Part shown: positions 1 through 64,000 of the stretch, in pieces
How positions within the stretch are numbered: position 1 is the stretch's first letter
Layout: the number at the start of each line of letters is the position of its first letter
Virus record (IMG/VR): IMGVR_UViG_2974638963_000001
Span: 1 to 64,000 of that record
Strand: one strand, 5' to 3'
DNA from: a virus
Taxonomy: Duplodnaviria > Caudoviricetes
DNA: 64,000 nucleotides
Notes under the pieces: model-generated
The model's input: only the letters and a program-made list of their open reading frames with translations
Told to the model about the DNA's origin: nothing
Database searches by the model: none
Program-made: the position numbers and the translations under genes

Positions 1-62
1 GTGCAATAGGGGTGGGGGCTTGGGCTAGTCTCCGAACCGCCCCCTATTGTATCACGGTTGCT

Positions 63-317
63 TTAGTTTGTCAACGGTTGCATACTCAAAAGATTTGTAA
101 AGTTTTGTAAGATAATTCTCAAAGCTAGGTCTTTACTATTGGGGCTACCATCTGCCAAAGCACTTGATGCTATATCTGTAATGGCATCAGCCGCTACCCG
201 ATTAATAACTAAGTAACCTTTAGCATTTAATTCTGCTACTAATTGATTAAGTTGTTCTTGGCTCATTTCTTTGTTAGGGCTTAATTCGATAACGTTTGAC
301 ATAATGACCTCACACAA
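63..317 (-). CDS. hypothetical pre-early protein
   Basis: 84 aa ORF co-oriented with dmp; true start may be the second Met after GAGG. Confidence 0.6.
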   Translation of the reverse strand: MCEVIMSNVIELSPNKEMSQEQLNQLVAELNAKGYLVINRVAADAITDIASSALADGSPNSKDLALRIILQNFTNLLSMQPLTN

Positions 318-398
318 TTTAAGAATATTGATATTAGCTGGTTAACGTCTAACTAAGTAACTAACTAGGGCTAACCAACTAATAGAGATTATATCAAA

Positions 399-1133
399 CT
401 AGGCAGAAATAGCAACCAGTTTATTAAACTTACTGCTTAAATAGTCTCTTTCTTCCTGAGTATAACTACACCATGCCGTTTCGATATGTTCCGCTAATGC
501 TTCTGGGTCGTGCAGTTCTTCCATCACTTGATCAATGAATTGTTCACCAGCCATGCGATACCCAACGTTTAACACGTCATTAACAAGCGTAGCATCTACA
601 ACTTGAAAGCCCATTTCACGAGCAACAGATAACACGCCTTGATGATCATCGTATACAGTGATAACAGCGTTTGGATACATAGCTTGTAAGATCTCAAAGT
701 ATTTGCGTTTGTATTCAGCATCACGGCTGTAATAAACGTCTTTGATATCTTCAAGGGCAAAATAACGGGCTAAGGTAGTTCTACTCATGATACTGGCGGC
801 TTGCGGCTTATTGGTTATTAATCCTTGTTTGCGTAGGTAGTAATAATCGGATTTGTACATTGTTCTGGCTGTTACTATAATATTATGAGTATCACCTTTG
901 TTAATATTCTCTTTCATGACAGCCGCTAGAGGTAACAAGGTATCAGCTTGTACTAGCTCATGAGTACAAGCGTTTTGAATATATCCAGTTAAATCTAGGT
1001 TGCCAGTAGCTTCATCTAGGTATGGTCTAACACGATGAAAGCTATTTATTACAGTGCCGTCAAGGTCAAAGATATTAAGAAACTTGATATCATTAAATAC
1101 TCGTGTTTGTTGCATGGTTGTTACCTCTCGCAT
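399..1133 (-). CDS. dmp: deoxynucleoside-5'-monophosphatase (HAD family)
   Basis: FDLDGT and YDD HAD motifs, 244 aa, left-end position as in T5. Confidence 0.85.
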   Translation of the reverse strand: MREVTTMQQTRVFNDIKFLNIFDLDGTVINSFHRVRPYLDEATGNLDLTGYIQNACTHELVQADTLLPLAAVMKENINKGDTHNIIVTARTMYKSDYYYLRKQGLITNKPQAASIMSRTTLARYFALEDIKDVYYSRDAEYKRKYFEILQAMYPNAVITVYDDHQGVLSVAREMGFQVVDATLVNDVLNVGYRMAGEQFIDQVMEELHDPEALAEHIETAWCSYTQEERDYLSSKFNKLVAISA

Positions 1134-1200
1134 TTAAGCGGTTTATTTTGGAGTTGTAAGTATAAAGAAAGCCCCTGAATATATCAAGGGCTTAACAGTG

Positions 1201-1665
1201 TTATTCTTCAGTGAACAAAGCAGGCTGAACAGGATTAATAAAAGTTACTTTAATTTTGTAAGGGCTTTCGCTTCTAGCATTAATAGGTGATACTAGCACT
1301 TGCCAGCCAGCTTCTACAAAGTCCGCTAGGTCTGAGAATAGAAAATCGCTCTCTGTCATTAACACAATAACTTCGGTTACATCTACCTTGCTTGTATCAA
1401 TATCAATAAAGGAGTAATAATCCTCTAATGATTTTGCAACGTTTTCTATATGTTGGGTAGGCAAGCCACCCGTTACACCTTCCGCAATATCGCCAAAGAT
1501 GCGAGGTAAAGCCGACTCGATAGCAGTCGCAACGCTTGCCGCTTCTTGGTCGTTGTTGATCAAGCCTTTACCATAACGAATAATTGAGCCGTCAACAATG
1601 TTAACATTCTCAATAGCCCCGTTGTCAAAAGTTTTGCCGTTTGAGTATACAGTGATCATTTTCAT
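1201..1665 (-). CDS. hypothetical pre-early protein
   Basis: 154 aa ORF between dmp and A1, followed by a hairpin. Confidence 0.7.
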   Translation of the reverse strand: MKMITVYSNGKTFDNGAIENVNIVDGSIIRYGKGLINNDQEAASVATAIESALPRIFGDIAEGVTGGLPTQHIENVAKSLEDYYSFIDIDTSKVDVTEVIVLMTESDFLFSDLADFVEAGWQVLVSPINARSESPYKIKVTFINPVQPALFTEE

Positions 1666-1801
1666 GGTTATTCTCTCTTATAGGTTAGCCCCTATTTATT
1701 TAGGGGCTTTAAGGTTTATTTGTTTTTAGTTAACAAGATATAACAAGTTGTTAACAACGTGCCAGCGCAGCCAGCTAGAAATAGAGGGGCTAAATCAATC
1801 A

Positions 1802-3565
1802 TTATGCGCGGTATTTCCCGTCTGTGATACGCACTAATTGACGCTGACCGTTGTTATAGGTAATCAAGTGCGTTTGAGTCCAGCTAGAAGCCCCGATATT
1901 ATAGCCCATATCTAATGAGCCAGCAACGCCAGCAGTGTAACATAAGCCGTTAACGCTTGCACTATGAGTGTGACCAGTGTTTAAGCGTCCTAACTTCGCA
2001 AACTGTTTAGGATTCCCCCGTGAGCCATTAGCCCCAACATGACCATGACAGCCCATTTCTACGCCAGCGACCTTGAAAGATTCATCAACAACTAGGAAAC
2101 GAATCTGATTAGCATTTTCTAACTTAGCTATCTTTTTCAAGCCCACTTCTAGGGCATTCCAGCCGCTTGCGGATTTATGTTCCGCAATATGGCGATATTT
2201 ATCAAGGTTCATCTCATGATAAAGAATAGCATTAGCAGGATCTAGCCCTATATTAACATCCCATGCTTTGAGCCAGTTGGCTAGAGCTAAATCATGATTG
2301 GACTCAACCACAATGATTTCACTGAATGGGCGCATGATATCGCGGAAAATGTTAGCCGTATCAATGAGATCTTGTTTAACGCTTTCTTGCCCTAAGTAGT
2401 AACGCTCCGCAATAAAATCATAATCACGTCTATTGTGATGATTTCGGCTTGTAAAGTCGTGGCTATCATGACAGATAGTAAACTTAGGTTTTAACAAGTC
2501 AATCATCGACGGGTAGCCATGCAAGCCAGCACCCCATGAACAAGCCGCTACAACATGATCAATCTTTTCTGCATGAAGATCACCGAACTGTAAAGCAGAA
2601 ACATGATTTTCAGCTCTAAACACTTGATCACTTGTTACATAAGTATCAAGATCATAAAACGAGCCATCATCATTCATGCACTGTAAATGGCGTATAAATG
2701 GCGTGTCATTATCGTCGAACTCAACTAAGATTGCACCATAGCAATGCAATGATTCTGCTTTCTGACCAGCTAGGCGCTGAATATAATTTCGATGTGTGAC
2801 CGTCCCCGTTGTAGTTAACTCTCTAACTAGCTCACCTTTAAGAGCAGGGATATTAAACATTTGATACTTGGCAGCAGGTACAACCGCATGATGATTGCCT
2901 ATAATGCTTTCAATGCCTGTTAATGGGTTAATAGCAGTAGGGGAAATGCATAAAGCACCTAAGAAAGATACTTTCTTACTTTCGCCTAGAAACACGTTTT
3001 CCTCAACAAAATATGGGGTTAATTCTGGCGCATACCACAATGAATCATCTTGCGCGGTCGGATTCGCAAAGCCTTTCTTGTTATATGCAAACTTAGAAAT
3101 GATTAATTCAGCTCCTAAATACTCTGCATACGTTTCTAAGGATTTCAAGAAAGGCACGTTAACAGAAGTATTATTTTGCGCGGTTGTCAAAATAAATGCT
3201 TTACCTGATTTAACTTGCCATTTTGATTGAGCAGGTTTTAGAGAGCCACCATATACAGGCAAATCAGGGTTATCAGCTTTACGGGCTTTAGCCTTTGTTA
3301 TTGGCTTGTTCTCGTCTAGCCATACTCTAAGCGCAGCCGTGAATTCTGGTTTAATAGCTTGCTCACCGTCCTCATTGTCATACGCTAGATTTTCCGCTAT
3401 AACATCGACTAAAGTAGACAGCGCAAACGCTTCGTTTGCCGTTTTATCTTTTACGGATTCTAGGCGTTTTCCGTAGTAATTAACACCTTTAGCGCATTCT
3501 AGCAGGTCAGCCGCCAGATTTTTATCTGCTAATAGGTCTGAAATAGTTTTTAAAATGGGATTCAT
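1802..3565 (-). CDS. A1: A1 protein (host DNA degradation / second-step transfer; metallophosphoesterase-like)
   Basis: GDLH, SNHD, HGH, GHTHS motifs; size and T5 synteny. Confidence 0.85.
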   Translation of the reverse strand: MNPILKTISDLLADKNLAADLLECAKGVNYYGKRLESVKDKTANEAFALSTLVDVIAENLAYDNEDGEQAIKPEFTAALRVWLDENKPITKAKARKADNPDLPVYGGSLKPAQSKWQVKSGKAFILTTAQNNTSVNVPFLKSLETYAEYLGAELIISKFAYNKKGFANPTAQDDSLWYAPELTPYFVEENVFLGESKKVSFLGALCISPTAINPLTGIESIIGNHHAVVPAAKYQMFNIPALKGELVRELTTTGTVTHRNYIQRLAGQKAESLHCYGAILVEFDDNDTPFIRHLQCMNDDGSFYDLDTYVTSDQVFRAENHVSALQFGDLHAEKIDHVVAACSWGAGLHGYPSMIDLLKPKFTICHDSHDFTSRNHHNRRDYDFIAERYYLGQESVKQDLIDTANIFRDIMRPFSEIIVVESNHDLALANWLKAWDVNIGLDPANAILYHEMNLDKYRHIAEHKSASGWNALEVGLKKIAKLENANQIRFLVVDESFKVAGVEMGCHGHVGANGSRGNPKQFAKLGRLNTGHTHSASVNGLCYTAGVAGSLDMGYNIGASSWTQTHLITYNNGQRQLVRITDGKYRA

Positions 3566-3640
3566 TTATATAGCTCCTAATTAAAGGGTTTTAGTGGTAA
3601 CGAACTAGCCACCTCCGAAAAGGTGACTAGGGCGGATCAC

Positions 3641-4105
3641 TTATAGGCGGTCAATGCCATTTTCTTCCATAATGCCCTGTAATACATCATCAGGGCATAC
3701 CTTTTTAACAATCATAATGATTGTATCAAGGTTGGCTTTTTCAAGACTAGCCCAATCATCTTTTTCTTGGTCGTTGTCGGACATATCACGCTGAAGGGCA
3801 CGAATCAGAGTGATTTTTTGTAATTTCTTACCGCCGCCAACTGGCTGCTTTACTTCAAGGGCACGATAAATTTTGTTACCGTTTTCATCTTTAGAAGATG
3901 ATAACTTAGTACGGACAGCCGTAGCCGTGTATGTTTCACCATCACCGCTAATTTGTTCACCGATGGATGCTAGATTATCGACAGCGTTTGCCGATGCAAT
4001 TTCTTCGTCGGTCGGTTCAGCAGGGTTAACAAATGCCGCTAAATATAAGTTGATAGCTTTTGCGGTTACTTCTTCATTCCAGCGTTTTTTAGATGGAGTA
4101 GACAT
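3641..4105 (-). CDS. A2: A2-like DNA-binding second-step transfer protein
   Basis: 154 aa directly upstream of A1; AVRTKL..Y and SLEKANL segments resemble T5 A2. Confidence 0.65.
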   Translation of the reverse strand: MSTPSKKRWNEEVTAKAINLYLAAFVNPAEPTDEEIASANAVDNLASIGEQISGDGETYTATAVRTKLSSSKDENGNKIYRALEVKQPVGGGKKLQKITLIRALQRDMSDNDQEKDDWASLEKANLDTIIMIVKKVCPDDVLQGIMEENGIDRL

Positions 4106-4304
4106 AATTTAATACCTCATTTTTCATGGTTTAAGTTTAAGTTATACACTTCTCATTAGTGTATTATGAATAGAGCCTGTCTGTCAAGCCCTATTAATTA
4201 CACTATCAAGAGGAGTCTAAGCAATGGCAACTGCTTAATGAAGCCCTGAATTTCAAGGCTTGTTTAAGCATCCAATCTTAGCTATTTCACCGTGTTTTCC
4301 GTAT

Positions 4305-4316
4305 TGTTAAAGAGCG
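4305..4316 (-). promoter_or_regulatory. boxA (NusB/NusE site) preceded by a GCAA-tetraloop boxB-like hairpin (4318-4333)
   Basis: CGCTCTTTAACA on minus strand just after a sigma70 promoter. Confidence 0.7.
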
Positions 4317-4342
4317 TGGTTAGTTGCCTAACCTTTGAATCT

Positions 4343-4371
4343 ATCTTATATCAGCCGCCTGATTTTGTCAA
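4343..4371 (-). promoter_or_regulatory. sigma70 pre-early promoter
   Basis: TTGACA-17-TAAGAT. Confidence 0.8.
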
Positions 4372-4375
4372 GCGT

Positions 4376-4675
4376 TTATTTCCAAATACTTCTATTAATG
4401 CTTTGTTGCGATTCTATCGTTTCTACAACCTGAATCACTATGCCTAGATTATGCCATGCTTCGCTTGCCTTGTCAAACAGTTTTTTATCACCGTCGAAAT
4501 ACTGATCTAGCGTAGCCTTGTAAGCGTTGCGAATTATCTTAGCTTCTTTCCTTAGCCTTGTCAAGTCGATTCTATGATCTATTCTCTCGGTCAATGCTTC
4601 GTTTGCCGTAATGCCCTGAGAAGCTACTAGAGTGCATAATACTTGATTAAAAGATTGTTTTGCCATATTTGCCAT
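4376..4675 (-). CDS. hypothetical pre-early protein
   Basis: 99 aa ORF with GAGGA RBS. Confidence 0.7.
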   Translation of the reverse strand: MANMAKQSFNQVLCTLVASQGITANEALTERIDHRIDLTRLRKEAKIIRNAYKATLDQYFDGDKKLFDKASEAWHNLGIVIQVVETIESQQSINRSIWK

Positions 4676-4714
4676 TCCTCAATAGTTAGGTTAGGCGGCT
4701 GATATAAGTTAGAT

Positions 4715-4726
4715 TGTTAAAGAGCG
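4715..4726 (-). promoter_or_regulatory. boxA
   Basis: CGCTCTTTAACA downstream of promoter. Confidence 0.7.
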
Positions 4727-4742
4727 TGTTTCTATGGTTAGT

Positions 4743-4771
4743 ATCTTAAAGCCTAGTATTGTTTTTGTCAA
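4743..4771 (-). promoter_or_regulatory. sigma70 pre-early promoter
   Basis: TTGACA-17-TAAGAT. Confidence 0.8.
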
Positions 4772-5113
4772 CTATTTATTTGTGTACTGCATAACATTTT
4801 CTATATATACGATTCTAACCGCTATATATAAGCAACGATAGAAGCGCAAGGCTAATTGATCTTTTGCTATCCCGTAGTGAATAGGCATTTTTGACGCTTC
4901 GGGAAATTTTTCTTCTAGATCTGATAATAGGCGAGTTAATGAAGCCCATTTAACAGAACCATTATCAAGCCCTTTTTCAAGATCTAACATGATGCAAGTT
5001 GCTACCTTATCGATATCATTTCTAACCACTATAGGAAATGATAATAATTCTAGTATTAACTGTAATGTATCATTGCTTAAAAAGGTTGCTTTAATCTTTC
5101 TTGCTTTTGCCAT
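4772..5113 (-). CDS. hypothetical pre-early protein
   Basis: 113 aa ORF with GGAG RBS. Confidence 0.7.
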   Translation of the reverse strand: MAKARKIKATFLSNDTLQLILELLSFPIVVRNDIDKVATCIMLDLEKGLDNGSVKWASLTRLLSDLEEKFPEASKMPIHYGIAKDQLALRFYRCLYIAVRIVYIENVMQYTNK

Positions 5114-5162
5114 TTGTATTTACTCCGATAGTATATACTAGGCTTTAAGATACTAACCGTAT

Positions 5163-5174
5163 TTTTAAAGAGCG
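5163..5174 (-). promoter_or_regulatory. boxA
   Basis: CGCTCTTTAAAA, third copy. Confidence 0.6.
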
Positions 5175-5467
5175 TTACTACTAGGAACTTATCCAGTTAT
5201 TCATATGCCACTGGCGGCTACTTCGTGGGCTTTCCTTGCCTTGTTCCTTACTATGTGACTAAGTATACATGAGCCAATTTAAAAAGCAACTATTATTTTT
5301 AATTATTTTGCTGGCGGTAGTGTATAAGGAAACGGGCGCGTGATTATACACAAGTTAACTAGGAAGTAAAGAAAATTACTTATTAAAAAGATACAAAAAG
5401 AGCTTGCATTTAACAACCGTGGTGCTAATATATATCTCATCGAAAGGCAAACAAAGGAGGTAGCAAA

Positions 5468-6547
5468 ATGACCGTCAAGGCACTTAAAAGCAATCGAGCG
5501 ATAGCTCGAAGCGGTCACATTAACACAATTGAGCAATTAAGACAATCAGACGTTGGGGGTTTTCCATCAACTAGTATTGTTAGACGAGCTACGCCTAGGC
5601 AGCTTAATAATATAATGCATACGGCAGGGAGTACAGAACAATCTGTATTAACTCCTTTAAGTAGTCAAAGTGCGTATAAACATATTAAAAATTTGCTTGA
5701 TTTACTTGTTTCCGGTGTGGTAGAATACATTACAATCTACTCGCCAGATGGTACGTTAATAAGTGATCACTATTATTCTACACGTCGATCTATGGAGGAG
5801 GATTGCGATACCGCCTACTCTAAGGCTAAGGACGATTTACTAATCTTAGCTAAATCTAGTAATGGCATCATGTTAACATGGGGTAGCTATGACGCTAGAA
5901 AGTCGGCAGGTGTGGGCGTCAAGGTAGAGTGTGAGGTTTTCAATCAAAATGATAGCCTATTTGACGTTATCTATGATATATTTAACCATGCTAACTATAA
6001 CGATTTAATTGACGTGGATTTATCCGATAAGCTACGCAATCAGGGCGTTATTATACAGGGTCATACAGTTAGCGAGAACAAGTATACACAAGTAATTATA
6101 GAGGAATTTTTAAAATCATCTATAAGCGAAGCTGGCGAAACAGCAGAGCAACCAATCGAAACCAAAGAGGAAACTAGCAAAATGAAAACAACATTCAGCA
6201 CTATCTTAGCAGAAAACAAAGCAGCAGCAATCAACGCTGGCGAAATGGAAACGGGGCGTTTAGTCGTTAATCGTATTGTGGCAGTCGTTAAAAAGCGTGC
6301 TCCGCTAATGGTTAAAGGGTACATTGATACACCAGTGGGGCGCATTGCCGTAGCAAATTTATTTGCCGCTTTAGTGCGAGAATATCTACCTGATAACGCA
6401 CTGGCAGGACGTGCGGCAGACGGGGCGGTGAAGTCGGCAGCTTATGAAGTATTGCGTGATATTGATATACCAGCAATTCTAGAAGAAGTATTGGCAGGAT
6501 TCAAAGACGCTGAGCCAGCAGCAGCAAGCGAAAAGATCGCACTGTAA
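5468..6547 (+). CDS. hypothetical pre-early protein
   Basis: 359 aa, AAGGAGGT RBS, first gene of the rightward pre-early unit; possible internal start at 6182. Confidence 0.8.
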   Translation: MTVKALKSNRAIARSGHINTIEQLRQSDVGGFPSTSIVRRATPRQLNNIMHTAGSTEQSVLTPLSSQSAYKHIKNLLDLLVSGVVEYITIYSPDGTLISDHYYSTRRSMEEDCDTAYSKAKDDLLILAKSSNGIMLTWGSYDARKSAGVGVKVECEVFNQNDSLFDVIYDIFNHANYNDLIDVDLSDKLRNQGVIIQGHTVSENKYTQVIIEEFLKSSISEAGETAEQPIETKEETSKMKTTFSTILAENKAAAINAGEMETGRLVVNRIVAVVKKRAPLMVKGYIDTPVGRIAVANLFAALVREYLPDNALAGRAADGAVKSAAYEVLRDIDIPAILEEVLAGFKDAEPAAASEKIAL

Positions 6548-6595
6548 TTTGATGGTAGGGGCTAGAACTTAGCCCCTAATTAAAGAGGTGATACA

Positions 6596-6997
6596 ATGGC
6601 AAAAGTTATAAATTTTGAGTGTGTACACGTCTTAAATATCCGTACAACGGGGCAAGCGTTAACATGGGAGAGCGCACTAGAACAGATTAGTAAGTGTACT
6701 AAATGCCAATATGTTACTGTTACATTAGGTCGCTTGGTTTTCCGTATTGACTGGCTAATACTGGCTAGCATTTACGAATCTTTACAATTAAATATGCCGT
6801 TTAGTGTTGCGGTAGGGGGCGAAGTCTGGTATATTGAACAATATCAGGACGTGGAACAATTGTTTTATAACGTTTCTGTAAGCCGTCTTTTTATGAAAGA
6901 GGGAGTAGCTTATTATGTGGGCGATATTATCGGGCTATGTGGAAAAGTTACTAAGGGTCAAGGGATTACGAATCATAGTACTGTTAATTTTAGCTGA
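6596..6997 (+). CDS. hypothetical protein
   Basis: 133 aa, GAGGT RBS. Confidence 0.7.
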   Translation: MAKVINFECVHVLNIRTTGQALTWESALEQISKCTKCQYVTVTLGRLVFRIDWLILASIYESLQLNMPFSVAVGGEVWYIEQYQDVEQLFYNVSVSRLFMKEGVAYYVGDIIGLCGKVTKGQGITNHSTVNFS

Positions 6998-7472
6998 ACT
7001 ATTATATCGTGTTTTCTTTGAATCTAAGTATTACTTTTATACGCTCCAATGACTATATTTAAAGTGTTACTAGTTAGCGGCTGTATATGTATAGTTTGGC
7101 ATTTACTAGCCCATTGGCTAGATAATAGACGATTAAAACGTATGGGTAAAGGATGATATCTAACCTATAGGGGGGTTAAAATGTGGGATCTATTTCTATC
7201 CCCCAATGGGGATTTAAACTGGCTTTCTTTGTTGCTGGCGGCTGTATGCACTATAGCTATTCTAGTGATCTTTGATGATAACGAGCCGTTACTATAGGGG
7301 CTTTATATGAAGTGTGACAAGGTAGGCGTATATTGCAACATTCTAGCGGCTGGCATCTTTGGGTTAATGATTTTATCATGTATCTTAAAGTAATTCTTTA
7401 TATGTTGGCTATTTTATGCCCTGTGTTCGGGGCTTCAAGCGGCTTAATGTGGTTAATGACTATATTAGCAGG

Positions 7473-7877
7473 ATAGCACAAAAAGCTAAAACAATTTAAT
7501 CTAGGTAGGGTAATATAGCCCTACTAACACAAAACGAGGGTTTAAACATGGAAAAATTAAAACTGGCATTCCCTACTGCATTTTCTGAGCTAGTTGAATG
7601 CTTTGGGGAAAAGCAAGCTGAAATTGAGCTTGAGAAGTTAGTCGAGCGTCAAAAGATTAACCCTAAGTTAGATTTAGAAGATAAACCGCTTCTAGCTGCT
7701 TTTGTGTGGGAAGAAACGGAACAGGGTCATGAATACTGGCGAGAGCTTCTATACTCAAAAGATTTATTGCCACCACTGTTTTATTTTCTGTCCGACTCTA
7801 GTCATACAGACGACGAATAGCACAAAAAGCTAAAACAAATTAATCTAGGTAGGGTAATATAGCCCTACCAACACAAA
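7473..7877 (+). repeat. ~60 bp direct repeat (7473-7533 and 7817-7877) preceding two paralogous ORFs
   Basis: ATAGCACAAAAAGCTAAAACAAWTTAATCTAGGTAGGGTAATATAGCCCTACYAACACAAA twice. Confidence 0.9.
7548..7820 (+). CDS. hypothetical protein (paralog of next ORF)
   Basis: AFVWEETEQGHEYW motif. Confidence 0.75.
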   Translation: MEKLKLAFPTAFSELVECFGEKQAEIELEKLVERQKINPKLDLEDKPLLAAFVWEETEQGHEYWRELLYSKDLLPPLFYFLSDSSHTDDE

Positions 7878-7906
7878 TAAACCAATGATTTGAGAGGTAG
7901 TAAAAA

Positions 7907-8335
7907 ATGACCATTATCCAACGTATGCCTAAATTTGTTTCTACTATGGTAGCAGTATTTGACGGGGACGCAGACCTTGCAGCGCAGATCATTAACGAGT
8001 TAGAAGCGGCAGGGGTAGAATTCGCAGAAAAAGATTGTGTTAGCTTGGGCGCGGCTTTTGATTGGCAGCAATCCCCGCAAGGTCGGGAGTATTGGGATAT
8101 GATGGACGATAAAGCGGAGCAGGTACTAGGCGAAGATTACCGCTTGCCAGACTTTCAAGAGTGCGGTTGTCCAGCTTGTCAGATGACCGTTAAATTAGGC
8201 GGCACAATTGATGCAATCATGGTTGTAGGATCGCTGGGCTTGCTAGTAGAGGCTATTCCTGAGCCAATGATCAAAGATATGGTAACTCGTGCTAAGGAAG
8301 ATCGCCTTAAAGAAAGAGCAGGGCGCACGCACTAA
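7907..8335 (+). CDS. hypothetical protein
   Basis: AFDWQQSPQGREYW motif and CGCPAC. Confidence 0.75.
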   Translation: MTIIQRMPKFVSTMVAVFDGDADLAAQIINELEAAGVEFAEKDCVSLGAAFDWQQSPQGREYWDMMDDKAEQVLGEDYRLPDFQECGCPACQMTVKLGGTIDAIMVVGSLGLLVEAIPEPMIKDMVTRAKEDRLKERAGRTH

Positions 8336-8578
8336 CACTAATAAAAGCCCCCTGAACCAATAGGGGGCGTTTAAGGAGAAGTTATAATGATTATTTTTAC
8401 TTTGTGGGGCGTCATTCAGTGGGCTACTTTAGTCTATATATTGGTTACTCCGTATATTTTAGAAGCGGTTGTAACTCAACAATTAGCAGGCTTATAATAT
8501 TTGACTAGCTTATGCTCTTATGATACATTAAGAGCATAGACGAGTTAAATTAAACCGTAAATAATCGAGGATATCAAA

Positions 8579-8848
8579 ATGAAATTAACTAAATTGGTGT
8601 TAGCTACTTTGGTGTTAGGCTTGGCAGGTTGCGCGACTACTGGCGAAAAACCAGCTATAACCCCTAAAACGTGTATAGGCATCATGGAGGTTTCAACCAT
8701 GAATAAAACCTACTCGGTGGACTTGAAAGCCGTCAAAACTAACAAGTATGGCGAAACGTTCTATCAGGTTAAAGGCTACAATCCATTTGTAGGCGGGGCA
8801 GGTTGGGTTCGTGAAGATGCTTTTCAGTCTGTAATGTGTGATGAATGA
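8579..8848 (+). CDS. lipoprotein, Cor-like superinfection-exclusion candidate
   Basis: LAGC lipobox, second Cys pair, Y-S-V...GWV...C pattern reminiscent of Cor. Confidence 0.55.
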   Translation: MKLTKLVLATLVLGLAGCATTGEKPAITPKTCIGIMEVSTMNKTYSVDLKAVKTNKYGETFYQVKGYNPFVGGAGWVREDAFQSVMCDE

Positions 8849-9041
8849 GATCATCTATATTAAACGCTTTATATCCCTATACTGGCACTTTATAGGGGTA
8901 GTGGAAGCGATGCACGAAAAGGCAGTTAGTGAGAATCACCAATACGGGATTGACCTAACTAGACGTAAACTAGACCGCCTTAAAATTGATCTGCTAGGCT
9001 GGCAAGATAAGCTGATGCATGAGATAAAAAATACAAAATAG
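8838..9041 (+). CDS. hypothetical protein
   Basis: 67 aa, overlaps previous stop. Confidence 0.55.
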   Translation: MMNEIIYIKRFISLYWHFIGVVEAMHEKAVSENHQYGIDLTRRKLDRLKIDLLGWQDKLMHEIKNTK

Positions 9042-9104
9042 TCATTGACAATATAGCCCTTTCGATGTATATTATATGCATACACCAAACGAGAGGGTTA
9101 CAAA

Positions 9105-9335
9105 ATGATTATTCGTATTTCTGGCATTAACATCAACAACGATTTAGATATGTTTGACGCACTGGCAAGCGCAGGCTATGCAGGGGCACTAGATCGCCTA
9201 GATGATATAACAGCAGAGTTAGACGTGAGAGATTATGCCTTTAGACAACGGGCAGGGATCGAGGAAGCGCAAGTGATGCACCTATTGCGAGAACTTACCG
9301 AGATAGACGGGTTAAAAATATCTATTGGTAACTAA
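9105..9335 (+). CDS. hypothetical protein (last pre-early gene)
   Basis: 76 aa with own promoter (TTGACA at 9045) and RBS. Confidence 0.7.
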   Translation: MIIRISGININNDLDMFDALASAGYAGALDRLDDITAELDVRDYAFRQRAGIEEAQVMHLLRELTEIDGLKISIGN

Positions 9336-9345
9336 CAACCCCAAC

Positions 9346-9372
9346 AGCCTTGCAGAAATGCAGGGCTTTTTT
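9346..9372 (+). terminator. intrinsic terminator ending rightward pre-early transcription
   Basis: AGCCTTGCA-GAAA-TGCAGGGCT followed by T-run. Confidence 0.85.
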
Positions 9373-9485
9373 GTACCCCCAATAAACAAGCCCCTACCTT
9401 ACTACCCCATCAACAATAAAACCTCTCACATTGGCTTACACAGAGCGTCATAATAGACAACCGCATATTGTTCTAAGTCTATAAG

Positions 9486-9501
9486 CTGTATATCTATACA
9501 G
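9486..9501. promoter_or_regulatory. LexA (SOS) box
   Basis: CTGTATATCTATACAG = CTGT-N8-ACAG with AT-alternating core. Confidence 0.8.
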
Positions 9502-9510
9502 GGTCAAAAC

Positions 9511-9532
9511 TGTGGATAACTTCTGTGGATAA
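9511..9532 (-). promoter_or_regulatory. two perfect DnaA boxes
   Basis: TGTGGATAA at 9511-9519 and 9524-9532; a 1-mismatch copy at 9575-9583. Confidence 0.85.
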
Positions 9533-9537
9533 GTCGA

Positions 9538-9553
9538 TCTGAATCGTTTCAGC
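9538..9553. promoter_or_regulatory. Cra (FruR) operator
   Basis: TCTGAATCGTTTCAGC vs consensus GCTGAAWCGWTTCAGC. Confidence 0.75.
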
Positions 9554-9561
9554 AAGCCCCC

Positions 9562-9578
9562 AACTGGTCAGACCTGTG
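9562..9578. promoter_or_regulatory. FadR operator
   Basis: AACTGGTCAGACCTGTG vs AACTGGTCNGACCAGTT. Confidence 0.7.
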
Positions 9579-9594
9579 GGTAACTTCTAAACGC

Positions 9595-9615
9595 AAGTGA
9601 GAAGCATTCGCATTC
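9595..9615. promoter_or_regulatory. Fur-box-like site
   Basis: AAG-TGAGAAG-C-ATTCGCA-TTC vs 7-1-7 TGATAAT-N-ATTATCA (10/14). Confidence 0.55.
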
Positions 9616-9619
9616 ATTT

Positions 9620-9691
9620 AGCCGTCTAAACGTCTGGACGTCTAAACGTCTAGATGGCTGGACGTCTAGATGGCTGGACGTCTAGACGTCC
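9620..9691. promoter_or_regulatory. nine tandem in-phase MetJ boxes
   Basis: AGCCGTCT AAACGTCT GGACGTCT AAACGTCT AGATGGCT GGACGTCT AGATGGCT GGACGTCT AGACGTCC vs AGACGTCT. Confidence 0.8.
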
Positions 9692-9821
9692 CTCTGCGCT
9701 TATGTGCGTAATCGGGATCGCTTTTTCAAAACGTTACATGCGAGCTAGGCTACATGTGAATTTCTGAAAATGCAAATTCCAAAATTCTCGAAAAAATTTT
9801 TCCATTCGTAAAATATTCTCT

Positions 9822-10048
9822 CCTGCTCCCTGGCTATCTAAAATAAACTCAAAAATAAAACCAACCACCAGCAATTCTCCAACCTTAAAAAATAAAACGT
9901 CTTCAGAAGATTCAACGAGTCTCTTTTATGGGACTCGATTTTATTTTTGTCTTTGAGTAATGCTATCACCTTAGTTTACAAATCAGTTTTGAGAAGCTGT
10001 TTTATTTTTGGTGCTTAAAGTTTGCTGGTGGATTTGCCGGGGAGCAGG
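9822..10048. repeat. imperfect long inverted repeat
   Basis: CCTGCTCCCTGGC/GCCGGGGAGCAGG, CCACCAGCAA/TTGCTGGTGG, AAAAATAAAAC/GTTTTATTTTT nested. Confidence 0.7.
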
Positions 10049-10763
10049 GGAGGAGAAAACCAAAAGATCTACTTGACAACCAGTTTTGCAGAAACCAAAT
10101 AACGAACCTTGCACACTAGGATTTTATAAACTAGGAATAAATATGCTCTCACGAAATAGGCGTGAGCAATTCTCCAGTCCCCCGGCTGACTTGTTTTACT
10201 GGAATGTCTTCTAGGATGCAAAATATTTAGTGGGATTATTTCTTAGCGTGGATGATCTTGAGGAAGTCTTGAGAGGATGTGGGTAGATATTAGAGGATGT
10301 GCCGGGGAACAGGAGAGGAAATCTTAAGGGGCCCAGGAAAATCGTTGTTTGTAGAAAAACGCACTTAAAACAACCCCCCTGGTAACTAACCGCCTTATAT
10401 CGAAAAATTATGACCTTAAAGGTGGGTAAAGGGCTTGAAAAATAAAAAATTCATGAGGCCCCAAGAACTGGATGATTCAACGCCCCTGTACCCTGGCAAA
10501 TCATGGTAGAACTCCAGTTTTAAATAGATATGATGTGGCACGTGGGTAGGATGAACTTTTATTATCTAGAGGTGATGTATATTGGAAGCGGAAAGGATGA
10601 GGATTTACAGTGGCTAGGAAGAGTCAAAGAAAGGCTTTTGGTGACATTCGGGGAACAGGAGAAAATTATAAAACTAGAATCTCTAGGAAATTGATATGAC
10701 ATCTCCTAGCAAGTCCAGGGTATCAAAGGTTCCAGTTCTATTATTATGTTTAGTATAGATAAT

Positions 10764-10790
10764 AAAAAACCTCCTTGAACGGAGGTTTAT
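10764..10790 (-). terminator. intrinsic terminator ending leftward early transcription
   Basis: AAACCTCC-loop-GGAGGTTT followed by U-run on minus strand. Confidence 0.75.
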
Positions 10791-10863
10791 TGGTTTTATT
10801 AAACGAGTGGTTTTTAAAGAATATAGTATCCCCAAGGATATTTATTAGTTGTTCTAAGTCTAT

Positions 10864-10966
10864 CGCTTGCCTCTGATGAATCCTAGTCGGTCATAAGTAA
10901 GTTGTTCGTTTCAAGCGGGGTTTCCACAAACAACTTACGACTTTCCTAGAATTCCTAGGCAAGCGT
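10864..10966 (-). ncRNA. candidate small RNA (long bulged hairpin)
   Basis: nested arms CGCTTGCCT/AGGCAAGCG and GTAAGTTGTT/AACAACTTAC; own promoter TTGACG-17-TATAAT at ~11006-11034; no ORF. Confidence 0.5.
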
Positions 10967-11043
10967 GTGAAATTCGATATTCCTGTTTCTCATATCTCTT
11001 TCAGATATTATAACATCAAACTTTTGCCACGTCAACTGAAAAA

Positions 11044-11940
11044 TTATATTTGCCCATAGGTCTTATACAGGACATCAGTTGCAATTGCTAACGCTTGAGA
11101 CGATAAACCTCTTCTATTTGTAACATTTGGGTAGTCACCATCAGAGTTATATTTACCCAGATGTCCGGTGAGAGAATATGGGAAGTTAGTATCAGTATTA
11201 GCTTTTAAATATGCTAACGCTGCTCGGATATGTTCTGGTGCCTCTCTAGTACTCTTAGACCATATCAAGATCTCACCAGTTAGCTGAGTCGATATAAGCG
11301 GATGAGTTGAGCCAAATGTTGGTAAAAGATAACTATCTATCTTGATGATATTATTTTCAACTACAAATGTATTCCCAACTACCTCTGCCTTATTGTAAAG
11401 GGTGTCTAGATGTGATTCGTTACATTGTGAAGTCTTGCTAGGTAAGTCAGACAACATTGTGAATGGTTTGAACGACTTTTGGAAGTCTTTATTTGTTGCA
11501 GTGTATAGTTCACCTGTCTTACTGTTATATCTGATTGCTCTAAATGTTTTGCCTAGTCTAGACGTTGTGGGGACGTAGACATCAGCATGTAATGAGTTCA
11601 GTGCATTTTCATATACATACTCATCGGATGGTTGTGGTGGGAAAGCTATCTCCACATCCTCTTCTAGCGTGATATTATAGCATGCTGCAGACCATGATTT
11701 ACCATCTCCTAGTCCAAAGTATAGTAATGTTGGGAATATGTAGTTGTTAGACTTACGCATCCAGGAACCACTGTGTTCTTTACGACCTGGCTGTCTAGTT
11801 GTGAACATTTCAACTAAACGTTTCTGATAATCATTAAGCTCAGATGTTTTCATACCATCTAGGGCTTTGAAGTCTTCGAATGCTTTTGCTAACTCAGCTC
11901 TATTTATAGAGGTTACTACTGATTGTTTTGCTGTTGTCAT
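11044..11940 (-). CDS. hypothetical early protein
   Basis: 298 aa ORF. Confidence 0.8.
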   Translation of the reverse strand: MTTAKQSVVTSINRAELAKAFEDFKALDGMKTSELNDYQKRLVEMFTTRQPGRKEHSGSWMRKSNNYIFPTLLYFGLGDGKSWSAACYNITLEEDVEIAFPPQPSDEYVYENALNSLHADVYVPTTSRLGKTFRAIRYNSKTGELYTATNKDFQKSFKPFTMLSDLPSKTSQCNESHLDTLYNKAEVVGNTFVVENNIIKIDSYLLPTFGSTHPLISTQLTGEILIWSKSTREAPEHIRAALAYLKANTDTNFPYSLTGHLGKYNSDGDYPNVTNRRGLSSQALAIATDVLYKTYGQI

Positions 11941-11985
11941 GATTTGATTCTCTTATAGGGGGATGGTTAGATCCCCCTCTTTGAA

Positions 11986-12687
11986 TTATAAGTATCGTGG
12001 ATCGAAATGTGGACTATTAGGGTCTAGGTGTGCTGTATTAATAATGTGCTGCTTAATAGCGTAGTTCAACTTATCATCAAACACTATATTTCTATCGGAC
12101 TTGAATAAGTCTGTATGCATCATTAATAACTTTAGTAGCTTCTTAGTACGTGTTGGAACTTGCTCAGGCTTATAGTCGTTCCTGAGAACTATTAGGCCTA
12201 GGCTCTTGCTTTCTGCAATAAATTCTGCATATAAAGAGTTATTATGCCAAACTATAACTGTGTATAATTCTAATCCGTCTTGACCAAAATCTAACAAAAC
12301 CCATTCTGCATCAGGGTTAGCCATAGCTATACCTAGTGCTAAGGACTTCTCTAGTAGGGTCTCTACTTCCAGTCCTTTTAGAAATCTATTACCTCTAATA
12401 GCATACTGTAATGTCTGGTACATCTCATGTACTAACAAGTGTTCTATGTTGCTAGGGATTCTTATATCCCCACGTGCCCATGAACAGGCATCTTGAACTG
12501 TAAAGTCCGAAGTTAATGGAATTACTGGCAGTCCCTGAACTTCTAGGAGCACGATATCTTCATCATATGTTCCATCGGATATACTAGTCAATGCTTCACA
12601 CAGTGACCCTGTTCCCTGGATCATCCTATAGAACTCCTGTAAACTTATTGTGACACACGGTTTTACTTCTAAATCTATATTACTCAT
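11986..12687 (-). CDS. hypothetical early protein
   Basis: 233 aa ORF, AAGAGGT RBS, upstream promoter. Confidence 0.8.
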   Translation of the reverse strand: MSNIDLEVKPCVTISLQEFYRMIQGTGSLCEALTSISDGTYDEDIVLLEVQGLPVIPLTSDFTVQDACSWARGDIRIPSNIEHLLVHEMYQTLQYAIRGNRFLKGLEVETLLEKSLALGIAMANPDAEWVLLDFGQDGLELYTVIVWHNNSLYAEFIAESKSLGLIVLRNDYKPEQVPTRTKKLLKLLMMHTDLFKSDRNIVFDDKLNYAIKQHIINTAHLDPNSPHFDPRYL

Positions 12688-12884
12688 ACTTATACCTCTT
12701 ATATTTTGAATCTACGGCTGTCTACGGAAGTCCTCTTACAGCCATCGGAGGACTTTCTAAATCTATACTTACATTATAACACAGTCCTCGGAAGACTGCA
12801 AGTAATCTTTCTTATTTATTGTCTATAAGCCAACAGAAAGCACAAAGCCCCACACACCATAGGCATGTGAGGAGAGTTGTTAGA

Positions 12885-13244
12885 CTAAACATAAGTCTCT
12901 TCGTTATTCATAGAGACTTCTACGTAACGTTTAAGTACTGGTGCAATAAGACTCATTGCCTCTTTGATCTTACTAGCATACTTATCTGCTGCGTCTTTCT
13001 CGGTGAATACTCGATGTTCCCACTCTATGTTAGGCATGTCCATAGCACTATAACGAAGACTTGAGTAGATTGGGTATTTAACTGTCCATGAGCGAACTAA
13101 TACTTTCTCTTTTAGTTCACCAACGTTATTTTCATAAAGCTCTTTCTTAGTTGGGGTGAAGAAGAAATCTAGGAAAGCCATATAATTATCCTTATATAAT
13201 GTTTGAGAAAAATTCAGTAATTGATTTACCAATGGATGCTGCAA
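12885..13244 (-). CDS. hypothetical protein
   Basis: ORF; likely start at MAFL after AAGGA. Confidence 0.6.
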   Translation of the reverse strand: MQHPLVNQLLNFSQTLYKDNYMAFLDFFFTPTKKELYENNVGELKEKVLVRSWTVKYPIYSSLRYSAMDMPNIEWEHRVFTEKDAADKYASKIKEAMSLIAPVLKRYVEVSMNNEETYV

Positions 13245-13294
13245 CTACATTAAGCGTAGTCCACAGCACCAGTATAACTACTATACCTATAACT

Positions 13295-13513
13295 TTAAGC
13301 ATTTTTATTCTCCCTATCAAGATCCCTCAGATCTTTGAGAGCCTTACTACCTGCCTTGATTGCCTTAGCTGTTATCTTCTTTAATTCCTTATCAGATAGT
13401 TCTAGCCTATCTGACAGCGTTGGAGTGGTGCGGGTTATGGTGTATATTGTACCACCAACAACGGCGAAGATAATTACTAAGACAGTTAGGGCTATTAACA
13501 TGATACTAATCAT
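13295..13513 (-). CDS. small membrane protein
   Basis: N-terminal hydrophobic helix. Confidence 0.65.
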   Translation of the reverse strand: MISIMLIALTVLVIIFAVVGGTIYTITRTTPTLSDRLELSDKELKKITAKAIKAGSKALKDLRDLDRENKNA

Positions 13514-13782
13514 TCGTCTTTCTCCGGTGGTATCTGTAACTTATATTGTCTAACCGCTTCTATAGCCTCATCTAGCGCACCGCTTAGTTCTTTGTACTTT
13601 TGCTCTTCCGAGGGTACAGATATTGACCATGTTGAATCATCATTCCAAGATGGTGTCTTATAGTTTATAATCTCTTTGTAGAGATCAAGGTTTTCCTTAT
13701 TCTGTTTACTTGCTAACATGCCGATAAGGAAAACTATAATACCAGCCATTATGAGGATTATTACCGATAGAATCGTTACCAT
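13510..13782 (-). CDS. small membrane protein
   Basis: N-terminal hydrophobic helix; ATGA overlap with next gene. Confidence 0.65.
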   Translation of the reverse strand: MVTILSVIILIMAGIIVFLIGMLASKQNKENLDLYKEIINYKTPSWNDDSTWSISVPSEEQKYKELSGALDEAIEAVRQYKLQIPPEKDE

Positions 13783-13886
13783 AATTGAATCCTAGAAAAA
13801 TAAGGGGAGCCAAATAGGCATTGATATCAACGCTGCTCCCAGGATTATAAATACTGGTAATACTATTGTGTCGTTGTTGCCCATAT

Positions 13887-14516
13887 CTACTCCGTAATAA
13901 CTAAGTTGTTTAACTTATCCTTTACTTTATCTAGGAATACTTGATCAGGCTGGTAGAAGCTTCTGATTTGCACTAGCTTCTTCAGTGCCCAGTTAGATGC
14001 AGCTTTCTTAGACTTACTAAAGCTAATAGTTTCTGCGTTTCGATAAATGTCTGCCAACTTAACCTGAGCAACTGCCGGTACGAAACTATATAGCTTATTG
14101 TTAGTCAATTGCTGGTCGATATCTTTAGTTAGTCGGTCAACGATAAATGCAACATCATCACCAAATGCTCTTCTAACACTTTCTAGGTTGAGATTTGTAT
14201 CCTCAACGACATCGTGAAGCCATGCAGCGCATAGAGTCACGAGATGCTCATAGTCATTTGGGAAATCAAATTCTCTACCAACAATACGAGCTACCCCTGC
14301 TAGATGCATGTTCGTATAGTCGTCTTCATGACTAAAGCCTTCTCCTGAACGGAAAGCCTGATTTTTATGGGCTATTCTAGCTACGGAGCCTGCAATTTCC
14401 GCAGCAATCTCCTCTATATCTTCACCCTCTAGCAGAATCTCTAGATTAGCTCGGTTTTCCCAAGTAGGGTGTTTCAGTATAAAGATTACTGCGTCAATTA
14501 GTCTTTTGTCTTTCAT
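13887..14516 (-). CDS. HD-domain protein, RelA/SpoT hydrolase (Mesh1-like) family
   Basis: AHxxQ, Y..H, AWLHDVVEDT, LT, VKLAD..N motifs. Confidence 0.75.
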   Translation of the reverse strand: MKDKRLIDAVIFILKHPTWENRANLEILLEGEDIEEIAAEIAGSVARIAHKNQAFRSGEGFSHEDDYTNMHLAGVARIVGREFDFPNDYEHLVTLCAAWLHDVVEDTNLNLESVRRAFGDDVAFIVDRLTKDIDQQLTNNKLYSFVPAVAQVKLADIYRNAETISFSKSKKAASNWALKKLVQIRSFYQPDQVFLDKVKDKLNNLVITE

Positions 14517-14830
14517 TTTTCTCTCCCGTAGTATGAGTCGAATGTATGTTGAAATGCTGTCTGGTCTACTCGAACTTTAAGAGTCCAGAACCATCTTGAG
14601 AAGAAAGTATGAACTCTGCTTTCGGGGTGCGGCATTCTGGATGTTTCTACTAACGTTACCGCTGGATAGATACCCCGTAAGACTTCCACCAGCAAGTGAA
14701 TATTTAAAACTCCATCATCGTTAATCTTAAAGGTATTCTCTCCCTCTCGTAACTTTGGGCAGATATAACGTAATTCGTCTAGTGTTCTACGCAGTACATC
14801 ACTATCTATATCGAATCTCATATTGCCCAT
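14513..14830 (-). CDS. hypothetical protein
   Basis: ORF in packed operon. Confidence 0.6.
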   Translation of the reverse strand: MGNMRFDIDSDVLRRTLDELRYICPKLREGENTFKINDDGVLNIHLLVEVLRGIYPAVTLVETSRMPHPESRVHTFFSRWFWTLKVRVDQTAFQHTFDSYYGREK

Positions 14831-15165
14831 CCTACTATTAACCAGATTAAAAGAATAATGATAACGTATATCATTGAGGAGTTCAGTGTACTTGCATCTT
14901 TCTTAGCCTGACTATTTCTTATACACTTAGGAAGTATTGGTACTCCACCTAGTGTGTAGTATACTGGAGTATATTTATCCTCGAAAAGCAGATGCCAATT
15001 ATGTCCATCAAACTCTTCTAAATTATCTGGAAACTCAGTTTGTAATTGGAAGTTTTCAACTATGAGACCTTTTGTCTTTACTCCTAAGATTAAAGCCTCA
15101 CTTTCCTGTGCAATAAACCAAGTTTTGAGATTTGGCAACTCAGTTGCCTCAACAAAAAGCCTCAT
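14818..15165 (-). CDS. hypothetical protein with C-terminal TM helix
   Basis: GGAG RBS; hydrophobic tail. Confidence 0.65.
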   Translation of the reverse strand: MRLFVEATELPNLKTWFIAQESEALILGVKTKGLIVENFQLQTEFPDNLEEFDGHNWHLLFEDKYTPVYYTLGGVPILPKCIRNSQAKKDASTLNSSMIYVIIILLIWLIVGWAI

Positions 15166-15176
15166 AAGTAATTCTC

Positions 15177-15509
15177 CTAGATTTTATTACCAAGAGTACT
15201 GTACTTAGTCTTGGCAATCATTATTGCATCAAATAGAGCCTTGTCCGCAGCAGCATTCATGTGTTCTATGTCCTTTAGTGTTGGACGTTTGTCTAATTGA
15301 ATAACAATACGCTGAACAACAGATAGAGCACTATTAGTCTTTAGTACTGTAGTTCCTGGGTTGATTGTATTAAACCCCGAATGGTGAATAAAACTAGCTA
15401 CCAGTTCAGGGGAATCAAATTCCCTAGTTATGGTAAGATTCCTGAAGCGTACATCCTCCCTGAAATGATGGATGGGCTTATCTGCTAGACGAACAAAATA
15501 GAACGACAT
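15177..15509 (-). CDS. hypothetical protein
   Basis: ORF in packed operon. Confidence 0.65.
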   Translation of the reverse strand: MSFYFVRLADKPIHHFREDVRFRNLTITREFDSPELVASFIHHSGFNTINPGTTVLKTNSALSVVQRIVIQLDKRPTLKDIEHMNAAADKALFDAIMIAKTKYSTLGNKI

Positions 15510-15515
15510 AAGATA

Positions 15516-15842
15516 TTACTCCTGTTCTAAAATTTCCTGAAAATACTCGTTAACTAGATCACGACGCTGTTCATCTGCTGCACGCATTTCTAAGTAAACG
15601 TCTTCAGACGTTTCACATTCTGTAATGCGGAACTGTAACAGGCGACCTCCTTTGATTACTGCATCGGCACCTTGAAGTTCTGCCACTGCTACTGGACTAA
15701 TTGCTAATGCTGCTTCTTCTGCCCCTGCCCATGTGGTTGCTGTTTTACATGCCATTACATCTTGTGGCAAGAACCCATTACGTGGGTCATTTAACCCAAT
15801 GTTAACAACGCTGACCACAAATACTGTTTCTTTATCTTGCAT
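15516..15842 (-). CDS. hypothetical protein
   Basis: ORF in packed operon. Confidence 0.65.
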   Translation of the reverse strand: MQDKETVFVVSVVNIGLNDPRNGFLPQDVMACKTATTWAGAEEAALAISPVAVAELQGADAVIKGGRLLQFRITECETSEDVYLEMRAADEQRRDLVNEYFQEILEQE

Positions 15843-16032
15843 CTAACACCTCTATGTTTATGCTGTCTAAGAAGTCTAAGACTTCATCGAAATCTAGCTT
15901 TGTTGCTAGGATTAAAGTTGAGTGGCTAATCTCTTTAACCACCCCGTCGAATTTTCTGAACTTATTACAAGTATCTGCCAAGTTCGTAATTGATACACTA
16001 AATATTAAGTCCGGCTTTGACATACTAACCAC
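15832..16032 (-). CDS. hypothetical protein
   Basis: ORF in packed operon. Confidence 0.55.
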   Translation of the reverse strand: MVSMSKPDLIFSVSITNLADTCNKFRKFDGVVKEISHSTLILATKLDFDEVLDFLDSINIEVLDAR

Positions 16033-16361
16033 CGCTTATATTTGTAATCTAGGGACTTAAACTGATGTGAAACGTCTCTAGATCTGTATTCCTCCTGTAC
16101 CCTGGCTGGATTTCTTCCCTTTACCCATTCAAGGCTAAGTCTATCATAGGCTTCACCTGTTTGGTATACGAAAGTCCTACGAAGTCTTGTTTCTGCCGGT
16201 ATGTGAATAGCAAAGATGCCTACGATAAATACTATTACAGCTAACAGTCCAAACAACCAGAAATCAGTGTAGATTGCTAAAAGTCCTAAGATGATCATTG
16301 GCACTAAGATAAACTTAAAGCCGTCTCTATTCTCTTTCTTTACAATTTCTGAGTATGTCAC
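16005..16361 (-). CDS. membrane protein
   Basis: two TM helices. Confidence 0.65.
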   Translation of the reverse strand: MTYSEIVKKENRDGFKFILVPMIILGLLAIYTDFWLFGLLAVIVFIVGIFAIHIPAETRLRRTFVYQTGEAYDRLSLEWVKGRNPARVQEEYRSRDVSHQFKSLDYKYKRWLVCQSRT

Positions 16362-16749
16362 GGGTGTCTCCCTCCATCATTATAAGTTTAGGCTTAAAAC
16401 CTACATAGTTATATAGTTTTGCTGCCATAGACTCGCTATCTGCTTCTATTTGCACTCTACTAATCCCAAAGTCGTAGAATTGCTGTACAGCCGTTTCTAT
16501 TAATTTAGAGGCAAAGCCATGTCCACGATATTCTGGTTTCACATACAGAGAAGTAATTACACCAATCATAGTATTATTAATATCTACTGCTACTGATGTT
16601 CCAACAAAGCCAAAATATTGGTAGCAGCCGCTGTTATAGTCACTGTACGCATGCGTTATCGTACCTAGATCAGAGTTAATACCAATTTCACTATCTAGTT
16701 CTTTTTTAAGTTCCGATATTGCTTCTTTGTTTACGTTAATAACTATCAA
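16327..16749 (-). CDS. GNAT-family acetyltransferase
   Basis: LYVKPEYRGHGFASKL motif A; A.KLYNYVGF motif B. Confidence 0.85.
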   Translation of the reverse strand: MIVINVNKEAISELKKELDSEIGINSDLGTITHAYSDYNSGCYQYFGFVGTSVAVDINNTMIGVITSLYVKPEYRGHGFASKLIETAVQQFYDFGISRVQIEADSESMAAKLYNYVGFKPKLIMMEGDTRDILRNCKERE

Positions 16750-17075
16750 TGTACAGTCTCCGGTATGTTGTCTATTTCTTTGAAGCTACCCATAACTGCT
16801 TCAACACTTTTAGCAGATAATGGAACAGACATTTCCAACTTTACGTTGGCTTCCTCAATCTCTTTTGATTGATGGAATGAGAAGGGCAGGTTTTCTTTAA
16901 ATTGCTTCATTAGCCACATAGTTGGCGTTACACTATCAAATGGAAGCCTAACAGATTCAACAAACAAGTTATACACCCCAGGTCTGCCCTCAAACTCTTT
17001 GGCATAAATCTTGTGTGGTACGAGTACTATTGAATCCATAGAGTATACCCGATTAATCCAACAGCAACTACACAA
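16746..17075 (-). CDS. hypothetical protein
   Basis: ORF; likely start at MDSI. Confidence 0.6.
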   Translation of the reverse strand: MCSCCWINRVYSMDSIVLVPHKIYAKEFEGRPGVYNLFVESVRLPFDSVTPTMWLMKQFKENLPFSFHQSKEIEEANVKLEMSVPLSAKSVEAVMGSFKEIDNIPETVH

Positions 17076-17224
17076 TAACTAATGAAAAAGTCTACAGCAG
17101 CCTGTGCTTTTGGGTAACCTAGTACACCAAACTTATCCCATATTGCAATCTCATACTTTGTATGGGCGAATATGCAAACACAAAGGAACATTATATATAA
17201 TAACATTTTTACCTCTCTTATCAA
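17027..17224 (-). CDS. small membrane protein
   Basis: hydrophobic; follows early promoter. Confidence 0.55.
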   Translation of the reverse strand: MIREVKMLLYIMFLCVCIFAHTKYEIAIWDKFGVLGYPKAQAAVDFFISYCVVAVGLIGYTLWIQ

Positions 17225-17313
17225 TTTATATAAATATTATATCAAATATTTAGGATTTTGGCAAATGATTTAATAAAAAAGCCAAGTGGTTTCCCAGCTT
17301 GGCTTTTAAAAGA

Positions 17314-17559
17314 TTACACTCCGGTAATCAGTAAATAAACGAATTGGGACATTGGTATTGTAAACCCGACAGCTACGGCTATCCATGCGAGGGCAGAAAT
17401 AACTAAAACTGTGGCAATAGTTTTTCTAGAGCGAATGGGGTAGACGTACTTAATTAACACCTCACGTACTGTTCTAGCTACCTCATATGCTGGATATACA
17501 CCCAATACTGCGATTAGTAATGTTTGTAGAACTAACAATGTAATTGTTAAGCCTGTCAT
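17314..17559 (-). CDS. small membrane protein
   Basis: two TM helices. Confidence 0.65.
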   Translation of the reverse strand: MTGLTITLLVLQTLLIAVLGVYPAYEVARTVREVLIKYVYPIRSRKTIATVLVISALAWIAVAVGFTIPMSQFVYLLITGV

Positions 17560-18012
17560 TTAAACCTCTATATCTAATGTTTTGAATCTGTTATAGAACT
17601 GAATACCTAGATCTGTTATTCTATAACGATGGAAGATGGCGGGAACTTCAAAGTCCCCAAGTTCGGTATGCCGTATAGCCAATCTTTTAGCACAATGTGG
17701 GCAAGAATGACCATCCATGTGTGTAGACGCACGCTGCATGAAGAAATCTTCGTGGTCTGGGCACCAAATTTTGACTGGTGATGATCCTCTGACGTACTCT
17801 ACCTCTCTATACCCGTAGAAAAGTTCCCCATGATACCTAGTAGCTTGTAATATAAAATACGCATTTAAAGCATCCTGTTGATGCCACGGCTGTAACTGTT
17901 TGATTTTTCTATGGTTTAAAGTTCCCGAGCTTGTCAGGAACTTATGCAGTGGGAAAGTTTTTGCGTCCTCAAGAATCGCTTTCTCTATGTTCGTCACTAA
18001 CTCTTGCGTCAT
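17560..18012 (-). CDS. DUF723-like zinc-binding protein
   Basis: HG..YGY..VEY....PVKIWCPDH..F.Q....H..G..CPHC pattern. Confidence 0.65.
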   Translation of the reverse strand: MTQELVTNIEKAILEDAKTFPLHKFLTSSGTLNHRKIKQLQPWHQQDALNAYFILQATRYHGELFYGYREVEYVRGSSPVKIWCPDHEDFFMQRASTHMDGHSCPHCAKRLAIRHTELGDFEVPAIFHRYRITDLGIQFYNRFKTLDIEV

Positions 18013-18439
18013 TATGAGCCATTCCTACAGGTGCAAACGATGTTGCTGCACGCTCAGGTCGCTGAGTTGCTATCCATCCCATTGCTATGGGTCTAGGGAT
18101 AACATGACCTGTTTCTTCGAAAACACGTTGAACCCACTTGATGCCTGAGTCGTATTCCCCAAATTCATAGTTTGCAGTAAGCCAGTCTAGTGCATCAGAG
18201 TCAAAGAATTCCATAGCACGATATTTAACTAACTTAGAGCCACTAATATCTAGCAGGATATTTGCCCAAGTCCCAAATGGGAGGTCAGTTTCAGTCATTT
18301 CATTTAGTAACGCAACGTTTAGACGGTTATCCATAGAGATATAGAGTTGCATAAATAGATCATTGAACTGACCTACACCGTCTGGTGTTACTTCCCAATA
18401 AAGTTTAGAGATTGTATCTCTCATTAAATGTGTCTCCAC
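17969..18439 (-). CDS. hypothetical protein
   Basis: ORF in packed operon. Confidence 0.65.
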   Translation of the reverse strand: METHLMRDTISKLYWEVTPDGVGQFNDLFMQLYISMDNRLNVALLNEMTETDLPFGTWANILLDISGSKLVKYRAMEFFDSDALDWLTANYEFGEYDSGIKWVQRVFEETGHVIPRPIAMGWIATQRPERAATSFAPVGMAHNDARVSDEHRESDS

Positions 18440-18750
18440 TTAAACGACTTAGCTGGTAATACTAAGACTTCTGCTGGGGCATTATGAATATTAGTTACAT
18501 CTTCTAGTGTAACTACTTCTGGTGAATAAGAGCCACTTAACTCTTTACGAACTACAACACGGGTACGTACTTCCCCATCAACTGCTATAATGAATGGGGT
18601 ATACATAGGTGTCAGAATTTTACCTGAGTTCCATGCTTCTTTGATAGAAGCTTGTAATCTGCGATAGATTGAATCTACTGCCTCAGAATCAACCACTTCT
18701 AATACTGCTGCTAGAGTAGTTGCTTCGTCGTATGTTAGATAAAATTTCAT
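18424..18750 (-). CDS. hypothetical protein
   Basis: ORF in packed operon. Confidence 0.65.
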   Translation of the reverse strand: MKFYLTYDEATTLAAVLEVVDSEAVDSIYRRLQASIKEAWNSGKILTPMYTPFIIAVDGEVRTRVVVRKELSGSYSPEVVTLEDVTNIHNAPAEVLVLPAKSFKWRHI

Positions 18751-18753
18751 TTA

Positions 18754-19122
18754 TTAATACCCCGCATCAATTTCGTTATCAATAATACGCTTAATATCTG
18801 CAATTGCTTTAACTTTCTGCGTTCTGTGAATATTCATATCAGCCACTAGGTTCGTGATTTCACGACCTAATGCGCCAATTTTATTATCTGCACTGGAACG
18901 AATATTATCGATTTGCTTTTTAAACTCTGCTTGCATAGCCGAGAGTCTATTCTCAGCTAGCTCTATTGCTTCTTCAGCAGTATTTCGATAATCATACAGC
19001 CTATCTTCTGCTAGGCGCTTTGCTTTCTTGGCTTGCATAGTATTATAGGATGCATATACGCTCCAGATTAGACATACTAAACCAAAAATCCATGCACCAA
19101 CTGCTACTGTAAAAGGAGTCAT
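18754..19122 (-). CDS. membrane-anchored coiled-coil protein
   Basis: N-terminal TM plus heptad-rich region. Confidence 0.65.
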   Translation of the reverse strand: MTPFTVAVGAWIFGLVCLIWSVYASYNTMQAKKAKRLAEDRLYDYRNTAEEAIELAENRLSAMQAEFKKQIDNIRSSADNKIGALGREITNLVADMNIHRTQKVKAIADIKRIIDNEIDAGY

Positions 19123-19304
19123 TATTTCTCCTTAGTTAGATTTTTGATCTTTTTAGTGAAGCTATCAATACGCTCACCTGCGATCTCAAAACTAAAGCGC
19201 CAGTATACTTCTAGCCAAGAAGAGTTTCCTTCTTTCTTTCGTGATGCGTTAGCTTTACTTCCCAATACTAAAATAGTTACTGCAAACCAGAATAAGAATG
19301 CCAT
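19122..19304 (-). CDS. small membrane protein
   Basis: TAATG coupling. Confidence 0.6.
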   Translation of the reverse strand: MAFLFWFAVTILVLGSKANASRKKEGNSSWLEVYWRFSFEIAGERIDSFTKKIKNLTKEK

Positions 19305-19305
19305 A

Positions 19306-19599
19306 TTAACGTTTCTCCTTTAATTTGTTTTCTGCTTTACGCAGATCACGAGAAAGTGCGCGATTACGAGCTTCTTCAACTTTCAGCAGCTCAGATTGGT
19401 TACGCTCTGCCTTACGAGCTTTGTCACACTGCATAGCCATATTGCTGAGAGAACCATATAAAGCATTCAGAGCTTCAATGCTCATTTTATCGAACTGCTT
19501 AGCTAAATGATCATCCAAACCTGTTAAGATTAATAGAGTGTTAACCATTTGTGCTTTTGTTAAGTTCAGTTCTTGCATGTGGTTAGGTACTGTAGCCAT
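19306..19599 (-). CDS. hypothetical protein
   Basis: AAGGA RBS after early promoter. Confidence 0.7.
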   Translation of the reverse strand: MATVPNHMQELNLTKAQMVNTLLILTGLDDHLAKQFDKMSIEALNALYGSLSNMAMQCDKARKAERNQSELLKVEEARNRALSRDLRKAENKLKEKR

Positions 19600-19673
19600 A
19601 ATTTATTTTCCTTTCTTCTCATCAATTTATAAATATATTATACAGAAAAATTGGCATTTTAGCAAATGAATTT

Positions 19674-20042
19674 TTAAGATAAAATCATTATATCTTCTAG
19701 AGCCATAACCATCTTCTTGAAACGCTGCATCTGAGTGTCCCATGCTGGATTTGGGTAAGAGAACTCACCTAAGTCTAGCTTAGCCATACTCTCGCGTAGT
19801 GGCATAGCCGTTGCTCGTACTCGTATGAGATTGTCAGCATCTATAAACACCTCTACATTGAAGTGACCTGGCTTAGTAGGATTGGTGGATAGTGAGTACC
19901 AATCCTTAGTAGCAGAGTGTGCGTACATCTCCATATCGTACTCTTCGCAAATTTCTTCTACAGCCCACTTAGCTTTAAGTAATGCGAGCACTTCCGGAGA
20001 AGTCTCCTCTAGAAGTGCTTTAAGTCTTTCTTTCTTATCCAT
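19674..20042 (-). CDS. hypothetical protein
   Basis: 122 aa ORF. Confidence 0.7.
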   Translation of the reverse strand: MDKKERLKALLEETSPEVLALLKAKWAVEEICEEYDMEMYAHSATKDWYSLSTNPTKPGHFNVEVFIDADNLIRVRATAMPLRESMAKLDLGEFSYPNPAWDTQMQRFKKMVMALEDIMILS

Positions 20043-20044
20043 GA

Positions 20045-20848
20045 TTACTCCAAAATATTTTGACTAACTTCATGACAGTGTGTATCTTTATCCAGCTTAA
20101 CAACTAATAACTCGTTCAGAGATGGTAAAGCTACAGCATACGTACCATAGAATACACCACCAAGATCTAGATAGACCCTGTTCCCTGACACGAGTGGATT
20201 GTCAATTACGGTGTGCCCATGGAATACCATATCTATATTTTTAACTGGGTCGAAGATTCTGCCATGAATAACATCAGTTACTAAGTCACGATCCCATACA
20301 AAGGCTTCAAGAGCCTGTGTACCAAACGTGTGTAGAGCTTTTTCCACAAAGTTCCAATCGTTATCAATAAATGTGCCAACACCTCCATGAACTGGGATAC
20401 CTGCGTGAACAATACCAAACTTTTTACCACGATGCAGGACTGTCATAGTTACAGGGTGTTTAATCATTTTCATGAAGAAGTCATGATCAGTTTTATATCG
20501 TCCACCCTCACGGTATATGATATTTTGTTCCATTGCCCAAGCACCGCCATTCATAATCCAAAGGTTATAAGCACTTGTGATAGGGAATAGGTCATGATTA
20601 CCTAATACTGTGAACCAGTTTGTTTCTTCATTAAACGCATTAACTACTTCTAGGTTCTGTTTACCACGATCAATAAGATCCCCGCAACATACAAGGTAAT
20701 CAGTGCCAAAACGAAAACCTACAGAGTCCAGCACTTCATAGAGGTCATCTAATTTACCGTGAATGTCGCCAATGACAAAAAGTTCTGCTTCATCGGGAAC
20801 TCTTAATGTCATATGCATTTTAATACTCTCAAAATTGTCTAAAATCAT
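20045..20848 (-). CDS. Ser/Thr protein phosphatase (PPP, lambda NinI-like)
   Basis: GDIHG, GDLIDRG, GNHD, HAG, HGHT motifs. Confidence 0.9.
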   Translation of the reverse strand: MILDNFESIKMHMTLRVPDEAELFVIGDIHGKLDDLYEVLDSVGFRFGTDYLVCCGDLIDRGKQNLEVVNAFNEETNWFTVLGNHDLFPITSAYNLWIMNGGAWAMEQNIIYREGGRYKTDHDFFMKMIKHPVTMTVLHRGKKFGIVHAGIPVHGGVGTFIDNDWNFVEKALHTFGTQALEAFVWDRDLVTDVIHGRIFDPVKNIDMVFHGHTVIDNPLVSGNRVYLDLGGVFYGTYAVALPSLNELLVVKLDKDTHCHEVSQNILE

Positions 20849-20879
20849 AATAACCTCTAGGCGTAAAAAGCCAGCCCGA

Positions 20880-21428
20880 TTAAAGGCTGATTAATGGGTG
20901 GTAAGAAAAAAGCGTACCATCCTGTTTATTAACATGTTTTCTAACAATATCTAGATTCACTGGTCTACCAACATTATCTACAGACACATTGATATATCTA
21001 GGGTCTTGAATAGTTTGATCATGAACATGCCCGTGAATATTAACTTTATGCCACAACTCATCTGGATGAATTGGTGCATGGCTAGCCCACATTTTGTATG
21101 AGCGTAATTTCATTAGACCTGAACCAAAGTCTGATACTTTCGGGTGGTTAGCCACCTCTCTAAAGTAGGATTTTCCTCGTTCAAAGTCATGATTACCTCC
21201 CATGTATACGACATTAGTGCTATCTGGGATAGCCGACATTAGTCTTTCAAAGCTTTCTAGATTAAACGCGTTATCTCCTAATAGGTAGATTTTATCACGT
21301 TTACGTATAGTCTCTGAAAGAGTGGTCAAGATATACTCATCATGCTCTGTTACTGTACTAAACATTGGTCTATACTTTAGGATGTTTCTATGACCTAAGT
21401 GGGTATCTGACCATGCGAATACTGCCAT
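20880..21428 (-). CDS. calcineurin-like metallophosphoesterase
   Basis: SDTHLGH, LGD, GNHD, HGHVH motifs. Confidence 0.9.
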   Translation of the reverse strand: MAVFAWSDTHLGHRNILKYRPMFSTVTEHDEYILTTLSETIRKRDKIYLLGDNAFNLESFERLMSAIPDSTNVVYMGGNHDFERGKSYFREVANHPKVSDFGSGLMKLRSYKMWASHAPIHPDELWHKVNIHGHVHDQTIQDPRYINVSVDNVGRPVNLDIVRKHVNKQDGTLFSYHPLISL

Positions 21429-21585
21429 CTTTACTCTCCTAAGTCTCTCAATTCCAATTCATCGTATACTTGCAGTACAGCAGCTTCGGTTGGTTCATTC
21501 AATCCCCAGTCACCTGTAGTACCATCTAGGTAGCCCATCTCGTAAAAATACTCAATAAGTCGTAATACTTGCTGAATATTCATAT

Positions 21586-22020
21586 TTATTCTCCTGCTCT
21601 AATTTTCATTAAGCCTTCGATTAATAATTTCATATTAGCAACCGTTAGCTGTTCAATTCCATCTTCTTTAACACCTATCATTTCAATTAATGTTTCGATG
21701 TATGGTCGTTTTAATCGACCCTCTGGACAATCCATAGTGCATATCTTTTTTGTTTTAATTGCGTTTACGATACATTCCAGAGCTTCCATGTTTGCCTTAG
21801 TTACGTCTAGATCTACGCCTAGATCGATAGCAATTTGTTTTGATATATCTTTCTTTGTCACTCGTTTTTTAGTCGAAGTTGCTGAGTATGAGTTAAGAGC
21901 CAATTTATCCAACTTAGCTTCAAGTTGTGCTCTACCCTCGTTTGTACGCATTTTTTGTTTCAGCTCACCCTCTGTCATACTAAAGGATTTAGCCATTTGA
22001 GAATAGTAGCGATCTGACAT
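21586..22020 (-). CDS. hypothetical protein
   Basis: 144 aa with own promoter. Confidence 0.7.
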   Translation of the reverse strand: MSDRYYSQMAKSFSMTEGELKQKMRTNEGRAQLEAKLDKLALNSYSATSTKKRVTKKDISKQIAIDLGVDLDVTKANMEALECIVNAIKTKKICTMDCPEGRLKRPYIETLIEMIGVKEDGIEQLTVANMKLLIEGLMKIRAGE

Positions 22021-22097
22021 AATAAAAAACCCCTCATTTCCGATTTATGATATTATTATATCAAAGAAATGAGGGGTTTGGCAAGTGATTTTACAAA

Positions 22098-22523
22098 TTA
22101 TTCACTGTCTAGAAGCTCAATATGTGGAGCATCTAAGAACTTAGCAGGTTTGTCATTTGGATTAGAAGTCCAGGTATACCCAAACTTAATTCCAATTCCT
22201 AGCTCTGCTGCTACATTCATGATGTGTGTTAGAATAGGTAACCACAGTTCAGGTCGTTTACCCCAGTCTTGAGGTAATTTAGTTGGATAGATATCCACTG
22301 CACGACCGTAACCGTCCTTTTTACTAGCTAAGTGTTTAGAACCGTCAATAGTTCTAGAAACACCTTTATTATAGTTTTCGATTTGTTGCTCACGAGAACG
22401 TAAACCTTCTTGAATACGGAAATCACGAGGTGAATCAACAATAGCTGCTTCCATAATTTTTACTAGTTTTGGGTTTACCCCAACTAAGTTAGCCTTGCTG
22501 GCTGAACCAAAATAGAATGCCAT
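22098..22523 (-). CDS. lys: endolysin, M15 L-alanyl-D-glutamate peptidase
   Basis: EGLRS, SKH...AVD, DAPHIEL zinc-peptidase motifs; next to holin. Confidence 0.9.
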   Translation of the reverse strand: MAFYFGSASKANLVGVNPKLVKIMEAAIVDSPRDFRIQEGLRSREQQIENYNKGVSRTIDGSKHLASKKDGYGRAVDIYPTKLPQDWGKRPELWLPILTHIMNVAAELGIGIKFGYTWTSNPNDKPAKFLDAPHIELLDSE

Positions 22524-23191
22524 TATATAGATCTCCCTAAGTACCTAGATGCAGAGTTACATATCTTTCCTAGGTATTCTTCATAATTAAGAAGTGACTG
22601 CTTATCTTCGACTTTCATTGGAAGCTCATTCCATGCTATACCAATGTAACCCGAGTATATATTATTTAAGTTAAAAAATGGACAAGTGTATACGAAATCA
22701 AAGTTCTGATTTCTGAATGTAGGGATGTTTCTCCCCTTGAAGTATTCACTCTCCATATCCCATCTGACCGCTAAATTTTCTCCGGCTAATTGTGTAGAAT
22801 AAAGTTCAGAAGACTTATCCACAGGCTTTGGCTCATAATCTATCTTTTCTAGTGGCATTTTTCCTTCCCAAACAAGTACACGCTGGTAATCGTTAACTGC
22901 TTCTGGTTCATACTTCATAACGAATACAGCATCTGCTTGAGTCTGTAGAAATAGAGCCATTGCCTTCTCTCTTGCTACAGCAGGAAACTTATCTTCTCTC
23001 TGTGCTTGGATTTCTCTAAGTACAGATGTGGTAGACAGAGATTGTCCCCACTGTATCAAAGCTGGGAAATGCATAACTATTAAATATAGACAAACTGCAA
23101 CAAATACTGATACTACGTTTGCCAATAATGCGCCAGGGCTTTTGCCGAAGTTAGCGAAGATTACTCCTAAAAGTTTTAAAAAGTTTTCCAC
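22523..23191 (-). CDS. holin (T4 T / T5 type)
   Basis: single N-terminal TM, YTCPFFNLNNIYSGYIG periplasmic motif. Confidence 0.85.
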   Translation of the reverse strand: MENFLKLLGVIFANFGKSPGALLANVVSVFVAVCLYLIVMHFPALIQWGQSLSTTSVLREIQAQREDKFPAVAREKAMALFLQTQADAVFVMKYEPEAVNDYQRVLVWEGKMPLEKIDYEPKPVDKSSELYSTQLAGENLAVRWDMESEYFKGRNIPTFRNQNFDFVYTCPFFNLNNIYSGYIGIAWNELPMKVEDKQSLLNYEEYLGKICNSASRYLGRSI

Positions 23192-23357
23192 ACGAATATC
23201 CTCCTAGCTAATAACTATTATACTACACCTCCGTGTATTTTGCAAGAAGTATTTGAAATTCGAGTAGGCATAAACGGAACAAAATGTCAAGTAAAGAATT
23301 TTAAACAAGAAAAAGCCCACCAGCAAAATACTGATGGGCTTTGATTATGTGTATCCT

Positions 23358-24062
23358 CTACGCTGGGGTAAATGTAAACTTAACGTCTCCTGCTCCCTGG
23401 TCAACCTTAACTGCTGCACTAGGATTTCGTTCGGCAATCGCAGCCTCAATCGCAGCTTTCTGAGCATCTAGAATTTCTAGTTCCATTTGCTTTTCTGCAA
23501 GCATACGCTGCTCATGTAGCGCACCTAAGCGATTTGTTAGGTCTTCACCCTGAAACCATAAGTCCTTACCGTGTTCGATCATATCGAATAACTCTTCTTC
23601 TGTACAGAAGTGAGTAGCTAAGTCACGTAAGAACGTATTGATTTGAATTGTATCTGCTTCAACACTTTGGCGAATCTCTGGAGCTTTACCATAAACTCCG
23701 CCACGATATGTATGTAGCATAACGCGAGAAGTTGGATAAGTATACCAGGAGTCGCAAGCCAGTGCAATCATACCTTGTGCAGATAATGCATCCCCCAAGA
23801 TATGTGCCTCTACCAGAGCATCGCAGGACTGAATTAGGTTGCATAACTGTACTGCGGTTGTTAAGTAACCACCAGGTCCATTGATCATTAGACGTATAGT
23901 GTCTTGTTCTGGTGCTGTCATGAGCAAGATAGATAGATCGCGGTATTGAGATGCTTCTTCAATATTTGTATCTAAGAAGTATGTGTGGACATTACCGATT
24001 GTAGCCGGCTGTGTCATCATGTGAGTTGATGCAGGTAACTGATCTAATTTTTCTTCGCTCAT
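23358..24062 (-). CDS. ClpP-like protease
   Basis: INGPGG, ALSA, MLH motifs; T5 synteny. Confidence 0.8.
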   Translation of the reverse strand: MSEEKLDQLPASTHMMTQPATIGNVHTYFLDTNIEEASQYRDLSILLMTAPEQDTIRLMINGPGGYLTTAVQLCNLIQSCDALVEAHILGDALSAQGMIALACDSWYTYPTSRVMLHTYRGGVYGKAPEIRQSVEADTIQINTFLRDLATHFCTEEELFDMIEHGKDLWFQGEDLTNRLGALHEQRMLAEKQMELEILDAQKAAIEAAIAERNPSAAVKVDQGAGDVKFTFTPA

Positions 24063-24073
24063 AGAATCCCCTA

Positions 24074-24778
24074 TTAAGAACCGTACATAGCTTCACGAAT
24101 AAGACTCGTGAAAGTTTCATCATAATTATTTGTGATAGAGAAGTCTACCTCAAACGTGTGTGACGCTGATGGGTGGGAGCTTTGAATAGCAAAATCACTC
24201 TTACTAGCCTTAATACCCCAACGCGTTCCACCAACTTCTTTTACCCAATCATGTTCATTAGGAAATCGCACATCTGTAATGACAATACCTTTTTCTGACT
24301 TGGCATATTTAGCAGCTACTAGGTCTAGCCAGATACCCTCAGAAAACCGTGCTCTTCCTAACTCAGTCCCTAAGTGCTCCAGAATTTTACGAGGGGATAT
24401 ATAGTACGCAGCTACCATATCATCACGCTCATGTAGAGTAATAGGTGACCGATAATTAGCAAGATCAAAAGTTAACCATTCGAATAACTCAGTTCTAGCA
24501 TCGATATGTGTTAGACCCAGCATACTAAGAATATTTTCAGCGTAGTCAACTGCCTTGATAAGATTTTCGTTATCCACTTGGAGAAAGAAAAACTTCTCTT
24601 TAGTAGAGCGATTCCCCAATTCTTCTGGTGTTACACCAAAAATTAATCCAGCTAATGTATATACTGGTTCTGCAAAAGAAACTATTTCAACTCCTAATTG
24701 CTGAGAGATAAAACGAGCAGCAAAGTCTTTACCAGACCCTGCTGCCCCACTCAGACCTATTAATGTCTTATTTGTCAT
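24074..24778 (-). CDS. dnk: deoxynucleoside monophosphate kinase
   Basis: GAAGSGKD P-loop, PRKILEHLGTE, ITDVRFPNE. Confidence 0.9.
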   Translation of the reverse strand: MTNKTLIGLSGAAGSGKDFAARFISQQLGVEIVSFAEPVYTLAGLIFGVTPEELGNRSTKEKFFFLQVDNENLIKAVDYAENILSMLGLTHIDARTELFEWLTFDLANYRSPITLHERDDMVAAYYISPRKILEHLGTELGRARFSEGIWLDLVAAKYAKSEKGIVITDVRFPNEHDWVKEVGGTRWGIKASKSDFAIQSSHPSASHTFEVDFSITNNYDETFTSLIREAMYGS

Positions 24779-25091
24779 TTAGTTTAGAGCACCTTTTTTC
24801 ATCATATTGATAATAACAGACTATAGCCATAAGATCTCGTACAAAACGCTCTTTAGTAACCTGACCTTTGGAATAGTTTAGGTAGTCTTTCAGTGAAATC
24901 ATAGCCCATACCTCACCTCCGATATTCTCGAATTTAAAACTAGGCATAGTATATGGCTGTACAGGTGAGGGCCACGGCACTGGTGGCTTCTGTACTTCAA
25001 CTACAGGGCTAGGCAATGGTTCTGGTAGACTATTACATCCTACTATTGAGCAGGTGATGGCGAGCAATAATCCGTATTTCCAGTTAGACAT
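24768..25091 (-). CDS. o-spanin (Rz1-like lipoprotein)
   Basis: IVGC lipobox, Pro-rich, overlaps i-spanin. Confidence 0.75.
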   Translation of the reverse strand: MSNWKYGLLLAITCSIVGCNSLPEPLPSPVVEVQKPPVPWPSPVQPYTMPSFKFENIGGEVWAMISLKDYLNYSKGQVTKERFVRDLMAIVCYYQYDEKRCSKLNDK

Positions 25092-25495
25092 GAGAAATTC
25101 TCCTCATTTTCCTTGATAGCTTTTTTAGCCTTAAGGGTTGTCAACCCTGGCTTAGCTTCAAATACTCCAGTACGTGAAGCAGCTTTCTCTAGAGCTGAGA
25201 TCCTAGCCTCTGACACACTAAGATTTCTACTGATAGTTGTGTAATGTTGGTCTAATCTCTTATTGTTTTCCTCCATCTGTAATCTAAGATCATTCATACT
25301 TTTTCGTATATCTGCATACGAAGCTGCATAAATATCATTAGTATTAGTGAGGATCTCAATAGTTTTTTCTTGGGTAGAGATCATCCTGATCCCTGACAAT
25401 ATTAATAATACTAGTATTAAGATTGTTGCCCAGTTAGCCGAAAGTATACTGAAAAATCCAGCCGTTTTCGACAGCTTCTTAACTTCCTGTTCCAT
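25043..25495 (-). CDS. i-spanin (Rz-like)
   Basis: N-terminal TM, coiled coil, AKPGL motif, C-terminal Cys. Confidence 0.75.
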   Translation of the reverse strand: MEQEVKKLSKTAGFFSILSANWATILILVLLILSGIRMISTQEKTIEILTNTNDIYAASYADIRKSMNDLRLQMEENNKRLDQHYTTISRNLSVSEARISALEKAASRTGVFEAKPGLTTLKAKKAIKENEENFSCLTGNTDYCSPSPAQ

Positions 25496-25880
25496 TTAGT
25501 AGTTTACCTCGATTTTGAAGAAATGTTTCAATTTCTTGATGCATCCTATATGGATTGCTTTCAACTTTAGAGATACCCTGTACTATCATAGTGGAAGGAT
25601 TTACAAGTACTAATGAACCACCTCTATCTGCTGGTACAGCTAATAGTAATGGTTCATCTTCTTTTTTCTTAAATACACTCATTAAGTCTATGCCAACTAC
25701 GGGAATTACTAGTTCCCCACTTATGGCATATACCCTACCGACGTAGTAAATAAGGGCGTCTAGAGTTTCGGGTATTTTGTAATCGTCAAAATAACTTGAC
25801 TGCTTACGTTCCCATACGTACTCTTTATCCATAGAGTGTTGTAAATCATAAGAGTCTATGTAACTAGACTTAATTTCCAT
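25479..25880 (-). CDS. hypothetical protein
   Basis: ORF with AGGAG RBS. Confidence 0.65.
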   Translation of the reverse strand: MEIKSSYIDSYDLQHSMDKEYVWERKQSSYFDDYKIPETLDALIYYVGRVYAISGELVIPVVGIDLMSVFKKKEDEPLLLAVPADRGGSLVLVNPSTMIVQGISKVESNPYRMHQEIETFLQNRGKLLNGTGS

Positions 25881-26166
25881 TGTTTAAGCTCCTAACTATA
25901 TCTCTCGCTACGGAGTCTGCCCATACACCAAATGGTGATAATAGGGCAGACACTATTACAAAAGTTACTGGTGTGGGCAATAAATGAGACTTGCTCTTAA
26001 CGCCCAATTTACGTAGATGCGGGTTAACGGAAATTGCCTTCATACTTCTAATAGCAGTAAAAGCCAAGTAGAATCCGGTAACACACCATATGATAGCAAT
26101 TATTAGTAATAACATTATTCCTCCTACTATCTTGACTAGTATATCATACTTAGTCACAGATTGCAA
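25870..26166 (-). CDS. membrane protein
   Basis: TM helices; start probably at MLLL after GGAGG. Confidence 0.6.
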   Translation of the reverse strand: MQSVTKYDILVKIVGGIMLLLIIAIIWCVTGFYLAFTAIRSMKAISVNPHLRKLGVKSKSHLLPTPVTFVIVSALLSPFGVWADSVARDIVRSLNNGN

Positions 26167-26174
26167 GCTAATAT

Positions 26175-26513
26175 TTAAAAATCTTCTATACTATGAGCCG
26201 TATCATCCCATAGGGCGTCTTTGAGTTTCTTCTTACGTGCTTCTAACTCTCTGTCTCTGGCAAGTAACTTAATTGACATATTAACATCCTCTGGGTCTAA
26301 AATCTTATATTTAATTTCCTTATTTAAACTGTCCATTAGCCCTTTGACACGAGACACTTCACATCTAGCTTGCTTACCCTCTGACCCCACTGGAACTAGT
26401 ATTTCATCTCCTCGTTTCAGGGGTATTTTGGATGGGTCGTAAAGGTACGCGTACTCTTTACCGCGTGAACTTGGTTGATATCTAACATGAACAACATAAA
26501 GATCTTCTTTCAT
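26175..26513 (-). CDS. hypothetical protein
   Basis: GAGGA RBS after early promoter. Confidence 0.7.
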   Translation of the reverse strand: MKEDLYVVHVRYQPSSRGKEYAYLYDPSKIPLKRGDEILVPVGSEGKQARCEVSRVKGLMDSLNKEIKYKILDPEDVNMSIKLLARDRELEARKKKLKDALWDDTAHSIEDF

Positions 26514-26600
26514 TATAAAGTCCTCAATATCTATTTAATATAAACATTATATCAAAATTGAGTCAATTATGCAAATGAATTTTCAATTAAATAACTTAAT

Positions 26601-26609
26601 CCTGCGCCC
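26601..26609 (-). other. candidate T5-type single-strand nick site
   Basis: intergenic GGGCGCAGG on minus strand; identical at 37774-37782 and 52105-52113. Confidence 0.5.
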
Positions 26610-26695
26610 TGGCGGCTCCTCAATGTCCTAGCTCAAAATGTTACATGCGTATATACAAAAATACCCAGAGCACTTTCGTACACTGGGTATGATTA

Positions 26696-27187
26696 CTATA
26701 GGCTTTCAGTAAATGTTCTAGCCACTACATCAGCTTGTTGTTCTGGTGTTAACGCATTAAATCGTACAGCATATCCAGATACACGAATTGTTAAGTTCGG
26801 GTACTTGTCCGGATTCTTTATCGCATCCTCTAATGTTTCACGTTGTAACACGTTTACATTAAGGTGTTGCCCACCCTCAACTCGAACTGTTGGTACTTGC
26901 TCAAGCTCAGAACCCACTTGCTCAACAGAAATAAATTCAGCGACATTTCTAGTGAACAATTCCTCTGGCACAGTTCGTGCTGCTTGGGAAAGTTCATCGA
27001 ATTTTTCTTGGGTTAGAATTGAACCTGTAGGCACAAAGTCTTCGTTAGTTGAAACTATAACCTTATTTCCTACTAGGTCTACTGTACTGGTTTCGGGGTC
27101 AATTGGACACACCATAATAAAAGATACTACGGTAGGGATAGTAATGACCGCACCAACCATATTTGTTAGGACTGTTATTTCTCCCAC
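26696..27187 (-). CDS. grcA: autonomous glycyl radical cofactor (GrcA/YfiD-like)
   Basis: GGQHLNVNV...[22 protein letters not shown]; start reassigned to GTG after AAGGA. Confidence 0.85.
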
Positions 27188-27197
27188 TGGACGTTCC

Positions 27198-27452
27198 TTA
27201 TTGAATTTGTGATACAAGTTCCACAACTTCTGCTGTGATCAGTAATCGAGTAAGGTCACTGATTTCTTTGGTCACGCCTTTCTCACCGGAAGCATCAACT
27301 TCTGCACATTTTGCAAATTCGGCTTTTAATGGTGAAATAGCATCTTCTGCAAACTTGGATGCAATTGCTACCACCTCAGGATCAGTCAACGCTTTAGCAG
27401 TTGCTAAAAGACCACGTAACATAATTAACTGTGGATTAAGTTGGTTAGACAT
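27198..27452 (-). CDS. hypothetical protein
   Basis: start reassigned to MSNQL. Confidence 0.6.
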
Positions 27453-27453
27453 A

Positions 27454-27813
27454 TTATTCGCCTTCTTGGTTATTTGGTTTGATATCGAATAGGTCACGAG
27501 CATAAATGCTTGTAGCTGGGTCATCGGAAGTAAATACTGTGATCATAGGGTAATCATCAGGAATTTGTTCTGGTACGGCATCACGTAGGTACGCTACAGC
27601 CATTGCTTGCATACCGTCTGTCACTTCGCCGTGGAATACATAACGAACCATATCAGCATAAGTTAACGACGCTGCACCCATTGCAACGAATGCTTGGTCT
27701 AGTGCTACTTTTTCTTCTAAGAAAGTTTCTAAATCTTCTTCTCCGTCCCAAAAGGTTTCATAGGCTTGATGACGTAAGATTTTAAGTAGGGAATCTGAAA
27801 GACGTTCGTTCAT
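27454..27813 (-). CDS. hypothetical protein
   Basis: GGAG RBS. Confidence 0.65.
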   Translation of the reverse strand: MNERLSDSLLKILRHQAYETFWDGEEDLETFLEEKVALDQAFVAMGAASLTYADMVRYVFHGEVTDGMQAMAVAYLRDAVPEQIPDDYPMITVFTSDDPATSIYARDLFDIKPNNQEGE

Positions 27814-27815
27814 TT

Positions 27816-28379
27816 TTACTCCGCATGTTGTGACGATAGCGAGATCGTGGTTAAATTTTGTGGGTGGATTCTAGTAGATACTAAAGTAAGAATATTTACT
27901 AGAGGACGGAAATCTTTTGGTTCGTCAATGATAACTAAGATCTCTTTATATTTAGAGCCAACCAATTCTGTTGCTAGTACTGATGGGTTTTCAGAAGTAT
28001 CACATGTGACTATAACCCGTGTACTAAGATAGTCCATAGTACCTAATTTAGTTGCCAGCACATTCTGCTTTTCACCTAGATTGCGTACTGCAAAAATTAC
28101 TAGTTTATCCTTAGTAGGAACAAATGTTTCGCTTTCGGGGTTATTAAACTTACTGCACTGGAGTGCCCAAGCATGCGCCGCCTCCATTAACATGGTGGTT
28201 TTACCAATTCCACGAGGAATTGTACAGTTATGGTATTGAGATCCAGGACTTGCTAATGCTGCAAACACAGCATTTCGAATAGCTAATTGTATTTCTTGTG
28301 CAGCTTTCAGTGCTTCGGAAGCTTTTTCAACTTCTCGTTCAAGTAACGCAATAGGTTTTGTGACCATAATAATCCTCAA
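27816..28379 (-). CDS. P-loop-containing hypothetical protein
   Basis: PRGIGKTT and IIDEP Walker-like motifs. Confidence 0.6.
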   Translation of the reverse strand: MRIIMVTKPIALLEREVEKASEALKAAQEIQLAIRNAVFAALASPGSQYHNCTIPRGIGKTTMLMEAAHAWALQCSKFNNPESETFVPTKDKLVIFAVRNLGEKQNVLATKLGTMDYLSTRVIVTCDTSENPSVLATELVGSKYKEILVIIDEPKDFRPLVNILTLVSTRIHPQNLTTISLSSQHAE

Positions 28380-28384
28380 AAATA

Positions 28385-28460
28385 TGGAGGTTCTAGCTGG
28401 AATCGAACCAGCGACACACGCCGTATGAAAGCGACGCTCTACCGACTGAGCTATAGAACC
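28385..28460 (-). tRNA. tRNA with CAT anticodon (Met or lysidine Ile2)
   Basis: cloverleaf, loop TTCATAC, encoded CCA, U73. Confidence 0.8.
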
Positions 28461-28466
28461 GATGAA

Positions 28467-28578
28467 TGGAGCGGGTCGTAGGGTTCGAACCTACATCGTT
28501 ATATCTGATATTCCTATGGAGATATCAGTTTCAAAACACGCCTTGAGAGCGCCGTCATTACATTATGACTATAACCGC
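28467..28578 (-). ncRNA. aberrant tRNA-like RNA, ambiguous TCA/CAA anticodon, ~40 nt extra arm
   Basis: D arm, T arm and CCA present; Gly-like acceptor end. Confidence 0.6.
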
Positions 28579-28587
28579 ATTGTAAAT

Positions 28588-28663
28588 TGGAAGGGGAAGC
28601 GGGATTCGAACCCACGCTGTCAGAGTCAAAGGCTGATGTGCTAACCACCTACACCATTCCCCA
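28588..28663 (-). tRNA. tRNA-Gln(TTG)
   Basis: cloverleaf, loop CTTTGAC, CCA. Confidence 0.9.
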
Positions 28664-28669
28664 ATTGTT

Positions 28670-28752
28670 TGGTTGCGAGTACCGGAATCGAACCGATCTT
28701 GGCTATTGCCGGAGGGAATGAGCCTCCTGAGTTCCCAGAACTCTAACTCGCT
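28670..28752 (-). tRNA. tRNA-Met(CAT), initiator-like
   Basis: 1:72 mismatch, loop CTCATTC, long variable arm, CCA. Confidence 0.75.
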
Positions 28753-28932
28753 ATTTAATCTTTGTAACGCTCAGTATCTCTATACTTAAATATTGAACCT
28801 TATGCATAATTGCTAAACGTCTGCGGAATGCCCACTTTGAGTATCCTGCATCTAGACCCCATGATGTAAGTATGTCACTCATGGGTTCATCGTCGAGTAA
28901 GTATCCTACTTTAAAACACTGCATATACTAAC

Positions 28933-29121
28933 CTATTGAAATTTTATATCTTTAATATGGATAGCACTTGGGTAATATCCCTCTTCTCTTCCGAGAATAC
29001 GCTGAATATCCGCAGTGGTAGTGCCTTCTTCTACCCATAGCAGTTTTGGTTGTCTGGCTATATAACAATCAAGGTAGCCAGTATTAATGCTATAATGAAC
29101 TACAACTGGTACTTTAGCCAT
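28933..29121 (-). CDS. hypothetical protein
   Basis: 62 aa, TAATG coupling. Confidence 0.55.
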   Translation of the reverse strand: MAKVPVVVHYSINTGYLDCYIARQPKLLWVEEGTTTADIQRILGREEGYYPSAIHIKDIKFQ

Positions 29122-29372
29122 TATTCTTCCTCACAATCTTGGCAAACAGGCTCGCAGTGCTTATCAGACATTTCTGCATATTCACAGTACCAACCACAGT
29201 TAGTACACTCAAATACTTCAGCTTCTACCAAAGCTGCTTCAAAAGTTTCTGAATCATCCTATGGTAAATTAAATTCTTTGTTAAAATCTAAACGAGCATT
29301 GAAGTTTCCGTAAGTACAAGAACCCATAACATGGTCGATTATCCAGTTATGCATATCAGATGTTATAACCAT
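29121..29372 (-). pseudogene. zinc-finger ORF interrupted by in-frame TAG
   Basis: MVITSD...FNLP*DDSE...CTNCGWYC...CQDCEEE; TAG at 29259-29261. Confidence 0.6.
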
Positions 29373-29373
29373 T

Positions 29374-29895
29374 CTAAACTCCAAATGTTGTATCTAAAAC
29401 TTGTTTAAACGCTAACAGCTCGTCGTGTGTCATATCGTCTAGGTCTTTAGGCGACTGAACACCACCATGCTTAAATTTCTTTATTAACTTAGCACCAGCA
29501 TTATCAGGATCACCTATCCAAACGAATTTTACGTTTGATTTGTTTAGTAATCGTAATAATGGCTTGTGCATTGAAGAACCTAGAACGCTTACTGCCGGAA
29601 CACCAACACTATGTAAAGCTGTAGCTCTGAAAACTGCTTCTGTAACGTATACCACTTTGGCATCTTGAGGTACTGTATCTAATCCCCAAAGAGCTGGTTC
29701 TGACGACCAAGTAAAGTATCTTGCGTTGCTTGGTTTATCCGCTTTCTTAGGTGAATCAGGAGAAAACACCTGAAAACCTACAAAACGACCATCTGTTGCG
29801 AAAAGAGGAAACGTTGCTTTGTTATTATCGAGGTCAACCCATACTTTGTGCTGGTCAGTAACTCGTTTTGCTTTAAGAGCATCTAAAACGTTCAT
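29374..29895 (-). CDS. Toprim-domain primase-like protein
   Basis: FP..GRFVGF, RYF, VTEAVF, DPDNAG, KDLDD. Confidence 0.8.
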   Translation of the reverse strand: MNVLDALKAKRVTDQHKVWVDLDNNKATFPLFATDGRFVGFQVFSPDSPKKADKPSNARYFTWSSEPALWGLDTVPQDAKVVYVTEAVFRATALHSVGVPAVSVLGSSMHKPLLRLLNKSNVKFVWIGDPDNAGAKLIKKFKHGGVQSPKDLDDMTHDELLAFKQVLDTTFGV

Positions 29896-29977
29896 TTATC
29901 AATTCCTCTCAATCAATTCAGTATAAATATTATATCAAATCTGAAAGGAATTTGCAAATGATTTTTTGCTTTTAATT

Positions 29978-30066
29978 TGGCGGTAGGAGGAGGAATCGAA
30001 CCCCCGCCGTGTCCCCACAACGTACCTGATTTCAAGTCAGGCTGCCCACCATTGGGCACTCCTACC
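29978..30066 (-). tRNA. tRNA-Ser(TGA)
   Basis: cloverleaf, long variable arm, G73, CCA. Confidence 0.9.
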
Positions 30067-30403
30067 AAATTCTTTAAACAAATAAGTCCATCAATATGTC
30101 TAGGATATCTTCCACGGCTTCTTCTTTTTCTGTTGGATGAAAGTCTCGAACATCATTACAGATGGATTCACGAACTATTAATGCATCAACTGCTGTATAT
30201 AATAGTTCTCTAAGATCTTTGTTTTTATACTTTGACATATTACCCCTTTATAGAGTTAATTATCTTAGCCGCTTCATCAGCATCATCTTTATAATAATGC
30301 TTGCTAATCAGTCTACCATCTTTAGTGACTACAGCATATTCTCTACAGGTACAAGTTTCGGGATGACATCCCCAAGAATGCCCAATATACGTTACTATTA
30401 CTA

Positions 30404-30694
30404 TTATGCGTATACCTTTCCTAGATCAACGATCTTAATCTCAACAGATATTAGAGACTGGAAGTAATCTGAGTTCCAGAAGTTATGGAATTTATGTACA
30501 GTTCCATCGTCTAGCTCTAATTCAACCATATAATCTTCAAACATCGAGTCACTACGATCAGCCGTTCTTAGAATTATTTCAGAGGCTTTCTTAGCTAATT
30601 CAATACTTTTCCATTCATAGGGAATTTCATCTACTTCATCATACGATCCGAAAGAGTTACCATCACGGTACTCAATTACAATTTTGAATCTCAT
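30404..30694 (-). CDS. hypothetical protein
   Basis: 96 aa ORF. Confidence 0.65.
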   Translation of the reverse strand: MRFKIVIEYRDGNSFGSYDEVDEIPYEWKSIELAKKASEIILRTADRSDSMFEDYMVELELDDGTVHKFHNFWNSDYFQSLISVEIKIVDLGKVYA

Positions 30695-30909
30695 TTCATC
30701 ACCTTTGCAGTATAGGTTGTTTTAAAGTAACCAGGCGTCTCAACAGTTTCCATATTCTCTGGTTTACCTAGAAATCTAGCAATAAACCCGTCACCAGCAT
30801 CGAAACCAACTGAATCACATTTACACATCCAAAATTCACCATATTCGGTAAACGTATGTGTGTCACCACAAAGTTTACAACGTTTCGTTATAGGCGTGTA
30901 CTTTTCCAT
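30691..30909 (-). CDS. small zinc-binding protein
   Basis: CKLC..CKC; start reassigned downstream of tRNA-Trp. Confidence 0.6.
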   Translation of the reverse strand: MEKYTPITKRCKLCGDTHTFTEYGEFWMCKCDSVGFDAGDGFIARFLGKPENMETVETPGYFKTTYTAKVMK

Positions 30910-30926
30910 AACAAAATCCTCTAAAT

Positions 30927-31000
30927 TGGCACGGGCTGGAGGAATCGAACCCCCGTCGTTGGGTTTGGAAGCCAAGGTAATACCACTATACGAAGCCCAT
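30927..31000 (-). tRNA. tRNA-Trp(CCA)
   Basis: loop TTCCAAA in register, A1-U72, G73. Confidence 0.8.
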
Positions 31001-31001
31001 A

Positions 31002-31559
31002 TTAATACTGATGGTATTCTATGCAATCTTCGAGCACAAATTCCATGTAATGTTCTTCACCATTTATTTCTTTAGTTACTCTAAAGAAGTTTTGGTTATA
31101 TCTGGAGATCTTGTCGAAGTATACACCATCTTGAGTAAAAGATGGCATAGATTCAACAAACTTAACAAATTTCCAGTAGTCTGCATTAAAAGGTTTGAAA
31201 ACTTCTTTTAAGTTCTGCATAGCTGTGTTAAATGCATCACGCTCTTTCTTGAATAAAGAACCTTCTTCAATCGCATCTAGCAGATAATCAACATTTAAAA
31301 GACCGTACTGTTCACCTAGAGTAGAAAGAATAACGTTATACTCAAGTTCAGATAATTCTTTAAGTTCCCAACTTGTGTGGTGTAAGTAAACACTTTCATT
31401 AGTACCAAAGTTAATTTCTTGGTCAGGTACTTTATCAAAAACTTTGATCAATTGAAGTGCTCTTTCAGCTTCTTCACCTTTTACAAGGATAAAGCCCTCA
31501 AGATCAAATTCGTCTGCATAGTTGTTTTCTGCATTAATAAGTAAAAATTTCATTTTCAT
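31002..31559 (-). CDS. hypothetical protein
   Basis: 185 aa after early promoter. Confidence 0.7.
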   Translation of the reverse strand: MKMKFLLINAENNYADEFDLEGFILVKGEEAERALQLIKVFDKVPDQEINFGTNESVYLHHTSWELKELSELEYNVILSTLGEQYGLLNVDYLLDAIEEGSLFKKERDAFNTAMQNLKEVFKPFNADYWKFVKFVESMPSFTQDGVYFDKISRYNQNFFRVTKEINGEEHYMEFVLEDCIEYHQY

Positions 31560-31632
31560 TTCCTTCTCTCTGATTCAATATAAATATTATATCAAATTAA
31601 TAAAGATTTGGCAAATGATTTTATAAATAAAA

Positions 31633-31754
31633 TGGGGTCGTAAAGGATTTGAACCTTATCACTGACTGCGGATTTACGGAGAAACCATCTAACCTAGGAA
31701 TCGAACCTAGACCTACCCTCACGCCAGTCGGATTACACCACATCCGCGTTGACC
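31633..31754 (-). ncRNA. tRNA-like RNA with two T-arms
   Basis: CTAGG-TTCGATT-CCTAG and AAGG-TTCAAAT-CCTT, CCA end, no normal anticodon arm. Confidence 0.6.
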
Positions 31755-31760
31755 ATAAAT

Positions 31761-31852
31761 TGGCAGAAGAAGTGGGAGTCGAACCCACAAGGCATATCGC
31801 TATACTCAGCTGCTTTCCAAGCAGTTCCCGTCGCCGATCGGTTTGTTCTTCT
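31761..31852 (-). tRNA. tRNA-Ser(GGA)
   Basis: loop TTGGAAA, long arm, CCA. Confidence 0.9.
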
Positions 31853-31858
31853 ATAAAT

Positions 31859-31935
31859 TGGTGGGACTAAGGAGAGTCGAACTCCTAAAATCTGCGTTCT
31901 AAGCACAGCACGTATGCCAGTTCCGTCATAGTCCC
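31859..31935 (-). tRNA. tRNA-Leu(TAG)
   Basis: loop CTTAGAA; short variable arm. Confidence 0.9.
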
Positions 31936-32071
31936 TAATCTAATTTTATACTACGTACTTCATTATTCTGTTCTGCTTTTTCCTTAGCAGCCATAAATCT
32001 TTTTAGTAGTAGATCCTTATCTCTCTTTATCTTATCAAAATCGATATTATCCATGTCTACTCCCATATGTT

Positions 32072-32148
32072 TGGTATCGAGGGCGGGGATCGAACCCGCA
32101 GAACCAGCATTTTAAGTGCTGTACGTTTGCCAATTACGTCACCTCGAC
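32072..32148 (-). tRNA. tRNA-Leu(TAA)
   Basis: loop CTTAAAA; short variable arm. Confidence 0.9.
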
Positions 32149-32333
32149 ATTAAATTATTAAATGTAAAGCTCCATGCATTGCACCACCAAGTAATCCTAC
32201 CGAGGTTGCCGCAATAACTAAGCTAGGCATACCTTTAGGCTTCTTAAATGCTGAGTATAGCCCACCTGCACCCAGGCAGGTCATTAATAAAACTAACACT
32301 AGCATTGGAGATATCATTGTTTGTTCCTAAAAT

Positions 32334-32407
32334 TGGAGCACCTTACTGGATTTTAACCAGTCTACGGAAGTTTGCAATTTCCTACCTAGTCACTCGGTCA
32401 AAGGCGC
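32334..32407 (-). tRNA. tRNA-Cys(GCA)
   Basis: loop TTGCAAA, U73. Confidence 0.85.
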
Positions 32408-32414
32408 ATTGAAT

Positions 32415-32726
32415 TTATTTTTGAGCAACGAATACTTCGATGCCTTTATCTAGCAGTTGGTCAAGTTCTACGTCAACTTTAATATCTAAGCCCTCTACAC
32501 GAGCTTTAATACCTAATGCTGTACCCGTCCACGGATATTCGTGACCATGATCGTAGTCAACGCCACCGTATTCCCAAATCATTAACTTAAACTTGATACC
32601 ATTGATCTTAACAGTATATTTCTTTTTGTCTTTGTAGTGAATATATACTGTCTCACCAGCTCCGTTAATAAAGAAGTAGCGGCGAGGTCCCCAATCTTGT
32701 TCGAACTGCATTTTAAAAAAGTTCAT
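32415..32726 (-). CDS. hypothetical protein
   Basis: start reassigned to MNFF after AAGGAG. Confidence 0.7.
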   Translation of the reverse strand: MNFFKMQFEQDWGPRRYFFINGAGETVYIHYKDKKKYTVKINGIKFKLMIWEYGGVDYDHGHEYPWTGTALGIKARVEGLDIKVDVELDQLLDKGIEVFVAQK

Positions 32727-32742
32727 AGTAAACTCCTTATAG

Positions 32743-32947
32743 AGTTGATTAAAGCTATATGTATATGGTCTCGTTGAAGCCCCTTCGGTATATTCCACGG
32801 AGCAACCGAACAACCTAGACCCTTAAGATACTGACTCGCCAAAGCCAGGTGAGAAAACCACCTCTCACATCTCTGCATACTCAGTGTATCGCAGTCTTTT
32901 TGTTGGCAGCTGGTTCTGGTCATTTATACATATACTTTAATCAACTC
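32743..32947 (-). ncRNA. candidate ~205 nt structured RNA
   Basis: ~23 bp closing stem GAGTTGATTAAAG..TATATGTATA plus four internal hairpins. Confidence 0.6.
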
Positions 32948-33113
32948 AGTTGACTAAAGGTGAGCATAGCCGAGTACTCACGTTGAATTAGTTAGATTCA
33001 TTTGTTTACGGTGCGAGCCACTTAAGGCGTCGGTTGGCGGAGCGCATTCTCCGTTCCCAACCCGTCTATGTTAGTTTCCTATGATAACTAAGCATTCTCT
33101 GCTAACATAAATT

Positions 33114-33503
33114 CTAAAATTTCCCTTCAAGAAGTAATAAGGAGAACTGCTCATTATGTCGCATAATCATCTCTTCTACTGCACTAGCCAATTCATTCTT
33201 GAAGTCAGGAGTCTGGTACAGGTCATATGCACCTAGTTGACTAGAGGCACCCTGTACCGCCTTATCCACAGCCTTTTCTAATATTGCATTTAATTGGGCA
33301 TCTGAATAACTAAAGTTGAAATGGGAGCGTGGGAAGTGAAGCTCATACTGTTTACCACAGTTGGTACATTTACCGTTCACCCAGATCTCACAGCAGCCGT
33401 CACAGCCATCACCCCCATCATAGAACGTAGTTCCGCCACAATCCTCACAAACGCATTGATACTTCTGGTCTGGTTTAGATTGTAATATCGCAGTTATTTT
33501 CAT
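33114..33503 (-). CDS. zinc-ribbon hypothetical protein
   Basis: CEDC, CTNC pairs. Confidence 0.65.
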   Translation of the reverse strand: MKITAILQSKPDQKYQCVCEDCGGTTFYDGGDGCDGCCEIWVNGKCTNCGKQYELHFPRSHFNFSYSDAQLNAILEKAVDKAVQGASSQLGAYDLYQTPDFKNELASAVEEMIMRHNEQFSLLLLEGKF

Positions 33504-33688
33504 TAGAACCTCGATGGATAAATTTCTTTCAGTTTAGACTTTACATAGCCAGTTTCATCACGAACAGCGTTTTCAAGTTGTAAAATGTAGTCATATACCG
33601 GTTTTGGTACAGCTATATGCTCGACAACACCATCACCTACTTGAACTGCTACATTACAATTACCATCTGAATACGGTCTAAAAGTCAT
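33503..33688 (-). CDS. hypothetical protein
   Basis: 61 aa after early promoter. Confidence 0.6.
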   Translation of the reverse strand: MTFRPYSDGNCNVAVQVGDGVVEHIAVPKPVYDYILQLENAVRDETGYVKSKLKEIYPSRF

Positions 33689-33756
33689 TTCTTATTTCCT
33701 CATTTCAATTTATAAATATATTATAACTGAAATTTGTGTATTTGACAATTGATTTT

Positions 33757-33966
33757 TTAATTTAATATCCGTAAACTATCAAAGGACATTAGAGGTATTT
33801 CTTTAACAGGTACTTGTTCCATCACTGGAGTCTCTTCAAATACCTTTCGATCTACAAGAACTAACTGTTTACGAGTTGTTCTTTCAGGAATCTCCATAAC
33901 TAAAATACTTGGAGATTCTAGGATAATTGGCATTCGTAACAGTGAGATCTTTGCTCTACTACGCAT
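33757..33966 (-). CDS. hypothetical protein
   Basis: 69 aa, AAGGA RBS. Confidence 0.55.
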   Translation of the reverse strand: MRSRAKISLLRMPIILESPSILVMEIPERTTRKQLVLVDRKVFEETPVMEQVPVKEIPLMSFDSLRILN

Positions 33967-33984
33967 AGTAATTATCCTTAGAGT

Positions 33985-34060
33985 TGGCGCGGGCGAGGGG
34001 ACTCGAACCCCTGCTGTACGGGTTGGAAGCCCGACCGAATAGCCGCTATCTTACGCACGC
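33985..34060 (-). tRNA. tRNA-Gly(TCC)
   Basis: loop CTTCCAA; atypical G73. Confidence 0.8.
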
Positions 34061-34374
34061 TTAAATAATTTTTTAAACAGAGTTTTTATCTCATCCCAAA
34101 GACTATTTATCTGAAAATCAGGTACAATTCTTTCTTTAGGAAACTCTGGCATCTTTGGTAACTTAATGCTCCGATTAAATTCCTGCTCGGCTTGATCTCT
34201 AGTTTTAGCTAGGCTAGAGAACAAAGTATAGGATTCACCAAGTTCATCCAGTTCCTGTAGTGTAATAGTTTGATTATCTTCTAAATAAACGAAATCAATA
34301 CCTTTCTTAGTAGTATAAACTTTACTTACTGGATACTTAAGGAGAATGTAATCCGACGCTAAGTATTTTTGCAT
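34051..34374 (-). CDS. hypothetical protein
   Basis: 107 aa; stop overlaps tRNA-Gly 5' end. Confidence 0.65.
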   Translation of the reverse strand: MQKYLASDYILLKYPVSKVYTTKKGIDFVYLEDNQTITLQELDELGESYTLFSSLAKTRDQAEQEFNRSIKLPKMPEFPKERIVPDFQINSLWDEIKTLFKKLFKRA

Positions 34375-34742
34375 TAAAAATGTACCCTTGTTAATTTGAT
34401 TCCCATGTCAGCAAGAAACTGCTCTGCTGACATCATAGATGCTGCTGCCGATGGATTAGAAGTATGAATAAAGATCTCTTCTAATCTTGGCATATCTTCA
34501 AAGAAAATTAATGCTTCAATATGAGCAAAGATGTCTTTTCCTTCGATATCTTCACCAAGATCATTATCTAGGTGAATATGTGTAATTAAGTGCTTATCTC
34601 TTTCTATGAATCGATATGCTGAACCAGAATTAGTAGCTACCAGAATCTTACTATAATGATTATTGTCTGGTAAAAACTGCATAGGTAAACGTATGTCATC
34701 TACCCACAATAATAATTTATCTCTGACCACGAATAACCTCAC
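34374..34742 (-). CDS. cyclic-phosphate-processing receiver-domain protein
   Basis: LWVDDIR.P, LDNDLG, IHTSNP motifs. Confidence 0.7.
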   Translation of the reverse strand: MRLFVVRDKLLLWVDDIRLPMQFLPDNNHYSKILVATNSGSAYRFIERDKHLITHIHLDNDLGEDIEGKDIFAHIEALIFFEDMPRLEEIFIHTSNPSAAASMMSAEQFLADMGIKLTRVHF

Positions 34743-34835
34743 TTGTAGTATCTAGCGCAGGTATTTTAACCATACCTACATCGTGGAACGTTGCCATAAT
34801 AATTATAACTACTAGAGTAATAACTGTTATATATT

Positions 34836-35018
34836 TCATTTAACTAACTCGATAGGTTGCTTACCATCCCAGTTAGAATCTGCTAGGACACGCTTGTAGA
34901 ATAAATAACCAATGTCACCTTGATCTTGTGGATTAGTAATGACTTTGCCTACATCCTTATCTGAAAAGTAAAATGCTTTTGCTGCGTCTGAACCTACGGA
35001 TAACTTGAAAGTTTCCAT
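34836..35018 (-). CDS. hypothetical protein
   Basis: 60 aa, GGAGGT RBS. Confidence 0.6.
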   Translation of the reverse strand: METFKLSVGSDAAKAFYFSDKDVGKVITNPQDQGDIGYLFYKRVLADSNWDGKQPIELVK

Positions 35019-35037
35019 AAAACCTCCGTTTATAAAT

Positions 35038-35122
35038 TGGCGGGCGGTGTAGGATTTGAACCTACGTTGTCCTTTCGAACACGGATTAACAGTCCGTCGC
35101 TAAACCACTCAGCTAACCACCC
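35038..35122 (-). tRNA. tRNA-Asn(GTT)
   Basis: loop CTGTTAA, G73; long variable arm. Confidence 0.9.
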
Positions 35123-35128
35123 TTAAAT

Positions 35129-35205
35129 TGGTACTGCGACCTGGGTTTGAACCAGGGAACCTCTCGATTATCAGTCAAGCGCTCTACCAACTGAGCTATC
35201 GCAGT
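35129..35205 (-). tRNA. tRNA-Ile(GAT)
   Basis: loop CTGATAA. Confidence 0.95.
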
Positions 35206-35311
35206 ATTAATTGTAAGAACACTCTTCGAATGCTCTTACAGTTAATTTTGTAAAACTAACTGGTGCACTCCTTTTCAAAGGATTTGGGTAAGCACGTACC
35301 CTCACGGTGTT

Positions 35312-35501
35312 TGGCGTTCTGGAACGGGGGTCGAACCCGCAAATACTAAGATCCTCATTCCTACTCACTGGTCTGCGTAGTCCAGCCCCTCGGTGCTATT
35401 GGATTCTTTTCTTCTGTACCCGAACCTAGTTACTATTTTAACCTCACAGCCTCAATCCACGCAGATGAAAGAGCTAAGCAACCTAGTTGTACAACCAGAC
35501 C
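35312..35501 (-). ncRNA. ~190 nt RNA with tRNA-like acceptor/T-arm/CCA (tmRNA-like topology)
   Basis: GGTCTGG/CCAGAAC-G-CCA, T arm GCGGG-TTCGACC-CCCGT, internal stem TCTGCGTGG/CTACGCAGA. Confidence 0.65.
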
Positions 35502-35507
35502 ATAATT

Positions 35508-35585
35508 TGGCACTGTAGAAGGGAGTCGAACCCTCAATGCTCCACCTTGAAAGGGTGGTGACTTTACCAGTTTGTCCACTACAGT
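35508..35585 (-). tRNA. tRNA-Glu(TTC)
   Basis: loop CTTTCAA. Confidence 0.9.
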
Positions 35586-35665
35586 ATAATCTAACTAAGA
35601 CTTGTAGGTCTGTTTCCACGGCTTAATTATCCGATTTGTCTCTACTCATTTACAAGTCTTAAAAT

Positions 35666-35750
35666 TGGTGCAGGATCGTGGACTCGAACCACGGAACCCC
35701 GAGGGGTGAAGATTTACAGTCTCCTGTCATTGCCGCTAGACTAATCCTGC
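35666..35750 (-). tRNA. tRNA-Tyr(GTA)
   Basis: loop CTGTAAA, long arm. Confidence 0.95.
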
Positions 35751-35839
35751 TTAATTCATTTTATTAATTTCTTCTCTCAATTCAATATAAATATTATAAC
35801 AAATATTTTGGTATTTAACAATTGAATTTTTAAATAATT

Positions 35840-35915
35840 TGGAGCACACTACAGGATTCGAACCTGTGACCACTTCGTTCGTAGCGAAGAACTCTGTCCA
35901 CTGAGTTAAGCATGC
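35840..35915 (-). tRNA. tRNA-Arg(ACG)
   Basis: loop CTACGAA. Confidence 0.9.
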
Positions 35916-36082
35916 TTTTTATCTTTCCTTTGAGATCGTCTAAAACCTGTACCCTGGCAAGTCTCACATTCCCAAGTGTTATACTGAGTATCACCAGGCT
36001 CTGCATCATTTACTTCGCCCAAACCACGACATTCTGGACATTTACAGGCTTTTAACGCTTCTAGTAGTTCTAGGTATTTCAT
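35906..36082 (-). CDS. 58 aa DnaJ-type zinc-finger protein (below ORF-track cutoff)
   Basis: CPECRGLG and CETCQGTG; AAGGA RBS. Confidence 0.65.
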   Translation of the reverse strand: MKYLELLEALKACKCPECRGLGEVNDAEPGDTQYNTWECETCQGTGFRRSQRKDKKHA

Positions 36083-36097
36083 AGAATTTCCTTAAAT

Positions 36098-36173
36098 TGG
36101 TGCTGACGACAGGCATCGAACCTGCGACCTGATGCTTACAAGGCAACTGCTCTACCAACTGAGCTACGTCAAC
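36098..36173 (-). tRNA. tRNA-Thr(TGT)
   Basis: loop CTTGTAA. Confidence 0.95.
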
Positions 36174-36178
36174 GAATT

Positions 36179-36252
36179 TGGTACTCGCTGGAGGAATCGA
36201 ACCACCGCTTAGTCCGTGTAAAGGACTAGCACTACCGTTATACTAAGCGAGT
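36179..36252 (-). tRNA. tRNA-Val(TAC)
   Basis: loop TTTACAC. Confidence 0.9.
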
Positions 36253-36253
36253 A

Positions 36254-36460
36254 TTAAATATGCCCTGCTTTCTTTAACTGTCTTTCCATATATTTCTGAC
36301 AGACTTTTTGCAGGTATCCGGATTTTGTATGTTCATACAGGACTCTCATTTTATTATGATATAGGGCAACCCCATCTTCACGAGTAGCTGTATAAACCAT
36401 AGTAACCATTCCGTATTTAGGCTCTGAGAGCCTGTAATTAAAACTTATTTTCTTAGACAT
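36254..36460 (-). CDS. hypothetical protein
   Basis: 68 aa, AGGAG RBS. Confidence 0.6.
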   Translation of the reverse strand: MSKKISFNYRLSEPKYGMVTMVYTATREDGVALYHNKMRVLYEHTKSGYLQKVCQKYMERQLKKAGHI

Positions 36461-36477
36461 GTAAGTCTCCTATAAAA

Positions 36478-36555
36478 TGGGGTGACGGACGGGACTTGAA
36501 CCCGCACATTCCCGAATCACAATCGGGGGCATTAAACCAATTCTGCTACCGCCAC
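36478..36555 (-). tRNA. tRNA-His(GTG)
   Basis: loop TTGTGAT, C73; encoded -1 base is T. Confidence 0.9.
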
Positions 36556-36695
36556 ATCTAAGAGACCTCGTAAAGTGTCTTAGATGTAGGCGATAAAGCC
36601 TACACTAGATTTATGAATGCTCTTGTCAGTCACGAACATTGGAACATTACCGTTAATCTACAACGCCGCAAGCACCCCCTCACGGTGGAGACTTC

Positions 36696-36770
36696 TGGTG
36701 CACCATAGTGGTATCGAACCACTCTATCAGGCTCTTCAAACCTGCGCTAATCCATCTCAGCTAACGGTGC
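36696..36770 (-). tRNA. tRNA-Phe(GAA)
   Basis: loop TTGAAGA. Confidence 0.9.
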
Positions 36771-36775
36771 GTATT

Positions 36776-36852
36776 TGGCAGGTATGACGGGGATCGAACC
36801 CGCTATCTCCGCAGTGACAGTGCGGTGTCTTGTCCATTTCGACCTCATACCT
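36776..36852 (-). tRNA. tRNA-Asp(GTC)
   Basis: loop CTGTCAC. Confidence 0.95.
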
Positions 36853-36858
36853 ATTGTT

Positions 36859-36934
36859 TGGTGGAGAAAAGGGGATTTGAACCCCTAACCGTCTGCTTGC
36901 AAAGCAGGTGCTCTACCAATTGAGCTACATCCCC
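36859..36934 (-). tRNA. tRNA-Ala(TGC)
   Basis: loop TTTGCAA, G3-U70. Confidence 0.95.
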
Positions 36935-36941
36935 ATAAATT

Positions 36942-37018
36942 TGGTCTCGAATAAAGGATTTGAACCTTTGACCCCACCGCCCCAAACGGCGTACTCTACC
37001 AGACTGAGCTAATCCGAG
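36942..37018 (-). tRNA. tRNA-Pro(TGG)
   Basis: loop TTTGGGG. Confidence 0.9.
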
Positions 37019-37230
37019 ATAATTTCACTACCTAGTTCGATATGAGCTATTTCTAGACGATCACCACGTTCCCAATCATCACACTGCATATCAACCTTTT
37101 CAAATATGAAGTCTTGACTTTCTTGACTAGTCATAGACTTCAAACTTTCAAATTCTTCATCAGTCAAAGATACTTCTGATGTTACTTCAATAACTTCTGT
37201 TGCATATACTTTATAAACACGTTTAGTCAT
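37009..37230 (-). CDS. hypothetical acidic protein
   Basis: start reassigned to MTKRV. Confidence 0.65.
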   Translation of the reverse strand: MTKRVYKVYATEVIEVTSEVSLTDEEFESLKSMTSQESQDFIFEKVDMQCDDWERGDRLEIAHIELGSEIISD

Positions 37231-37311
37231 TTTTATTTCCTTTCTCAAGTTTATAAATATATTATACAGTATATTTAAGCATTTAGCAACTGATTTAATA
37301 AACTTTTTGCT

Positions 37312-37461
37312 CTACGCTAAGTTATAAATAAGTGAACTTATTTGGTCAGCACTTACTGAGAATAGTAAGGCATATACTGACTGGTCGTATCGCTCACCTA
37401 GTCTAACAAATATTAGTTTACCAGTGCCTTTATTTCTAGCAATGTATATTACATCATCCAT
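37312..37461 (-). CDS. hypothetical protein
   Basis: start reassigned to MDDV after GAGGT. Confidence 0.55.
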   Translation of the reverse strand: MDDVIYIARNKGTGKLIFVRLGERYDQSVYALLFSVSADQISSLIYNLA

Positions 37462-37476
37462 AAAGACCTCAGAAAT

Positions 37477-37570
37477 TGGAGGAAGAAGCGGGGCTCGAAC
37501 CCGCACACCGTCTTTCGACAGCTACTAACTGTTTAGCAAACAGTTCCCTTACCATTAGGGTTACTCTTCC
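37477..37570 (-). tRNA. tRNA-Ser(GCT)
   Basis: loop TTGCTAA, long arm. Confidence 0.9.
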
Positions 37571-37752
37571 TCTGTGTAAAACTTTAGTTCAGCTATTAAC
37601 TGCTGCATTTTAGCTTTTCGCTTATCATATCCAGCTTCCGGTTTTTCCGCATGTGCCTTATCTAATAGATCTAACATAACCTCAGCTAACGCTAGGGCGG
37701 CAAAACTCATTTTATTGATGCTTTCTTTAGCACCTAGTTTATCGTGTTCCAT
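37561..37752 (-). CDS. hypothetical protein
   Basis: 63 aa. Confidence 0.6.
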   Translation of the reverse strand: MEHDKLGAKESINKMSFAALALAEVMLDLLDKAHAEKPEAGYDKRKAKMQQLIAELKFYTEEE

Positions 37753-37796
37753 AATTTTATCCTATATTTTAATCCTGCGCCCCAGAGCTACAGTGT

Positions 37797-38270
37797 TTAG
37801 TAATCGTCGTCAAATTCGATTTCTTCGTTTAGGTTTTCGCTATTCGAGATAACGTGAACCCCAACATTAAATACCCTAGACAAATATTCTGCAATAAGCT
37901 GAGCCTCCTCAACTTTACAATTAACTTCATCGTAGAAGATGATCTCGCCTTTAGCATTGATATAACTTTGCTTAGTTATCTGGTACAGATCAGGCATTAA
38001 GTAATGGATAAAGTCCCACTCGTCAATCTGATCTTCAGTAAGGCTAGGTGCACCAGCAATTACGATACCTTTCTTAATCCATTCACGAAATACAGTTTCG
38101 ATATAGTCATAGTCTACGCTATCGTAGCAATGAGCAAATGGAACAAGATTAATATCTACTTCTGGGTGCTCTTCACACTCAATGCGCCAACCTGAGGCAT
38201 AACCGCCACCACAAGTCTCGCAGTCCATACTGTCGTGCAAACGAGTTACCCTAACATAAATCTGACCCAT
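37797..38270 (-). CDS. hypothetical protein
   Basis: start reassigned to MGQIY (upstream part of ORF is tRNA-Lys); DCETCG motif. Confidence 0.7.
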   Translation of the reverse strand: MGQIYVRVTRLHDSMDCETCGGGYASGWRIECEEHPEVDINLVPFAHCYDSVDYDYIETVFREWIKKGIVIAGAPSLTEDQIDEWDFIHYLMPDLYQITKQSYINAKGEIIFYDEVNCKVEEAQLIAEYLSRVFNVGVHVISNSENLNEEIEFDDDY

Positions 38271-38287
38271 TGTATCTCCTAGAAAAG

Positions 38288-38363
38288 TGGTACGCCGTAT
38301 AGGAGTCGAACCTACAACCTCGGGATTAAAAATCCCTTGCTCTGCCAATTGAGCTAACGACGC
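38288..38363 (-). tRNA. tRNA-Lys(TTT)
   Basis: loop TTTTTAA. Confidence 0.95.
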
Positions 38364-38364
38364 T

Positions 38365-38680
38365 GAAATTAATTAAGGTTGATTTCCCTGTACCCTGGCA
38401 GAGGTAAACTAAGCCACCACAGCTTAGAACTTCTTTGAGACGGTCTTGCGAAGAAATTAGTCACCTAGTTATTCACACTCACCGTTTCAAGGAGTAAATG
38501 TTACTAGAACTGGTATGAGGTACGCTCTTTCTCACCACTCGAGCTGCTGTAGGGACTCGAACCCTACAGAGCATAGGTTTACCCTCTAAACTGTATCTTC
38601 GCCCGTTTCGTGCTTGCCACACGCTCGTATCGGACTCTGTAATAACTCAAAGATTTCAGGAAAATCACTTAATTAATCTC
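38365..38680 (-). ncRNA. candidate ~315 nt structured RNA
   Basis: own promoter (38696-38724), long closing stem, internal T-loop hairpin, no ORF. Confidence 0.65.
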
Positions 38681-38804
38681 GATTTCATAAAATATATTAT
38701 ATCAATAAATTAAGCACTTGACAAGTAATTTTTTAAAATATTTACTAGAGAGCTAATGACTAACTATCTAGTAAATATCCCCTCTTTCGAGGGGATATCA
38801 TTAA

Positions 38805-39374
38805 TTACTTAGTGAACTTTATAGATTCTTGAACACGAGTTTCAAAGATACCTTGAGTTCTAGCATCAGATACGATTGCACATAACGAATCAATATCTTT
38901 CTTAGGGAATCCAGCAAAGGCTAAGAATCGACCTTTCCAGAAGTATTCTAACTGATTACGATACGTAGCACACTGCTCTAACTTACGGTTCTGAGCAATA
39001 GCGAACTCATTACGACCTGCCGTTATTTCATGTTGTATATTCAAGTACAGAGCTGAATCTAGATTCAGGTTACGTTCTTGAATCCATTGAAAAACTGCTT
39101 TGGAGCCATCTGCACCATAACGACCTTGGAAAGTTTCTTTAATTACTTCCTTTAAATCGTCTTTGTACATTTCAGGGACTTGAATGATTTCCCCAATTTT
39201 CACGGTGTAGTTACTAAGTTTATTCTCAGATTCTTTATCTAACCGAACGATGTTGTTTTCCATTCGTGTAGCTTCGTTAGATGTCGATACGTACCCTGCA
39301 AAGATACCTAAGCCACCAACGATAAGAATAGTTAAGAATGTAAGAATAGCTACTAGACCTTTGGTCAATTTCAT
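38805..39374 (-). CDS. membrane-anchored protein (LemA-like)
   Basis: N-terminal TM, helical body, C-terminal FAGFP. Confidence 0.6.
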   Translation of the reverse strand: MKLTKGLVAILTFLTILIVGGLGIFAGYVSTSNEATRMENNIVRLDKESENKLSNYTVKIGEIIQVPEMYKDDLKEVIKETFQGRYGADGSKAVFQWIQERNLNLDSALYLNIQHEITAGRNEFAIAQNRKLEQCATYRNQLEYFWKGRFLAFAGFPKKDIDSLCAIVSDARTQGIFETRVQESIKFTK

Positions 39375-40420
39375 TATAAATCCTCTTTAATACAAAAGAT
39401 AGCAAAGCCGATATTGGCGATAAAGTTTAACACAATTACAAATATCAAAGCACCAGTCGGAATATCTACTACATCATCTAGGTACTTAAATGTATCATTT
39501 GGTAATCGCTTGTAGTGCTTAACAATTAAATCATACTGGGTCTGTACTAGACTTAGATTAAACTCTGGAGAACCAAGACCAGTAGCCGCTAATTTAGTCA
39601 GCAGTAACTGATTATCTTGTCCATTCCCAAGAGTGTTCGCTCTTAGCCATTTTACCTTGTTATCGTCATCTAAACTGTATACAATAACAACATCATTCTT
39701 TTTACCACCATGCCATTTATGCATAAGTGCGTCAAAGAAGTCTTCACCAGCTTGTGTAACCACTAAAGTTATATTGAGCTGGTAAGTAGAACCATCTAAC
39801 CTCAACTTTTCATTGAGAAAGTTGTTGATATCAGGTGCATACTTACCAACAATTCTATTTATTCTGTAGTAATCATATACTCGTGGATAGTCAGGTAAAC
39901 TATCAGCGTACTTTTCTAAAGTAGCATCTTCCACAACGTACATACCTTTATCTAACCTAGTGTAATTATTAACACTAAATGTTGCTGAGTACGGCTCATT
40001 TACTACAGCGGCTGACCATCTAGGGGGCTCTTTAAGCCCACGTCGATCAACTCGACTAATTTTTGAGTAGTCAATGGTAGACTCTACGATCCAGTCTACA
40101 TCATAAGAATGCTCGTCACAATAGATTGGTATACAGGTTCTATTGCCTTTTGAGTCTGTAGAACATGTTTCGCCACATTTATATTGATGTTCACAACTAA
40201 CACGTTCAGAATATTTTTTGGTTACATAACCATTTCGTATTTCAGTATCCCATTTACCGGAGCTTGCTGCAAAAACAGCCATTCCTAGCATTAATAGAGA
40301 ACTGAATGCTGCTACCCCTAACTGAATAAGTAGCTCTTTTCTAGAGATCTTATGTCTAAAGAAAATGTTAGAGGTAGCAACTACAAACAGGGAACAGGCA
40401 AATAAGATAATGAAATACAT
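39374..40420 (-). CDS. membrane protein with Cys-rich periplasmic segment
   Basis: 2 N-terminal TM, 1 C-terminal TM, GGKKND motif. Confidence 0.75.
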   Translation of the reverse strand: MYFIILFACSLFVVATSNIFFRHKISRKELLIQLGVAAFSSLLMLGMAVFAASSGKWDTEIRNGYVTKKYSERVSCEHQYKCGETCSTDSKGNRTCIPIYCDEHSYDVDWIVESTIDYSKISRVDRRGLKEPPRWSAAVVNEPYSATFSVNNYTRLDKGMYVVEDATLEKYADSLPDYPRVYDYYRINRIVGKYAPDINNFLNEKLRLDGSTYQLNITLVVTQAGEDFFDALMHKWHGGKKNDVVIVYSLDDDNKVKWLRANTLGNGQDNQLLLTKLAATGLGSPEFNLSLVQTQYDLIVKHYKRLPNDTFKYLDDVVDIPTGALIFVIVLNFIANIGFAIFCIKEDL

Positions 40421-40455
40421 CTGGTTTCCTTAGATTGTAGTTGCTTTATTAAAAT

Positions 40456-40531
40456 TGGTGCACCTAGGAGGGACTCGAACCCACAACCAAGCCCTTATGA
40501 GGGGCACGCTCTACCATTAAGCTACTGGTGC
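40456..40531 (-). tRNA. tRNA with CAT anticodon (elongator Met or Ile2)
   Basis: loop CTCATAA, A73. Confidence 0.85.
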
Positions 40532-40539
40532 GATAAAAC

Positions 40540-40920
40540 TTAACCCGCTAACGCGTATAAATCACCTGCTAACAGCTCATGGGATTCACCAGTCTGACCG
40601 TGCGTTACGCCCATGATAACAACATCTTCATCTTCGCCACCCTGTTTAACTTGTTCAGCCATAACAGTGAATACATGGATTGCGTTATCATTTAAATCGC
40701 CATTCTCGATTGCGAAGATAACATCTTCCATCATCAGAGTTGCTTCGCCATCTTCGCTTGGAACTACGATGAACCAATCTTCTAGCATACCCTCTGCGAT
40801 TGCAAAACGCATAAATTCAACAACGTCTTGTGGAGTCTCAATATTGATACCTTGATTTTCAAGCTCAGCGGTCATAACAGCAGAGATAACGCCAGCGATT
40901 TTAACAGTTACTTTAGACAT
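40540..40920 (-). CDS. hypothetical acidic protein
   Basis: 126 aa after early promoter. Confidence 0.7.
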   Translation of the reverse strand: MSKVTVKIAGVISAVMTAELENQGINIETPQDVVEFMRFAIAEGMLEDWFIVVPSEDGEATLMMEDVIFAIENGDLNDNAIHVFTVMAEQVKQGGEDEDVVIMGVTHGQTGESHELLAGDLYALAG

Positions 40921-40995
40921 ATTTTATTTCCTTTTGGATTGATTAATTTATAAGATATATTATACAGAATAATTCAGTATTTGGCAATTGAATTT

Positions 40996-41373
40996 TTAAT
41001 TATTAAACCCTGAGTCTACTAAATCGTATACCATATAGGCTGTTAGACTAACGCTAGTATCTTTATATGAGGATGAGAATACTACTTCATTATCAGATAC
41101 GGCGTGCACTTTTAGTAAAGTGTATAGTTGTAAAAAGAAAGTCACAGCTTCCGGAGTATAGTTGTTGTTCCTAGCAATTTCTACAGCTGATGGCATTAAC
41201 ATAGATACTGCCAGTGGTTCTCTCAATTTATATACAACTACATTATCTAATGACTCTACAAAGTCATACACAGTGGTTTCTTGTTCATCCCAGCCATATT
41301 CAGTCGCTAGTTCTTGTATAACTATATCAAAGTATTCGGGAATTGCTTCTTTTCCTGACATCAGTACCCTCAC
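40996..41373 (-). CDS. hypothetical protein
   Basis: ORF. Confidence 0.65.
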   Translation of the reverse strand: MRVLMSGKEAIPEYFDIVIQELATEYGWDEQETTVYDFVESLDNVVVYKLREPLAVSMLMPSAVEIARNNNYTPEAVTFFLQLYTLLKVHAVSDNEVVFSSSYKDTSVSLTAYMVYDLVDSGFNN

Positions 41374-41389
41374 TAATAAATATAAAAAT

Positions 41390-41464
41390 TGGCGTCCCCT
41401 ATAGGATTCGAACCTATGTATATCGGTTTAGAAGACCGATGCCTATCCTCTAGACTAAGGGGAC
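41390..41464 (-). tRNA. tRNA-Arg(TCT)
   Basis: loop CTTCTAA. Confidence 0.9.
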
Positions 41465-41471
41465 TTGAAAA

Positions 41472-41720
41472 TTAATCTTCAGGATCTAAATCTGTCTCTA
41501 CCATGGTGATAGTTACTTCTTCTGTGTCACCACTATCGGTTTGGCGCGAACCTTTACCCGTATCAGTAATAATCAGATTGAACAGTTCTTCGTCTGTAAG
41601 TGTGATAGCGTAGTCCGCTAGCAAAATTACTTGGATATCCCCAGGGGTTGCAAGTTCACCATCTACGATAAAGTGCTCAGGTGATTTATCTTTGCTAGTG
41701 ATATTAAATAGTAAATTCAT
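41472..41720 (-). CDS. hypothetical acidic protein
   Basis: 82 aa, AAGGA RBS. Confidence 0.65.
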   Translation of the reverse strand: MNLLFNITSKDKSPEHFIVDGELATPGDIQVILLADYAITLTDEELFNLIITDTGKGSRQTDSGDTEEVTITMVETDLDPED

Positions 41721-41798
41721 TTGTTGTTCCTTTTAAGTTAAAATTAGTGAGCAGTTTTGGAGATGCTCAGCTCCACGGTTTCCCAAGGTAGTAGGGAA

Positions 41799-42197
41799 TT
41801 AAGTTAATTCGATCCAATTTTCATTGGAAATGTTCTGACCGTACACACCGCCATAGAAGTAGGTATCTTCCCCAGGAAGTACGATATTACCACCGTAGTA
41901 CCCGTTATGTTCTGTACGACATTCCATATCCATGATACCGGTAGAGGTTAGTAATTTACAACCATAACGGTCTGTAACGTCACCGTATTCTGCATGGATA
42001 GAATCTAGAGTATAGTCCTCAATGCCTTGAATAACAAACGGCATTTTTACAGGTAATTCAACGTGTTGGAAGAAGCTACTAGCGCAACAATCTCCGTCTA
42101 CACGAATAATTAAATCTTCACCAGTATCTGTTACTAACTTGACAGCTAGATCATCGGATGCTAGAAATACCTGTACAATACATTTTCCGATTAACAT
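41799..42197 (-). CDS. hypothetical phage protein
   Basis: DCC...NGYYGG motifs. Confidence 0.75.
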   Translation of the reverse strand: MLIGKCIVQVFLASDDLAVKLVTDTGEDLIIRVDGDCCASSFFQHVELPVKMPFVIQGIEDYTLDSIHAEYGDVTDRYGCKLLTSTGIMDMECRTEHNGYYGGNIVLPGEDTYFYGGVYGQNISNENWIELT

Positions 42198-42214
42198 TTT
42201 ATGTTCCTCTTAAA

Positions 42215-42890
42215 GTTGAATTGGTAATGGGTTTAGGCTTTCTTCGTCTATATACAGTACGGTTACTAGTATTGTATGCATATTAAGTAGTGCCAGCGAA
42301 TGCTTAGCTTATAAGCCTCAGTTATCCTATTCTTTAACCACCTAGATGAACTAGACAGCCCAGTGTTATAACATAAGCGAGTTCGACACACCCATTTCGG
42401 GAAATACTCTACACTTTTTCCAGATACCCATCTTAGGTATTCCACCTAGGTCGGAGGTAGCCTCTCCTTTTATCCGGTGTGCTACGAGCAAAGTAGATCC
42501 CGAAATGGGGAGTGATCAATTCCTCATTTCCAAGTTAAGTACTTGGGACTCAATAGCCTAGTTCGCGACCTAGACTACTTATTCGTTGTTTTCACACATC
42601 ATGCTCCACGGGTGGAGGAATCGAACCTCTCTAGAGCGCTATTTCCCAGAATCCCGTATCTTCGCAGTTTTTGTGTTACTTACTTATTTTAGTCACTACT
42701 CCTTGAACCACATATACCACCCAGGTATACGTGGCGGGGCAGTAACAAAGGCAGAGTTTAGTGGTAGATTTAACTTACCAACATATTCTCTCAGATCTTG
42801 TACAGTGTGCGTTAGACCTCAGCGTAGTATGCCCGCTGTGCCTCTTATTAAATCGTACTTTTAGACTTAATTGCCGTGTTCCGATTCAAT
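42215..42890 (-). ncRNA. candidate ~670 nt large structured RNA
   Basis: own promoter (42897-42925), paired ends, many nested stems, T-loop, no sense-strand ORF. Confidence 0.7.
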
Positions 42891-42937
42891 ATAAATATTA
42901 TATCAAATAATAAATCAAATGGCAATTGATTTTTTAA

Positions 42938-43222
42938 TTATTTTATTTCGAACCCTGCAACTAGAGAATCTAGAGTTTCTAGAAACTTTAACGTTTCATT
43001 ACGTTCTGCATACAAGCGCTGGCGTTCTGCATCAAGTATATCAGTTATAGCCTGTAGCACCTCAGGGCGTAAATCCCCATGCCTAAACTCAGTTCCGAAT
43101 ATGTATGGACTTACTCCTACTCCGGAATTAATTTTATGGGCTGTTACTAACGCTTTGCCTACCCTATCTAGGACTCTCTCAAGAAACTCCTGGTGTAGTT
43201 GAACTTCTTTAACTGTTTTCAT
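42938..43222 (-). CDS. hypothetical protein
   Basis: 94 aa. Confidence 0.65.
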   Translation of the reverse strand: MKTVKEVQLHQEFLERVLDRVGKALVTAHKINSGVGVSPYIFGTEFRHGDLRPEVLQAITDILDAERQRLYAERNETLKFLETLDSLVAGFEIK

Positions 43223-43229
43223 TAAACAC

Positions 43230-43664
43230 CTACTTAGTGATTAGTGGTAAAACTGAACGAGCTACAGAGCTAGCTAACTTACCGTCGTATTGACCTAAGC
43301 GACGTGCTTTTAGAGTAGCCATAAGCTCACCTAAGTTTTCAGCACCTGCACACTCTTTTGTGAAGAAGTCATACAGATCATCCTCAGTCATTTGTACTGG
43401 TAACATACTTGTCAAAAGTTTTACGTACAGAGGGTCAGCTTCATATACTTGACCACTTAAAGCTGCCTTAGATCTAGTATCTTCTATAGCTTTTAACTGA
43501 GATTTAGCCCAAGTAATCATTTGATCACGAGAAACAAAATCTTTGCCAAATTTGTATTCTAAGTCACTGATGGCTGTAGAAACCACTTTAACCCATGCAG
43601 TGTCTTTACGTAAACGTGCTTGAAGCATTTCAGCTCGCAGGAAGTCTAACATTGACTCTTCCAT
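43230..43664 (-). CDS. GatB/YqeY-domain protein
   Basis: LPVQMTEDDL, LGELMATLK....GQYDGKLAS. Confidence 0.8.
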   Translation of the reverse strand: MEESMLDFLRAEMLQARLRKDTAWVKVVSTAISDLEYKFGKDFVSRDQMITWAKSQLKAIEDTRSKAALSGQVYEADPLYVKLLTSMLPVQMTEDDLYDFFTKECAGAENLGELMATLKARRLGQYDGKLASSVARSVLPLITK

Positions 43665-43665
43665 T

Positions 43666-44103
43666 TTATTTTCCTTTTAGTGAATAGAAACGGTGTCCAC
43701 CAATCTTCTCAATGAAATCCAACCTAGAATGATAAGCTAAAGGTTTTCCACTATGGAAGAATAGTGCATCGGGTACTGTCTCAGTAATATTACCAAAGTG
43801 GTAAGATACCATTGCTACTGCCTTAGATCTTATCCACATTTTAGGTTCTCTAATCGGGTATTTATGTGCCGTCCAAGAGAACTGGTACTTTTGGTATATT
43901 ACTCCGCAGTGTGTCGTAGGCTTAAATACTTTACTGTCTACTCGGTTATTTGTAACCTCAGCAACAGCAAATAATCCTCTAAGCGGCTCAGCTCTAGCCT
44001 CGTAGTAAATGTTCTCAGTAAGGCAAGTAACTTGAGGATTATCAGCTAGGCTAGGGACATTAGCCATTAACATCCCTAGTGTAAATGCTAGTTCAGGAGC
44101 CAT
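43666..44103 (-). CDS. SleB-like cell wall hydrolase
   Basis: CLTENIYYEARAE, QFSW, IGGHRFY. Confidence 0.85.
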   Translation of the reverse strand: MAPELAFTLGMLMANVPSLADNPQVTCLTENIYYEARAEPLRGLFAVAEVTNNRVDSKVFKPTTHCGVIYQKYQFSWTAHKYPIREPKMWIRSKAVAMVSYHFGNITETVPDALFFHSGKPLAYHSRLDFIEKIGGHRFYSLKGK

Positions 44104-44480
44104 TAAAGACCCTTTTGCTCCATCAGACGTAACGCAGCATCGTTATCAGAGGCTACTCGTCCACCTGTGGCGCGGTCTAAAATACGCAGTATCTTACGAA
44201 TACCTGCTTCACGAACCTGAGCACGTTCTACAAGACGTTCCATTTTGCGATGAATCAATTTAGGACTTACCATACGACCACCAGCGTATTTAGACGCACG
44301 ACCCGCCTCATCGCGCATACGAATCATTTTCGCATAGTTAAATACGTTTTGTGCTTGTTCCGCTGTTAAGCCGTATCCAGTCATTAATCCAGCAATACTA
44401 GAAGTGTCTACACCATCTAATTCATCATAGGTGATTAGGTCAGCTTTAGTACCTGCTAATTGAGTTTCTTGTTTAGTCAT
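44103..44480 (-). CDS. hypothetical protein
   Basis: 125 aa. Confidence 0.7.
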   Translation of the reverse strand: MTKQETQLAGTKADLITYDELDGVDTSSIAGLMTGYGLTAEQAQNVFNYAKMIRMRDEAGRASKYAGGRMVSPKLIHRKMERLVERAQVREAGIRKILRILDRATGGRVASDNDAALRLMEQKGL

Positions 44481-44491
44481 TTTTGTTATCC

Positions 44492-45220
44492 TTAGTTAAT
44501 TGCGTCAGTTAAAATTGCATGGCTTAAGTGAGCTTCTGCTAATGCGTCGAATAATGCATCATGATAATTCGGTACTAGGTCAAAGTGTTCAATCAAAGAC
44601 TTAGGAAGATTTGAGAATACCCATTTAGCATATTCTTCAGCATTCTTCACTAAATACCCGTAGGTTTCTGGACTGAAACGCTGTCTTGCCAGCCATTTAA
44701 GCGTTCTTGCAGATCCCACTTCTGTAAACCTGTACACCTTATGGTCAGGAAAGTGCAGATCGAAGATACCCATGTCAAACTCTGGTCCATTTCCTAGTAC
44801 GTGAGGTTCTTTACCTAGGTGTCTACGGAAAATTTGTGATACATCTTCGAACTGCCTGCTTCCGATAAACGACATAGTGCTGCCAGTATTAAATACATCA
44901 TTAAGCACAGGACCTACCATCGCGTATAAAGGTTCTGCGTTATTCCAGGTACGCAACTGAGACTCTCGTACAGCCTGAGCTATACGTTCAGATGTAAGCC
45001 ACCAGTTCTCTGTATCTGGGTCTGAGTGAAAATTCCCACTATCAACCTGAGACATAACACCCATCTTACCAATAAATAAGTACGGAAGTTCATGCTCTGG
45101 TACTATTGCGGCAAACGCAAATGTAGTCATGATAGGAATCAGTCCTGCAAATGCTGCTTCTTTAGGTCGAGATCTGGTCTCGATATCTAGAGCAGCCACT
45201 GTTTTGGTTAGAGCTTTCAT
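44492..45220 (-). CDS. DEDDh 3'-5' exonuclease-family protein
   Basis: LDIET, GNGPEFD, HDALFDA. Confidence 0.75.
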   Translation of the reverse strand: MKALTKTVAALDIETRSRPKEAAFAGLIPIMTTFAFAAIVPEHELPYLFIGKMGVMSQVDSGNFHSDPDTENWWLTSERIAQAVRESQLRTWNNAEPLYAMVGPVLNDVFNTGSTMSFIGSRQFEDVSQIFRRHLGKEPHVLGNGPEFDMGIFDLHFPDHKVYRFTEVGSARTLKWLARQRFSPETYGYLVKNAEEYAKWVFSNLPKSLIEHFDLVPNYHDALFDALAEAHLSHAILTDAIN

Positions 45221-45455
45221 GTTTGTCCTCTTGGTTAAAGAAATCTATCAAAGTCGTGCTTTGGTAGACATCCTCGTAAGGATTGTCTAATTCATAGTGG
45301 TATTGCTCGTCTAACATATCTTCATACTCAGACAAGCAATCACCCAGATTTAGTCTATCACGAACATAGTCCTTGGCGGAGCGATGTGCTCCACCTCGGT
45401 TAAAGTCATGCTTTGCGACTAGGTTTCTGGCGGCGACGGGTTTGGCGTTTCTCAT
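45162..45455 (-). CDS. hypothetical protein
   Basis: RNLVAKHDFNRGGAH motif. Confidence 0.65.
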   Translation of the reverse strand: MRNAKPVAARNLVAKHDFNRGGAHRSAKDYVRDRLNLGDCLSEYEDMLDEQYHYELDNPYEDVYQSTTLIDFFNQEDKHESSNQNSGCSRYRDQIST

Positions 45456-45783
45456 TGTCCTTTTCCTTTAGTGCCTTAGCACGTTTTTCTTCGTCGCGAA
45501 TACGACGTGTAGTTTCCCACACCTCTTCATGCTTCGCAAACTTAGATTCAGACACAAACAACTCTTTGTTGCCTGCTTCGTCTACAATCCAGACTTTAGC
45601 ATCTGGAAAGTTCCCCTTGCTCTTAGGCTTAGAGCGTGCAGTACCTTTAAAACCATCCTTAGACTGTACGTCATTTGGATGAGCTTTCAGGTGGCGAGCC
45701 AGACGACGCTCACGATTCTTCTGAGTCGTGATAGCCTTAGTATCAACCTTAACTTCAACTGCTTTCTTAGGTGCTTTAGCCAT
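45406..45783 (-). CDS. basic hypothetical protein
   Basis: RHLKAHPND motif; after early promoter. Confidence 0.7.
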   Translation of the reverse strand: MAKAPKKAVEVKVDTKAITTQKNRERRLARHLKAHPNDVQSKDGFKGTARSKPKSKGNFPDAKVWIVDEAGNKELFVSESKFAKHEEVWETTRRIRDEEKRAKALKEKDNEKRQTRRRQKPSRKA

Positions 45784-45870
45784 AATTTGATTTCCTTTTA
45801 TTAATTAATTTATGAGATATATTATACGTTAAATTCTAGTATTTGACAAGTAATTTTTTAATTTATTTAA

Positions 45871-46149
45871 TTACCGCCCAATATCCTTAGCTTGTTCTTC
45901 TGAGGCTATATACTGGTACGCACCTTTGTTGTACGCTGGGGCAGTACATAACTTCTTACGTTCTATTTCTTCTTGAGCCAAACGCTCACGTTCCTGCATT
46001 TCAGGGTCATCATAAACTGTATTTACCACCTCTGTTGGTTTAAACTCAGGTTTTCCAATCTTTACATTTGATTGTCTGCCACGAGGTGGTGAATATGTAG
46101 GCTTTCTATCAACTGCAAAAGTTGGAGGAGTATTATATGGCTTTTTCAT
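45871..46149 (-). CDS. hypothetical protein
   Basis: APAYNKGAYQY motif; start reassigned. Confidence 0.7.
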   Translation of the reverse strand: MKKPYNTPPTFAVDRKPTYSPPRGRQSNVKIGKPEFKPTEVVNTVYDDPEMQERERLAQEEIERKKLCTAPAYNKGAYQYIASEEQAKDIGR

Positions 46150-46216
46150 ATTTTCCTCTTTTCTCAAATTTATGAGACTATTATACAGATATTTGAGATA
46201 TTTTGCAAATGATTTT

Positions 46217-46714
46217 TTAGAAATTTTCCAATTCGATATCTGCGATAGCTGATTGGTTTAACGCATCTACAAATAAGTTACCCTTAGAAGTATCGTGAGC
46301 CTTAACCCACTCAATTCTAGGAGGATTAGGTAGTGCGTGGTACGCCGTGTAAATCTCTTGCCAAAGCCCAGCATTTTCTAACTTCTTATTGCCCGCTTTC
46401 TTCCAGCCACGACCTTTCCAGCCTTCCATCCATTCCATAATACCACGCTTTACTAACATAGAGTCAGTATAAATAACATCTAAGATAAGCGGTAGCGTAC
46501 GTAGAACTTTCAGTAGTTCTAGCATTGCCGTCATTTCCATAATGTTATTAGTTGTCCACTTATCATTTCCCCAACCCTTACACTCTGTGCCTAGGGGGCT
46601 AGTTAATATGTTGTCACCATTAAATACAGCCCATGCCCAACCACCAGGTCCAGGGTTTCCGTGGCAACCACCGTCGGTGTATCCCTGATATGTTGGAGTT
46701 TCCCAAGTTTTCAT
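46217..46714 (-). CDS. rnh: ribonuclease HI
   Basis: YTDGGCHGNPGPGGW, TTNNIME, WVKAH..GN..VD. Confidence 0.95.
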   Translation of the reverse strand: MKTWETPTYQGYTDGGCHGNPGPGGWAWAVFNGDNILTSPLGTECKGWGNDKWTTNNIMEMTAMLELLKVLRTLPLILDVIYTDSMLVKRGIMEWMEGWKGRGWKKAGNKKLENAGLWQEIYTAYHALPNPPRIEWVKAHDTSKGNLFVDALNQSAIADIELENF

Positions 46715-47010
46715 TACTGCACCTCAATAAGTTTGAATTCTTGAATAGTTCCTGAGAACTTACCATCAATGATGTCAATCTCGTATGCAATGCGATAACC
46801 TGTTCCTGTTAAAAGGGCGTTCATCATGCCTACTACACCCGTTTCTACTTCGGAATGTTTATTTAACGCACCAACAAAGATCATATCATTGGCGTAATCC
46901 AGTGGGACATCTAGAACGAAAGCTGAAGTAACCATTTTTGTAACCCCAATAGGGTCTCTATCTAATAGTTGGTTAAGCTCATTTACTACATCTTGTGGTA
47001 GGATTTGCAT
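46714..47010 (-). CDS. hypothetical protein
   Basis: 98 aa after promoter. Confidence 0.65.
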   Translation of the reverse strand: MQILPQDVVNELNQLLDRDPIGVTKMVTSAFVLDVPLDYANDMIFVGALNKHSEVETGVVGMMNALLTGTGYRIAYEIDIIDGKFSGTIQEFKLIEVQ

Positions 47011-47114
47011 TTAGTTTTCCTCTGATAATTAACAATACAAATATTATATAATAAAACTGTGCAAATAAGCAAGTAATTTTATTATGTAATAGCCCCCGTA
47101 GGGGCTGTATTATA

Positions 47115-47960
47115 TTAAACAGTAAATGGATGTTTAATTGGCGGATGGGACTCATAGCTTTCCAGAACGAAATCGCCTGGTGTTACCCAGGTCAATACGT
47201 CTTCTAACGTTTTAATAGCTGGGTTGATATGTAACTTAGGAAGATCAAATGGCTCTCTCCAGATCTGCTCATTCATAGTTTCTAACTGATTCTCATAAAT
47301 GTGAGCATTTACAATCTTATGATACGCCTTCCCTGCTTTATGCCCAGTTATTTGTGCCATTAATGCACATAGAACAAAGCACTGAATCTGATTAAACACT
47401 AGACCAAGCGGCACATCACAACTACGCTGATAAGATGTCAGGTATAGTACCCCATCCAGTAAAGAGAAAGTATGAGTATGCATACATGGTCTTAAGCATC
47501 CCAGCTCAAATTCACCTGGGTTCCAAAACGTTACAATTTCACCTCTATCATCTTTTCCCTTTAATAGATCATCATAGACTTTCTGAAGCTGGTCAACACT
47601 ACCATTTGGAGAAGCCCACTGGCGCCCCTGGACACCATACACTCTTCCCATGTCTCCATGACCTTTACGGTTTGGATTTGCTAGCCACGCAGCGTTATCA
47701 TTAGCGTTTGCATGCCATGTGTTGCAACCAATAGAGGCAAACTGATCGGCGTTGTCATACCCACGTAAGTAACCTAAGAGTTCAGCTACAGCAGCTTTAA
47801 AGTTTACCTTACGAGTTGTTAGCATTGGGAATTTGTTGTTGGCTACATCGTATTCTAAATCAGCATTAATTACTGTAAGACAGCCAACACCTGTGCGTTC
47901 ATTAGGGACCATAGTCCCTTCTTTCATTATTCGTTTTGCTAGATCTAGATATTGTTTCAT
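47115..47960 (-). CDS. thyA: thymidylate synthase
   Basis: [26 protein letters not shown]. Confidence 0.97.
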
Positions 47961-48484
47961 TGCGGTTTCCTATAGACGTAGTGAGTCCCAGAGGCTTGAG
48001 TAAACTTAGATGGAGGTAGTTCTTGTGCTGACATTATTTCTAAATCAGATAATACGTCTGCTACTAAATCCATATCAAGCCATACATCTGCGTTTAAGGG
48101 TACGCTACTACCAATTAGAGAAGTATATACTGAGTCTACCTCTTCTGTTTGCATGATAGTTTCTAGTAAGAAAGCTCCACCAATACAGGCATACTTTACA
48201 CCCTCAGGTAATGATGTTAACAAATGTGTTAGTGTGTTTTCTCCGGCTATTACTTGCAGGTTTCCACCGAACATAGTGTCTAATCTACGTTTAACTGCTG
48301 CTGGTAGAGAATTCCAAGTATTTTTGCCAACTACTACTATTCTACCCTCTTCTTTGATATATTGCAAAGACTCCCAAAATAGAGCCAGTTCTTCGGGATA
48401 ACTGCCCCACGGCAGCTTCCCTTCATTTCCAAATTCACCTGCTACCCCTACAGCAAAGTGTAGAGAAAAGGTTGCATCTCTCAT
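47957..48484 (-). CDS. dihydrofolate reductase
   Basis: [22 protein letters not shown]; adjacent to thyA. Confidence 0.85.
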
Positions 48485-49587
48485 TACATTAATCCTTCTA
48501 AATCAGCCCAGTCTGAAGAAGACCCTTGAGTAGTCTGTCCTACACGATAGGAGGTTACTGAGGTTTCTTGTGGAGCTACTTGGAAACGATCTGGATCTAG
48601 GTAGTTATCCATAAATAGTAATGGGTTTTGACGCACAATCTCCATACCATTAGGCATTTCAATACCTAGGAAATTAAATGATACGAATCCAATGTGGAAT
48701 AGGTAGTATTTTAATTCTTCAGCACTTTGCAATTTACTTAATGAACGACCGTCACGGAGGATATAGTTGCCCCAAGCAATTTCACGCTGAACCACATTCC
48801 ATAAGATGGATGGAGCTTTCTCCATAACTTCTTCAACTAGATGTGGTCTCATCTGAGACATATGGATCAGGATAACTTCTTTACTCATGTGAGTATGAAG
48901 AGCTTCATCTTTGGCGATTAGTTGCAGGTTATTAGCAATACCAGTAAATACATCTTCTTCTGCTAATGCGAATGTACATGCAAATGATGCGTAGAACTGA
49001 ATAGATTCTAATGCATAAATATGCAAGTACGCTTCTAAGATCATTTGCTGCATCTGCTCGAAGTGAGACTTAGATGGGTTTTCTGTATCTTCCCAATTAC
49101 GGGAGGCTCTGTATAGTTCATCAAAGAACCCTACTGCACCAGCGATACGAGCAAATGCTTCTTGGTTATCCACGATTGAACGAATAAATAATGCTGGATC
49201 AGGAAGAACAGTTTGGATAATGTTTGAGTAAGCACGACTATGAATATTTTCGAAGTAACCCCATTCTTTGATCATGCCCTCTAGTTCTGGTCTACTGACT
49301 AACGGCTGAATAGACTGCTCTGGTGCGCGTGCGATGAAGCTATCAGTCATTGTTTGCCATGCTAGATTTTCTAGCGTAATAAGTCGGTAGCTCTCTGGTA
49401 CTAGGGGCCACATTTTAGTATCATCAGCCATCTTGACTTCAGTCTCAATCCAATACTGAGAACGCTGTTTTAATGCTAGCTCTTCTAGACGTGGGTGTGC
49501 AATGTTGATAAAGTCAGCTAAGCCAACTTTCTGTGATAAGAATAAGGTAGGATCTGAGGCATCCCAACCTAGATTTAGTAAACTCAT
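48484..49587 (-). CDS. nrdB: class Ia ribonucleotide reductase beta subunit
   Basis: ENIHSRAY, ESIQFYASF, DEALH, VAPQE; start reassigned. Confidence 0.95.
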   Translation of the reverse strand: MSLLNLGWDASDPTLFLSQKVGLADFINIAHPRLEELALKQRSQYWIETEVKMADDTKMWPLVPESYRLITLENLAWQTMTDSFIARAPEQSIQPLVSRPELEGMIKEWGYFENIHSRAYSNIIQTVLPDPALFIRSIVDNQEAFARIAGAVGFFDELYRASRNWEDTENPSKSHFEQMQQMILEAYLHIYALESIQFYASFACTFALAEEDVFTGIANNLQLIAKDEALHTHMSKEVILIHMSQMRPHLVEEVMEKAPSILWNVVQREIAWGNYILRDGRSLSKLQSAEELKYYLFHIGFVSFNFLGIEMPNGMEIVRQNPLLFMDNYLDPDRFQVAPQETSVTSYRVGQTTQGSSSDWADLEGLM

Positions 49588-49660
49588 TGATTTTTCTCCA
49601 TTTTGAAAACATAAAAGCATTCTACACCAAATCGATGTAGAATGCAAGAAATATTTTTAA

Positions 49661-52045
49661 TTACAGGGTGCATCCACCGCTTGAACAGCTTTGTGATTCT
49701 GCTTCGTGAGAGGATCCACCATTGGCCGCATTAAACCAAGCATAGTACATAGATTTCCAACCATATTTATGTGCTAGGATCATATGTTTAACTACTTCAG
49801 TTACAGGAATCTTACCGTCTGGATAGTCATCATATACGTACCATTGGTCAGCACTTATGGACTGACTGAACCACTTCTGCACAACACCAACAAATTTAAT
49901 CCATTCAACCTTATCAATATCAAATGCGTATTTATACACAGCTTCATCTACCTCGCCAGTAGTCACACCGTAAGCTACTTGAGGAACCATGTTAACACCG
50001 CTTTTCTTGATAACTACTATATCACGGATTGGGTTGATGCTGTTTGATACTCCTAGAACGACAGAAGAAGATTCACCCGGCATTTGTGCAGTTAGTACTG
50101 AGTTTCTCATGCCATGCTCTAAAATTTCAGCACGTAAAGCTTCCCAGTCATGCTGTAAGCCAACAGAAACCAGCTCATCAACAGTTTTCTTATAGGTATC
50201 GATTACTAGGACACCTTTAGCTGGAGAAGTGTAGTCAAACCATTCAGCTTTACCACGCTCTTTAGCTAACTGTATAGAGGCTTTGTGCAAGTAATATGCG
50301 TGGTCTTCCATTTGTTTATGCATCCAGTTACGAGCTTCAATGCCCTCAAACTGTAAACCTTCTTTAGCCATAGCACCAGCAGCATTCATAACCCCGATAC
50401 CTACGTTTCTACGTGCCTTAGCAGAGAATTCCATGGCTGGGAATGTGTAGTCTTGGATTTCAATGATTGAGTCAACGAATTTCAATAAAATGTAATAAAC
50501 TCGTTCTTTTTCCCACGGCTGGCAACTTCCTAGGACAAATCCACCTAAGTTACAAAGAGATACTTCTCCGTTGTCCCCTGGTTTACTACCCTTTAATTGT
50601 TCAGCAGTTTTATATAGGTCTACTACATGTTCAAACGGATATGTTGGTTGGTTGATCTCAACGCATAAGTTGCTCATTTTAATAGCTTCTTCGAAGTTAC
50701 TGTGAGCATTTGTATTGTCCATAAACTGGAAGTATAGACGACCTGTTTCCATACGGACTGCAATGGCTGTGCTAAGCAATTCAGCGGCAGGTATTACTTC
50801 AACAACAGGAATCTGTGACCCACCTTTACCAACTTTAGTTTTGCCAGCTAGACGTTTCTCTGCGGCTTCATACACTTCACGGAAATGATTTAAATCACCA
50901 GAGCTATGAACAAAGGCATCAAACACCTCAGGTGCATAGAAGATACTCATTAGAGTAATGTTTTGACCTTTAATTGCTCGTTCTAATACTAAACCGTTAA
51001 ACTGAATTAAGAAGTCACTTTTATCTAGACGATCTTCTGCTGCTGAACGTTGTGACTTAGATGCTATGATTTTTAGTACTTCAGCATCAAAGAATGGGAT
51101 ATTAGCTGTCATACTACCACCACGAGACTGCTGTGTATTAGCCTGAGTGGAAGATAATGCGTGTCTTAAGTATGGCATTTTACCAGTACTTACGAATGAG
51201 CCATTACGAATAGGGTCCCCTGTTGCACGACTACGTAGTAAATACCCAATACCAGCGCGAGCTGCTACCATTTTAAATACGATGTGCTCCGCTGCATCAA
51301 TACTGTCTAGAGTATCTGCTGCTTCCATTAAGCAACAAGAGGCAAAACCTTTATCTGGTGTACGAAGTCCCACTAGAGGAGGGGTTGGTACGTTAATCTT
51401 ATGTAGACTAAATGCGTTGTACAGTTCGATAATTTCTGTTAATGACCAGTCACCAGTTCTAGCAATAGCCATTGCCATACCCATATAAGTGAACTGAGGT
51501 GTTTCATAGATTTCATCCGTGTGGATGTTACGACGAGCATATTTATCTGCGAACTGTTTCAAACCTGAATAACTAAACTTGTGGTCACGAGAGTGATCAA
51601 TAGCTTCTTCTAAATGTGTCCAGTAATGGTCTGGGATCCAAGGCATCTCTTCCCATACGCCTAAGTCCATCAAGTGTGAAGCCCATCCACGTAGAGATGG
51701 TGGCTCAAATGAGTCGTATACTGACTTACGTAGACGTGCTAGATATAATTCACGTGCTGCAATATCGAACTCTGGGTTCATCTTAACTAATGATTCTGCT
51801 GAACGAATCAACAGATCTTGTAAATCTTCTGAGTCAATCGTACTCTTAGATGTAAAACGCAGCGCACTACGTACAATCTGTTTCCAGTCTGCTGTAGCTG
51901 TCTTCTGGCAAGCCCACTCTGCCCAGCCATCTAGCTTTTCAATATCAAATGGCTCAATGAAGCCATCGCGTTTACGGACGAATTGAACGTTGCCCAGACG
52001 TGTAGTTGTTGCAGGTTTCTTTAAAAAATGTTCTACGCCAGCCAT
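49661..52045 (-). CDS. nrdA: class Ia ribonucleotide reductase alpha subunit
   Basis: ATP cone, ASCC, SNLCVEI, MYY, C-terminal CSSGGC. Confidence 0.97.
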   Translation of the reverse strand: MAGVEHFLKKPATTTRLGNVQFVRKRDGFIEPFDIEKLDGWAEWACQKTATADWKQIVRSALRFTSKSTIDSEDLQDLLIRSAESLVKMNPEFDIAARELYLARLRKSVYDSFEPPSLRGWASHLMDLGVWEEMPWIPDHYWTHLEEAIDHSRDHKFSYSGLKQFADKYARRNIHTDEIYETPQFTYMGMAMAIARTGDWSLTEIIELYNAFSLHKINVPTPPLVGLRTPDKGFASCCLMEAADTLDSIDAAEHIVFKMVAARAGIGYLLRSRATGDPIRNGSFVSTGKMPYLRHALSSTQANTQQSRGGSMTANIPFFDAEVLKIIASKSQRSAAEDRLDKSDFLIQFNGLVLERAIKGQNITLMSIFYAPEVFDAFVHSSGDLNHFREVYEAAEKRLAGKTKVGKGGSQIPVVEVIPAAELLSTAIAVRMETGRLYFQFMDNTNAHSNFEEAIKMSNLCVEINQPTYPFEHVVDLYKTAEQLKGSKPGDNGEVSLCNLGGFVLGSCQPWEKERVYYILLKFVDSIIEIQDYTFPAMEFSAKARRNVGIGVMNAAGAMAKEGLQFEGIEARNWMHKQMEDHAYYLHKASIQLAKERGKAEWFDYTSPAKGVLVIDTYKKTVDELVSVGLQHDWEALRAEILEHGMRNSVLTAQMPGESSSVVLGVSNSINPIRDIVVIKKSGVNMVPQVAYGVTTGEVDEAVYKYAFDIDKVEWIKFVGVVQKWFSQSISADQWYVYDDYPDGKIPVTEVVKHMILAHKYGWKSMYYAWFNAANGGSSHEAESQSCSSGGCTL

Positions 52046-52172
52046 TCTCTTTTCCTTGTAGGTTAAAAAAGCCAGACCTATTACAGTCTGGCTTGAGTTA
52101 AATTCCTGCGCCCTCCGAGGGTACAGTCTAGGTTGTTAAAGTGTTACGTGTGACTAAAAGCCTGGATGTTCA

Positions 52173-52892
52173 TCAAACATTGATTAATCCTTCTGAGTAG
52201 AATATATCATAGAATGCTGATGATTCACGAGATCTAACGTTCTCTTCCAGCTCAATATGCCTGAATGGAGTAAACTCGTACTTATCTTTAATGTCCATTA
52301 GCATCTTGAGTCCAGACTTACCGTGTAGGTCTTTCTGAGCAATATCACCACAGATAATCATACGACAATCTTCCCCGATACGGGTTAGGATAGCGATCAT
52401 AGCTTCTGGTGTGATATTCTGTGCTTCATCAACAATTACGAAACAGTTATTAAAGGTACGTCCTCTTACGTGTTCGACAGCGACAAATTGAATTCGTTCG
52501 TCTTTGAAAAGACCTTCGTATCCGTATTTACCGATTGCCCACACAATCCCATCTTTGATAGGCACTAACCAAGGCTCTAGCTTTTCCTTGAGGTCTCCAG
52601 GCAACATACCCAGTGACTTACCAAGTGGTTCATTTGGTCTAATTAAAACAACGCGTTCAAACGGAGATTTATGCTTGTATAATTCTTGTGCCGCTAGGGC
52701 AGCAGGAATAAAGGTTTTACCAGTACCAGGCTTACCTGTACAAACTACTACGGTTGAGTTCTTAATAGCATTGATGTAAGATTTCTGTTCAGAGTTCTTT
52801 GGTACTAAAGTCTTATCCGAACCTAATCTTCCACAGGATGTTGATTGATCAACGTCCTTTTGCTTTTTACGTTCTTTCTTTGGTTTTGCCAT
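52173..52892 (-). CDS. phoH: PhoH-like ATPase
   Basis: GKPGTGKT, RGRTF, DEAQN, GDIAQ. Confidence 0.95.
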   Translation of the reverse strand: MAKPKKERKKQKDVDQSTSCGRLGSDKTLVPKNSEQKSYINAIKNSTVVVCTGKPGTGKTFIPAALAAQELYKHKSPFERVVLIRPNEPLGKSLGMLPGDLKEKLEPWLVPIKDGIVWAIGKYGYEGLFKDERIQFVAVEHVRGRTFNNCFVIVDEAQNITPEAMIAILTRIGEDCRMIICGDIAQKDLHGKSGLKMLMDIKDKYEFTPFRHIELEENVRSRESSAFYDIFYSEGLINV

Positions 52893-53185
52893 TTGCACTC
52901 CTTTATGCACGCAGAGGAATATGAGATATATTCTTGCTTTTTCCACTTTACCTATATATTATAGCTTAAATCGTGGCAGATTGCAAGTAGAATTTTTAAT
53001 TCCGACTGTTGGCTTGGATTCTTTCCTTTATTATAACGTGCGCGCGTACGTATATCATAAGTTTCAAGGACTTGTCAAGAAAAGTTTTTGTTAATAAAAT
53101 GTTACCACCTGTAACAATTAAAAACTTCATTTGACCTTTACGGAGAAATGTAGTATAATGGTAGGATTAATTGGAGGAAAGTATA

Positions 53186-55057
53186 ATGAATGATAAATTA
53201 AAGAAAATGCTAGAGAACGTTCGTGGTATCTTATCTAGTTCGGCTAGCGATGAATTACTATTTAATAATGCTAACAAGCCTTCCGAGCGATTCCCTACTC
53301 AAAGGGATATGATTGCTGGTGAGGTTAGTAAGTATTTGCTATATGAAATGTTACCACAGAACATTTGGAACGCCCATGAACGTGGTGAGATTCACTTCCA
53401 TGATGCTGACTACTCAGCAATGGGTATGACTAATTGTTGTTTAGTAGATCTGGAAGGAATGTTGAAGGATGGTTTACGTGTTGGGAATGCTAATATTGAG
53501 ACACCTAAGTCAATCGGAACAGCAGTTGCTATCACTGCACAGATTATTGCACAGGTTTCTAGCCATCAATATGGTGGTACTTCTATAGATAGATTTGACG
53601 AAGTATTGGCTACCTATGTTCGTAAGTCTTATGATAAGAACCATGCATTTGCTAGACGATGGACTAAAGATGAGGCTAAGGCTTCTGTTATGGCAACTGA
53701 AATGACTGAAAAGAACGTTGAAGATGCTATGCAAGGTTTTGAATATGAGGTTAACACTTTATTTAACAGTAATGGGCAGTCTCCATTTATCACTATTGGG
53801 TTCGGATTAGGAACTAGTTGGGAAGCTAGGATGGTGCAGAAACACTTACTACTTACACGCATGCGTGGATTAGGAGCTGGCAAGCATACCGCTATATTTC
53901 CTAAGCTGGTATTTGTTCTTAAACAAGGCCTGAATATGAAGCCTGGTGATGTTAACTACGATATTAAACAGCTAGCAATGAAATGTACTTCTGAGCGTAT
54001 GTACCCTGACTACATCAGCTATGAGAAGCTCGTGGAAGTAACTGGTGACTACAAGGTTAGTATGGGTTGTAGATCCTTTCTTTCAGCTATTGAGTCTGGT
54101 GAGACATCAGGACGTAACAACCTAGGAGTTGTATCGATAAACCTACCTAGGATAGCTATGGAGTCTGACGGTGACTTTGACGAATTCTTTGTTATCTTAG
54201 GTGAACGTCTTAGACTAGCTGCTCTAGCTCAAAAGTGGCGTATTGCGCATCTAGCAAATGTACAGGCTAAATCAGCACCTATCTTATATATGTATGGTGG
54301 TTTTGGTTTACGTCTAGACCCTGAAGAGTATGTGCTTGAGCATTTACGTGGTCGTGCTTCTATATCTATGGGTTATATAGGTTGCCATGAAATGTTGCAG
54401 GTTATGTATGGTGAGGATGTAGATACATTAGCACCTGAATGTGTTAGTTTTGTTCAAGATGTTCTTGAAGTAATGTCAACATATTGTGAAGAACTCAGGA
54501 ACGAAACTGGATTTGGGTTTAGTCTTTATGCTACCCCATCTGAGTCTCTGTGTGATAGGTTTAACCGTATAGACAGAGAAGTTTTCCCCGAATACCATTG
54601 GTTGTTTGAAAAAGGATATTATACCAATAGTCACCACTTAAGTGTGGATAGAAAGGTAGCTCCTGATGTCAAATTTGATTTTGAATCTAACTTTACTAGT
54701 ATTGCTAGTGGCGGCTGCATTTCTTACGTAGAACTTCCTGATATGAAGAAGTTTCCTCAAGGTCTAGAATGGGTGATTGATTACGCTGCAAGCAAGGTGC
54801 ACTACTTCGGTATTAATACCCCAGTGGACTCATGTGATGATTGTGGGTTCATGGGTGAGACAGTACCTACTGAAAATGGGTTCACATGCCCGTCTTGTGG
54901 TAACCATGACCCTGACAAGCTAGAAATTACTAGACGTGTCTGTGGGTACTTAGGTAATCCTGGTAGTCGTCCATTTAATCCTGGTAAGCAGCACGAGGTT
55001 ATGGATAGGGTTAAACATGCCGATGTTCGCAAAGGAAAGGTGCAAGTAAAGAAATAA
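53186..55057 (+). CDS. nrdD: anaerobic (class III) ribonucleotide reductase
   Basis: TNCC, MGCRS, YYTNS, CxxC-CxxC, RRVCGYL. Confidence 0.97.
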   Translation: MNDKLKKMLENVRGILSSSASDELLFNNANKPSERFPTQRDMIAGEVSKYLLYEMLPQNIWNAHERGEIHFHDADYSAMGMTNCCLVDLEGMLKDGLRVGNANIETPKSIGTAVAITAQIIAQVSSHQYGGTSIDRFDEVLATYVRKSYDKNHAFARRWTKDEAKASVMATEMTEKNVEDAMQGFEYEVNTLFNSNGQSPFITIGFGLGTSWEARMVQKHLLLTRMRGLGAGKHTAIFPKLVFVLKQGLNMKPGDVNYDIKQLAMKCTSERMYPDYISYEKLVEVTGDYKVSMGCRSFLSAIESGETSGRNNLGVVSINLPRIAMESDGDFDEFFVILGERLRLAALAQKWRIAHLANVQAKSAPILYMYGGFGLRLDPEEYVLEHLRGRASISMGYIGCHEMLQVMYGEDVDTLAPECVSFVQDVLEVMSTYCEELRNETGFGFSLYATPSESLCDRFNRIDREVFPEYHWLFEKGYYTNSHHLSVDRKVAPDVKFDFESNFTSIASGGCISYVELPDMKKFPQGLEWVIDYAASKVHYFGINTPVDSCDDCGFMGETVPTENGFTCPSCGNHDPDKLEITRRVCGYLGNPGSRPFNPGKQHEVMDRVKHADVRKGKVQVKK

Positions 55058-55122
55058 ATTTCTTGCTTAATAGCTCTCGTTTTGGTATAATATCTATAAA
55101 TTAACTAAAGCGAGGGTTTATT

Positions 55123-55476
55123 ATGTTACAAGAGTCGGTTAACGCAATTATAGAAGAATCACTAGGTGATAGAGTTAAAGAATTGGTAGGTATTGTTCAT
55201 AATGGTATCATCCAATCTGCAAAGAAAAGGAGCTTCTGTAGCACTATTCAAATTAATAATGCTACCAAACAATTTAGCCTTAATAAACAAGAACTAGTTT
55301 CATTACTACAAATTGTTTCAGCTATTTTTGAAGCAGAGGGCGGAATACTAATGACTTACGCTATCTCTGGTAGTAACAATGACCTATCTATTGGGGTAGA
55401 TGTATTAGTATCACCTACTGATACACTTGCATCTTATCTTGTAAAAATTTATGATTCGGAGAATGATAATGGCTGA
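55123..55476 (+). CDS. hypothetical protein
   Basis: 117 aa after promoter. Confidence 0.65.
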   Translation: MLQESVNAIIEESLGDRVKELVGIVHNGIIQSAKKRSFCSTIQINNATKQFSLNKQELVSLLQIVSAIFEAEGGILMTYAISGSNNDLSIGVDVLVSPTDTLASYLVKIYDSENDNG

Positions 55477-55681
55477 TTTCTGTAGGGATTGTGCAATTGA
55501 TATTTTGGGTTTCGACACCAAAGATCTTGCAGGTTTAATTACTAAAGAAGATATGTATAACGGAATCCGTGCCCACGTGATATGTGAGGGCTGTGGGTGG
55601 ATTCTAGTAGACCATAATGGTGTTCGTGTTGCTCCTGATGACAATGTTCAAGAGGTAGATAAGAATGAAGAAGATCACTAG
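55451..55681 (+). CDS. small zinc-binding protein
   Basis: MADFCRDC...CEGCG. Confidence 0.65.
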   Translation: MIRRMIMADFCRDCAIDILGFDTKDLAGLITKEDMYNGIRAHVICEGCGWILVDHNGVRVAPDDNVQEVDKNEEDH

Positions 55682-55961
55682 ATGGTGGGTAGCTAGAACA
55701 AGCCCTAATGATGTTGCCTTAGATCTAGCCACTGTGTGCACTCGTGTTATAAATAGGTCTAGAGTGGGCAATGCAGTAGCTTCCCAACTAACTCAAGTTA
55801 CAGAGACTGAAATAGAGCGTGTTAAAAAATTAAATGTTAATGCTACTGATATTAACATGTTAGTCCAGATATTATGTGGGTTAGGTGTACAACTAGATTG
55901 TAGCGCAGCTAATATTCCTGATATTATCAAGCGTGAATGGGACCTAGAGGAAGAGCAGTAA
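55665..55961 (+). CDS. hypothetical protein
   Basis: 98 aa. Confidence 0.6.
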   Translation: MKKITRWWVARTSPNDVALDLATVCTRVINRSRVGNAVASQLTQVTETEIERVKKLNVNATDINMLVQILCGLGVQLDCSAANIPDIIKREWDLEEEQ

Positions 55962-56260
55962 TGAATATTATTGTACCACGCCCAGAACATATGCCACGTA
56001 GTCAGAATGATCTGCCAGATGAAGTATACTATAATATATGGGCAGCAGATCAGCTAGCTAGTATTGTAGGTTACATGTTATCCTATACCAACGAGTTCCA
56101 TAAAGAAGGCAAGTTTGATATCACACTTACAAATACTGGAGGCTCAGAGGTACGTAGGCGCGTAACTGAGGCATTGGCTGAACAAGGCTGGGAAGCTACA
56201 TATGAGCTTGAGAAGTACCAGCAACCTTTACTGACGTTACGTCCGCTTGACGACCTGTAA
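55937..56260 (+). CDS. hypothetical protein
   Basis: likely start at 55961 (TAATG). Confidence 0.6.
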   Translation: MGPRGRAVMNIIVPRPEHMPRSQNDLPDEVYYNIWAADQLASIVGYMLSYTNEFHKEGKFDITLTNTGGSEVRRRVTEALAEQGWEATYELEKYQQPLLTLRPLDDL

Positions 56261-56362
56261 AATTTAGAAAGTGGTGGGAAATTTGGCTGTTCAAATAGGA
56301 ACCACCACCCCGATTTATAAAAATTTCTTGCAATCGTCGAAAACTTTTGTTATAATATATTC

Positions 56363-56905
56363 ATAGTTTGGAAATTCTTAGGCGTTTAAGAAAAGCGCCT
56401 AACGATTTGTAAACTCTAGATTGATTTACATTTGTCACTCAGTATGTATCCGGTTCGTGGGGCAACCCCAACGTAGATAACGCTGATTATCTCTAACCAC
56501 ATAAATTCTTAACTAGTTCGACAGCTATAAAGCTGGCTTTGCTACCTGAAATCCGACCTGTTGTGCGGTGTAGTCTTATGAAGTCTCTTCGGAGAAAACC
56601 ATGTTGTCATAGGGCTAGGGTAACGATAAGAACGCGGTCAATTAAACTTCTCAGAGGATGTAGGTTCGCCCTGTCTTCGGAGCACACCTGCTTAGCGGCG
56701 AATCATGAGGTGGCGTGCGAAGTTTATGTAGACTAGCAATAGCAGTCCGGCGGAGTGAGACCAAAGGCGTATAGTGAGAATAAGAAGAGAGTGTATGTGG
56801 TTAGGATGTTTTCTTTTTCGAAAGAACTCGAACAAAAAGTAAGTTGATTGTATTTGCTAGGTGAACCCTCGGGCAACTGACATAGTAACTGAACAAATCT
56901 TAGAG
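56363..56905 (+). ncRNA. candidate ~540 nt structured RNA/leader upstream of the origin-binding helicase
   Basis: promoter TTGCAA-17-TATAAT (56328-56356); nested stems with GCAA and UUCG tetraloops. Confidence 0.7.
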
Positions 56906-56975
56906 CATAACTGTTCCCTGGCTAAACAGGATGGACAGGATAATTGTAACCTTTTAACTATAGGAGTAACTCTAC

Positions 56976-59756
56976 GTGTTCACGATTTTAGAGGGACATG
57001 AGGGGTGGACAAGAGATCAAGCAACCGGTAACTGGGTTCCGTCTAACGAGGACTTCGTGTTTGCTAAAGAATTCTCTGAACAGTTTCCAATGGGTAAACC
57101 TCACTCACTTCCAACCAAGTTTAATGTTGTGAATGAATATGACCCAAAGACACTCCCTGAAATGATGGATTTATTAAAGTTAATTACAGCTAACCCTCAA
57201 TGGATGGTTATTCGTGCAAAACCGAAGGCAGCTCGACGTGCAATTTATAGACGTAAAGTGAATTTCGAAACTTCTAATAAATCTAATATAATCGCTATCG
57301 ACGTGGATGATTTTCCACTTCCTGACGATATATCTCCGTTTGATATTGCCGCCCAAGGACGTTACGTTCTAGGCATCCTTAATTCAATTAGCGAGGAGAT
57401 GTTCCCATTAGATGCAGGTTTTATTGCACATGCATCGTCTTCTGCTGGTATTAAGTCTGGTATTCGTCTGCATATGTTCTTTCAGACTAATATTCCAGTA
57501 ACTCAAGGACAATTGAAATTCACGTTCTCATCTATTAATGAATCTTCACGAGAAAAATATAATGGAGTTAACGTAATTGACTTGGCTTATTACTCAGCTG
57601 TTCAGGCACATTATTTTGCCGACCCAATTTTCAAAGCCCCATTTAAAGATCCTTTCAAACAGGAGAAAGTCGCACGTCTGAGATTTGTTTCCGGTGGAAC
57701 AATAAATATGCCAGACAATGTGCCAGACTTTGAGTCTACTAAGGGGGAGTTTAAAGAGGAATTTTACTCTTTGTTAGATCAAATTAAAGGAAAACGTTCA
57801 ACATCAGATAAGGTTGAGCGAATCATTGGAGAACTGGAAGATGCAGAAGATGGTGTTTATCTTCGTATAATTCCCAAGTTATATCACAATGCACTAGAAG
57901 AGGGTATAGATCTAGCATGGCTAGAAAAGGAAATTACTCCAGCATTGTCTCTATATGTAGCACATAAAGACAACAGAAGAACTATTCAGGAATACTTTAC
58001 CAACGGTCGTAAGCAGGCTTTGAAAGCTTTTGTAAACAACTCTAAACGAGAGATACCGTTAAACTTAAAAGGCGTTCCAATTAAGCAGTTAGAAACTAAC
58101 TCTGCTGAACAGGATAGATTCTTAAAGTTAGATAAATTACCACCCGAAGGATCAATGACATTTGTTAAGTCTAGCCTGGGAACTGGTAAAACAACAGCTA
58201 TTATTAAATGGCTAGATTCTGGTATGATTGATGGGGGATTCCTAGCAATCACAAACACTCGTGCCTTAGTTTCATCAAACGCAAAGAAATTCACGTCTGG
58301 TCAATATAACAAATCTATTGATATGTTAGACTTTAAGAGAGGTGGATTAACTAGAATGTCCTCAACGATTCACTCTATTCATAAATTCAAGGGTTTAGTT
58401 GATAAGGTTGACTTTGTATTTATAGATGAGGCAGATGCGGTAATGAATGATTTATTATTTGCACCTGTTGTTAAGAATCGCAGACAGTGTATCGAAACGT
58501 TACGTGACCTTTTATTAAATGCGAAACATGTAATTTTATCTGATGGTGATATCAGTGCAGAAACCGTAGAAGCCTATGGTAGTCTTATAGATTTTGATAA
58601 ACCAATTAATTTCTTTAATCATCATCGTCGAATGTTACAAGGTGCTCAAGCATATGAATTCTCAGATGCAGAGTCGGTCTGGGTCGCTTTTCAAACTTCA
58701 TTAGAAATGGGTGAGAAGTCAATCATAGTAACAGACTGTGGGCCTGCAGAATTAGGTGAACGTGGTATTGCTTTACGAGAAGCCACTGGTTGTATAGTTA
58801 AAGAGATCCATTCCAACTCAACCGAAGACCCTGACATTCGCAAAATACTAGACTATACTAATGAAGAACTTATCAATCAAAATGTTCACGGATTATTATG
58901 TAGTCCATCAGTAACTAATGGAGTTGACTGGAACTATTTTGATAACGTATTCTTATTGACTTTAACGCCTAATCAAGCCCCAAACATGCGATTCCAGGCA
59001 TTACGACGAGATCGTGGAGCACAGACTTTCTATTTCTATACAGATAAGTCAACAAGTGGTTTCGATGCAGGTTCTACTCAGTATAATGCTGAGGAAGGGT
59101 GGCTAGATGCTAGTCAACAATCTTATGCAAGACGTAGGGAAACTGAAAGTCGAAACTATGCCTCAACTTTAAGATATTATTTATTAGACCAAGGCGCTAC
59201 TATTGATATCTTTACAGAAAGTTGGGGTAAAATGGAATCGGCGGCGGATGTCTATAAAGAAGAAAGGGTTAACGCTATCTTATCATCTCTACCAGATTAT
59301 ACTCCTTTACGTCACAATGATGCTTATGATGCTAAACTATTACTGATGTCTTATTATCATATTGATAAACTATCAGAAGTAACCAGAGAACTAGCGGAGT
59401 CATTTGTAGAACAGAAGCCCAACGAGAGAGCAGAGTTCTTTCATAAGGTAGTAGATTTACTGTGGCCGGCAATAAAGAAATGTACTAGCGTTTCGGTAAC
59501 TCCACTAGCAGAGGCATTAAAGAAACATAAACGAGAGTTCTTCTTATTAACTGGTCAATCGGCTCAGGCTAAATATACTCGTAAATATCTAGGAATGATG
59601 GGAATTGGTAAAGATCTTGACCTTGAGAACATCAAAGACTGGTATAGAACCTATTGTAAAATAGAGGGTATACAGTTGCATCCCGATTTTATGACAGATA
59701 AAGAGCGTTCTCTATATGAAGAGGCTAGTATGGATTTGAGGTTCGATGATGAGTAA
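56976..59756 (+). CDS. obp: replication origin-binding protein / primase-helicase-like (SF2)
   Basis: DVDD and RLH N-terminal motifs, SSLGTGKT, IDEAD, QALRRDR; 926 aa; T5 synteny. Confidence 0.85.
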   Translation: MFTILEGHEGWTRDQATGNWVPSNEDFVFAKEFSEQFPMGKPHSLPTKFNVVNEYDPKTLPEMMDLLKLITANPQWMVIRAKPKAARRAIYRRKVNFETSNKSNIIAIDVDDFPLPDDISPFDIAAQGRYVLGILNSISEEMFPLDAGFIAHASSSAGIKSGIRLHMFFQTNIPVTQGQLKFTFSSINESSREKYNGVNVIDLAYYSAVQAHYFADPIFKAPFKDPFKQEKVARLRFVSGGTINMPDNVPDFESTKGEFKEEFYSLLDQIKGKRSTSDKVERIIGELEDAEDGVYLRIIPKLYHNALEEGIDLAWLEKEITPALSLYVAHKDNRRTIQEYFTNGRKQALKAFVNNSKREIPLNLKGVPIKQLETNSAEQDRFLKLDKLPPEGSMTFVKSSLGTGKTTAIIKWLDSGMIDGGFLAITNTRALVSSNAKKFTSGQYNKSIDMLDFKRGGLTRMSSTIHSIHKFKGLVDKVDFVFIDEADAVMNDLLFAPVVKNRRQCIETLRDLLLNAKHVILSDGDISAETVEAYGSLIDFDKPINFFNHHRRMLQGAQAYEFSDAESVWVAFQTSLEMGEKSIIVTDCGPAELGERGIALREATGCIVKEIHSNSTEDPDIRKILDYTNEELINQNVHGLLCSPSVTNGVDWNYFDNVFLLTLTPNQAPNMRFQALRRDRGAQTFYFYTDKSTSGFDAGSTQYNAEEGWLDASQQSYARRRETESRNYASTLRYYLLDQGATIDIFTESWGKMESAADVYKEERVNAILSSLPDYTPLRHNDAYDAKLLLMSYYHIDKLSEVTRELAESFVEQKPNERAEFFHKVVDLLWPAIKKCTSVSVTPLAEALKKHKREFFLLTGQSAQAKYTRKYLGMMGIGKDLDLENIKDWYRTYCKIEGIQLHPDFMTDKERSLYEEASMDLRFDDE

Positions 59757-59988
59757 GTGGGATTTACAGCCTAGATACAGGCAAAAACCTGCCAAAGCTA
59801 AACCTACCAAACCTCGGGGAGAGCTATGTAGAGTTCTCCCACCTCGTTTGGCAAGGACTCCAGGTATTTATGAGTTCTTGATGTCTAAGATAGATAGTGC
59901 TAGACTAGAAAGGTATCACCTCGTTATGGCGTATCGTCGTAAATGCTCCGAAATAGCTGACCTACTATTAAATGAAAAATTTGATTGA
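59746..59988 (+). CDS. hypothetical protein
   Basis: 80 aa overlapping obp stop. Confidence 0.6.
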   Translation: MMSKWDLQPRYRQKPAKAKPTKPRGELCRVLPPRLARTPGIYEFLMSKIDSARLERYHLVMAYRRKCSEIADLLLNEKFD

Positions 59989-60045
59989 TTAATAGCTAAA
60001 TTTGATTTATAATAGTTTCATAAATTTGGAAAAGAGGAATTAGAT

Positions 60046-60765
60046 ATGGCAGGCGGAAAACGCAGACGTGTAGCTGCCCATGACATTCCAGATGCTTTAT
60101 TTATAGAAGCAAAAGAATGGCTTGAAAAGGGTGGTACAAAGAAAGGTGCATGTGACATCTTAAGCAAAAGTGGAGTCAATGTAGGCTCTAATAAAAAGAT
60201 GGAAGAGCTAATCCAAGAATGGGAAGACCGTAAAGTTTACGATGCAGAAATGAGAAAGCGTAAACGTGGTACGAGCATAGAAGGAGTTGAAGCCGCTTCC
60301 ATTATTGAAGATTACTTTGCTGGTATTAGTATCGCAGATATTGCAGACCAAAATCATCGTTCTCAGATGAAGATTAAATCATTCCTAGAAGAGAATGGTG
60401 CTTTGTTACGTGCTACTGAACCAGAAGATCCTAATCGTCCTTGGGAACTTTTCCCACCATTGCTAGATGAAAGTACATTTAGTGATGAATATAAGATTGG
60501 GGATATTGTTTGGGTAGCTGGTCGTCAGTGTTTTGGCGAAGTAACCCATAAATTATCTGATGATGTATATCGTGTGTGGCTTTTAAGCGGCAAACAGATG
60601 TATATTCCAGTTGAAGTATGGAACTTAGCCAACGTAGAACGCTTCAGAGAGTTTGGTGTAGATCCTAAGCGATTTGGAGAACGTTGGGAACGTGATGATG
60701 TGATAGTGACCTTGAATGAGGCACTTAAGAAAGCTAAATTAAATGCGGCTAAGGATGCAAAATAA
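60046..60765 (+). CDS. D2-like DNA-binding protein
   Basis: GTKKGACDIL HTH-like segment; size and synteny. Confidence 0.65.
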   Translation: MAGGKRRRVAAHDIPDALFIEAKEWLEKGGTKKGACDILSKSGVNVGSNKKMEELIQEWEDRKVYDAEMRKRKRGTSIEGVEAASIIEDYFAGISIADIADQNHRSQMKIKSFLEENGALLRATEPEDPNRPWELFPPLLDESTFSDEYKIGDIVWVAGRQCFGEVTHKLSDDVYRVWLLSGKQMYIPVEVWNLANVERFREFGVDPKRFGERWERDDVIVTLNEALKKAKLNAAKDAK

Positions 60766-61019
60766 TGGTAAAAATGACTTTAGCAGAGATCTTTTCTAGG
60801 TCTCTATTGACCTCTCGTGTAGAATTTGCACGAAAAGAAGATAACTTGGAAGAAGGGCTTGAAAAGTTTTATGCTATTTCAAGTAATGATCCAGAAATGA
60901 AAAACGTTATAGAATTAAATACTATCAATACTGCAACAGGTGAAACCAAAGTAGAGCATAAATCTCTAGGGGAATTCATCCAACGGTATGGTATGCAGAG
61001 TCGTTGGTACTTGATCTAA
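60765..61019 (+). CDS. hypothetical protein
   Basis: 84 aa. Confidence 0.6.
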   Translation: MVKMTLAEIFSRSLLTSRVEFARKEDNLEEGLEKFYAISSNDPEMKNVIELNTINTATGETKVEHKSLGEFIQRYGMQSRWYLI

Positions 61020-61095
61020 AAATTCACTTGCTTAGTATTAGCAAAATTGTTATAATATTTATATAAATTAATCAACAACAAAAGGAAATAAATTT

Positions 61096-61494
61096 ATGTC
61101 AGAACTAGATAAAGTTGCACTTGCCGATCGTTACGTAGAAGTCATTTCTGCTTACCCAGAAGACGAGCGTCCATCAATTACAACTGAAGTTGTTAAGCAA
61201 GTAGCAGAAGAATTTGGTATCCCTGCCAACTCAGCACGTCTGCATATCAGTCGTGACCCACGTGGCGTTTATATTAAGAAAGATTCTGCCAAGAAATCAA
61301 CATCTGCTGATGGTGAAAAGAAAACTGGTGGAACTCGCACATCTAAAGCCGCAGCACAAGCTGAGCTAAAAGCAGCTCTGATGGATGCAGGTGCACCAGA
61401 AGATAAAGTTGCCGAAGGCGAAGAAATCATCGAGAAAATGACAGGTAAAGCTGCTCTGTTCTTAGCTGAATTAATTCGTTCAATCACTAAGTAA
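61096..61494 (+). CDS. D3-like DNA-binding protein
   Basis: GVYIKK, RTSKAAAQAEL, KMTGKAA; synteny. Confidence 0.7.
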   Translation: MSELDKVALADRYVEVISAYPEDERPSITTEVVKQVAEEFGIPANSARLHISRDPRGVYIKKDSAKKSTSADGEKKTGGTRTSKAAAQAELKAALMDAGAPEDKVAEGEEIIEKMTGKAALFLAELIRSITK

Positions 61495-61506
61495 TAAGGA
61501 GCTGTT

Positions 61507-61836
61507 ATGACTAAGCGTTTTAGTGCAAACTTAAGTACACCTGTTAAAAAGGTCGAAGTTATTGCAGCGTGTGACGAGTATGGTGAAGTGTTTATTCACT
61601 ATCGCAAACAATCACGTAAGCCTGGTGAACCTTGGTCAACACAACTCCAAGGCACTATGGATTTCTCAGATAAGTATCTAGCTAAACGTTTTGAACAAGA
61701 ACAACCAGCACCAGCAGGTGAAGGTGAAATCTTAGTGTTTAGCAGAACCAACGATCGCTTCCGCTATCTGCCAGTGGATACAATCTTTAAGATTGAGCAT
61801 CTTGGCACAGTAGTTAACAAGGCTCGTGTCCTCTAA
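61507..61836 (+). CDS. hypothetical protein
   Basis: 109 aa, AAGGAG RBS. Confidence 0.7.
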   Translation: MTKRFSANLSTPVKKVEVIAACDEYGEVFIHYRKQSRKPGEPWSTQLQGTMDFSDKYLAKRFEQEQPAPAGEGEILVFSRTNDRFRYLPVDTIFKIEHLGTVVNKARVL

Positions 61837-62170
61837 TATAGTTGAAGACGAAGGAATTGTTCGTCAGGAAAACGAAATGTATCCTGACGAATGCTCTGTT
61901 CCTTTGTGGGTTAAAAATGGGGAAGAAGTCCATTTCACAATCTCCGAATTTCGAGGCAACCTATATATGGGTATACGTCTATGGCTCCAAGATGCCACTG
62001 ACGAGAGTTGGTTCCCAACACGTGCTGGATTTTCTATCCCTTTTAACATCGACACATCTGCTAGATTATTCAAGGCACTTGCTCGAACACTGAGTAAGGC
62101 AGAAGTCCTTGATGAAGTCATACAGCATACACAAAACTGCGACACGCTTTCCGCGTTAAATAAATTATAA
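61826..62170 (+). CDS. PC4/p15-like ssDNA-binding protein
   Basis: ISEFRG..Y.GIR.W...W.PT..G.SIP. Confidence 0.8.
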   Translation: MSSNIVEDEGIVRQENEMYPDECSVPLWVKNGEEVHFTISEFRGNLYMGIRLWLQDATDESWFPTRAGFSIPFNIDTSARLFKALARTLSKAEVLDEVIQHTQNCDTLSALNKL

Positions 62171-62268
62171 CCGTGCTTTTCAGTGCGGTTTTTATTTACT
62201 TGCATTTTGCTTAAATTTTTGATATAATATTTATATTGAATAGGTAATATATCAAAGGGGATTAATAA

Positions 62269-63710
<1,442 letters not shown>

Positions 63711-63872
63711 TTGATTGGGGTGTTTCCACCTCGATTTTCAAACTCTACTTGACGTCGCGACAAATTATATGTATAATAGTTATACTGATTTGGGGATGAG
63801 GTGTCATGGCTGATAAGCCTGACGGAAATGAGTAAAAAATTCATTTGCCTAACATCGAAATAGTTGGTATAA

Positions 63873-64000
<128 letters not shown>

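Follow-up and report, generated by a model that had tools for sequence, protein, structure and literature searches.

The leftward pre-early operon of a 118.5-kb T5-like Providencia phage is probably a chain of cassettes built like rRNA (rrn) operons, in which host RNA polymerase modified by Nus factors at boxA would transcribe short ORFs that are released by helices of the RNase III type. The window, a 64-kb stretch of DNA, covers the left terminal repeat (pre-early region) of this genome, which is the first DNA that the phage injects, and the whole feature recurs in the right terminal repeat (approximately 112.4-113.3 kb of the genome). The layout itself, in which boxA and a 5' arm precede an ORF and a 3' arm follows it, is confirmed in the window (Table 1).

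Table 1. Features of the pre-early region, in order of transcription (coordinates of the window)
Feature	Coordinates	Strand	Remarks
P0, promoter-like, TTTACT-16-TATAAT	5343..5370	-	consensus scan
P1, TTGCTT-16-TATACT	5262..5289	-	read by eye
Leader RNA, model R1, 74 positions	5179..5254	-	5' end of P1 transcript
boxA1, GCTCTTTAAAAA	5162..5173	-	fits consensus
5' arm, helix 1	5135..5161	-	begins 1-4 nt after boxA1
ORF1	4772..5113	-	113 aa; enclosed by helix 1
P2, TTGACA-17-TAAGAT	4743..4771	-	scan; -35 abuts ORF1 stop codon
3' arm, helix 1	4733..4759	-	P2 spacer, -10 and discriminator up to predicted +1 at ~4735
boxA2, GCTCTTTAACAA	4714..4725	-	~10 nt after predicted P2 start
5' arm, helix 2	4693..4715	-	overlaps last two bases of boxA2
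ORF2	4376..4675	-	99 aa; enclosed by helix 2
Two promoter-like sites inside ORF2	4564-4536, 4476-4448	-	scan
P3, TTGACA-17-TAAGAT	4343..4371	-	scan; starts 4 nt after ORF2 stop
3' arm, helix 2	4338..4360	-	P3 spacer and -10 up to ~+1
Hairpin GGTTAG-GCAA-CTAACC	4318..4333	-	directly before boxA3; position of boxB in rrn operons
boxA3, GCTCTTTAACAA	4304..4315	-	fits consensus; without long-range partner
Extended local hairpin after boxA3	4215..4283 (core 4269-4233)	-	region folds with z = -4.0
Promoter-like, TTGACA-18-TACACT, before A2	4158..4187	-	scan
A2, DNA-binding protein	4105-3641	-	essential gene served by leftward operon
A1, DNA transfer protein	3565-1802	-	essential gene served by leftward operon; A2 and A1 span 1802..4105

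Organization of the pre-early brackets

All three boxA sites match the gamma-proteobacterial consensus GYTCTTTAANA (PMC5725501) on the transcribed strand, as is characteristic of rrn-type boxA. They are the sole matches in the window, clustered on the minus strand within 870 nt, where 0.92 matches would be expected across its whole length. The original prediction had named these three copies at coordinates off by one base; the hairpin with a GCAA loop that it placed ahead of boxA3 was found at 4333-4318, and both of its ORFs (4772-5113 and 4376-4675) are present. Neither ORF1 nor ORF2 matches a Pfam or PHROG family. The 3' strand of a helix (the R1 outer stem, helix 1 and the GCAA hairpin, respectively) ends 2-10 nt before each boxA, and no GU-rich, boxC-like element is evident by eye after any of them. 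No partner arm for boxA3 was detected downstream to the start of the window (best score 11.5, shuffled mean 10.5), and the last boxA of each series lacks a partner arm in relatives as well as in the window. The extended local hairpin after boxA3 is a candidate processing site before the A2-A1 genes.

The two arm pairs previously read from the sequence hold up far above shuffled controls: 5135-5158 and 4736-4759 are complementary at 24 of 24 positions (27 nt with one mismatch), and 4693-4715 pairs with 4338-4360 at 22 of 23. No other inverted repeat in the first 12 kb scores as high: the two reach 24 and 19.5, compared to best scores of 14-14.5 in 300 trials with a shuffled 5' segment. Helix 1 also closes the P1 transcript in its minimum-free-energy fold (z = -3.2). 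Each ORF is thus flanked by a near-perfect duplex of at least about 20 bp, like the RNase III helices of 16S and 23S rRNA. Successive units have no arm sequence in common, and the two stems are unrelated, as had been claimed.

The promoter scan places P2 and P3 such that each 3' arm spans the spacer, the -10 and the predicted start site of the next promoter, in agreement with the earlier reading. P1 was missed by the simple scan because its -35 matches the consensus at only three of six positions; its position relative to the leader RNA is the same as that of the early promoters of lambdoid prophages. A CGCGCCCGTTTCC block follows P0 and is also found, by reading, upstream of the equivalent T5 promoter. 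The scan identified no terminator-like sites on the transcribed strand from P0 to A2. An antisense promoter in the inverted copy (the 5' arm) was considered and rejected, there being by reading no usable -35.

Two further proposals of the original prediction, that each leader RNA invades the promoter after it, the 5' arm pairing with the melted non-template strand, to give a timed cascade, or that processed mRNAs are circularised, have the geometric overlap of arm and promoter in their favour. This overlap is more simply due to the scarcity of intergenic sequence, since there is little or no other non-coding sequence between each stop codon and the next -35 (Table 1). P2 and P3 are near-consensus strong promoters with no need of activation, and no back-joined contigs were found in four T5 RNA libraries, which is weak evidence and not proof of absence. 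Neither process has a precedent or an enzyme known to us, and both proposals, unsupported by the analysis, are extremely improbable.

Conservation across T5-like phages

A search with the A1 protein provided a comparative set of 45 A1-linked loci from about 30 Demerecviridae genomes and phage Slocum. In nearly every lineage among these loci, the arm that comes after boxA is complementary to the next promoter's core. There are 22 distinct arm pairs of lineage-specific sequence, with helices of 23-29 bp in the relatives, and in one genome three units, of 26, 27 and 29 nt, follow one another. The enclosed ORFs are unrelated between lineages, yet the bracket persists. T5 itself has 28 of 28 positions paired around hdi, with a TTGACA-17-TAAGAT promoter annotated as P-D/E20, after which the only boxA-like sequence is GTTCTTTAAAT, off consensus. 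In L206, a distant relative, the 4.5 kb upstream of A1 are devoid of boxA. A literature search on T5 with boxA, Nus or RNase III returned nothing relevant, and no description was found there of a pre-early boxA in T5, or of the P-D/E20 core as a strand of a conserved RNA helix.

Covariation of the arm pairs across related phages had been suggested as a check, and pairing was found to be kept, with compensatory changes. In an alignment of 16 sequences, 99.1% of helix cells are paired, versus 32-42% with slid partners; four pairs are altered on both sides, one of them at a -10 position; substitutions go via G.U intermediates; and none of 500 shuffles reaches the observed score. The mismatch spectrum of the arm pairs comprises 37 G.U and 8 A.C, the latter in a few arm pairs (two in L164), and one insertion of a single nucleotide in an arm is compensated by an insertion in the opposite arm. 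By covariation, then, pairing is maintained by selection, as for a helix of the RNase III type. Because the arms are lineage-specific, with compensatory changes and an excess of G.U, the conserved pairing speaks for a helix formed by the sense RNA.

The same data bear on an explanation at the level of DNA, according to which the inverted promoter core, lacking a -35, would be a site or decoy for sigma-70 or RNA polymerase, or for a phage protein (A1 or A2, for instance) that turns off the pre-early promoters, or else the two copies would form a cruciform or loop. The 3' arm of T5-like brackets is always a promoter core, and A1 has been reported to dampen pre-early promoters, as this explanation would have it. 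However, the ratio of G.U to A.C is a strand asymmetry expected of sense-strand RNA and not of DNA, as is passage through G.U intermediates; the inverted copy has by reading no usable -35; no sequence is common to the arms across lineages or successive units, which leaves no protein site shared by all; and the brackets of lambdoid prophages have 3' arms that are not promoters. An explanation at the DNA level is therefore very unlikely.

Proposed mechanism of the brackets

Transcription would be carried out by the host sigma-70 RNA polymerase. RNAs started at P1, P2 and P3 each carry, close to their 5' end, a boxA of the rrn type, upon which NusB/NusE with NusA, NusG and SuhB may assemble, rendering the polymerase fast and Rho-resistant. 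Both strands of each helix are present only in read-through RNA, in which a helix of 23-24 bp closes an ORF loop of 330-375 nt; the boxA complex would keep the 5' strand at the RNA exit, and the helix would snap shut once the 3' strand emerges. RNase III would then cut the duplex, freeing the ORF as an end-paired mRNA and detaching the used boxA, and the complex would be reloaded by the boxA that follows after about 10 nt, in the manner of the spacer boxA between 16S and 23S rRNA. Because the 3' strand ends at the +1 of the next promoter, processed read-through RNA and primary transcripts would start alike, with boxA. We infer factor binding, RNase III cleavage and a physiological benefit of the bracket from the sequence. 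The toxic division inhibitor hdi, enclosed in the T5 bracket, is dispensable in the laboratory, so any such benefit is not essential under those conditions. A point against the mechanism is translation of the enclosed ORFs, during which ribosomes could hinder looping of the RNA.

RNA of T5-infected cells was represented by assembled contigs from four libraries, which cannot establish RNA ends; contig ends and uncovered parts are hints only and were given no weight. In L204 coordinates (boxA 2859-2870, 5' arm 2869-2896, hdi 2929-3132, 3' arm 3140-3167, predicted +1 at ~3164), the contigs of one study, which are no proof of ends, cover 2500-2877, 2859-3329 and 3331 onward, and high-depth contigs of a second study start at 3155 (inside the 3' arm, 9 nt before the predicted start) and at 3331. 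In two studies the contigs are interrupted at one and the same base within a local hairpin, a hint at best, and the contig ends in the arms are inconsistent with a single staggered RNase III cut. One T5 RNA run gave no contig.

Alternatively, the helix may form and stay uncut, as a clamp that limits the loading of new ribosomes or protects both ends of the mRNA from decay. With the 3' strand made, the Shine-Dalgarno sequence would be 8-10 nt away from a 24-bp helix, and the pre-early proteins, which are small and often toxic (Hdi, for example), would be made in a brief, self-limiting burst. The 5' arm of helix 1 does stop approximately 10 nt before the ribosome-binding site of ORF1, the T5 bracket does enclose a toxic protein, the bracket is kept around unrelated ORFs, and one RNA contig runs through the complete T5 unit and on across the 3' arm, though single molecules cannot be read from contigs. 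In enterobacteria, however, perfect duplexes of 23-28 bp are canonical substrates of RNase III, and their escape from cleavage would need explaining; nor does a clamp by itself account for the boxA that stands beside each 5' arm and is renewed after each helix. An uncut helix is considered unlikely, though less so than an explanation at the DNA level.

Relation to other systems

In rrn operons, the antitermination complex rrnTAC consists of NusA, B, E, G, SuhB and S4, and the leader-trailer helices of 16S and 23S rRNA are cut by RNase III. The phage brackets share with these operons the boxA consensus, a helix before boxA, the 5' strand of a long-range helix after it, the 3' strand beyond the payload, a new boxA after each helix, and the host polymerase. 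Whereas the rrn payload is an rRNA of 1.5-2.9 kb, that of the phage is a translated ORF of 99-113 aa in a loop of ~350 nt; the phage has no evident boxC, and its 3' strand doubles as the core of an active promoter. The earlier proposal that the phage co-opts the rRNA machinery stands as regards the rrn analogy, for the order of boxA, 5' strand, payload, 3' strand and next boxA holds and is conserved with covariation; the parts concerning circularised mRNAs and promoter invasion found no support.

The same order is also present in lambdoid prophages, and a long-range partner exists for 27 of the 66 unique contexts of boxA in viral contigs, compared to none in shuffled controls. T7 has the same GCTCTTTAACAATCTGG boxA, with an AATCTGG tail, ahead of a hairpin that we take to be R0.3. 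The early mRNAs of T7 and T3, transcribed from promoters A1-A3, are separated by RNase III at sites R0.3 to R1.3. There too, the host polymerase transcribes an early operon carrying this boxA; T7, however, has local hairpins between genes and a single boxA, in contrast to the long-range brackets around genes, the boxA in every unit and the promoters within 3' strands seen here. The leaders of lambda nutL/N and of suhB recruit Nus factors to a boxA in mRNA. RNase III structures modulate expression in the lambda N leader, but the phage bracket has neither N protein nor an N-type boxB, and at suhB the boxA does not bracket a gene but serves to repress translation and to promote termination by Rho.

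A covarying leader RNA

The P1 transcript begins with R1, a newly described covarying leader RNA that lies outside Rfam and, by covariance model, outside the put RNAs. Its fold consists of an outer stem GGAAC/GUUCC, an invariant GGC/GCC hairpin, an invariant GCCCACGAAGUAGCC strand and an inner stem CCAGU/ACUGG, and an alignment of 84 sequences supports 15 pairs, ten of them with compensatory changes. The covariance model scores the leader in the window at 73.8 bits (E = 1.7e-22). Folded alone, the leader has the same energy as its shuffles, and its structure is clear only from the alignment. R1 is common to more than 80 lambdoid prophages, often followed by a hairpin and boxA; the first genes after it in three lambdoid phages are not N-like.

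A search of Rfam 15 over positions 3500-10500 (E up to 1) gave only chance-level matches for the leader and the arms, and nothing relevant to the invariant motif was found in the literature. R1 resembles the put RNAs of HK022 and HK639 in being structured, about 70 nt long and located at the extreme 5' end of early lambdoid transcripts, and its action would have to precede the synthesis of any phage protein. It differs from put in architecture, having three stems and an invariant single strand, and the hairpin and boxA that often follow R1 are lacking at put sites. Kinship with put was rejected: with filters off and E up to 10, the model found no hit at HK022 putL or putR or at the annotated putL-like RNA of HK639, and blastn likewise found nothing.

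Significance for T5-like and related phages

It is possible, though rather unlikely, that a portable 'mini-rrn' cassette is common to phages that use the host polymerase (T5-like, lambdoid and T7/SP6-like), in which Nus factors and boxA would chaperone the RNA during transcription and close loops the size of a gene for RNase III, with promoter cores doubling as helix strands, and that R1 represents a new antiterminator class, dependent on host factors only or on no factor at all, put-like in action but unrelated. The occurrence of R1 in temperate lambdoid phages and in this virulent phage suggests that temperate and virulent phages exchange modules of regulatory RNA. Among strong promoters, P-D/E20 is one of the best studied, and T5 is a classical model. 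If the proposed mechanism is true, the antitermination and chaperone machinery of rRNA also acts on short translated mRNAs, and the brackets would offer a compact, genetically tractable system in which to test the model of 5'/3' bridging by rrnTAC. The mechanism would also explain how the first phage proteins are made quickly and in defined amounts, and why fragments with these promoters resist cloning and deletion.

Architecture of the bracketed pre-early operon

The virus genome (118,537 bp with direct terminal repeats, bases 1-64000 of which form the window) has as its nearest public relative Providencia phage PSTCR5 (Priunavirus, Demerecviridae), with approximately 95% identity over the region studied. 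A minus-strand operon that ends in genes A2 and A1 carries, in the first-step-transfer (pre-early) DNA of the terminal repeat, two consecutive brackets, and this location implies two copies per genome, the second at approximately 112.4-113.3 kb. The original observation of three boxA copies, two pairs of complementary arms, 3' arms covering the spacer, -10 and start of the next promoter, and a GCAA hairpin ahead of the third boxA was confirmed by strand reading, pattern search, repeat search and promoter scan, with the boxA coordinates shifted by one base. All three boxA sites fit perfectly the consensus derived for gamma-proteobacteria, GYTCTTTAANA (PMC5725501), and are its only matches in the 64-kb window. 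The arms of helix 1, which encloses ORF1 (4772-5113), and of helix 2, which encloses ORF2 (4376-4675), are the top two inverted repeats in the first 12 kb, with complementarity scores of 24 and 19.5, far above the best scores of 14-14.5 in 300 shuffles of the 5' segment. The minimum-free-energy fold of the read-through transcript from P1, the first of the successive promoters P1 to P3, closes on the 24-bp helix (z = -3.2).

Features of the bracket-bearing operon and the basis of their assignment
Feature	Position	Strand	Basis or remark
Leader RNA	5179-5254	-	structured, 74 nt, 5' end of P1 transcript; covariance model from 84-sequence alignment
boxA1 GCTCTTTAAAAA	5173-5162	-	strand reading and pattern search
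Helix 1 arms	4733-4759/5135-5161	-	27 nt, 96%; 24 nt perfect
P2 TTGACA-17-TAAGAT	4771-4743	-	promoter scan; exactly over 3' arm
boxA2 GCTCTTTAACAA	4725-4714	-	strand reading and pattern search
Helix 2 arms	4338-4360/4693-4715	-	23 nt, 96%
P3 TTGACA-17-TAAGAT	4371-4343	-	promoter scan; exactly over 3' arm
GCAA hairpin	4333-4318	-	upstream of boxA3
boxA3 GCTCTTTAACAA	4315-4304	-	strand reading and pattern search
Long local hairpin	4283-4215	-	3' of boxA3; region folds with z = -4.0
A2	4105-3641	-	end of operon
A1	3565-1802	-	end of operon, after A2

The stop codon of ORF1 (4774-4772) directly adjoins the -35 of P2, and the -35 of P3 starts 4 nt beyond the stop codon of ORF2 (4378-4376), so that the promoter core is essentially the only non-coding sequence 3' of each ORF. 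The predicted starts of P2 (~4735) and P3 (~4335) lie at the final bases of the 3' arms; transcripts from these starts would thus lack the arm and begin ~10 nt (P2) or ~20 nt (P3) before boxA. No long-range partner was found for boxA3, and the scan detected no terminator-like site on the bracket strand from the first promoter to A2.

Within ORF2 are two strong promoter-like sites on the minus strand, 4536-4564 (TTGACA-17-TAAGAT) and 4448-4476 (TTGACA-17-CATAAT with TG), which resemble P-H22 within T5 hdi; no boxA follows either one. An additional promoter-like site upstream of P1 (5343-5370, minus strand) would give a transcript starting with CGCGCCCGTTTCC (5325-5339), a block that T5, too, has kept ahead of its corresponding promoter (NC_005859 ~5140-5125).

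Brackets of T5 and other Demerecviridae

In T5, boxA is at NC_005859 4988-4977, and the 28-nt strand after it pairs at 28 of 28 positions, G.U counted, with GCCGATAGGCTTTAAGATGTACCCAGTT. This sequence comprises the spacer, the -10 and the start of a TTGACA-17-TAAGAT promoter whose 5' edge lies 3 nt inside the T5.008 frame, in overlap with the stop codon. T5.008 is hdi, a host division inhibitor directed at FtsZ, and the classical promoter P-D/E20 is the one that overlaps the 3' end of hdi (bioRxiv 10.64898/2026.04.02.716235). The layout recurs in Serratia phage Slocum, where the flanks differ. With the A1 protein as anchor, a scan of the 4.5 kb upstream of A1 in 45 loci from ~30 Demerecviridae contigs yielded 22 distinct arm pairs of 16-38 nt, every one beginning within a few bases of boxA; in every pair whose context was read, the partner arm lies over a promoter-like core just beyond a small ORF, and it is often directly followed by a further boxA. 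The 5' arms are lineage-specific (GGTTAGTAT... in the window phage, TTGGGTACAT... in T5, TCTGGATACTAAC... in Slocum, GGGAACAT... in locus L170), and one locus (L182) has three consecutive units with unrelated arms. The enclosed ORFs are non-homologous among lineages, being hdi in T5-like phages and orphans in the window phage.

T5.009, annotated as a 35-aa gene (NC_005859 4915-5022), overlies the leader hairpin, boxA and 5' arm; no equivalent ORF is found at that place in the window phage, so T5.009 may be no gene but an RNA element. The divergent, rightward pre-early operon of Slocum starts with a promoter and a perfect boxA (L013 2633-2644) without an arm; no boxA is present in the rightward operon of the window.

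Covariation of the arms

Covariation of arm pairs across related phages, which had been proposed as a check, is evident both as compensatory changes and as lineage-specific pairs. Pair counting on an alignment of the hdi unit (16 sequences) found 99.1% of helix cells paired, versus 32-42% with slid partners, and none of 500 shuffles attained the observed pairing or covariation score. Four pairs have changes on both sides, including a change of the -10 hexamer from TAAGAT to TAAAAT that is matched in the 5' arm, and seven vary on one side through G.U. Among all arm pairs, the non-Watson-Crick cells comprise 37 G.U versus 8 A.C, counts that are not phylogenetically independent, and in one genome (L207) a 1-nt insertion is present in both arms. 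The asymmetry between G.U and A.C, and likewise the series C-G to U.G to U-A, would be expected if selection acts on a helix of the sense RNA, but not if the repeat works as DNA. Low probability is assigned to DNA-level roles of the arms, as to the earlier suggestions that leader RNA invades the next promoter or that the mRNA is circularised, because this asymmetry and the lack of any arm sequence in common count against them. It is judged very probable that a boxA-associated helix of the sense RNA is under selection.

Proposed processing of the brackets

The action of Nus factors at boxA, the leader-trailer helices of rrn operons and the RNase III sites of T7 are textbook knowledge. The order of elements in the phage (helix, boxA, 5' strand, payload, 3' strand, boxA) is identical to that of the rrn leader and 16S-23S spacer. 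NusB-NusE bind boxA and form with NusA, NusG and SuhB a stable complex that confers faster elongation and Rho resistance. This complex also tethers the 5' leader to the polymerase, which allows the leader-trailer helix to form and to be cut by RNase III co-transcriptionally (PMC4807359, PMC10250234; bioRxiv 10.64898/2026.03.17.712431). By analogy, Nus would be loaded at the phage boxA, the emerging 3' strand would receive the 5' strand, RNase III would cleave, and the complex would be reloaded at the following boxA. This full mechanism, considered moderately likely, would explain why boxA is joined to the 5' arm, why it recurs after each helix, and why the last boxA, with the long stretch of A2 and A1 after it, requires no partner. 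That arms and promoters overlap is plainly read as the result of having little or no other intergenic sequence, with the possibly useful consequence that processed and primary downstream RNAs begin alike.

An uncut helix acting as a clamp on translation or decay is judged unlikely. As to cleavage, public T5 RNA libraries cover the region as assembled contigs only, which cannot establish RNA ends. Some contig ends fall at the first boxA base, some within the 5' arm, and some within the 3' arm at a point 9 nt upstream of where P-D/E20 is predicted to start. The positions in the arms do not match one staggered cut; these contig ends are compatible with processing and carry no weight in the verdict. 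Two independent studies share a contig break at one base (L204:3330, NC_005859 ~4517), which lies ahead of T5.007 in the descending strand of a long local hairpin and hints weakly at an RNase III site like those of T7.

A leader RNA shared with lambdoid phages

The 70 nt from P1 to boxA1 match by blastn the non-coding DNA just 3' of the cI-like repressor gene in many lambdoid phages, including ST64B, SfV, SfII, mEp460, mEp237 and 118970_sal3, at the position of the PL leader. A scan for the invariant GCCCACGAAGTAGCC located more than 100 stretches in viral contigs, most of which (91 unique contexts past the family filter) are directly 3' of promoter-like TTGACA..-10 sites, the remainder being chance matches in unrelated sequence. 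The alignment of 84 leaders has three stems, with compensatory changes in 10 of 15 pairs, and the covariance model scores 73.8 bits in the window and 72.4 bits in PSTCR5, with no match in eight other T5-like loci, T5 and Slocum among them. The leader RNA is absent from Rfam, and GCCCACGAAGTAGCC does not appear in the searchable literature. The leader was also considered as a put relative and rejected, the model having no match at HK022 putL/putR or the annotated HK639 putL-like RNA.

The leader may be a lambdoid early-leader element that this Priunavirus acquired horizontally as an antitermination or leader module. Since P1 first fires before any phage protein exists, the leader must act alone or with host factors, and a put-like role in antitermination is therefore plausible. 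In lambdoid loci the leader is accompanied by a second conserved block, AACGTTCCGC...GGCGATAAGG, which lies on either side depending on the prophage (downstream in, e.g., L076 and L119; upstream in, e.g., L054, L075 and L145) and may be another RNA module.

Brackets beyond T5-like phages

In 16 of the 91 lambdoid contexts, a hairpin and a boxA lie at a constant distance 3' of the leader RNA; boxA is then followed by AATCTGGATATCC..., which is complementary to ...GGATATCCAGATT 490-690 nt downstream (L081, L136, L137, L048 and others). Relative to the leader core of L081, boxA is at +79 and the arms are at ~+88 and ~+645. The looped-out 490-690 nt seemingly contain opposite-strand genes. More generally, among 66 unique contexts of the extended boxA GCTCTTTAACAATCTGG in viral contigs, 27 have a long-range partner with a score of at least 14, versus none in shuffled controls. 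T7 has the same extended boxA upstream of a hairpin, whose position we take to be that of RNase III site R0.3.

No paper on boxA sites or promoter-embedded helix strands was found in the literature on T5-like pre-early operons. The present analysis adds the cross-family bracket statistics, the lambdoid brackets and the leader RNA family. On the sequence evidence of the lambdoid brackets, the 27 of 66 boxA contexts and T7, the bracket is a widespread phage design.

Follow-up and report, generated by a model that had tools for sequence, protein, structure and literature searches.

In the part of the window considered here (the window being the whole 64,000-nt stretch of phage DNA that was analyzed), all genes and all 25 tRNAs are carried by the minus strand. 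Between two of the minus-strand ORFs, at 41799-42197 and 42938-43222, lie 740 bases (positions 42198 to 42937) without a credible gene. What does this interval encode, and what might its product do? The original prediction saw in it a large structured noncoding RNA (ncRNA) by the tRNA cluster, a claim now upheld by a covariation-supported fold and by homology to RNAX. We conclude with high confidence that the stretch encodes the Priunavirus form of RNAX, a large multidomain structured ncRNA of T5-like phages, and hold this identity and the proposed fold, taken jointly, to be very probably correct.

Locus, promoter, and coding potential

The interval 42198-42937 is the longest between 11 and 52 kb to lack a minus-strand ORF of at least 70 amino acids or a tRNA, in agreement with its earlier description as the largest gene-free stretch of the early region. 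The promoter attributed to it is also present, with 11 of 12 matches. The elements that delimit the RNA and its neighborhood are as follows.

43230..43664, minus strand: YqeY-like gene (Pfam/PHROG assignment)
42897..42925, minus strand: early sigma-70 promoter, with -35 TTGCCA, a 17-nt spacer, and an extended -10 TGnTATAAT (11/12 matches, TG present)
42198..42225, minus strand: 3' tail of the RNA, which enters the ribosome-binding site AAGAGG (42209-42214) of the DUF7448 ORF (start 42197) without a terminator
41390..41464, minus strand: tRNA-Arg(tct)

From the position of the promoter, transcription probably starts near 42890. The promoter is invariant among the relatives of the phage and aligns with promoter P16-17 of T5/BF23. 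It belongs to a module of about 55 bp present in eight copies in the 118.5-kb genome, which bears direct terminal repeats; the seven copies besides that of RNAX make the repeated module fit a family of early promoters, as judged by sequence. Downstream, no minus-strand terminator was found from the 3' end of the RNA to position 41300, suggesting that the RNA makes up the first ~670 nt of a longer primary transcript, which would extend into the DUF7448 gene, a small ORF, and tRNA-Arg(UCU). The order of elements in the window, i.e., YqeY-like gene, own early promoter, RNA, and tRNA-Arg(UCU) unit, is that of the RNAX slot of T5-like phages, with a 94-aa ORF preceding the promoter and two ORFs separating the RNA from tRNA-Arg.

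Six small ORFs of 25 to 92 amino acids, distributed over both strands, cross the interval. None of them is kept across the relatives: stops or frameshifts interrupt every one in the Proteus phages and the majority even in Providencia phage PSTCR5, whereas the nucleotide blocks remain conserved. None begins with ATG, and no ribosome-binding site was seen ahead of any of them when the sequence was read by eye. On this comparison 42198-42937 is noncoding, none of its ORFs being conserved, and the search for conserved short-ORF coding leaves the original noncoding claim standing.

Relationship to the RNAX of T5-like phages

By blastn, the stretch matched only Providencia phage PSTCR5 (82% identity) and the Proteus Novosibvirus phages (about 71%), in whose records it is left without annotation or given only small, dubious ORFs. 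The syntenic region in T5-like phages was located by way of the neighboring YqeY-like gene, which is separated there from tRNA-Arg(UCU) by 0.64 to 1.1 kb of gene-free DNA. Conserved blocks in this region are collinear in 13 phages from at least six lineages (Tequintavirus, Epseptimavirus, Klebsiella/Enterobacter/Pectobacterium phages, Priunavirus, and Novosibvirus). GenBank annotates it as a misc_RNA, rnaX/RNAX (T5s08), a "stable RNA with unknown functions," in T5, BF23, and DT57C. The T5 entry (NC_005859, 40848-41566, with promoter P16-17) has been present in the genome record since about 2004, and that of BF23 is found in AJ604530. Rfam contains no family for RNAX, and no paper that names it or gives its fold or function was retrieved by the literature searches, which covered RNAX and the stable and noncoding RNAs of T5.

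Homology between the two groups was detected in both directions. An nhmmer profile of the window clade matched Eps7 (E = 1e-11) and T5, and a profile made from T5-like phages only matched both halves of the window core (E = 3.6e-6 and 3.2e-5). A covariance model, CM R1, built from 11 T5-like sequences only with the window clade left out, returned 42289-42397 on the minus strand as its top hit in the 64 kb, aligned over the full model (positions 1 to 155) with 66.1 bits (E = 4.4e-15); neither nhmmer nor the covariance model found paralogues of the core within the window. A profile of domain 1 (see below) from T5-like phages alone fails to detect the window, the homology of this domain resting on short invariant blocks and on the pairing of helices P1 and P2. 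The YqeY proteins encoded next to the RNA are only ~30 to 47% identical between subfamilies that share long invariant RNA blocks.

The closest known system is the RNAX of T5, BF23, DT57C, and DT571/2. T5-type RNAX and the window RNA occupy the same slot, have the same block order, and share homologous helices P1, P2, Pa, and Pb with compensatory changes. The Providencia-phage RNA is therefore a rearranged variant of an annotated, uncharacterized RNA and not a new class. The suggestion that it might be an analogous or new large RNA class holds insofar as the RNA matches no Rfam family and sits in a setting like that of GOLLD and ROOL, but the RNA was already annotated as rnaX in the three phages above.

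The comparison with GOLLD, ROOL, OLE, and intron models that the original prediction had proposed was run and gave no match. With cmscan of positions 41000 to 44000 at E values up to 10, only tRNA-Arg and noise were recovered, with no hit to GOLLD, ROOL, OLE, HEARO, or raiA; in the whole window at gathering thresholds Rfam detected only tRNAs, and in the RNAX regions of T5 and Eps7 it found nothing except tRNAs even at permissive thresholds. Group I and II introns, RNase P RNA, tmRNA, and 6S RNA gave no Rfam match, and ARAGORN did not call a tmRNA either. An RNase P-like reading, raised by the resemblance of GAUAACUGAGGCUUAU and GAAGAAAGCC to P4 strands, was rejected: the strands are in the wrong order, the GGCUUAU...AAGC segment is the covarying hairpin Pb, and there is no Rfam hit.

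GOLLD and ROOL are large phage RNAs encoded close to tRNA islands. One part of them is conserved and another variable, and in GOLLD the linker sometimes contains tRNAs (bioRxiv 10.1101/2024.12.08.627333). RNAX resembles them in being longer than 600 nt, multidomain, and phage encoded by tRNA islands, in combining conserved with poorly conserved parts, and, among its relatives, in containing a tRNA or tRNA-like piece, as the GOLLD linker sometimes does. In contrast, its helices and conserved sequences are different, and the RNAX hosts here are Enterobacterales (Morganellaceae). The likeness is thus one of setting and layout only.

RNAX, at 0.6 to 1.1 kb, occurs in several hundred T5-like phage records from Escherichia, Salmonella, Klebsiella, Proteus, Providencia, Pectobacterium, and other hosts. 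A 29-nt core pattern had 34 hits in IMG/VR, all on T5-like phage contigs of 103 to 123 kb, while 11 of its 12 hits in metagenomes carry T5-like core sequence, one new soil lineage (L087) included. Among 185,579 prokaryote genomes there was one hit, which is without the conserved flanks and appears to be a chance match. When IMG/VR was scanned with exact 14-mers and 23-mers, only known isolates plus chance hits came up. As far as the searches reach, RNAX appears confined to T5-like phages (Demerecviridae). In complete genomes of Vibrio T5-like phages neither the pattern nor the covariance model found the core, though the YqeY-like gene is kept; the idea of a YqeY-RNAX ribonucleoprotein is weakened by these phages, as is that of any obligatory link between the two.

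Fold and modular architecture

From 5' to 3', the RNA is divided as follows.

42850..42887, minus strand: 5' hairpin, GAAUCG (42882-42887) paired with CGAUUU (42850-42855); all 6 pairs formed in each of 5 sequences, without double changes
42743..42849, minus strand: domain 1, closed by helix P1 (5' strand 42840-42849, 3' strand 42743-42752)
42820-42838, minus strand: P2 hairpin of domain 1, CAGCG-GGCAUACUA-CGCUG
42793-42819, minus strand: covarying hairpin of domain 1 (alignment A2)
42753-42760, minus strand: invariant UAAACUCU of domain 1, which also contains the block GAGAGAAUAUGUUGG
42688..42742, minus strand: variable long hairpin of the MFE fold, of low confidence, its sequence not conserved and aligning poorly
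42603..42665, minus strand: tRNA-like element, with GCGAAGAUAC, a short acceptor-like stem ACGGG/CCCGU, and a T-arm
42617-42627, minus strand: T-loop of the tRNA-like element, GGUUCGAUUCC
42547..42584, minus strand: palindromic-loop hairpin, loop GUCGCGAA (42562-42569) followed by UUGAGU, with covarying stem AGUAGUCUAG/CUAGGCUAUU
42530..42546, minus strand: hairpin CCAAG-UACUUAA-CUUGG (helix 7), 6 pairs, 2 compensatory (CCCAAG/CUUGGG to CCCUAA/UUAGGG)
42384..42518, minus strand: inserted domain, with a closing 19-pair helix of UGAUCACUCCCCAUUUCGGGAU (42497-42518) and UUCCCGAAAUGGGUGUGUCG (42384-42403)
42289..42397, minus strand: domain 2, the universal RNAX core (CM R1, nhmmer, covariation), with conserved blocks GGGUGUGUCGAA and AUUCGCUGGCACUAC
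42368-42381 with 42317-42330, minus strand: helix Pa, with conserved C.C and G.G mismatches
42335-42367, minus strand: Pa cap, a 26-nt hairpin where T5-like phages have a tRNA-like element
42302-42316, minus strand: hairpin Pb of domain 2
42226..42288, minus strand: variable hairpin region and conserved 3' block GAAGAAAGCCUAAACCC (42230-42246) (core alignment)

The core provides the strongest covariation. The window has the GGGGUGUsGAA block, Pa with its C.C and G.G mismatches, Pb, and yCGCwG, and in the family-wide alignment 99.4% of the cells of the 12 pairs of Pa are paired, 7 of these pairs with compensatory changes. Domain 2 as a whole is 90% paired, compared to 34 to 42% when the partners are slid, and none of 500 shuffles reaches its covariation. 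In the proposed fold, invariant unpaired blocks flank Pa, and Pb and the GCCUAAACC block come after it. The RNA of the window stops ~30 nt past GCCUAAACC, and within the 3' block GCyWAAACC is conserved family-wide. Candidate tertiary pairings among the invariant unpaired blocks, proposed by eye (UAAACUCU/AGAGU, GCCUAAACC/GGUGGGUU, and B2/T-loop), did not hold across lineages.

Domain 1 likewise has its RNAX features in the window, with P1 enclosing CAGCG-N9-CGCUG, GAAUAGArU, and UAAACUCU (alignment A2, pair counts). P1 and P2 are 98.5% paired against 27 to 58% with the partners slid, and again no shuffle out of 500 attains their covariation score. DT57C-type phages have lost the interior of domain 1 but retain P1 as a bare hairpin capped by UAAU, and in other phages an HNH homing-endonuclease gene lies between domains 1 and 2 with the core still kept. 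The survival of P1 without its interior and the endonuclease gene between the domains indicate that the RNA is modular, with domain 2 as its universal core. Both the minus-strand fold (z = -4.1) and that of the plus strand (z = -6.0) exceed shuffles in stability, so that fold stability alone is weak proof and covariation carries the argument.

Between domain 1 and the core, a lineage-specific domain of ~210 nt is inserted. The stem of its UCGCGA-loop hairpin (helix 6) has 9 pairs, 2 with double changes, and four further covarying helices with double changes (helices 9 to 12) lie at 42411-42489. Of the closing 19-pair helix (helix 8), 18 pairs are invariant across five phages; as this helix never varies, covariation does not bear on its pairing. 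Its 3' strand doubles as the start of the core block GGGUGUGUCGAA, among the most conserved of RNAX. For the window-clade helices as a whole, 81 predicted pairs are 95% paired, compared to 32 to 39% when slid, and 16 pairs have double changes, figures that derive from only five sequences of two or three lineages with the structure predicted from the same alignment.

These data allow the pairings first proposed for the stretch to be sorted. The covariation check suggested at the time shows that Pa, P1/P2, and the window-clade helices keep pairing through double changes, and the several hairpins noted then are real. The two strands of the 12-bp helix 42391-42402/42498-42509 are perfectly complementary and belong to the 19-pair helix, and the T-loop placed at 42614-42630 is GGUUCGAUUCC at 42617-42627. 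Three long-range pairings fared less well. The stem 42284-42291/42574-42581 is a perfect 8 bp in the window but competes with a local hairpin kept in every relative, which itself covaries (AGUAGU/GCUAUU in the window, AGUAUA/UAUACU in the Proteus phages). The stem 42348-42354/42558-42564, a perfect 7 bp in the window, shares bases with the invariant CUAG/CUAG stem of the hairpin with the UCGCGA loop, which every relative likewise keeps. Finally, 8 of the 10 positions of the helix thought to join the 5' and 3' ends pair in the window, but the helix was not found in Stubb or PL1, and in all five relatives its 5' strand pairs locally (42882-42887/42850-42855) in the 5' hairpin, itself found only in the window, PSTCR5, and the Proteus-phage forms.

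The window RNA and T5 RNAX differ mainly in their movable parts. The window adds the ~210-nt inserted domain and the extra 5' hairpin. Its Pa cap is a 26-nt hairpin whereas T5-like, Klebsiella, Enterobacter, and Pectobacterium phages have a tRNA-like cap; in T5 this cap scores 35.5 bits with the Rfam tRNA model (threshold, 29), ARAGORN calls it a tRNA in DT57C and DU_PP_V, and the cap part of CM R1 finds genuine tRNAs. The tRNA-like cap is absent in Eps7 as well and is hence a common, not universal, RNAX feature.

The window has instead a truncated tRNA-like acceptor/T-arm piece, which lies ~250 nt upstream. The likeness of this element to tRNA is limited to a canonical T-loop and a short acceptor-like stem: 42603-42665 is not called a tRNA by ARAGORN, nor by the Rfam tRNA model at E values up to 10, and no D-arm, anticodon arm, or 3' CCA was seen in its sequence and fold read by eye. 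The 10-mer GCGAAGAUAC and the T-arm recur on the minus strand at noncoding 38530-38610. Overall, the association between RNAX and a tRNA-like module is recurrent but positionally flexible.

The ~400-nt 3' domain of T5-type RNAX, which reaches tRNA-Arg, is absent from the window, where two ORFs intervene, while in T5 tRNA-Arg directly follows the RNA. Two short hairpin motifs of this 3' domain recur in the inserted domain of the window clade: TCGCG(N0-2)AAC..TTGAGT, common to both domains, and the palindromic-loop hairpin GGGA-AGUCAUGAC-CCC, which recurs in the inserted domain of the Proteus phages only. An nhmmer profile revealed no wider similarity between the two domains. The notion that the T5 3' domain is "circularly permuted" into the inserted domain was set aside, as it came down to these two motifs with no similarity at the profile level, and we retain it as a motif-level observation.

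Possible roles of RNAX

The sequence features lend themselves to a mode of action in trans, which we put forward tentatively. The strong sigma-70 promoter of its own, as seen in the sequence, would drive early transcription of RNAX; tRNA-type processing, by RNase P at the tRNA-like element or at the downstream tRNA, may help to set the RNA ends; and the mature RNA may be a stable scaffold or decoy that acts in trans by engaging, through its invariant unpaired blocks and tRNA-like module, some conserved factor of the tRNA or translation machinery, whether of host or phage origin. Such a trans-acting stable RNA is the reading we favor, although it falls well short of being probable.

An unlikely competitor is that the ~670 nt are a 5' untranslated or processing leader, with no role in trans, that stabilizes the early transcript or guides its cleavage and sets how strongly the downstream cargo is expressed, the cargo being the DUF7448 ORF and tRNA-Arg in this phage and tRNA-Arg itself in T5. 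RNAX heads the tRNA-Arg transcription unit in all lineages, and in the window there is neither a defined 3' end nor a minus-strand terminator before the next ORF, whose ribosome-binding site lies within ~15 nt. At 19 pairs, the closing helix of the inserted domain has about the length that a substrate of RNase III must have. Against a leader, the downstream cargo varies among lineages while the core is kept, including in the phages with a homing-endonuclease gene between domains 1 and 2; the size, multidomain build, and invariant unpaired blocks go beyond the needs of known leaders; and the GenBank annotation is of a stable RNA.

Somewhat more doubtful still is that RNAX forms a homo-oligomer through self-complementary hairpin loops, as do OLE, ROOL, and GOLLD, with the RNA-only assembly as the working unit. 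GOLLD and ROOL form nanocages held by kissing loops (bioRxiv 10.1101/2024.12.08.627333), and two conserved RNAX loops are palindromic, UCGCGA (window 42562-42569 and T5 3' domain) and GUCAUGAC (Proteus phages and T5), on stems that differ between lineages; the arms of the 12-bp helix could also pair intermolecularly. However, there is no sequence or Rfam similarity to OLE, ROOL, or GOLLD, the GUCAUGAC hairpin is missing from the window and PSTCR5, and palindromic loops are no more than suggestive. Taken to its furthest, by analogy, RNAX could be a third, independently evolved self-assembling ornate phage RNA, joined by its UCGCGA and GUCAUGAC loops, that displays or encloses tRNA-like modules and disrupts host tRNA-directed processes, e.g., anticodon-nuclease defenses, a scenario we regard as improbable.

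Whatever its mode of action, phage tRNAs counter host tRNA-cleaving defenses, the T5 tRNA-Lys countering PARIS (PMC11464382), which makes a conserved tRNA-associated RNA at the head of a tRNA island a candidate player in this conflict. The T5 deletions of the PARIS study (29191-32442 and 30661-38625; PMC11464382) stop short of rnaX (40848-41566) if numbered as NC_005859, and are thus silent on whether RNAX is dispensable.

That the stretch consists of decayed tRNA genes and spacer with chance hairpins is very improbable. A T-arm remnant is present at 42617-42627, further tRNA-like fragments occur in the tRNA island, deletions elsewhere in the tRNA-gene region are tolerated by T5 (PMC11464382), and some phages no longer have the interior of domain 1; but helices that are not those of a tRNA (Pa, P1, Pb, and those of the inserted domain) keep pairing by compensatory changes, long blocks are invariant across subfamilies despite the divergence of the adjacent YqeY proteins, and the promoter is RNAX's own and conserved. 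The covariation counts already contradict decay. Least credible of all is translation of one or more of the short ORFs into a functional small protein, there being candidates of 25 to 92 amino acids on both strands but all of them interrupted in the Proteus phages, mostly in PSTCR5 too, with no ATG or ribosome-binding site seen.

The Providencia and Proteus forms are informative in that they separate the universal parts of the molecule (domain 2, P1, and P2) from its movable modules, to which belong the interior of domain 1, the tRNA-like element, and the inserted or 3' domain. This division is what the design of deletions requires. RNAX may be a proteobacterial counterpart of GOLLD and ROOL, and if the self-assembling reading were true, T5, a classical tractable coliphage, could offer the first such RNA with a testable function.

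Promoter module and mosaic boundary

The alignment of positions 41000-44900 of the window with Providencia phage PSTCR5 reveals a sharp mosaic boundary at the promoter of RNAX, the large structured noncoding RNA of T5-like phages. From 42900 to 44900, the two sequences are 99-100% identical. Identity drops to 70-97% across the RNAX stretch and to 72-81% in the DUF7448 ORF, is about 50% at 41000-41700 (i.e., unrelated sequence), and returns to 83-100% below 41000. This pattern suggests a recombination event whose breakpoint lies at the RNAX promoter or close to it. As far as can be judged from sequence, the following ORF would be cotranscribed with RNAX:

41799-42197, minus strand, DUF7448 protein ORF directly downstream of RNAX (Pfam E 1.4e-19; PHROG 2650)

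The ~55-bp module that drives RNAX has seven further copies (77-86% identity), several of them in the tRNA island. They look like an early promoter family.

Further copies of the RNAX promoter module, by similarity
31569-31626, minus strand, module copy
29916-29967, minus strand, module copy
35780-35833, minus strand, module copy
38680-38736, minus strand, module copy
17228-17271, minus strand, module copy
26533-26586, minus strand, module copy
62200-62244, plus strand, module copy

Natural variants of RNAX

DT57C (positions 1550-1600 of sequence L042) and three other RNAX-bearing sequences (L053, L055, and L081) are natural deletion variants, in which the entire interior of domain 1, the 5' part of RNAX, is missing and its closing helix P1 is kept as a UAAU-capped hairpin. 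Some Epseptimavirus-type phages have an HNH/AP2-type homing-endonuclease ORF that stops a few bases ahead of the RNAX core (domain 2) and separates it from domain 1. For falkor, bux, and 2-3, GenBank likewise lists HNH genes under the same region. An example from an IMG/VR T5-like contig, L077, is:

~330 nt directly upstream of the 29-nt core pattern at 830-858, minus strand, HNH/AP2-type homing-endonuclease ORF

A divergent RNAX lineage is represented by soil/rhizosphere metagenome contig Ga0157373_10257919 (L087; 1234 nt, too short to place), which carries domain 1 and the first part of the core; the gene upstream differs and is not YqeY-like.

tRNA-like pieces and the helix-plus-tRNA-cap unit

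A second tRNA-like piece sits in another gene-free, promoter-driven stretch, upstream of tRNA-Lys:

38530-38610, minus strand, tRNA-like piece (GCGAAGAUAC and, after a gap of about 30 nt, a T-arm of 8 bp)

On the minus strand, the exact 10-mer GCGAAGAUAC occurs only in this piece and in the tRNA-like element at 42603-42665, and the two are paralogous. In Pectobacterium phage DU_PP_V (NC_047887), the whole core model, i.e., the covariance model of domain 2, weakly matched positions 41855-42006 on the minus strand (25.7 bits, E 8e-5), which correspond to a tRNA-Arg with its flanks, downstream of RNAX. A possible origin of the "helix plus tRNA cap" unit, hinted at by this match, is the duplication of a tRNA together with its flanks.

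Follow-up and report, generated by a model that had tools for sequence, protein, structure and literature searches.

The ColE1 pre-primer RNA II is a promoter-driven folded RNA of ∼550 nt, the structure of which governs replication and in the action of which RNase H is involved. Long autoregulated leaders precede E. coli rne (∼360 nt) and form the operators of phage T4 genes 32 and 43, and RNase III stalks are present in rRNA precursors, in the λ N leader and at the T7 early mRNA sites. Large ornate RNAs such as GOLLD, ROOL, OLE and raiA are free-standing genes and not leaders. T5 is a classic model phage; in the public records of more than 500 sequenced T5-like relatives, the gap in front of the replication-initiator helicase gene (obp, or D2) carries nothing, a promoter or spurious short hypothetical ORFs. 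The T5 protein D2 is a characterized bipolar SF2 helicase with a predicted helix–turn–helix; it is regarded as the likely replication initiator, and no DNA is made by amber mutants (PMC3632103). The origin of the lactococcal phage c2 is described as non-coding DNA over which the first early promoter directs transcription, and it is suggested that the origin depends critically on the length and structure of the transcript (PMC7150918). The same account distinguishes three origin types with no mutual similarity, chimeras of which are dead.

The window analysed here (the whole stretch of 64 000 nucleotides) is T5-like in character, with 25 tRNA genes and a stretch that matches Providencia phage PSTCR5. 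Its obp gene is separated from an upstream ORF of 107 aa by a gap of 715 bases (56261–56975). The features of the gap and the gene are as follows.

56273–56310, plus strand: hairpin GTGGTGG...CCACCAC at the end of the upstream gene block, read from the sequence; context, outside the RNA.
56328–56356, plus strand: early σ70 promoter, TTGCAA-17-TATAAT with a TG extension; consensus match, predicted start at ∼56363.
56363–56975, plus strand: whole untranslated leader RNA, ∼613 nt, with the folded part at ∼56363–56940; no real ORF, terminator or Rfam family.
56365–56415, plus strand: P1, 5′-terminal stem-loop, −22.3 kcal/mol, p = 0.003 (folding, shuffle test).
56439–56485, plus strand: P2 hairpin domain with cap GGGG-CAA-CCCC and family motif GUAUCCGGUUCGU (T5: GAUACGGAACAGU); weak thermodynamic support.
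56488–56510, plus strand: P3, 5′ strand of the long closing helix (folding and comparison).
56555–56639, plus strand: core arm A, long hairpin 56571–56581/56607–56617 with cap UCUC-UUCG-GAGA; predicted, segment identical in PSTCR5.
56643–56726, plus strand: core arm B, 84 nt, helix UAAACUU/AAGUUUA around two hairpins; homologous arm in all lineages, model hit, covariation.
56650–56682, plus strand: hairpin B1; compensatory changes relative to PSTCR5.
56685–56712, plus strand: hairpin B2, CACCU/AGGUG flanking a mini-hairpin with GCUUAGCGGC at 56690–56699; flanking helix covaries in nine lineages.
56728–56750, plus strand: core arm C, small predicted hairpin containing CUAGCAAU.
56787–56808, plus strand: P3, 3′ strand (folding and comparison).
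56809–56910, plus strand: genus-specific 3′ extension with hairpins 56817–56832 and 56838–56858, the most variable stretch relative to PSTCR5 (folding, PSTCR5 comparison).
56911–56938, plus strand: last hairpin, CUGUUC-CCUG...CAGG-GGACAG, overlapping a 13-mer variant at 56910–56922 (folding, comparison).
56962–56978, plus strand: Shine–Dalgarno sequence AGGAG (56962–56966) and GTG start of obp (56976), read from the sequence.
56976–59756, plus strand: obp, 926 aa, Pfam Herpes_ori_bp match; 64% identical to T5.108 of T5 (D2 replication-initiator helicase homologue).

In a BLAST comparison with 50 697 phage records PSTCR5 (Demerecviridae, Priunavirus) was the sole match to the leader stretch, with 94.4% identity, and the within-genus comparison made here is that of the window with this one other phage. 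IMG/VR, a metagenome scan and a genome scan yielded no leaders from closer relatives. Public assemblies contain Obp relatives of 73–83% identity (P0002–P0004), as well as one that is 97% identical (P0001; window 56976–57687), the annotated start of which adds 38 residues at the N-terminus (964 aa); this longer start, which would fall inside the leader, is probably mis-called. At the position equivalent to the 56273–56310 hairpin T5 has an annotated terminator, and the window hairpin was not flagged as a terminator by a consensus scan. The word CCACCCCGATTT at 56304–56315, directly 5′ of the −35 box, is the 3′ side of this upstream hairpin.

A preliminary description of the region had proposed a promoter followed by an ornate RNA, and all the elements it named were found where it had placed them. 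The promoter is present at 56328–56356 and is near-consensus. A terminator scan found no terminator-like site between it and obp, so that in physical terms the obp message begins with this RNA as its 5′ leader. Searches of the window and seven homologous loci with Rfam 15 (including group I/II introns, RNase P, GOLLD, ROOL and riboswitches) gave nothing at gathering thresholds and only noise (E ≥ 5) at E-value thresholds. The leader contains no iterons or tandem repeats, only two-copy repeats of 9–15 nt. Its GC content is 0.43, compared with 0.38 in obp, and it is not AT-rich. One coding candidate, a 65-aa ORF at 56539–56736, was rejected as a gene: it has a TTG start and no Shine–Dalgarno sequence or other ribosome-binding site, and the 12 nucleotide differences from PSTCR5, in which a frame of 65 codons is also open, produce six radical residue changes with no third-position bias.

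Taken as a whole, the region folds only modestly better than shuffled sequences (z = −2.7 for the plus strand and −1.5 for the minus strand), and the structure is therefore to be judged by comparison with relatives. The 5′ hairpin originally placed at 56378–56402 pairs 56378–56387 with 56393–56402 (10 bp) and extends to the limits of P1. In P2, the PSTCR5 change G56482A preserves the pair with U56443. The two strands of P3, first noticed as an 11 bp pairing (56493–56503/56794–56804), form a near-continuous duplex of ∼21 bp that encloses ∼276 nt and closes a core of ∼290 nt, and it is the counterpart of a closing helix in every related lineage. Differences between the window and PSTCR5 leaders are concentrated in two patches. 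Twelve substitutions fall within 56653–56684, 11 of them inside hairpin B1, which is kept in PSTCR5 by three compensatory double changes (G–C to A–U twice and A–U to C–G once), with one mismatch repaired and one pair lost. The 8-mer CUAGCAAU of arm C is also found in the leader of Klebsiella phage Roth37. Tetraloop-type hairpins are present as described earlier, namely GGGGCAACCCC (56459–56469), UCUC-UUCG-GAGA (56584–56595) and CUAGCAAUAG (56733–56742); the UUCG at 56676–56679 was rejected as a loop, as it is the 3′ strand of the hairpin that covaries with PSTCR5.

Towards the 3′ end the picture is more mixed. An outer pairing of 56414–56446 with 56881–56905 is predicted as proposed (−16.2 kcal/mol), but its support is weak and it is absent from other lineages; in PSTCR5 it has −16.0 kcal/mol despite seven changes, but in a shifted register. 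The 13-mer noted at 56910 is a one-mismatch copy of CCTGTNCCCTGGC, which occurs ten times in the window with at most one mismatch (0.07 expected), spread over 9822–38399 and at 56910–56922; nine of the ten copies are on the plus strand regardless of the local gene direction, and no exact copy is present in 65 loci from relatives. Conserved masking of the obp ribosome-binding site was not seen: local hairpins around AGGAG are weak and differ between lineages.

About 55 further loci from relatives were fetched for comparison. T5 and phages of Klebsiella, Vibrio and Aeromonas all have a gap of 600–1600 nt without genes in front of obp. Nearly all Markadamsvirinae, together with several Vibrio phages, have a consensus promoter on the same strand 470–790 nt before the start codon. 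The window leader has no BLAST similarity to any of these loci beyond the promoter, and MAFFT alignment across genera fails outside the promoter and a 10-mer. The shape is retained nevertheless. Each of the eight lineages compared has a stem-loop directly after the start site, with a sequence unrelated from one lineage to the next (Fisher p = 7e-11). The closing helix P3 (20–35 bp) lies at a fixed distance from the 10-mer (∼−200 and +100 nt) in nine lineages; its strands are at −197 to −181 and +98 to +114 in the window and at −206 to −185 and +106 to +125 in T5. The shuffle-test floor (p ≤ 0.0033) was reached for P3 in eight of the nine lineages (Fisher 8e-13).

The 10-mer, GCUUAGCGGC, occurs in exact form only once in the window (56690–56699) and is exact in T5, a second T5-type lineage, the L14 type, the metagenomic locus L065, Roth37 and Pectobacterium phage DU_PP_V. 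Variants in Pectobacterium phage My1 (ACUUAGCGGU) and Proteus phage PM135 (CCUUAGCGGG) show complementary changes at both ends of the word, and the closing pair of the mini-hairpin covaries between G–C, A–U and C–G. The helix that flanks the 10-mer is present in each of nine lineages and never has the same sequence (Fisher 5e-4). The surrounding arm B is 81–96 nt long in all lineages. In arm B of T5 and of a 92% identical relative (L026) the eight differing positions are exactly four compensatory pairs and nothing else. In an alignment of eight arm B sequences 91.5% of cells are paired, compared with 69% for shuffled sequences and ∼40% with the partners slid out of register. Both sides have changed in 22 of the 28 pairs, a figure that none of 500 shuffles matched; the alignment was fitted to the model and leans towards the model structure, but the margin is wide.

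Covariance models of arm B were grown in three rounds from the T5-type, L14-type, Roth37, PM135 and DU_PP_V sequences, with the window and PSTCR5 excluded throughout. Two lineages kept out of the models as a check, L065 and L033, gave matches where the arm was expected (E = 0.015 and 0.038). With the second- and third-round models (R2 and R3) the top match in the 64 kb window on both strands (128 kb) is 56644–56725 (15.3 bits; next 11.5). The E value of 0.3 is not significant alone, but the rank and the coordinates coincide with the independent prediction of arm B. The Vibrio and Aeromonas relatives keep a gap of 370–1600 nt and often the promoter; the arm B model found no match in them. Aeromonas phage vB_AdhS_TS3 (L007), to which the model gave no score, has a gap of 1590 nt with two CUUAGCGG words ∼1112 and 868 nt before obp, the first of which sits in a perfect CCCGAAAA/UUUUCGGG hairpin; they may mark a remote version of the element, or a duplicated one.

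The T5 D2/obp leader is the closest counterpart for a point-by-point comparison. It shares with the window RNA the promoter type and position, the 5′ stem-loop, the P2 motif, a long helix that closes a core of ∼290 nt, an exact GCUUAGCGGC at the same distance from this helix, the two-hairpin arm B (81–96 nt) and a last hairpin after UGUUC; both T5 (CUAUUC/GAAUAG) and Roth37 (CUAUC/GAUAG) have this hairpin at the same place as the window. The window RNA differs in being ∼120 nt longer, with the 3′ extension and the genus-specific outer pairing, and in its sequence: the covariance-model score is only 15 bits, and BLAST detects nothing outside the promoter. Four T5-like loci (L020, L035, L043 and L042) have leaders that are ∼100 nt longer (592–616 nt), with the extra piece located after the first 48 nt or as a duplicated promoter-proximal segment, so that the 5′ end of the RNA tolerates insertions. 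The linkage to obp on which the preliminary description had staked its proposal holds, as the RNA is conserved upstream of obp homologues in at least six genera.

Several observations concern the strand and the molecule that are under selection. The arm B alignment contains invariant or frequent G·U pairs, and the L14-type closing helix has four. The minimum free energy is 20–50 kcal/mol lower on the plus strand than on the minus strand in all eight lineages tested. Together with the promoter at a fixed distance from P1, these features argue for a plus-strand RNA and not a DNA structure. From comparative sequence analysis we conclude that the plus strand of the region gives a genuine structured RNA, promoter-driven, conserved and linked to obp, which is what the preliminary description had supposed on the grounds of tetraloops; the tetraloops are real, but the covariation, not the tetraloops, is the strongest evidence. 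The three functions offered in that description, a primer or origin RNA, an RNA partner of the 926-aa protein and a regulatory leader, are all compatible with the sequence. The same comparison places the window RNA, as the Priunavirus representative, in an as yet undescribed family; its members are large structured RNAs that form the 5′ leader of the T5-like obp/D2 mRNA.

The variation within the T5-like phages is itself structured. The T5 and L026 leaders are 95–99% identical, whereas the flanking genes are 59–90% identical. Near-identical T5-like phages carry one of two core types, T5-type and L14-type, in leaders of 495 and 497 nt; the cores cannot be aligned, while the leader ends and the DNA on both sides are 90–100% identical. 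In all 32 T5-like loci compared (L002/L014 and 30 others; obp nucleotides 1–1600) each core type comes with its own variant of Obp residues 1–430, and the C-terminal half of Obp is 97–100% identical in all 32. This co-segregation fits a partner or an origin role for the RNA, and a matched RNA–protein or DNA–protein pair, but it may also record a single recombination event, since only two clades and adjacent DNA are involved.

Our preferred reading, to which we assign a probability of about 0.4, is that the leader controls the initiator in cis and is processed, and that a protein may bind it at the invariant loop. The RNA would act in cis and at the RNA level to set the amount of initiator made. 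P1 would protect the 5′ end, and the P3 duplex would serve as an RNase III-type processing stalk, and a cut in it would release a stable core RNA from the obp mRNA. In structure, P3 has the format of such a stalk, with about two turns of near-continuous duplex and at least 20 bp in all lineages. Like the known RNase III stalks, it is a duplex of a size suited to RNase III, made by the sequences on either side of a folded RNA in the layout of the rRNA stalks; the P3 helices differ in containing small internal loops, and the likeness is structural only. The invariant loop would be a protein docking site. A search of the leader and of obp nucleotides 1–300 gave no conserved pairing partner for it, which suggests a trans-acting ligand. 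The leading candidate for the protein is Obp itself, through its N-terminal half, and control would then be autogenous. The leader shares with those of rne and the T4 operators a cis-acting fold before a dosage-sensitive nucleic-acid enzyme and a stabilizing 5′ hairpin, but it is much larger and more branched and its ribosome-binding site is outside the conserved structure. At 500–600 nt it is far larger than known autogenous operators, which weighs against autogenous control, and simple translational occlusion is unlikely because the Shine–Dalgarno sequence is not sequestered in any conserved way.

The readings that compete with a control and processing leader differ mainly in where the RNA would act. 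It could be a replication-origin transcript, an early-promoter RNA that is held in an R-loop or processed (the phage is said to encode RNase H) and that primes the leading strand or opens the DNA for loading of Obp; its fold would then decide hybrid formation by analogy with ColE1 RNA II or c2 PE1-T. We regard this as unlikely, but as the main alternative. The region directly adjoins the initiator gene, the equal-length but unalignable T5- and L14-type cores travel with the N-terminal type of Obp in a c2-like pattern, the leaders show a stronger G>C skew (+0.10 to +0.24) than obp does and a purine-rich run lies directly 5′ of the 3′ strand of P3. Against these stand the double duty that the RNA would have to perform as obp mRNA, with no terminator in between, the lack of iterons and, given the GC content of the leader, of an AT-rich unwinding element. 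ColE1 RNA II also differs from the leader in that no counterpart of the antisense RNA I is seen here and the transcript continues into a protein gene. The c2 PE1-T transcript of Ceduovirus resembles the leader in being an ORF-free early-promoter transcript with several dissimilar types, but the origin of c2 functions with no help from phage proteins, and it does not form the leader of an initiator gene (PMC7150918). Phage c2 is an unrelated phage of Gram-positive hosts, and there is no sequence or fold homology with the leader. The multiple internal origins reported for T5, in work cited in PMC3632103, also count against an origin transcript. A stand-alone stable RNA, with the core cut out at P3 to act in trans as a host-factor or defence decoy, sponge or scaffold and with the position before obp providing only strong early transcription, is rather improbable in our view. 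Its size and ornate fold are like those of free-standing large RNAs, the closing helix is like rRNA-releasing stalks, several other unclassified structured RNAs are present in the same phage and the invariant loop lacks a partner nearby. GOLLD, ROOL, OLE and raiA are similar in size, in their many covarying helices and in phage association; however, no Rfam model matches the window RNA, which is a leader. Against a stand-alone RNA count its constant position and orientation before obp throughout the lineages that have it, the lack of a second copy elsewhere in the window and the link of its core type to the Obp type.

Two further explanations deny a role to the RNA altogether. An origin or protein-binding region that functions only as duplex or single-stranded DNA, with an incidental RNA fold, would agree with the adjoining origin-binding-type helicase and its predicted helix–turn–helix, but is highly improbable: compensatory changes maintain pairs across ∼300 nt, the G·U pairs would be mismatches in DNA and A·C on the other strand, folding is asymmetric between the strands, the promoter is conserved at a fixed distance from P1 and there are no repeated binding sites. 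Almost no credence can be given to a hidden small protein gene (the 65-aa ORF) or a drifting spacer. The frame does remain open in PSTCR5, but its TTG start lacks a Shine–Dalgarno sequence, its substitutions do not follow a coding pattern, six-frame comparison revealed no shared peptide between the cores of different lineages and the leader is better conserved than the neighbouring genes between T5 and L026.

In a bolder proposal, which we consider doubtful, the replicon would be defined by a type-specific RNA–protein pair, made up of the leader core and the N-terminal half of the helicase. The RNA, cut at the long helix or held in an R-loop, would recruit Obp made from the same transcript to the adjacent DNA, and switching of core types would resemble that of plasmid incompatibility groups. 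If this is true, the core types (T5-type, L14-type, Priunavirus-type and others) would act like incompatibility groups among co-infecting T5-like phages. The copy in this Providencia phage is the most divergent member found so far, and its divergence reveals the invariant features of the family: P1, P3, the paired hairpins of arm B and the GCUUAGCGGC loop. An RNA of 500–600 nt stands before an essential initiator helicase gene with a shape that is kept over at least six genera while its sequence turns over, and this conserved fold provides a concrete handle on replication initiation in T5-like phages or its control.
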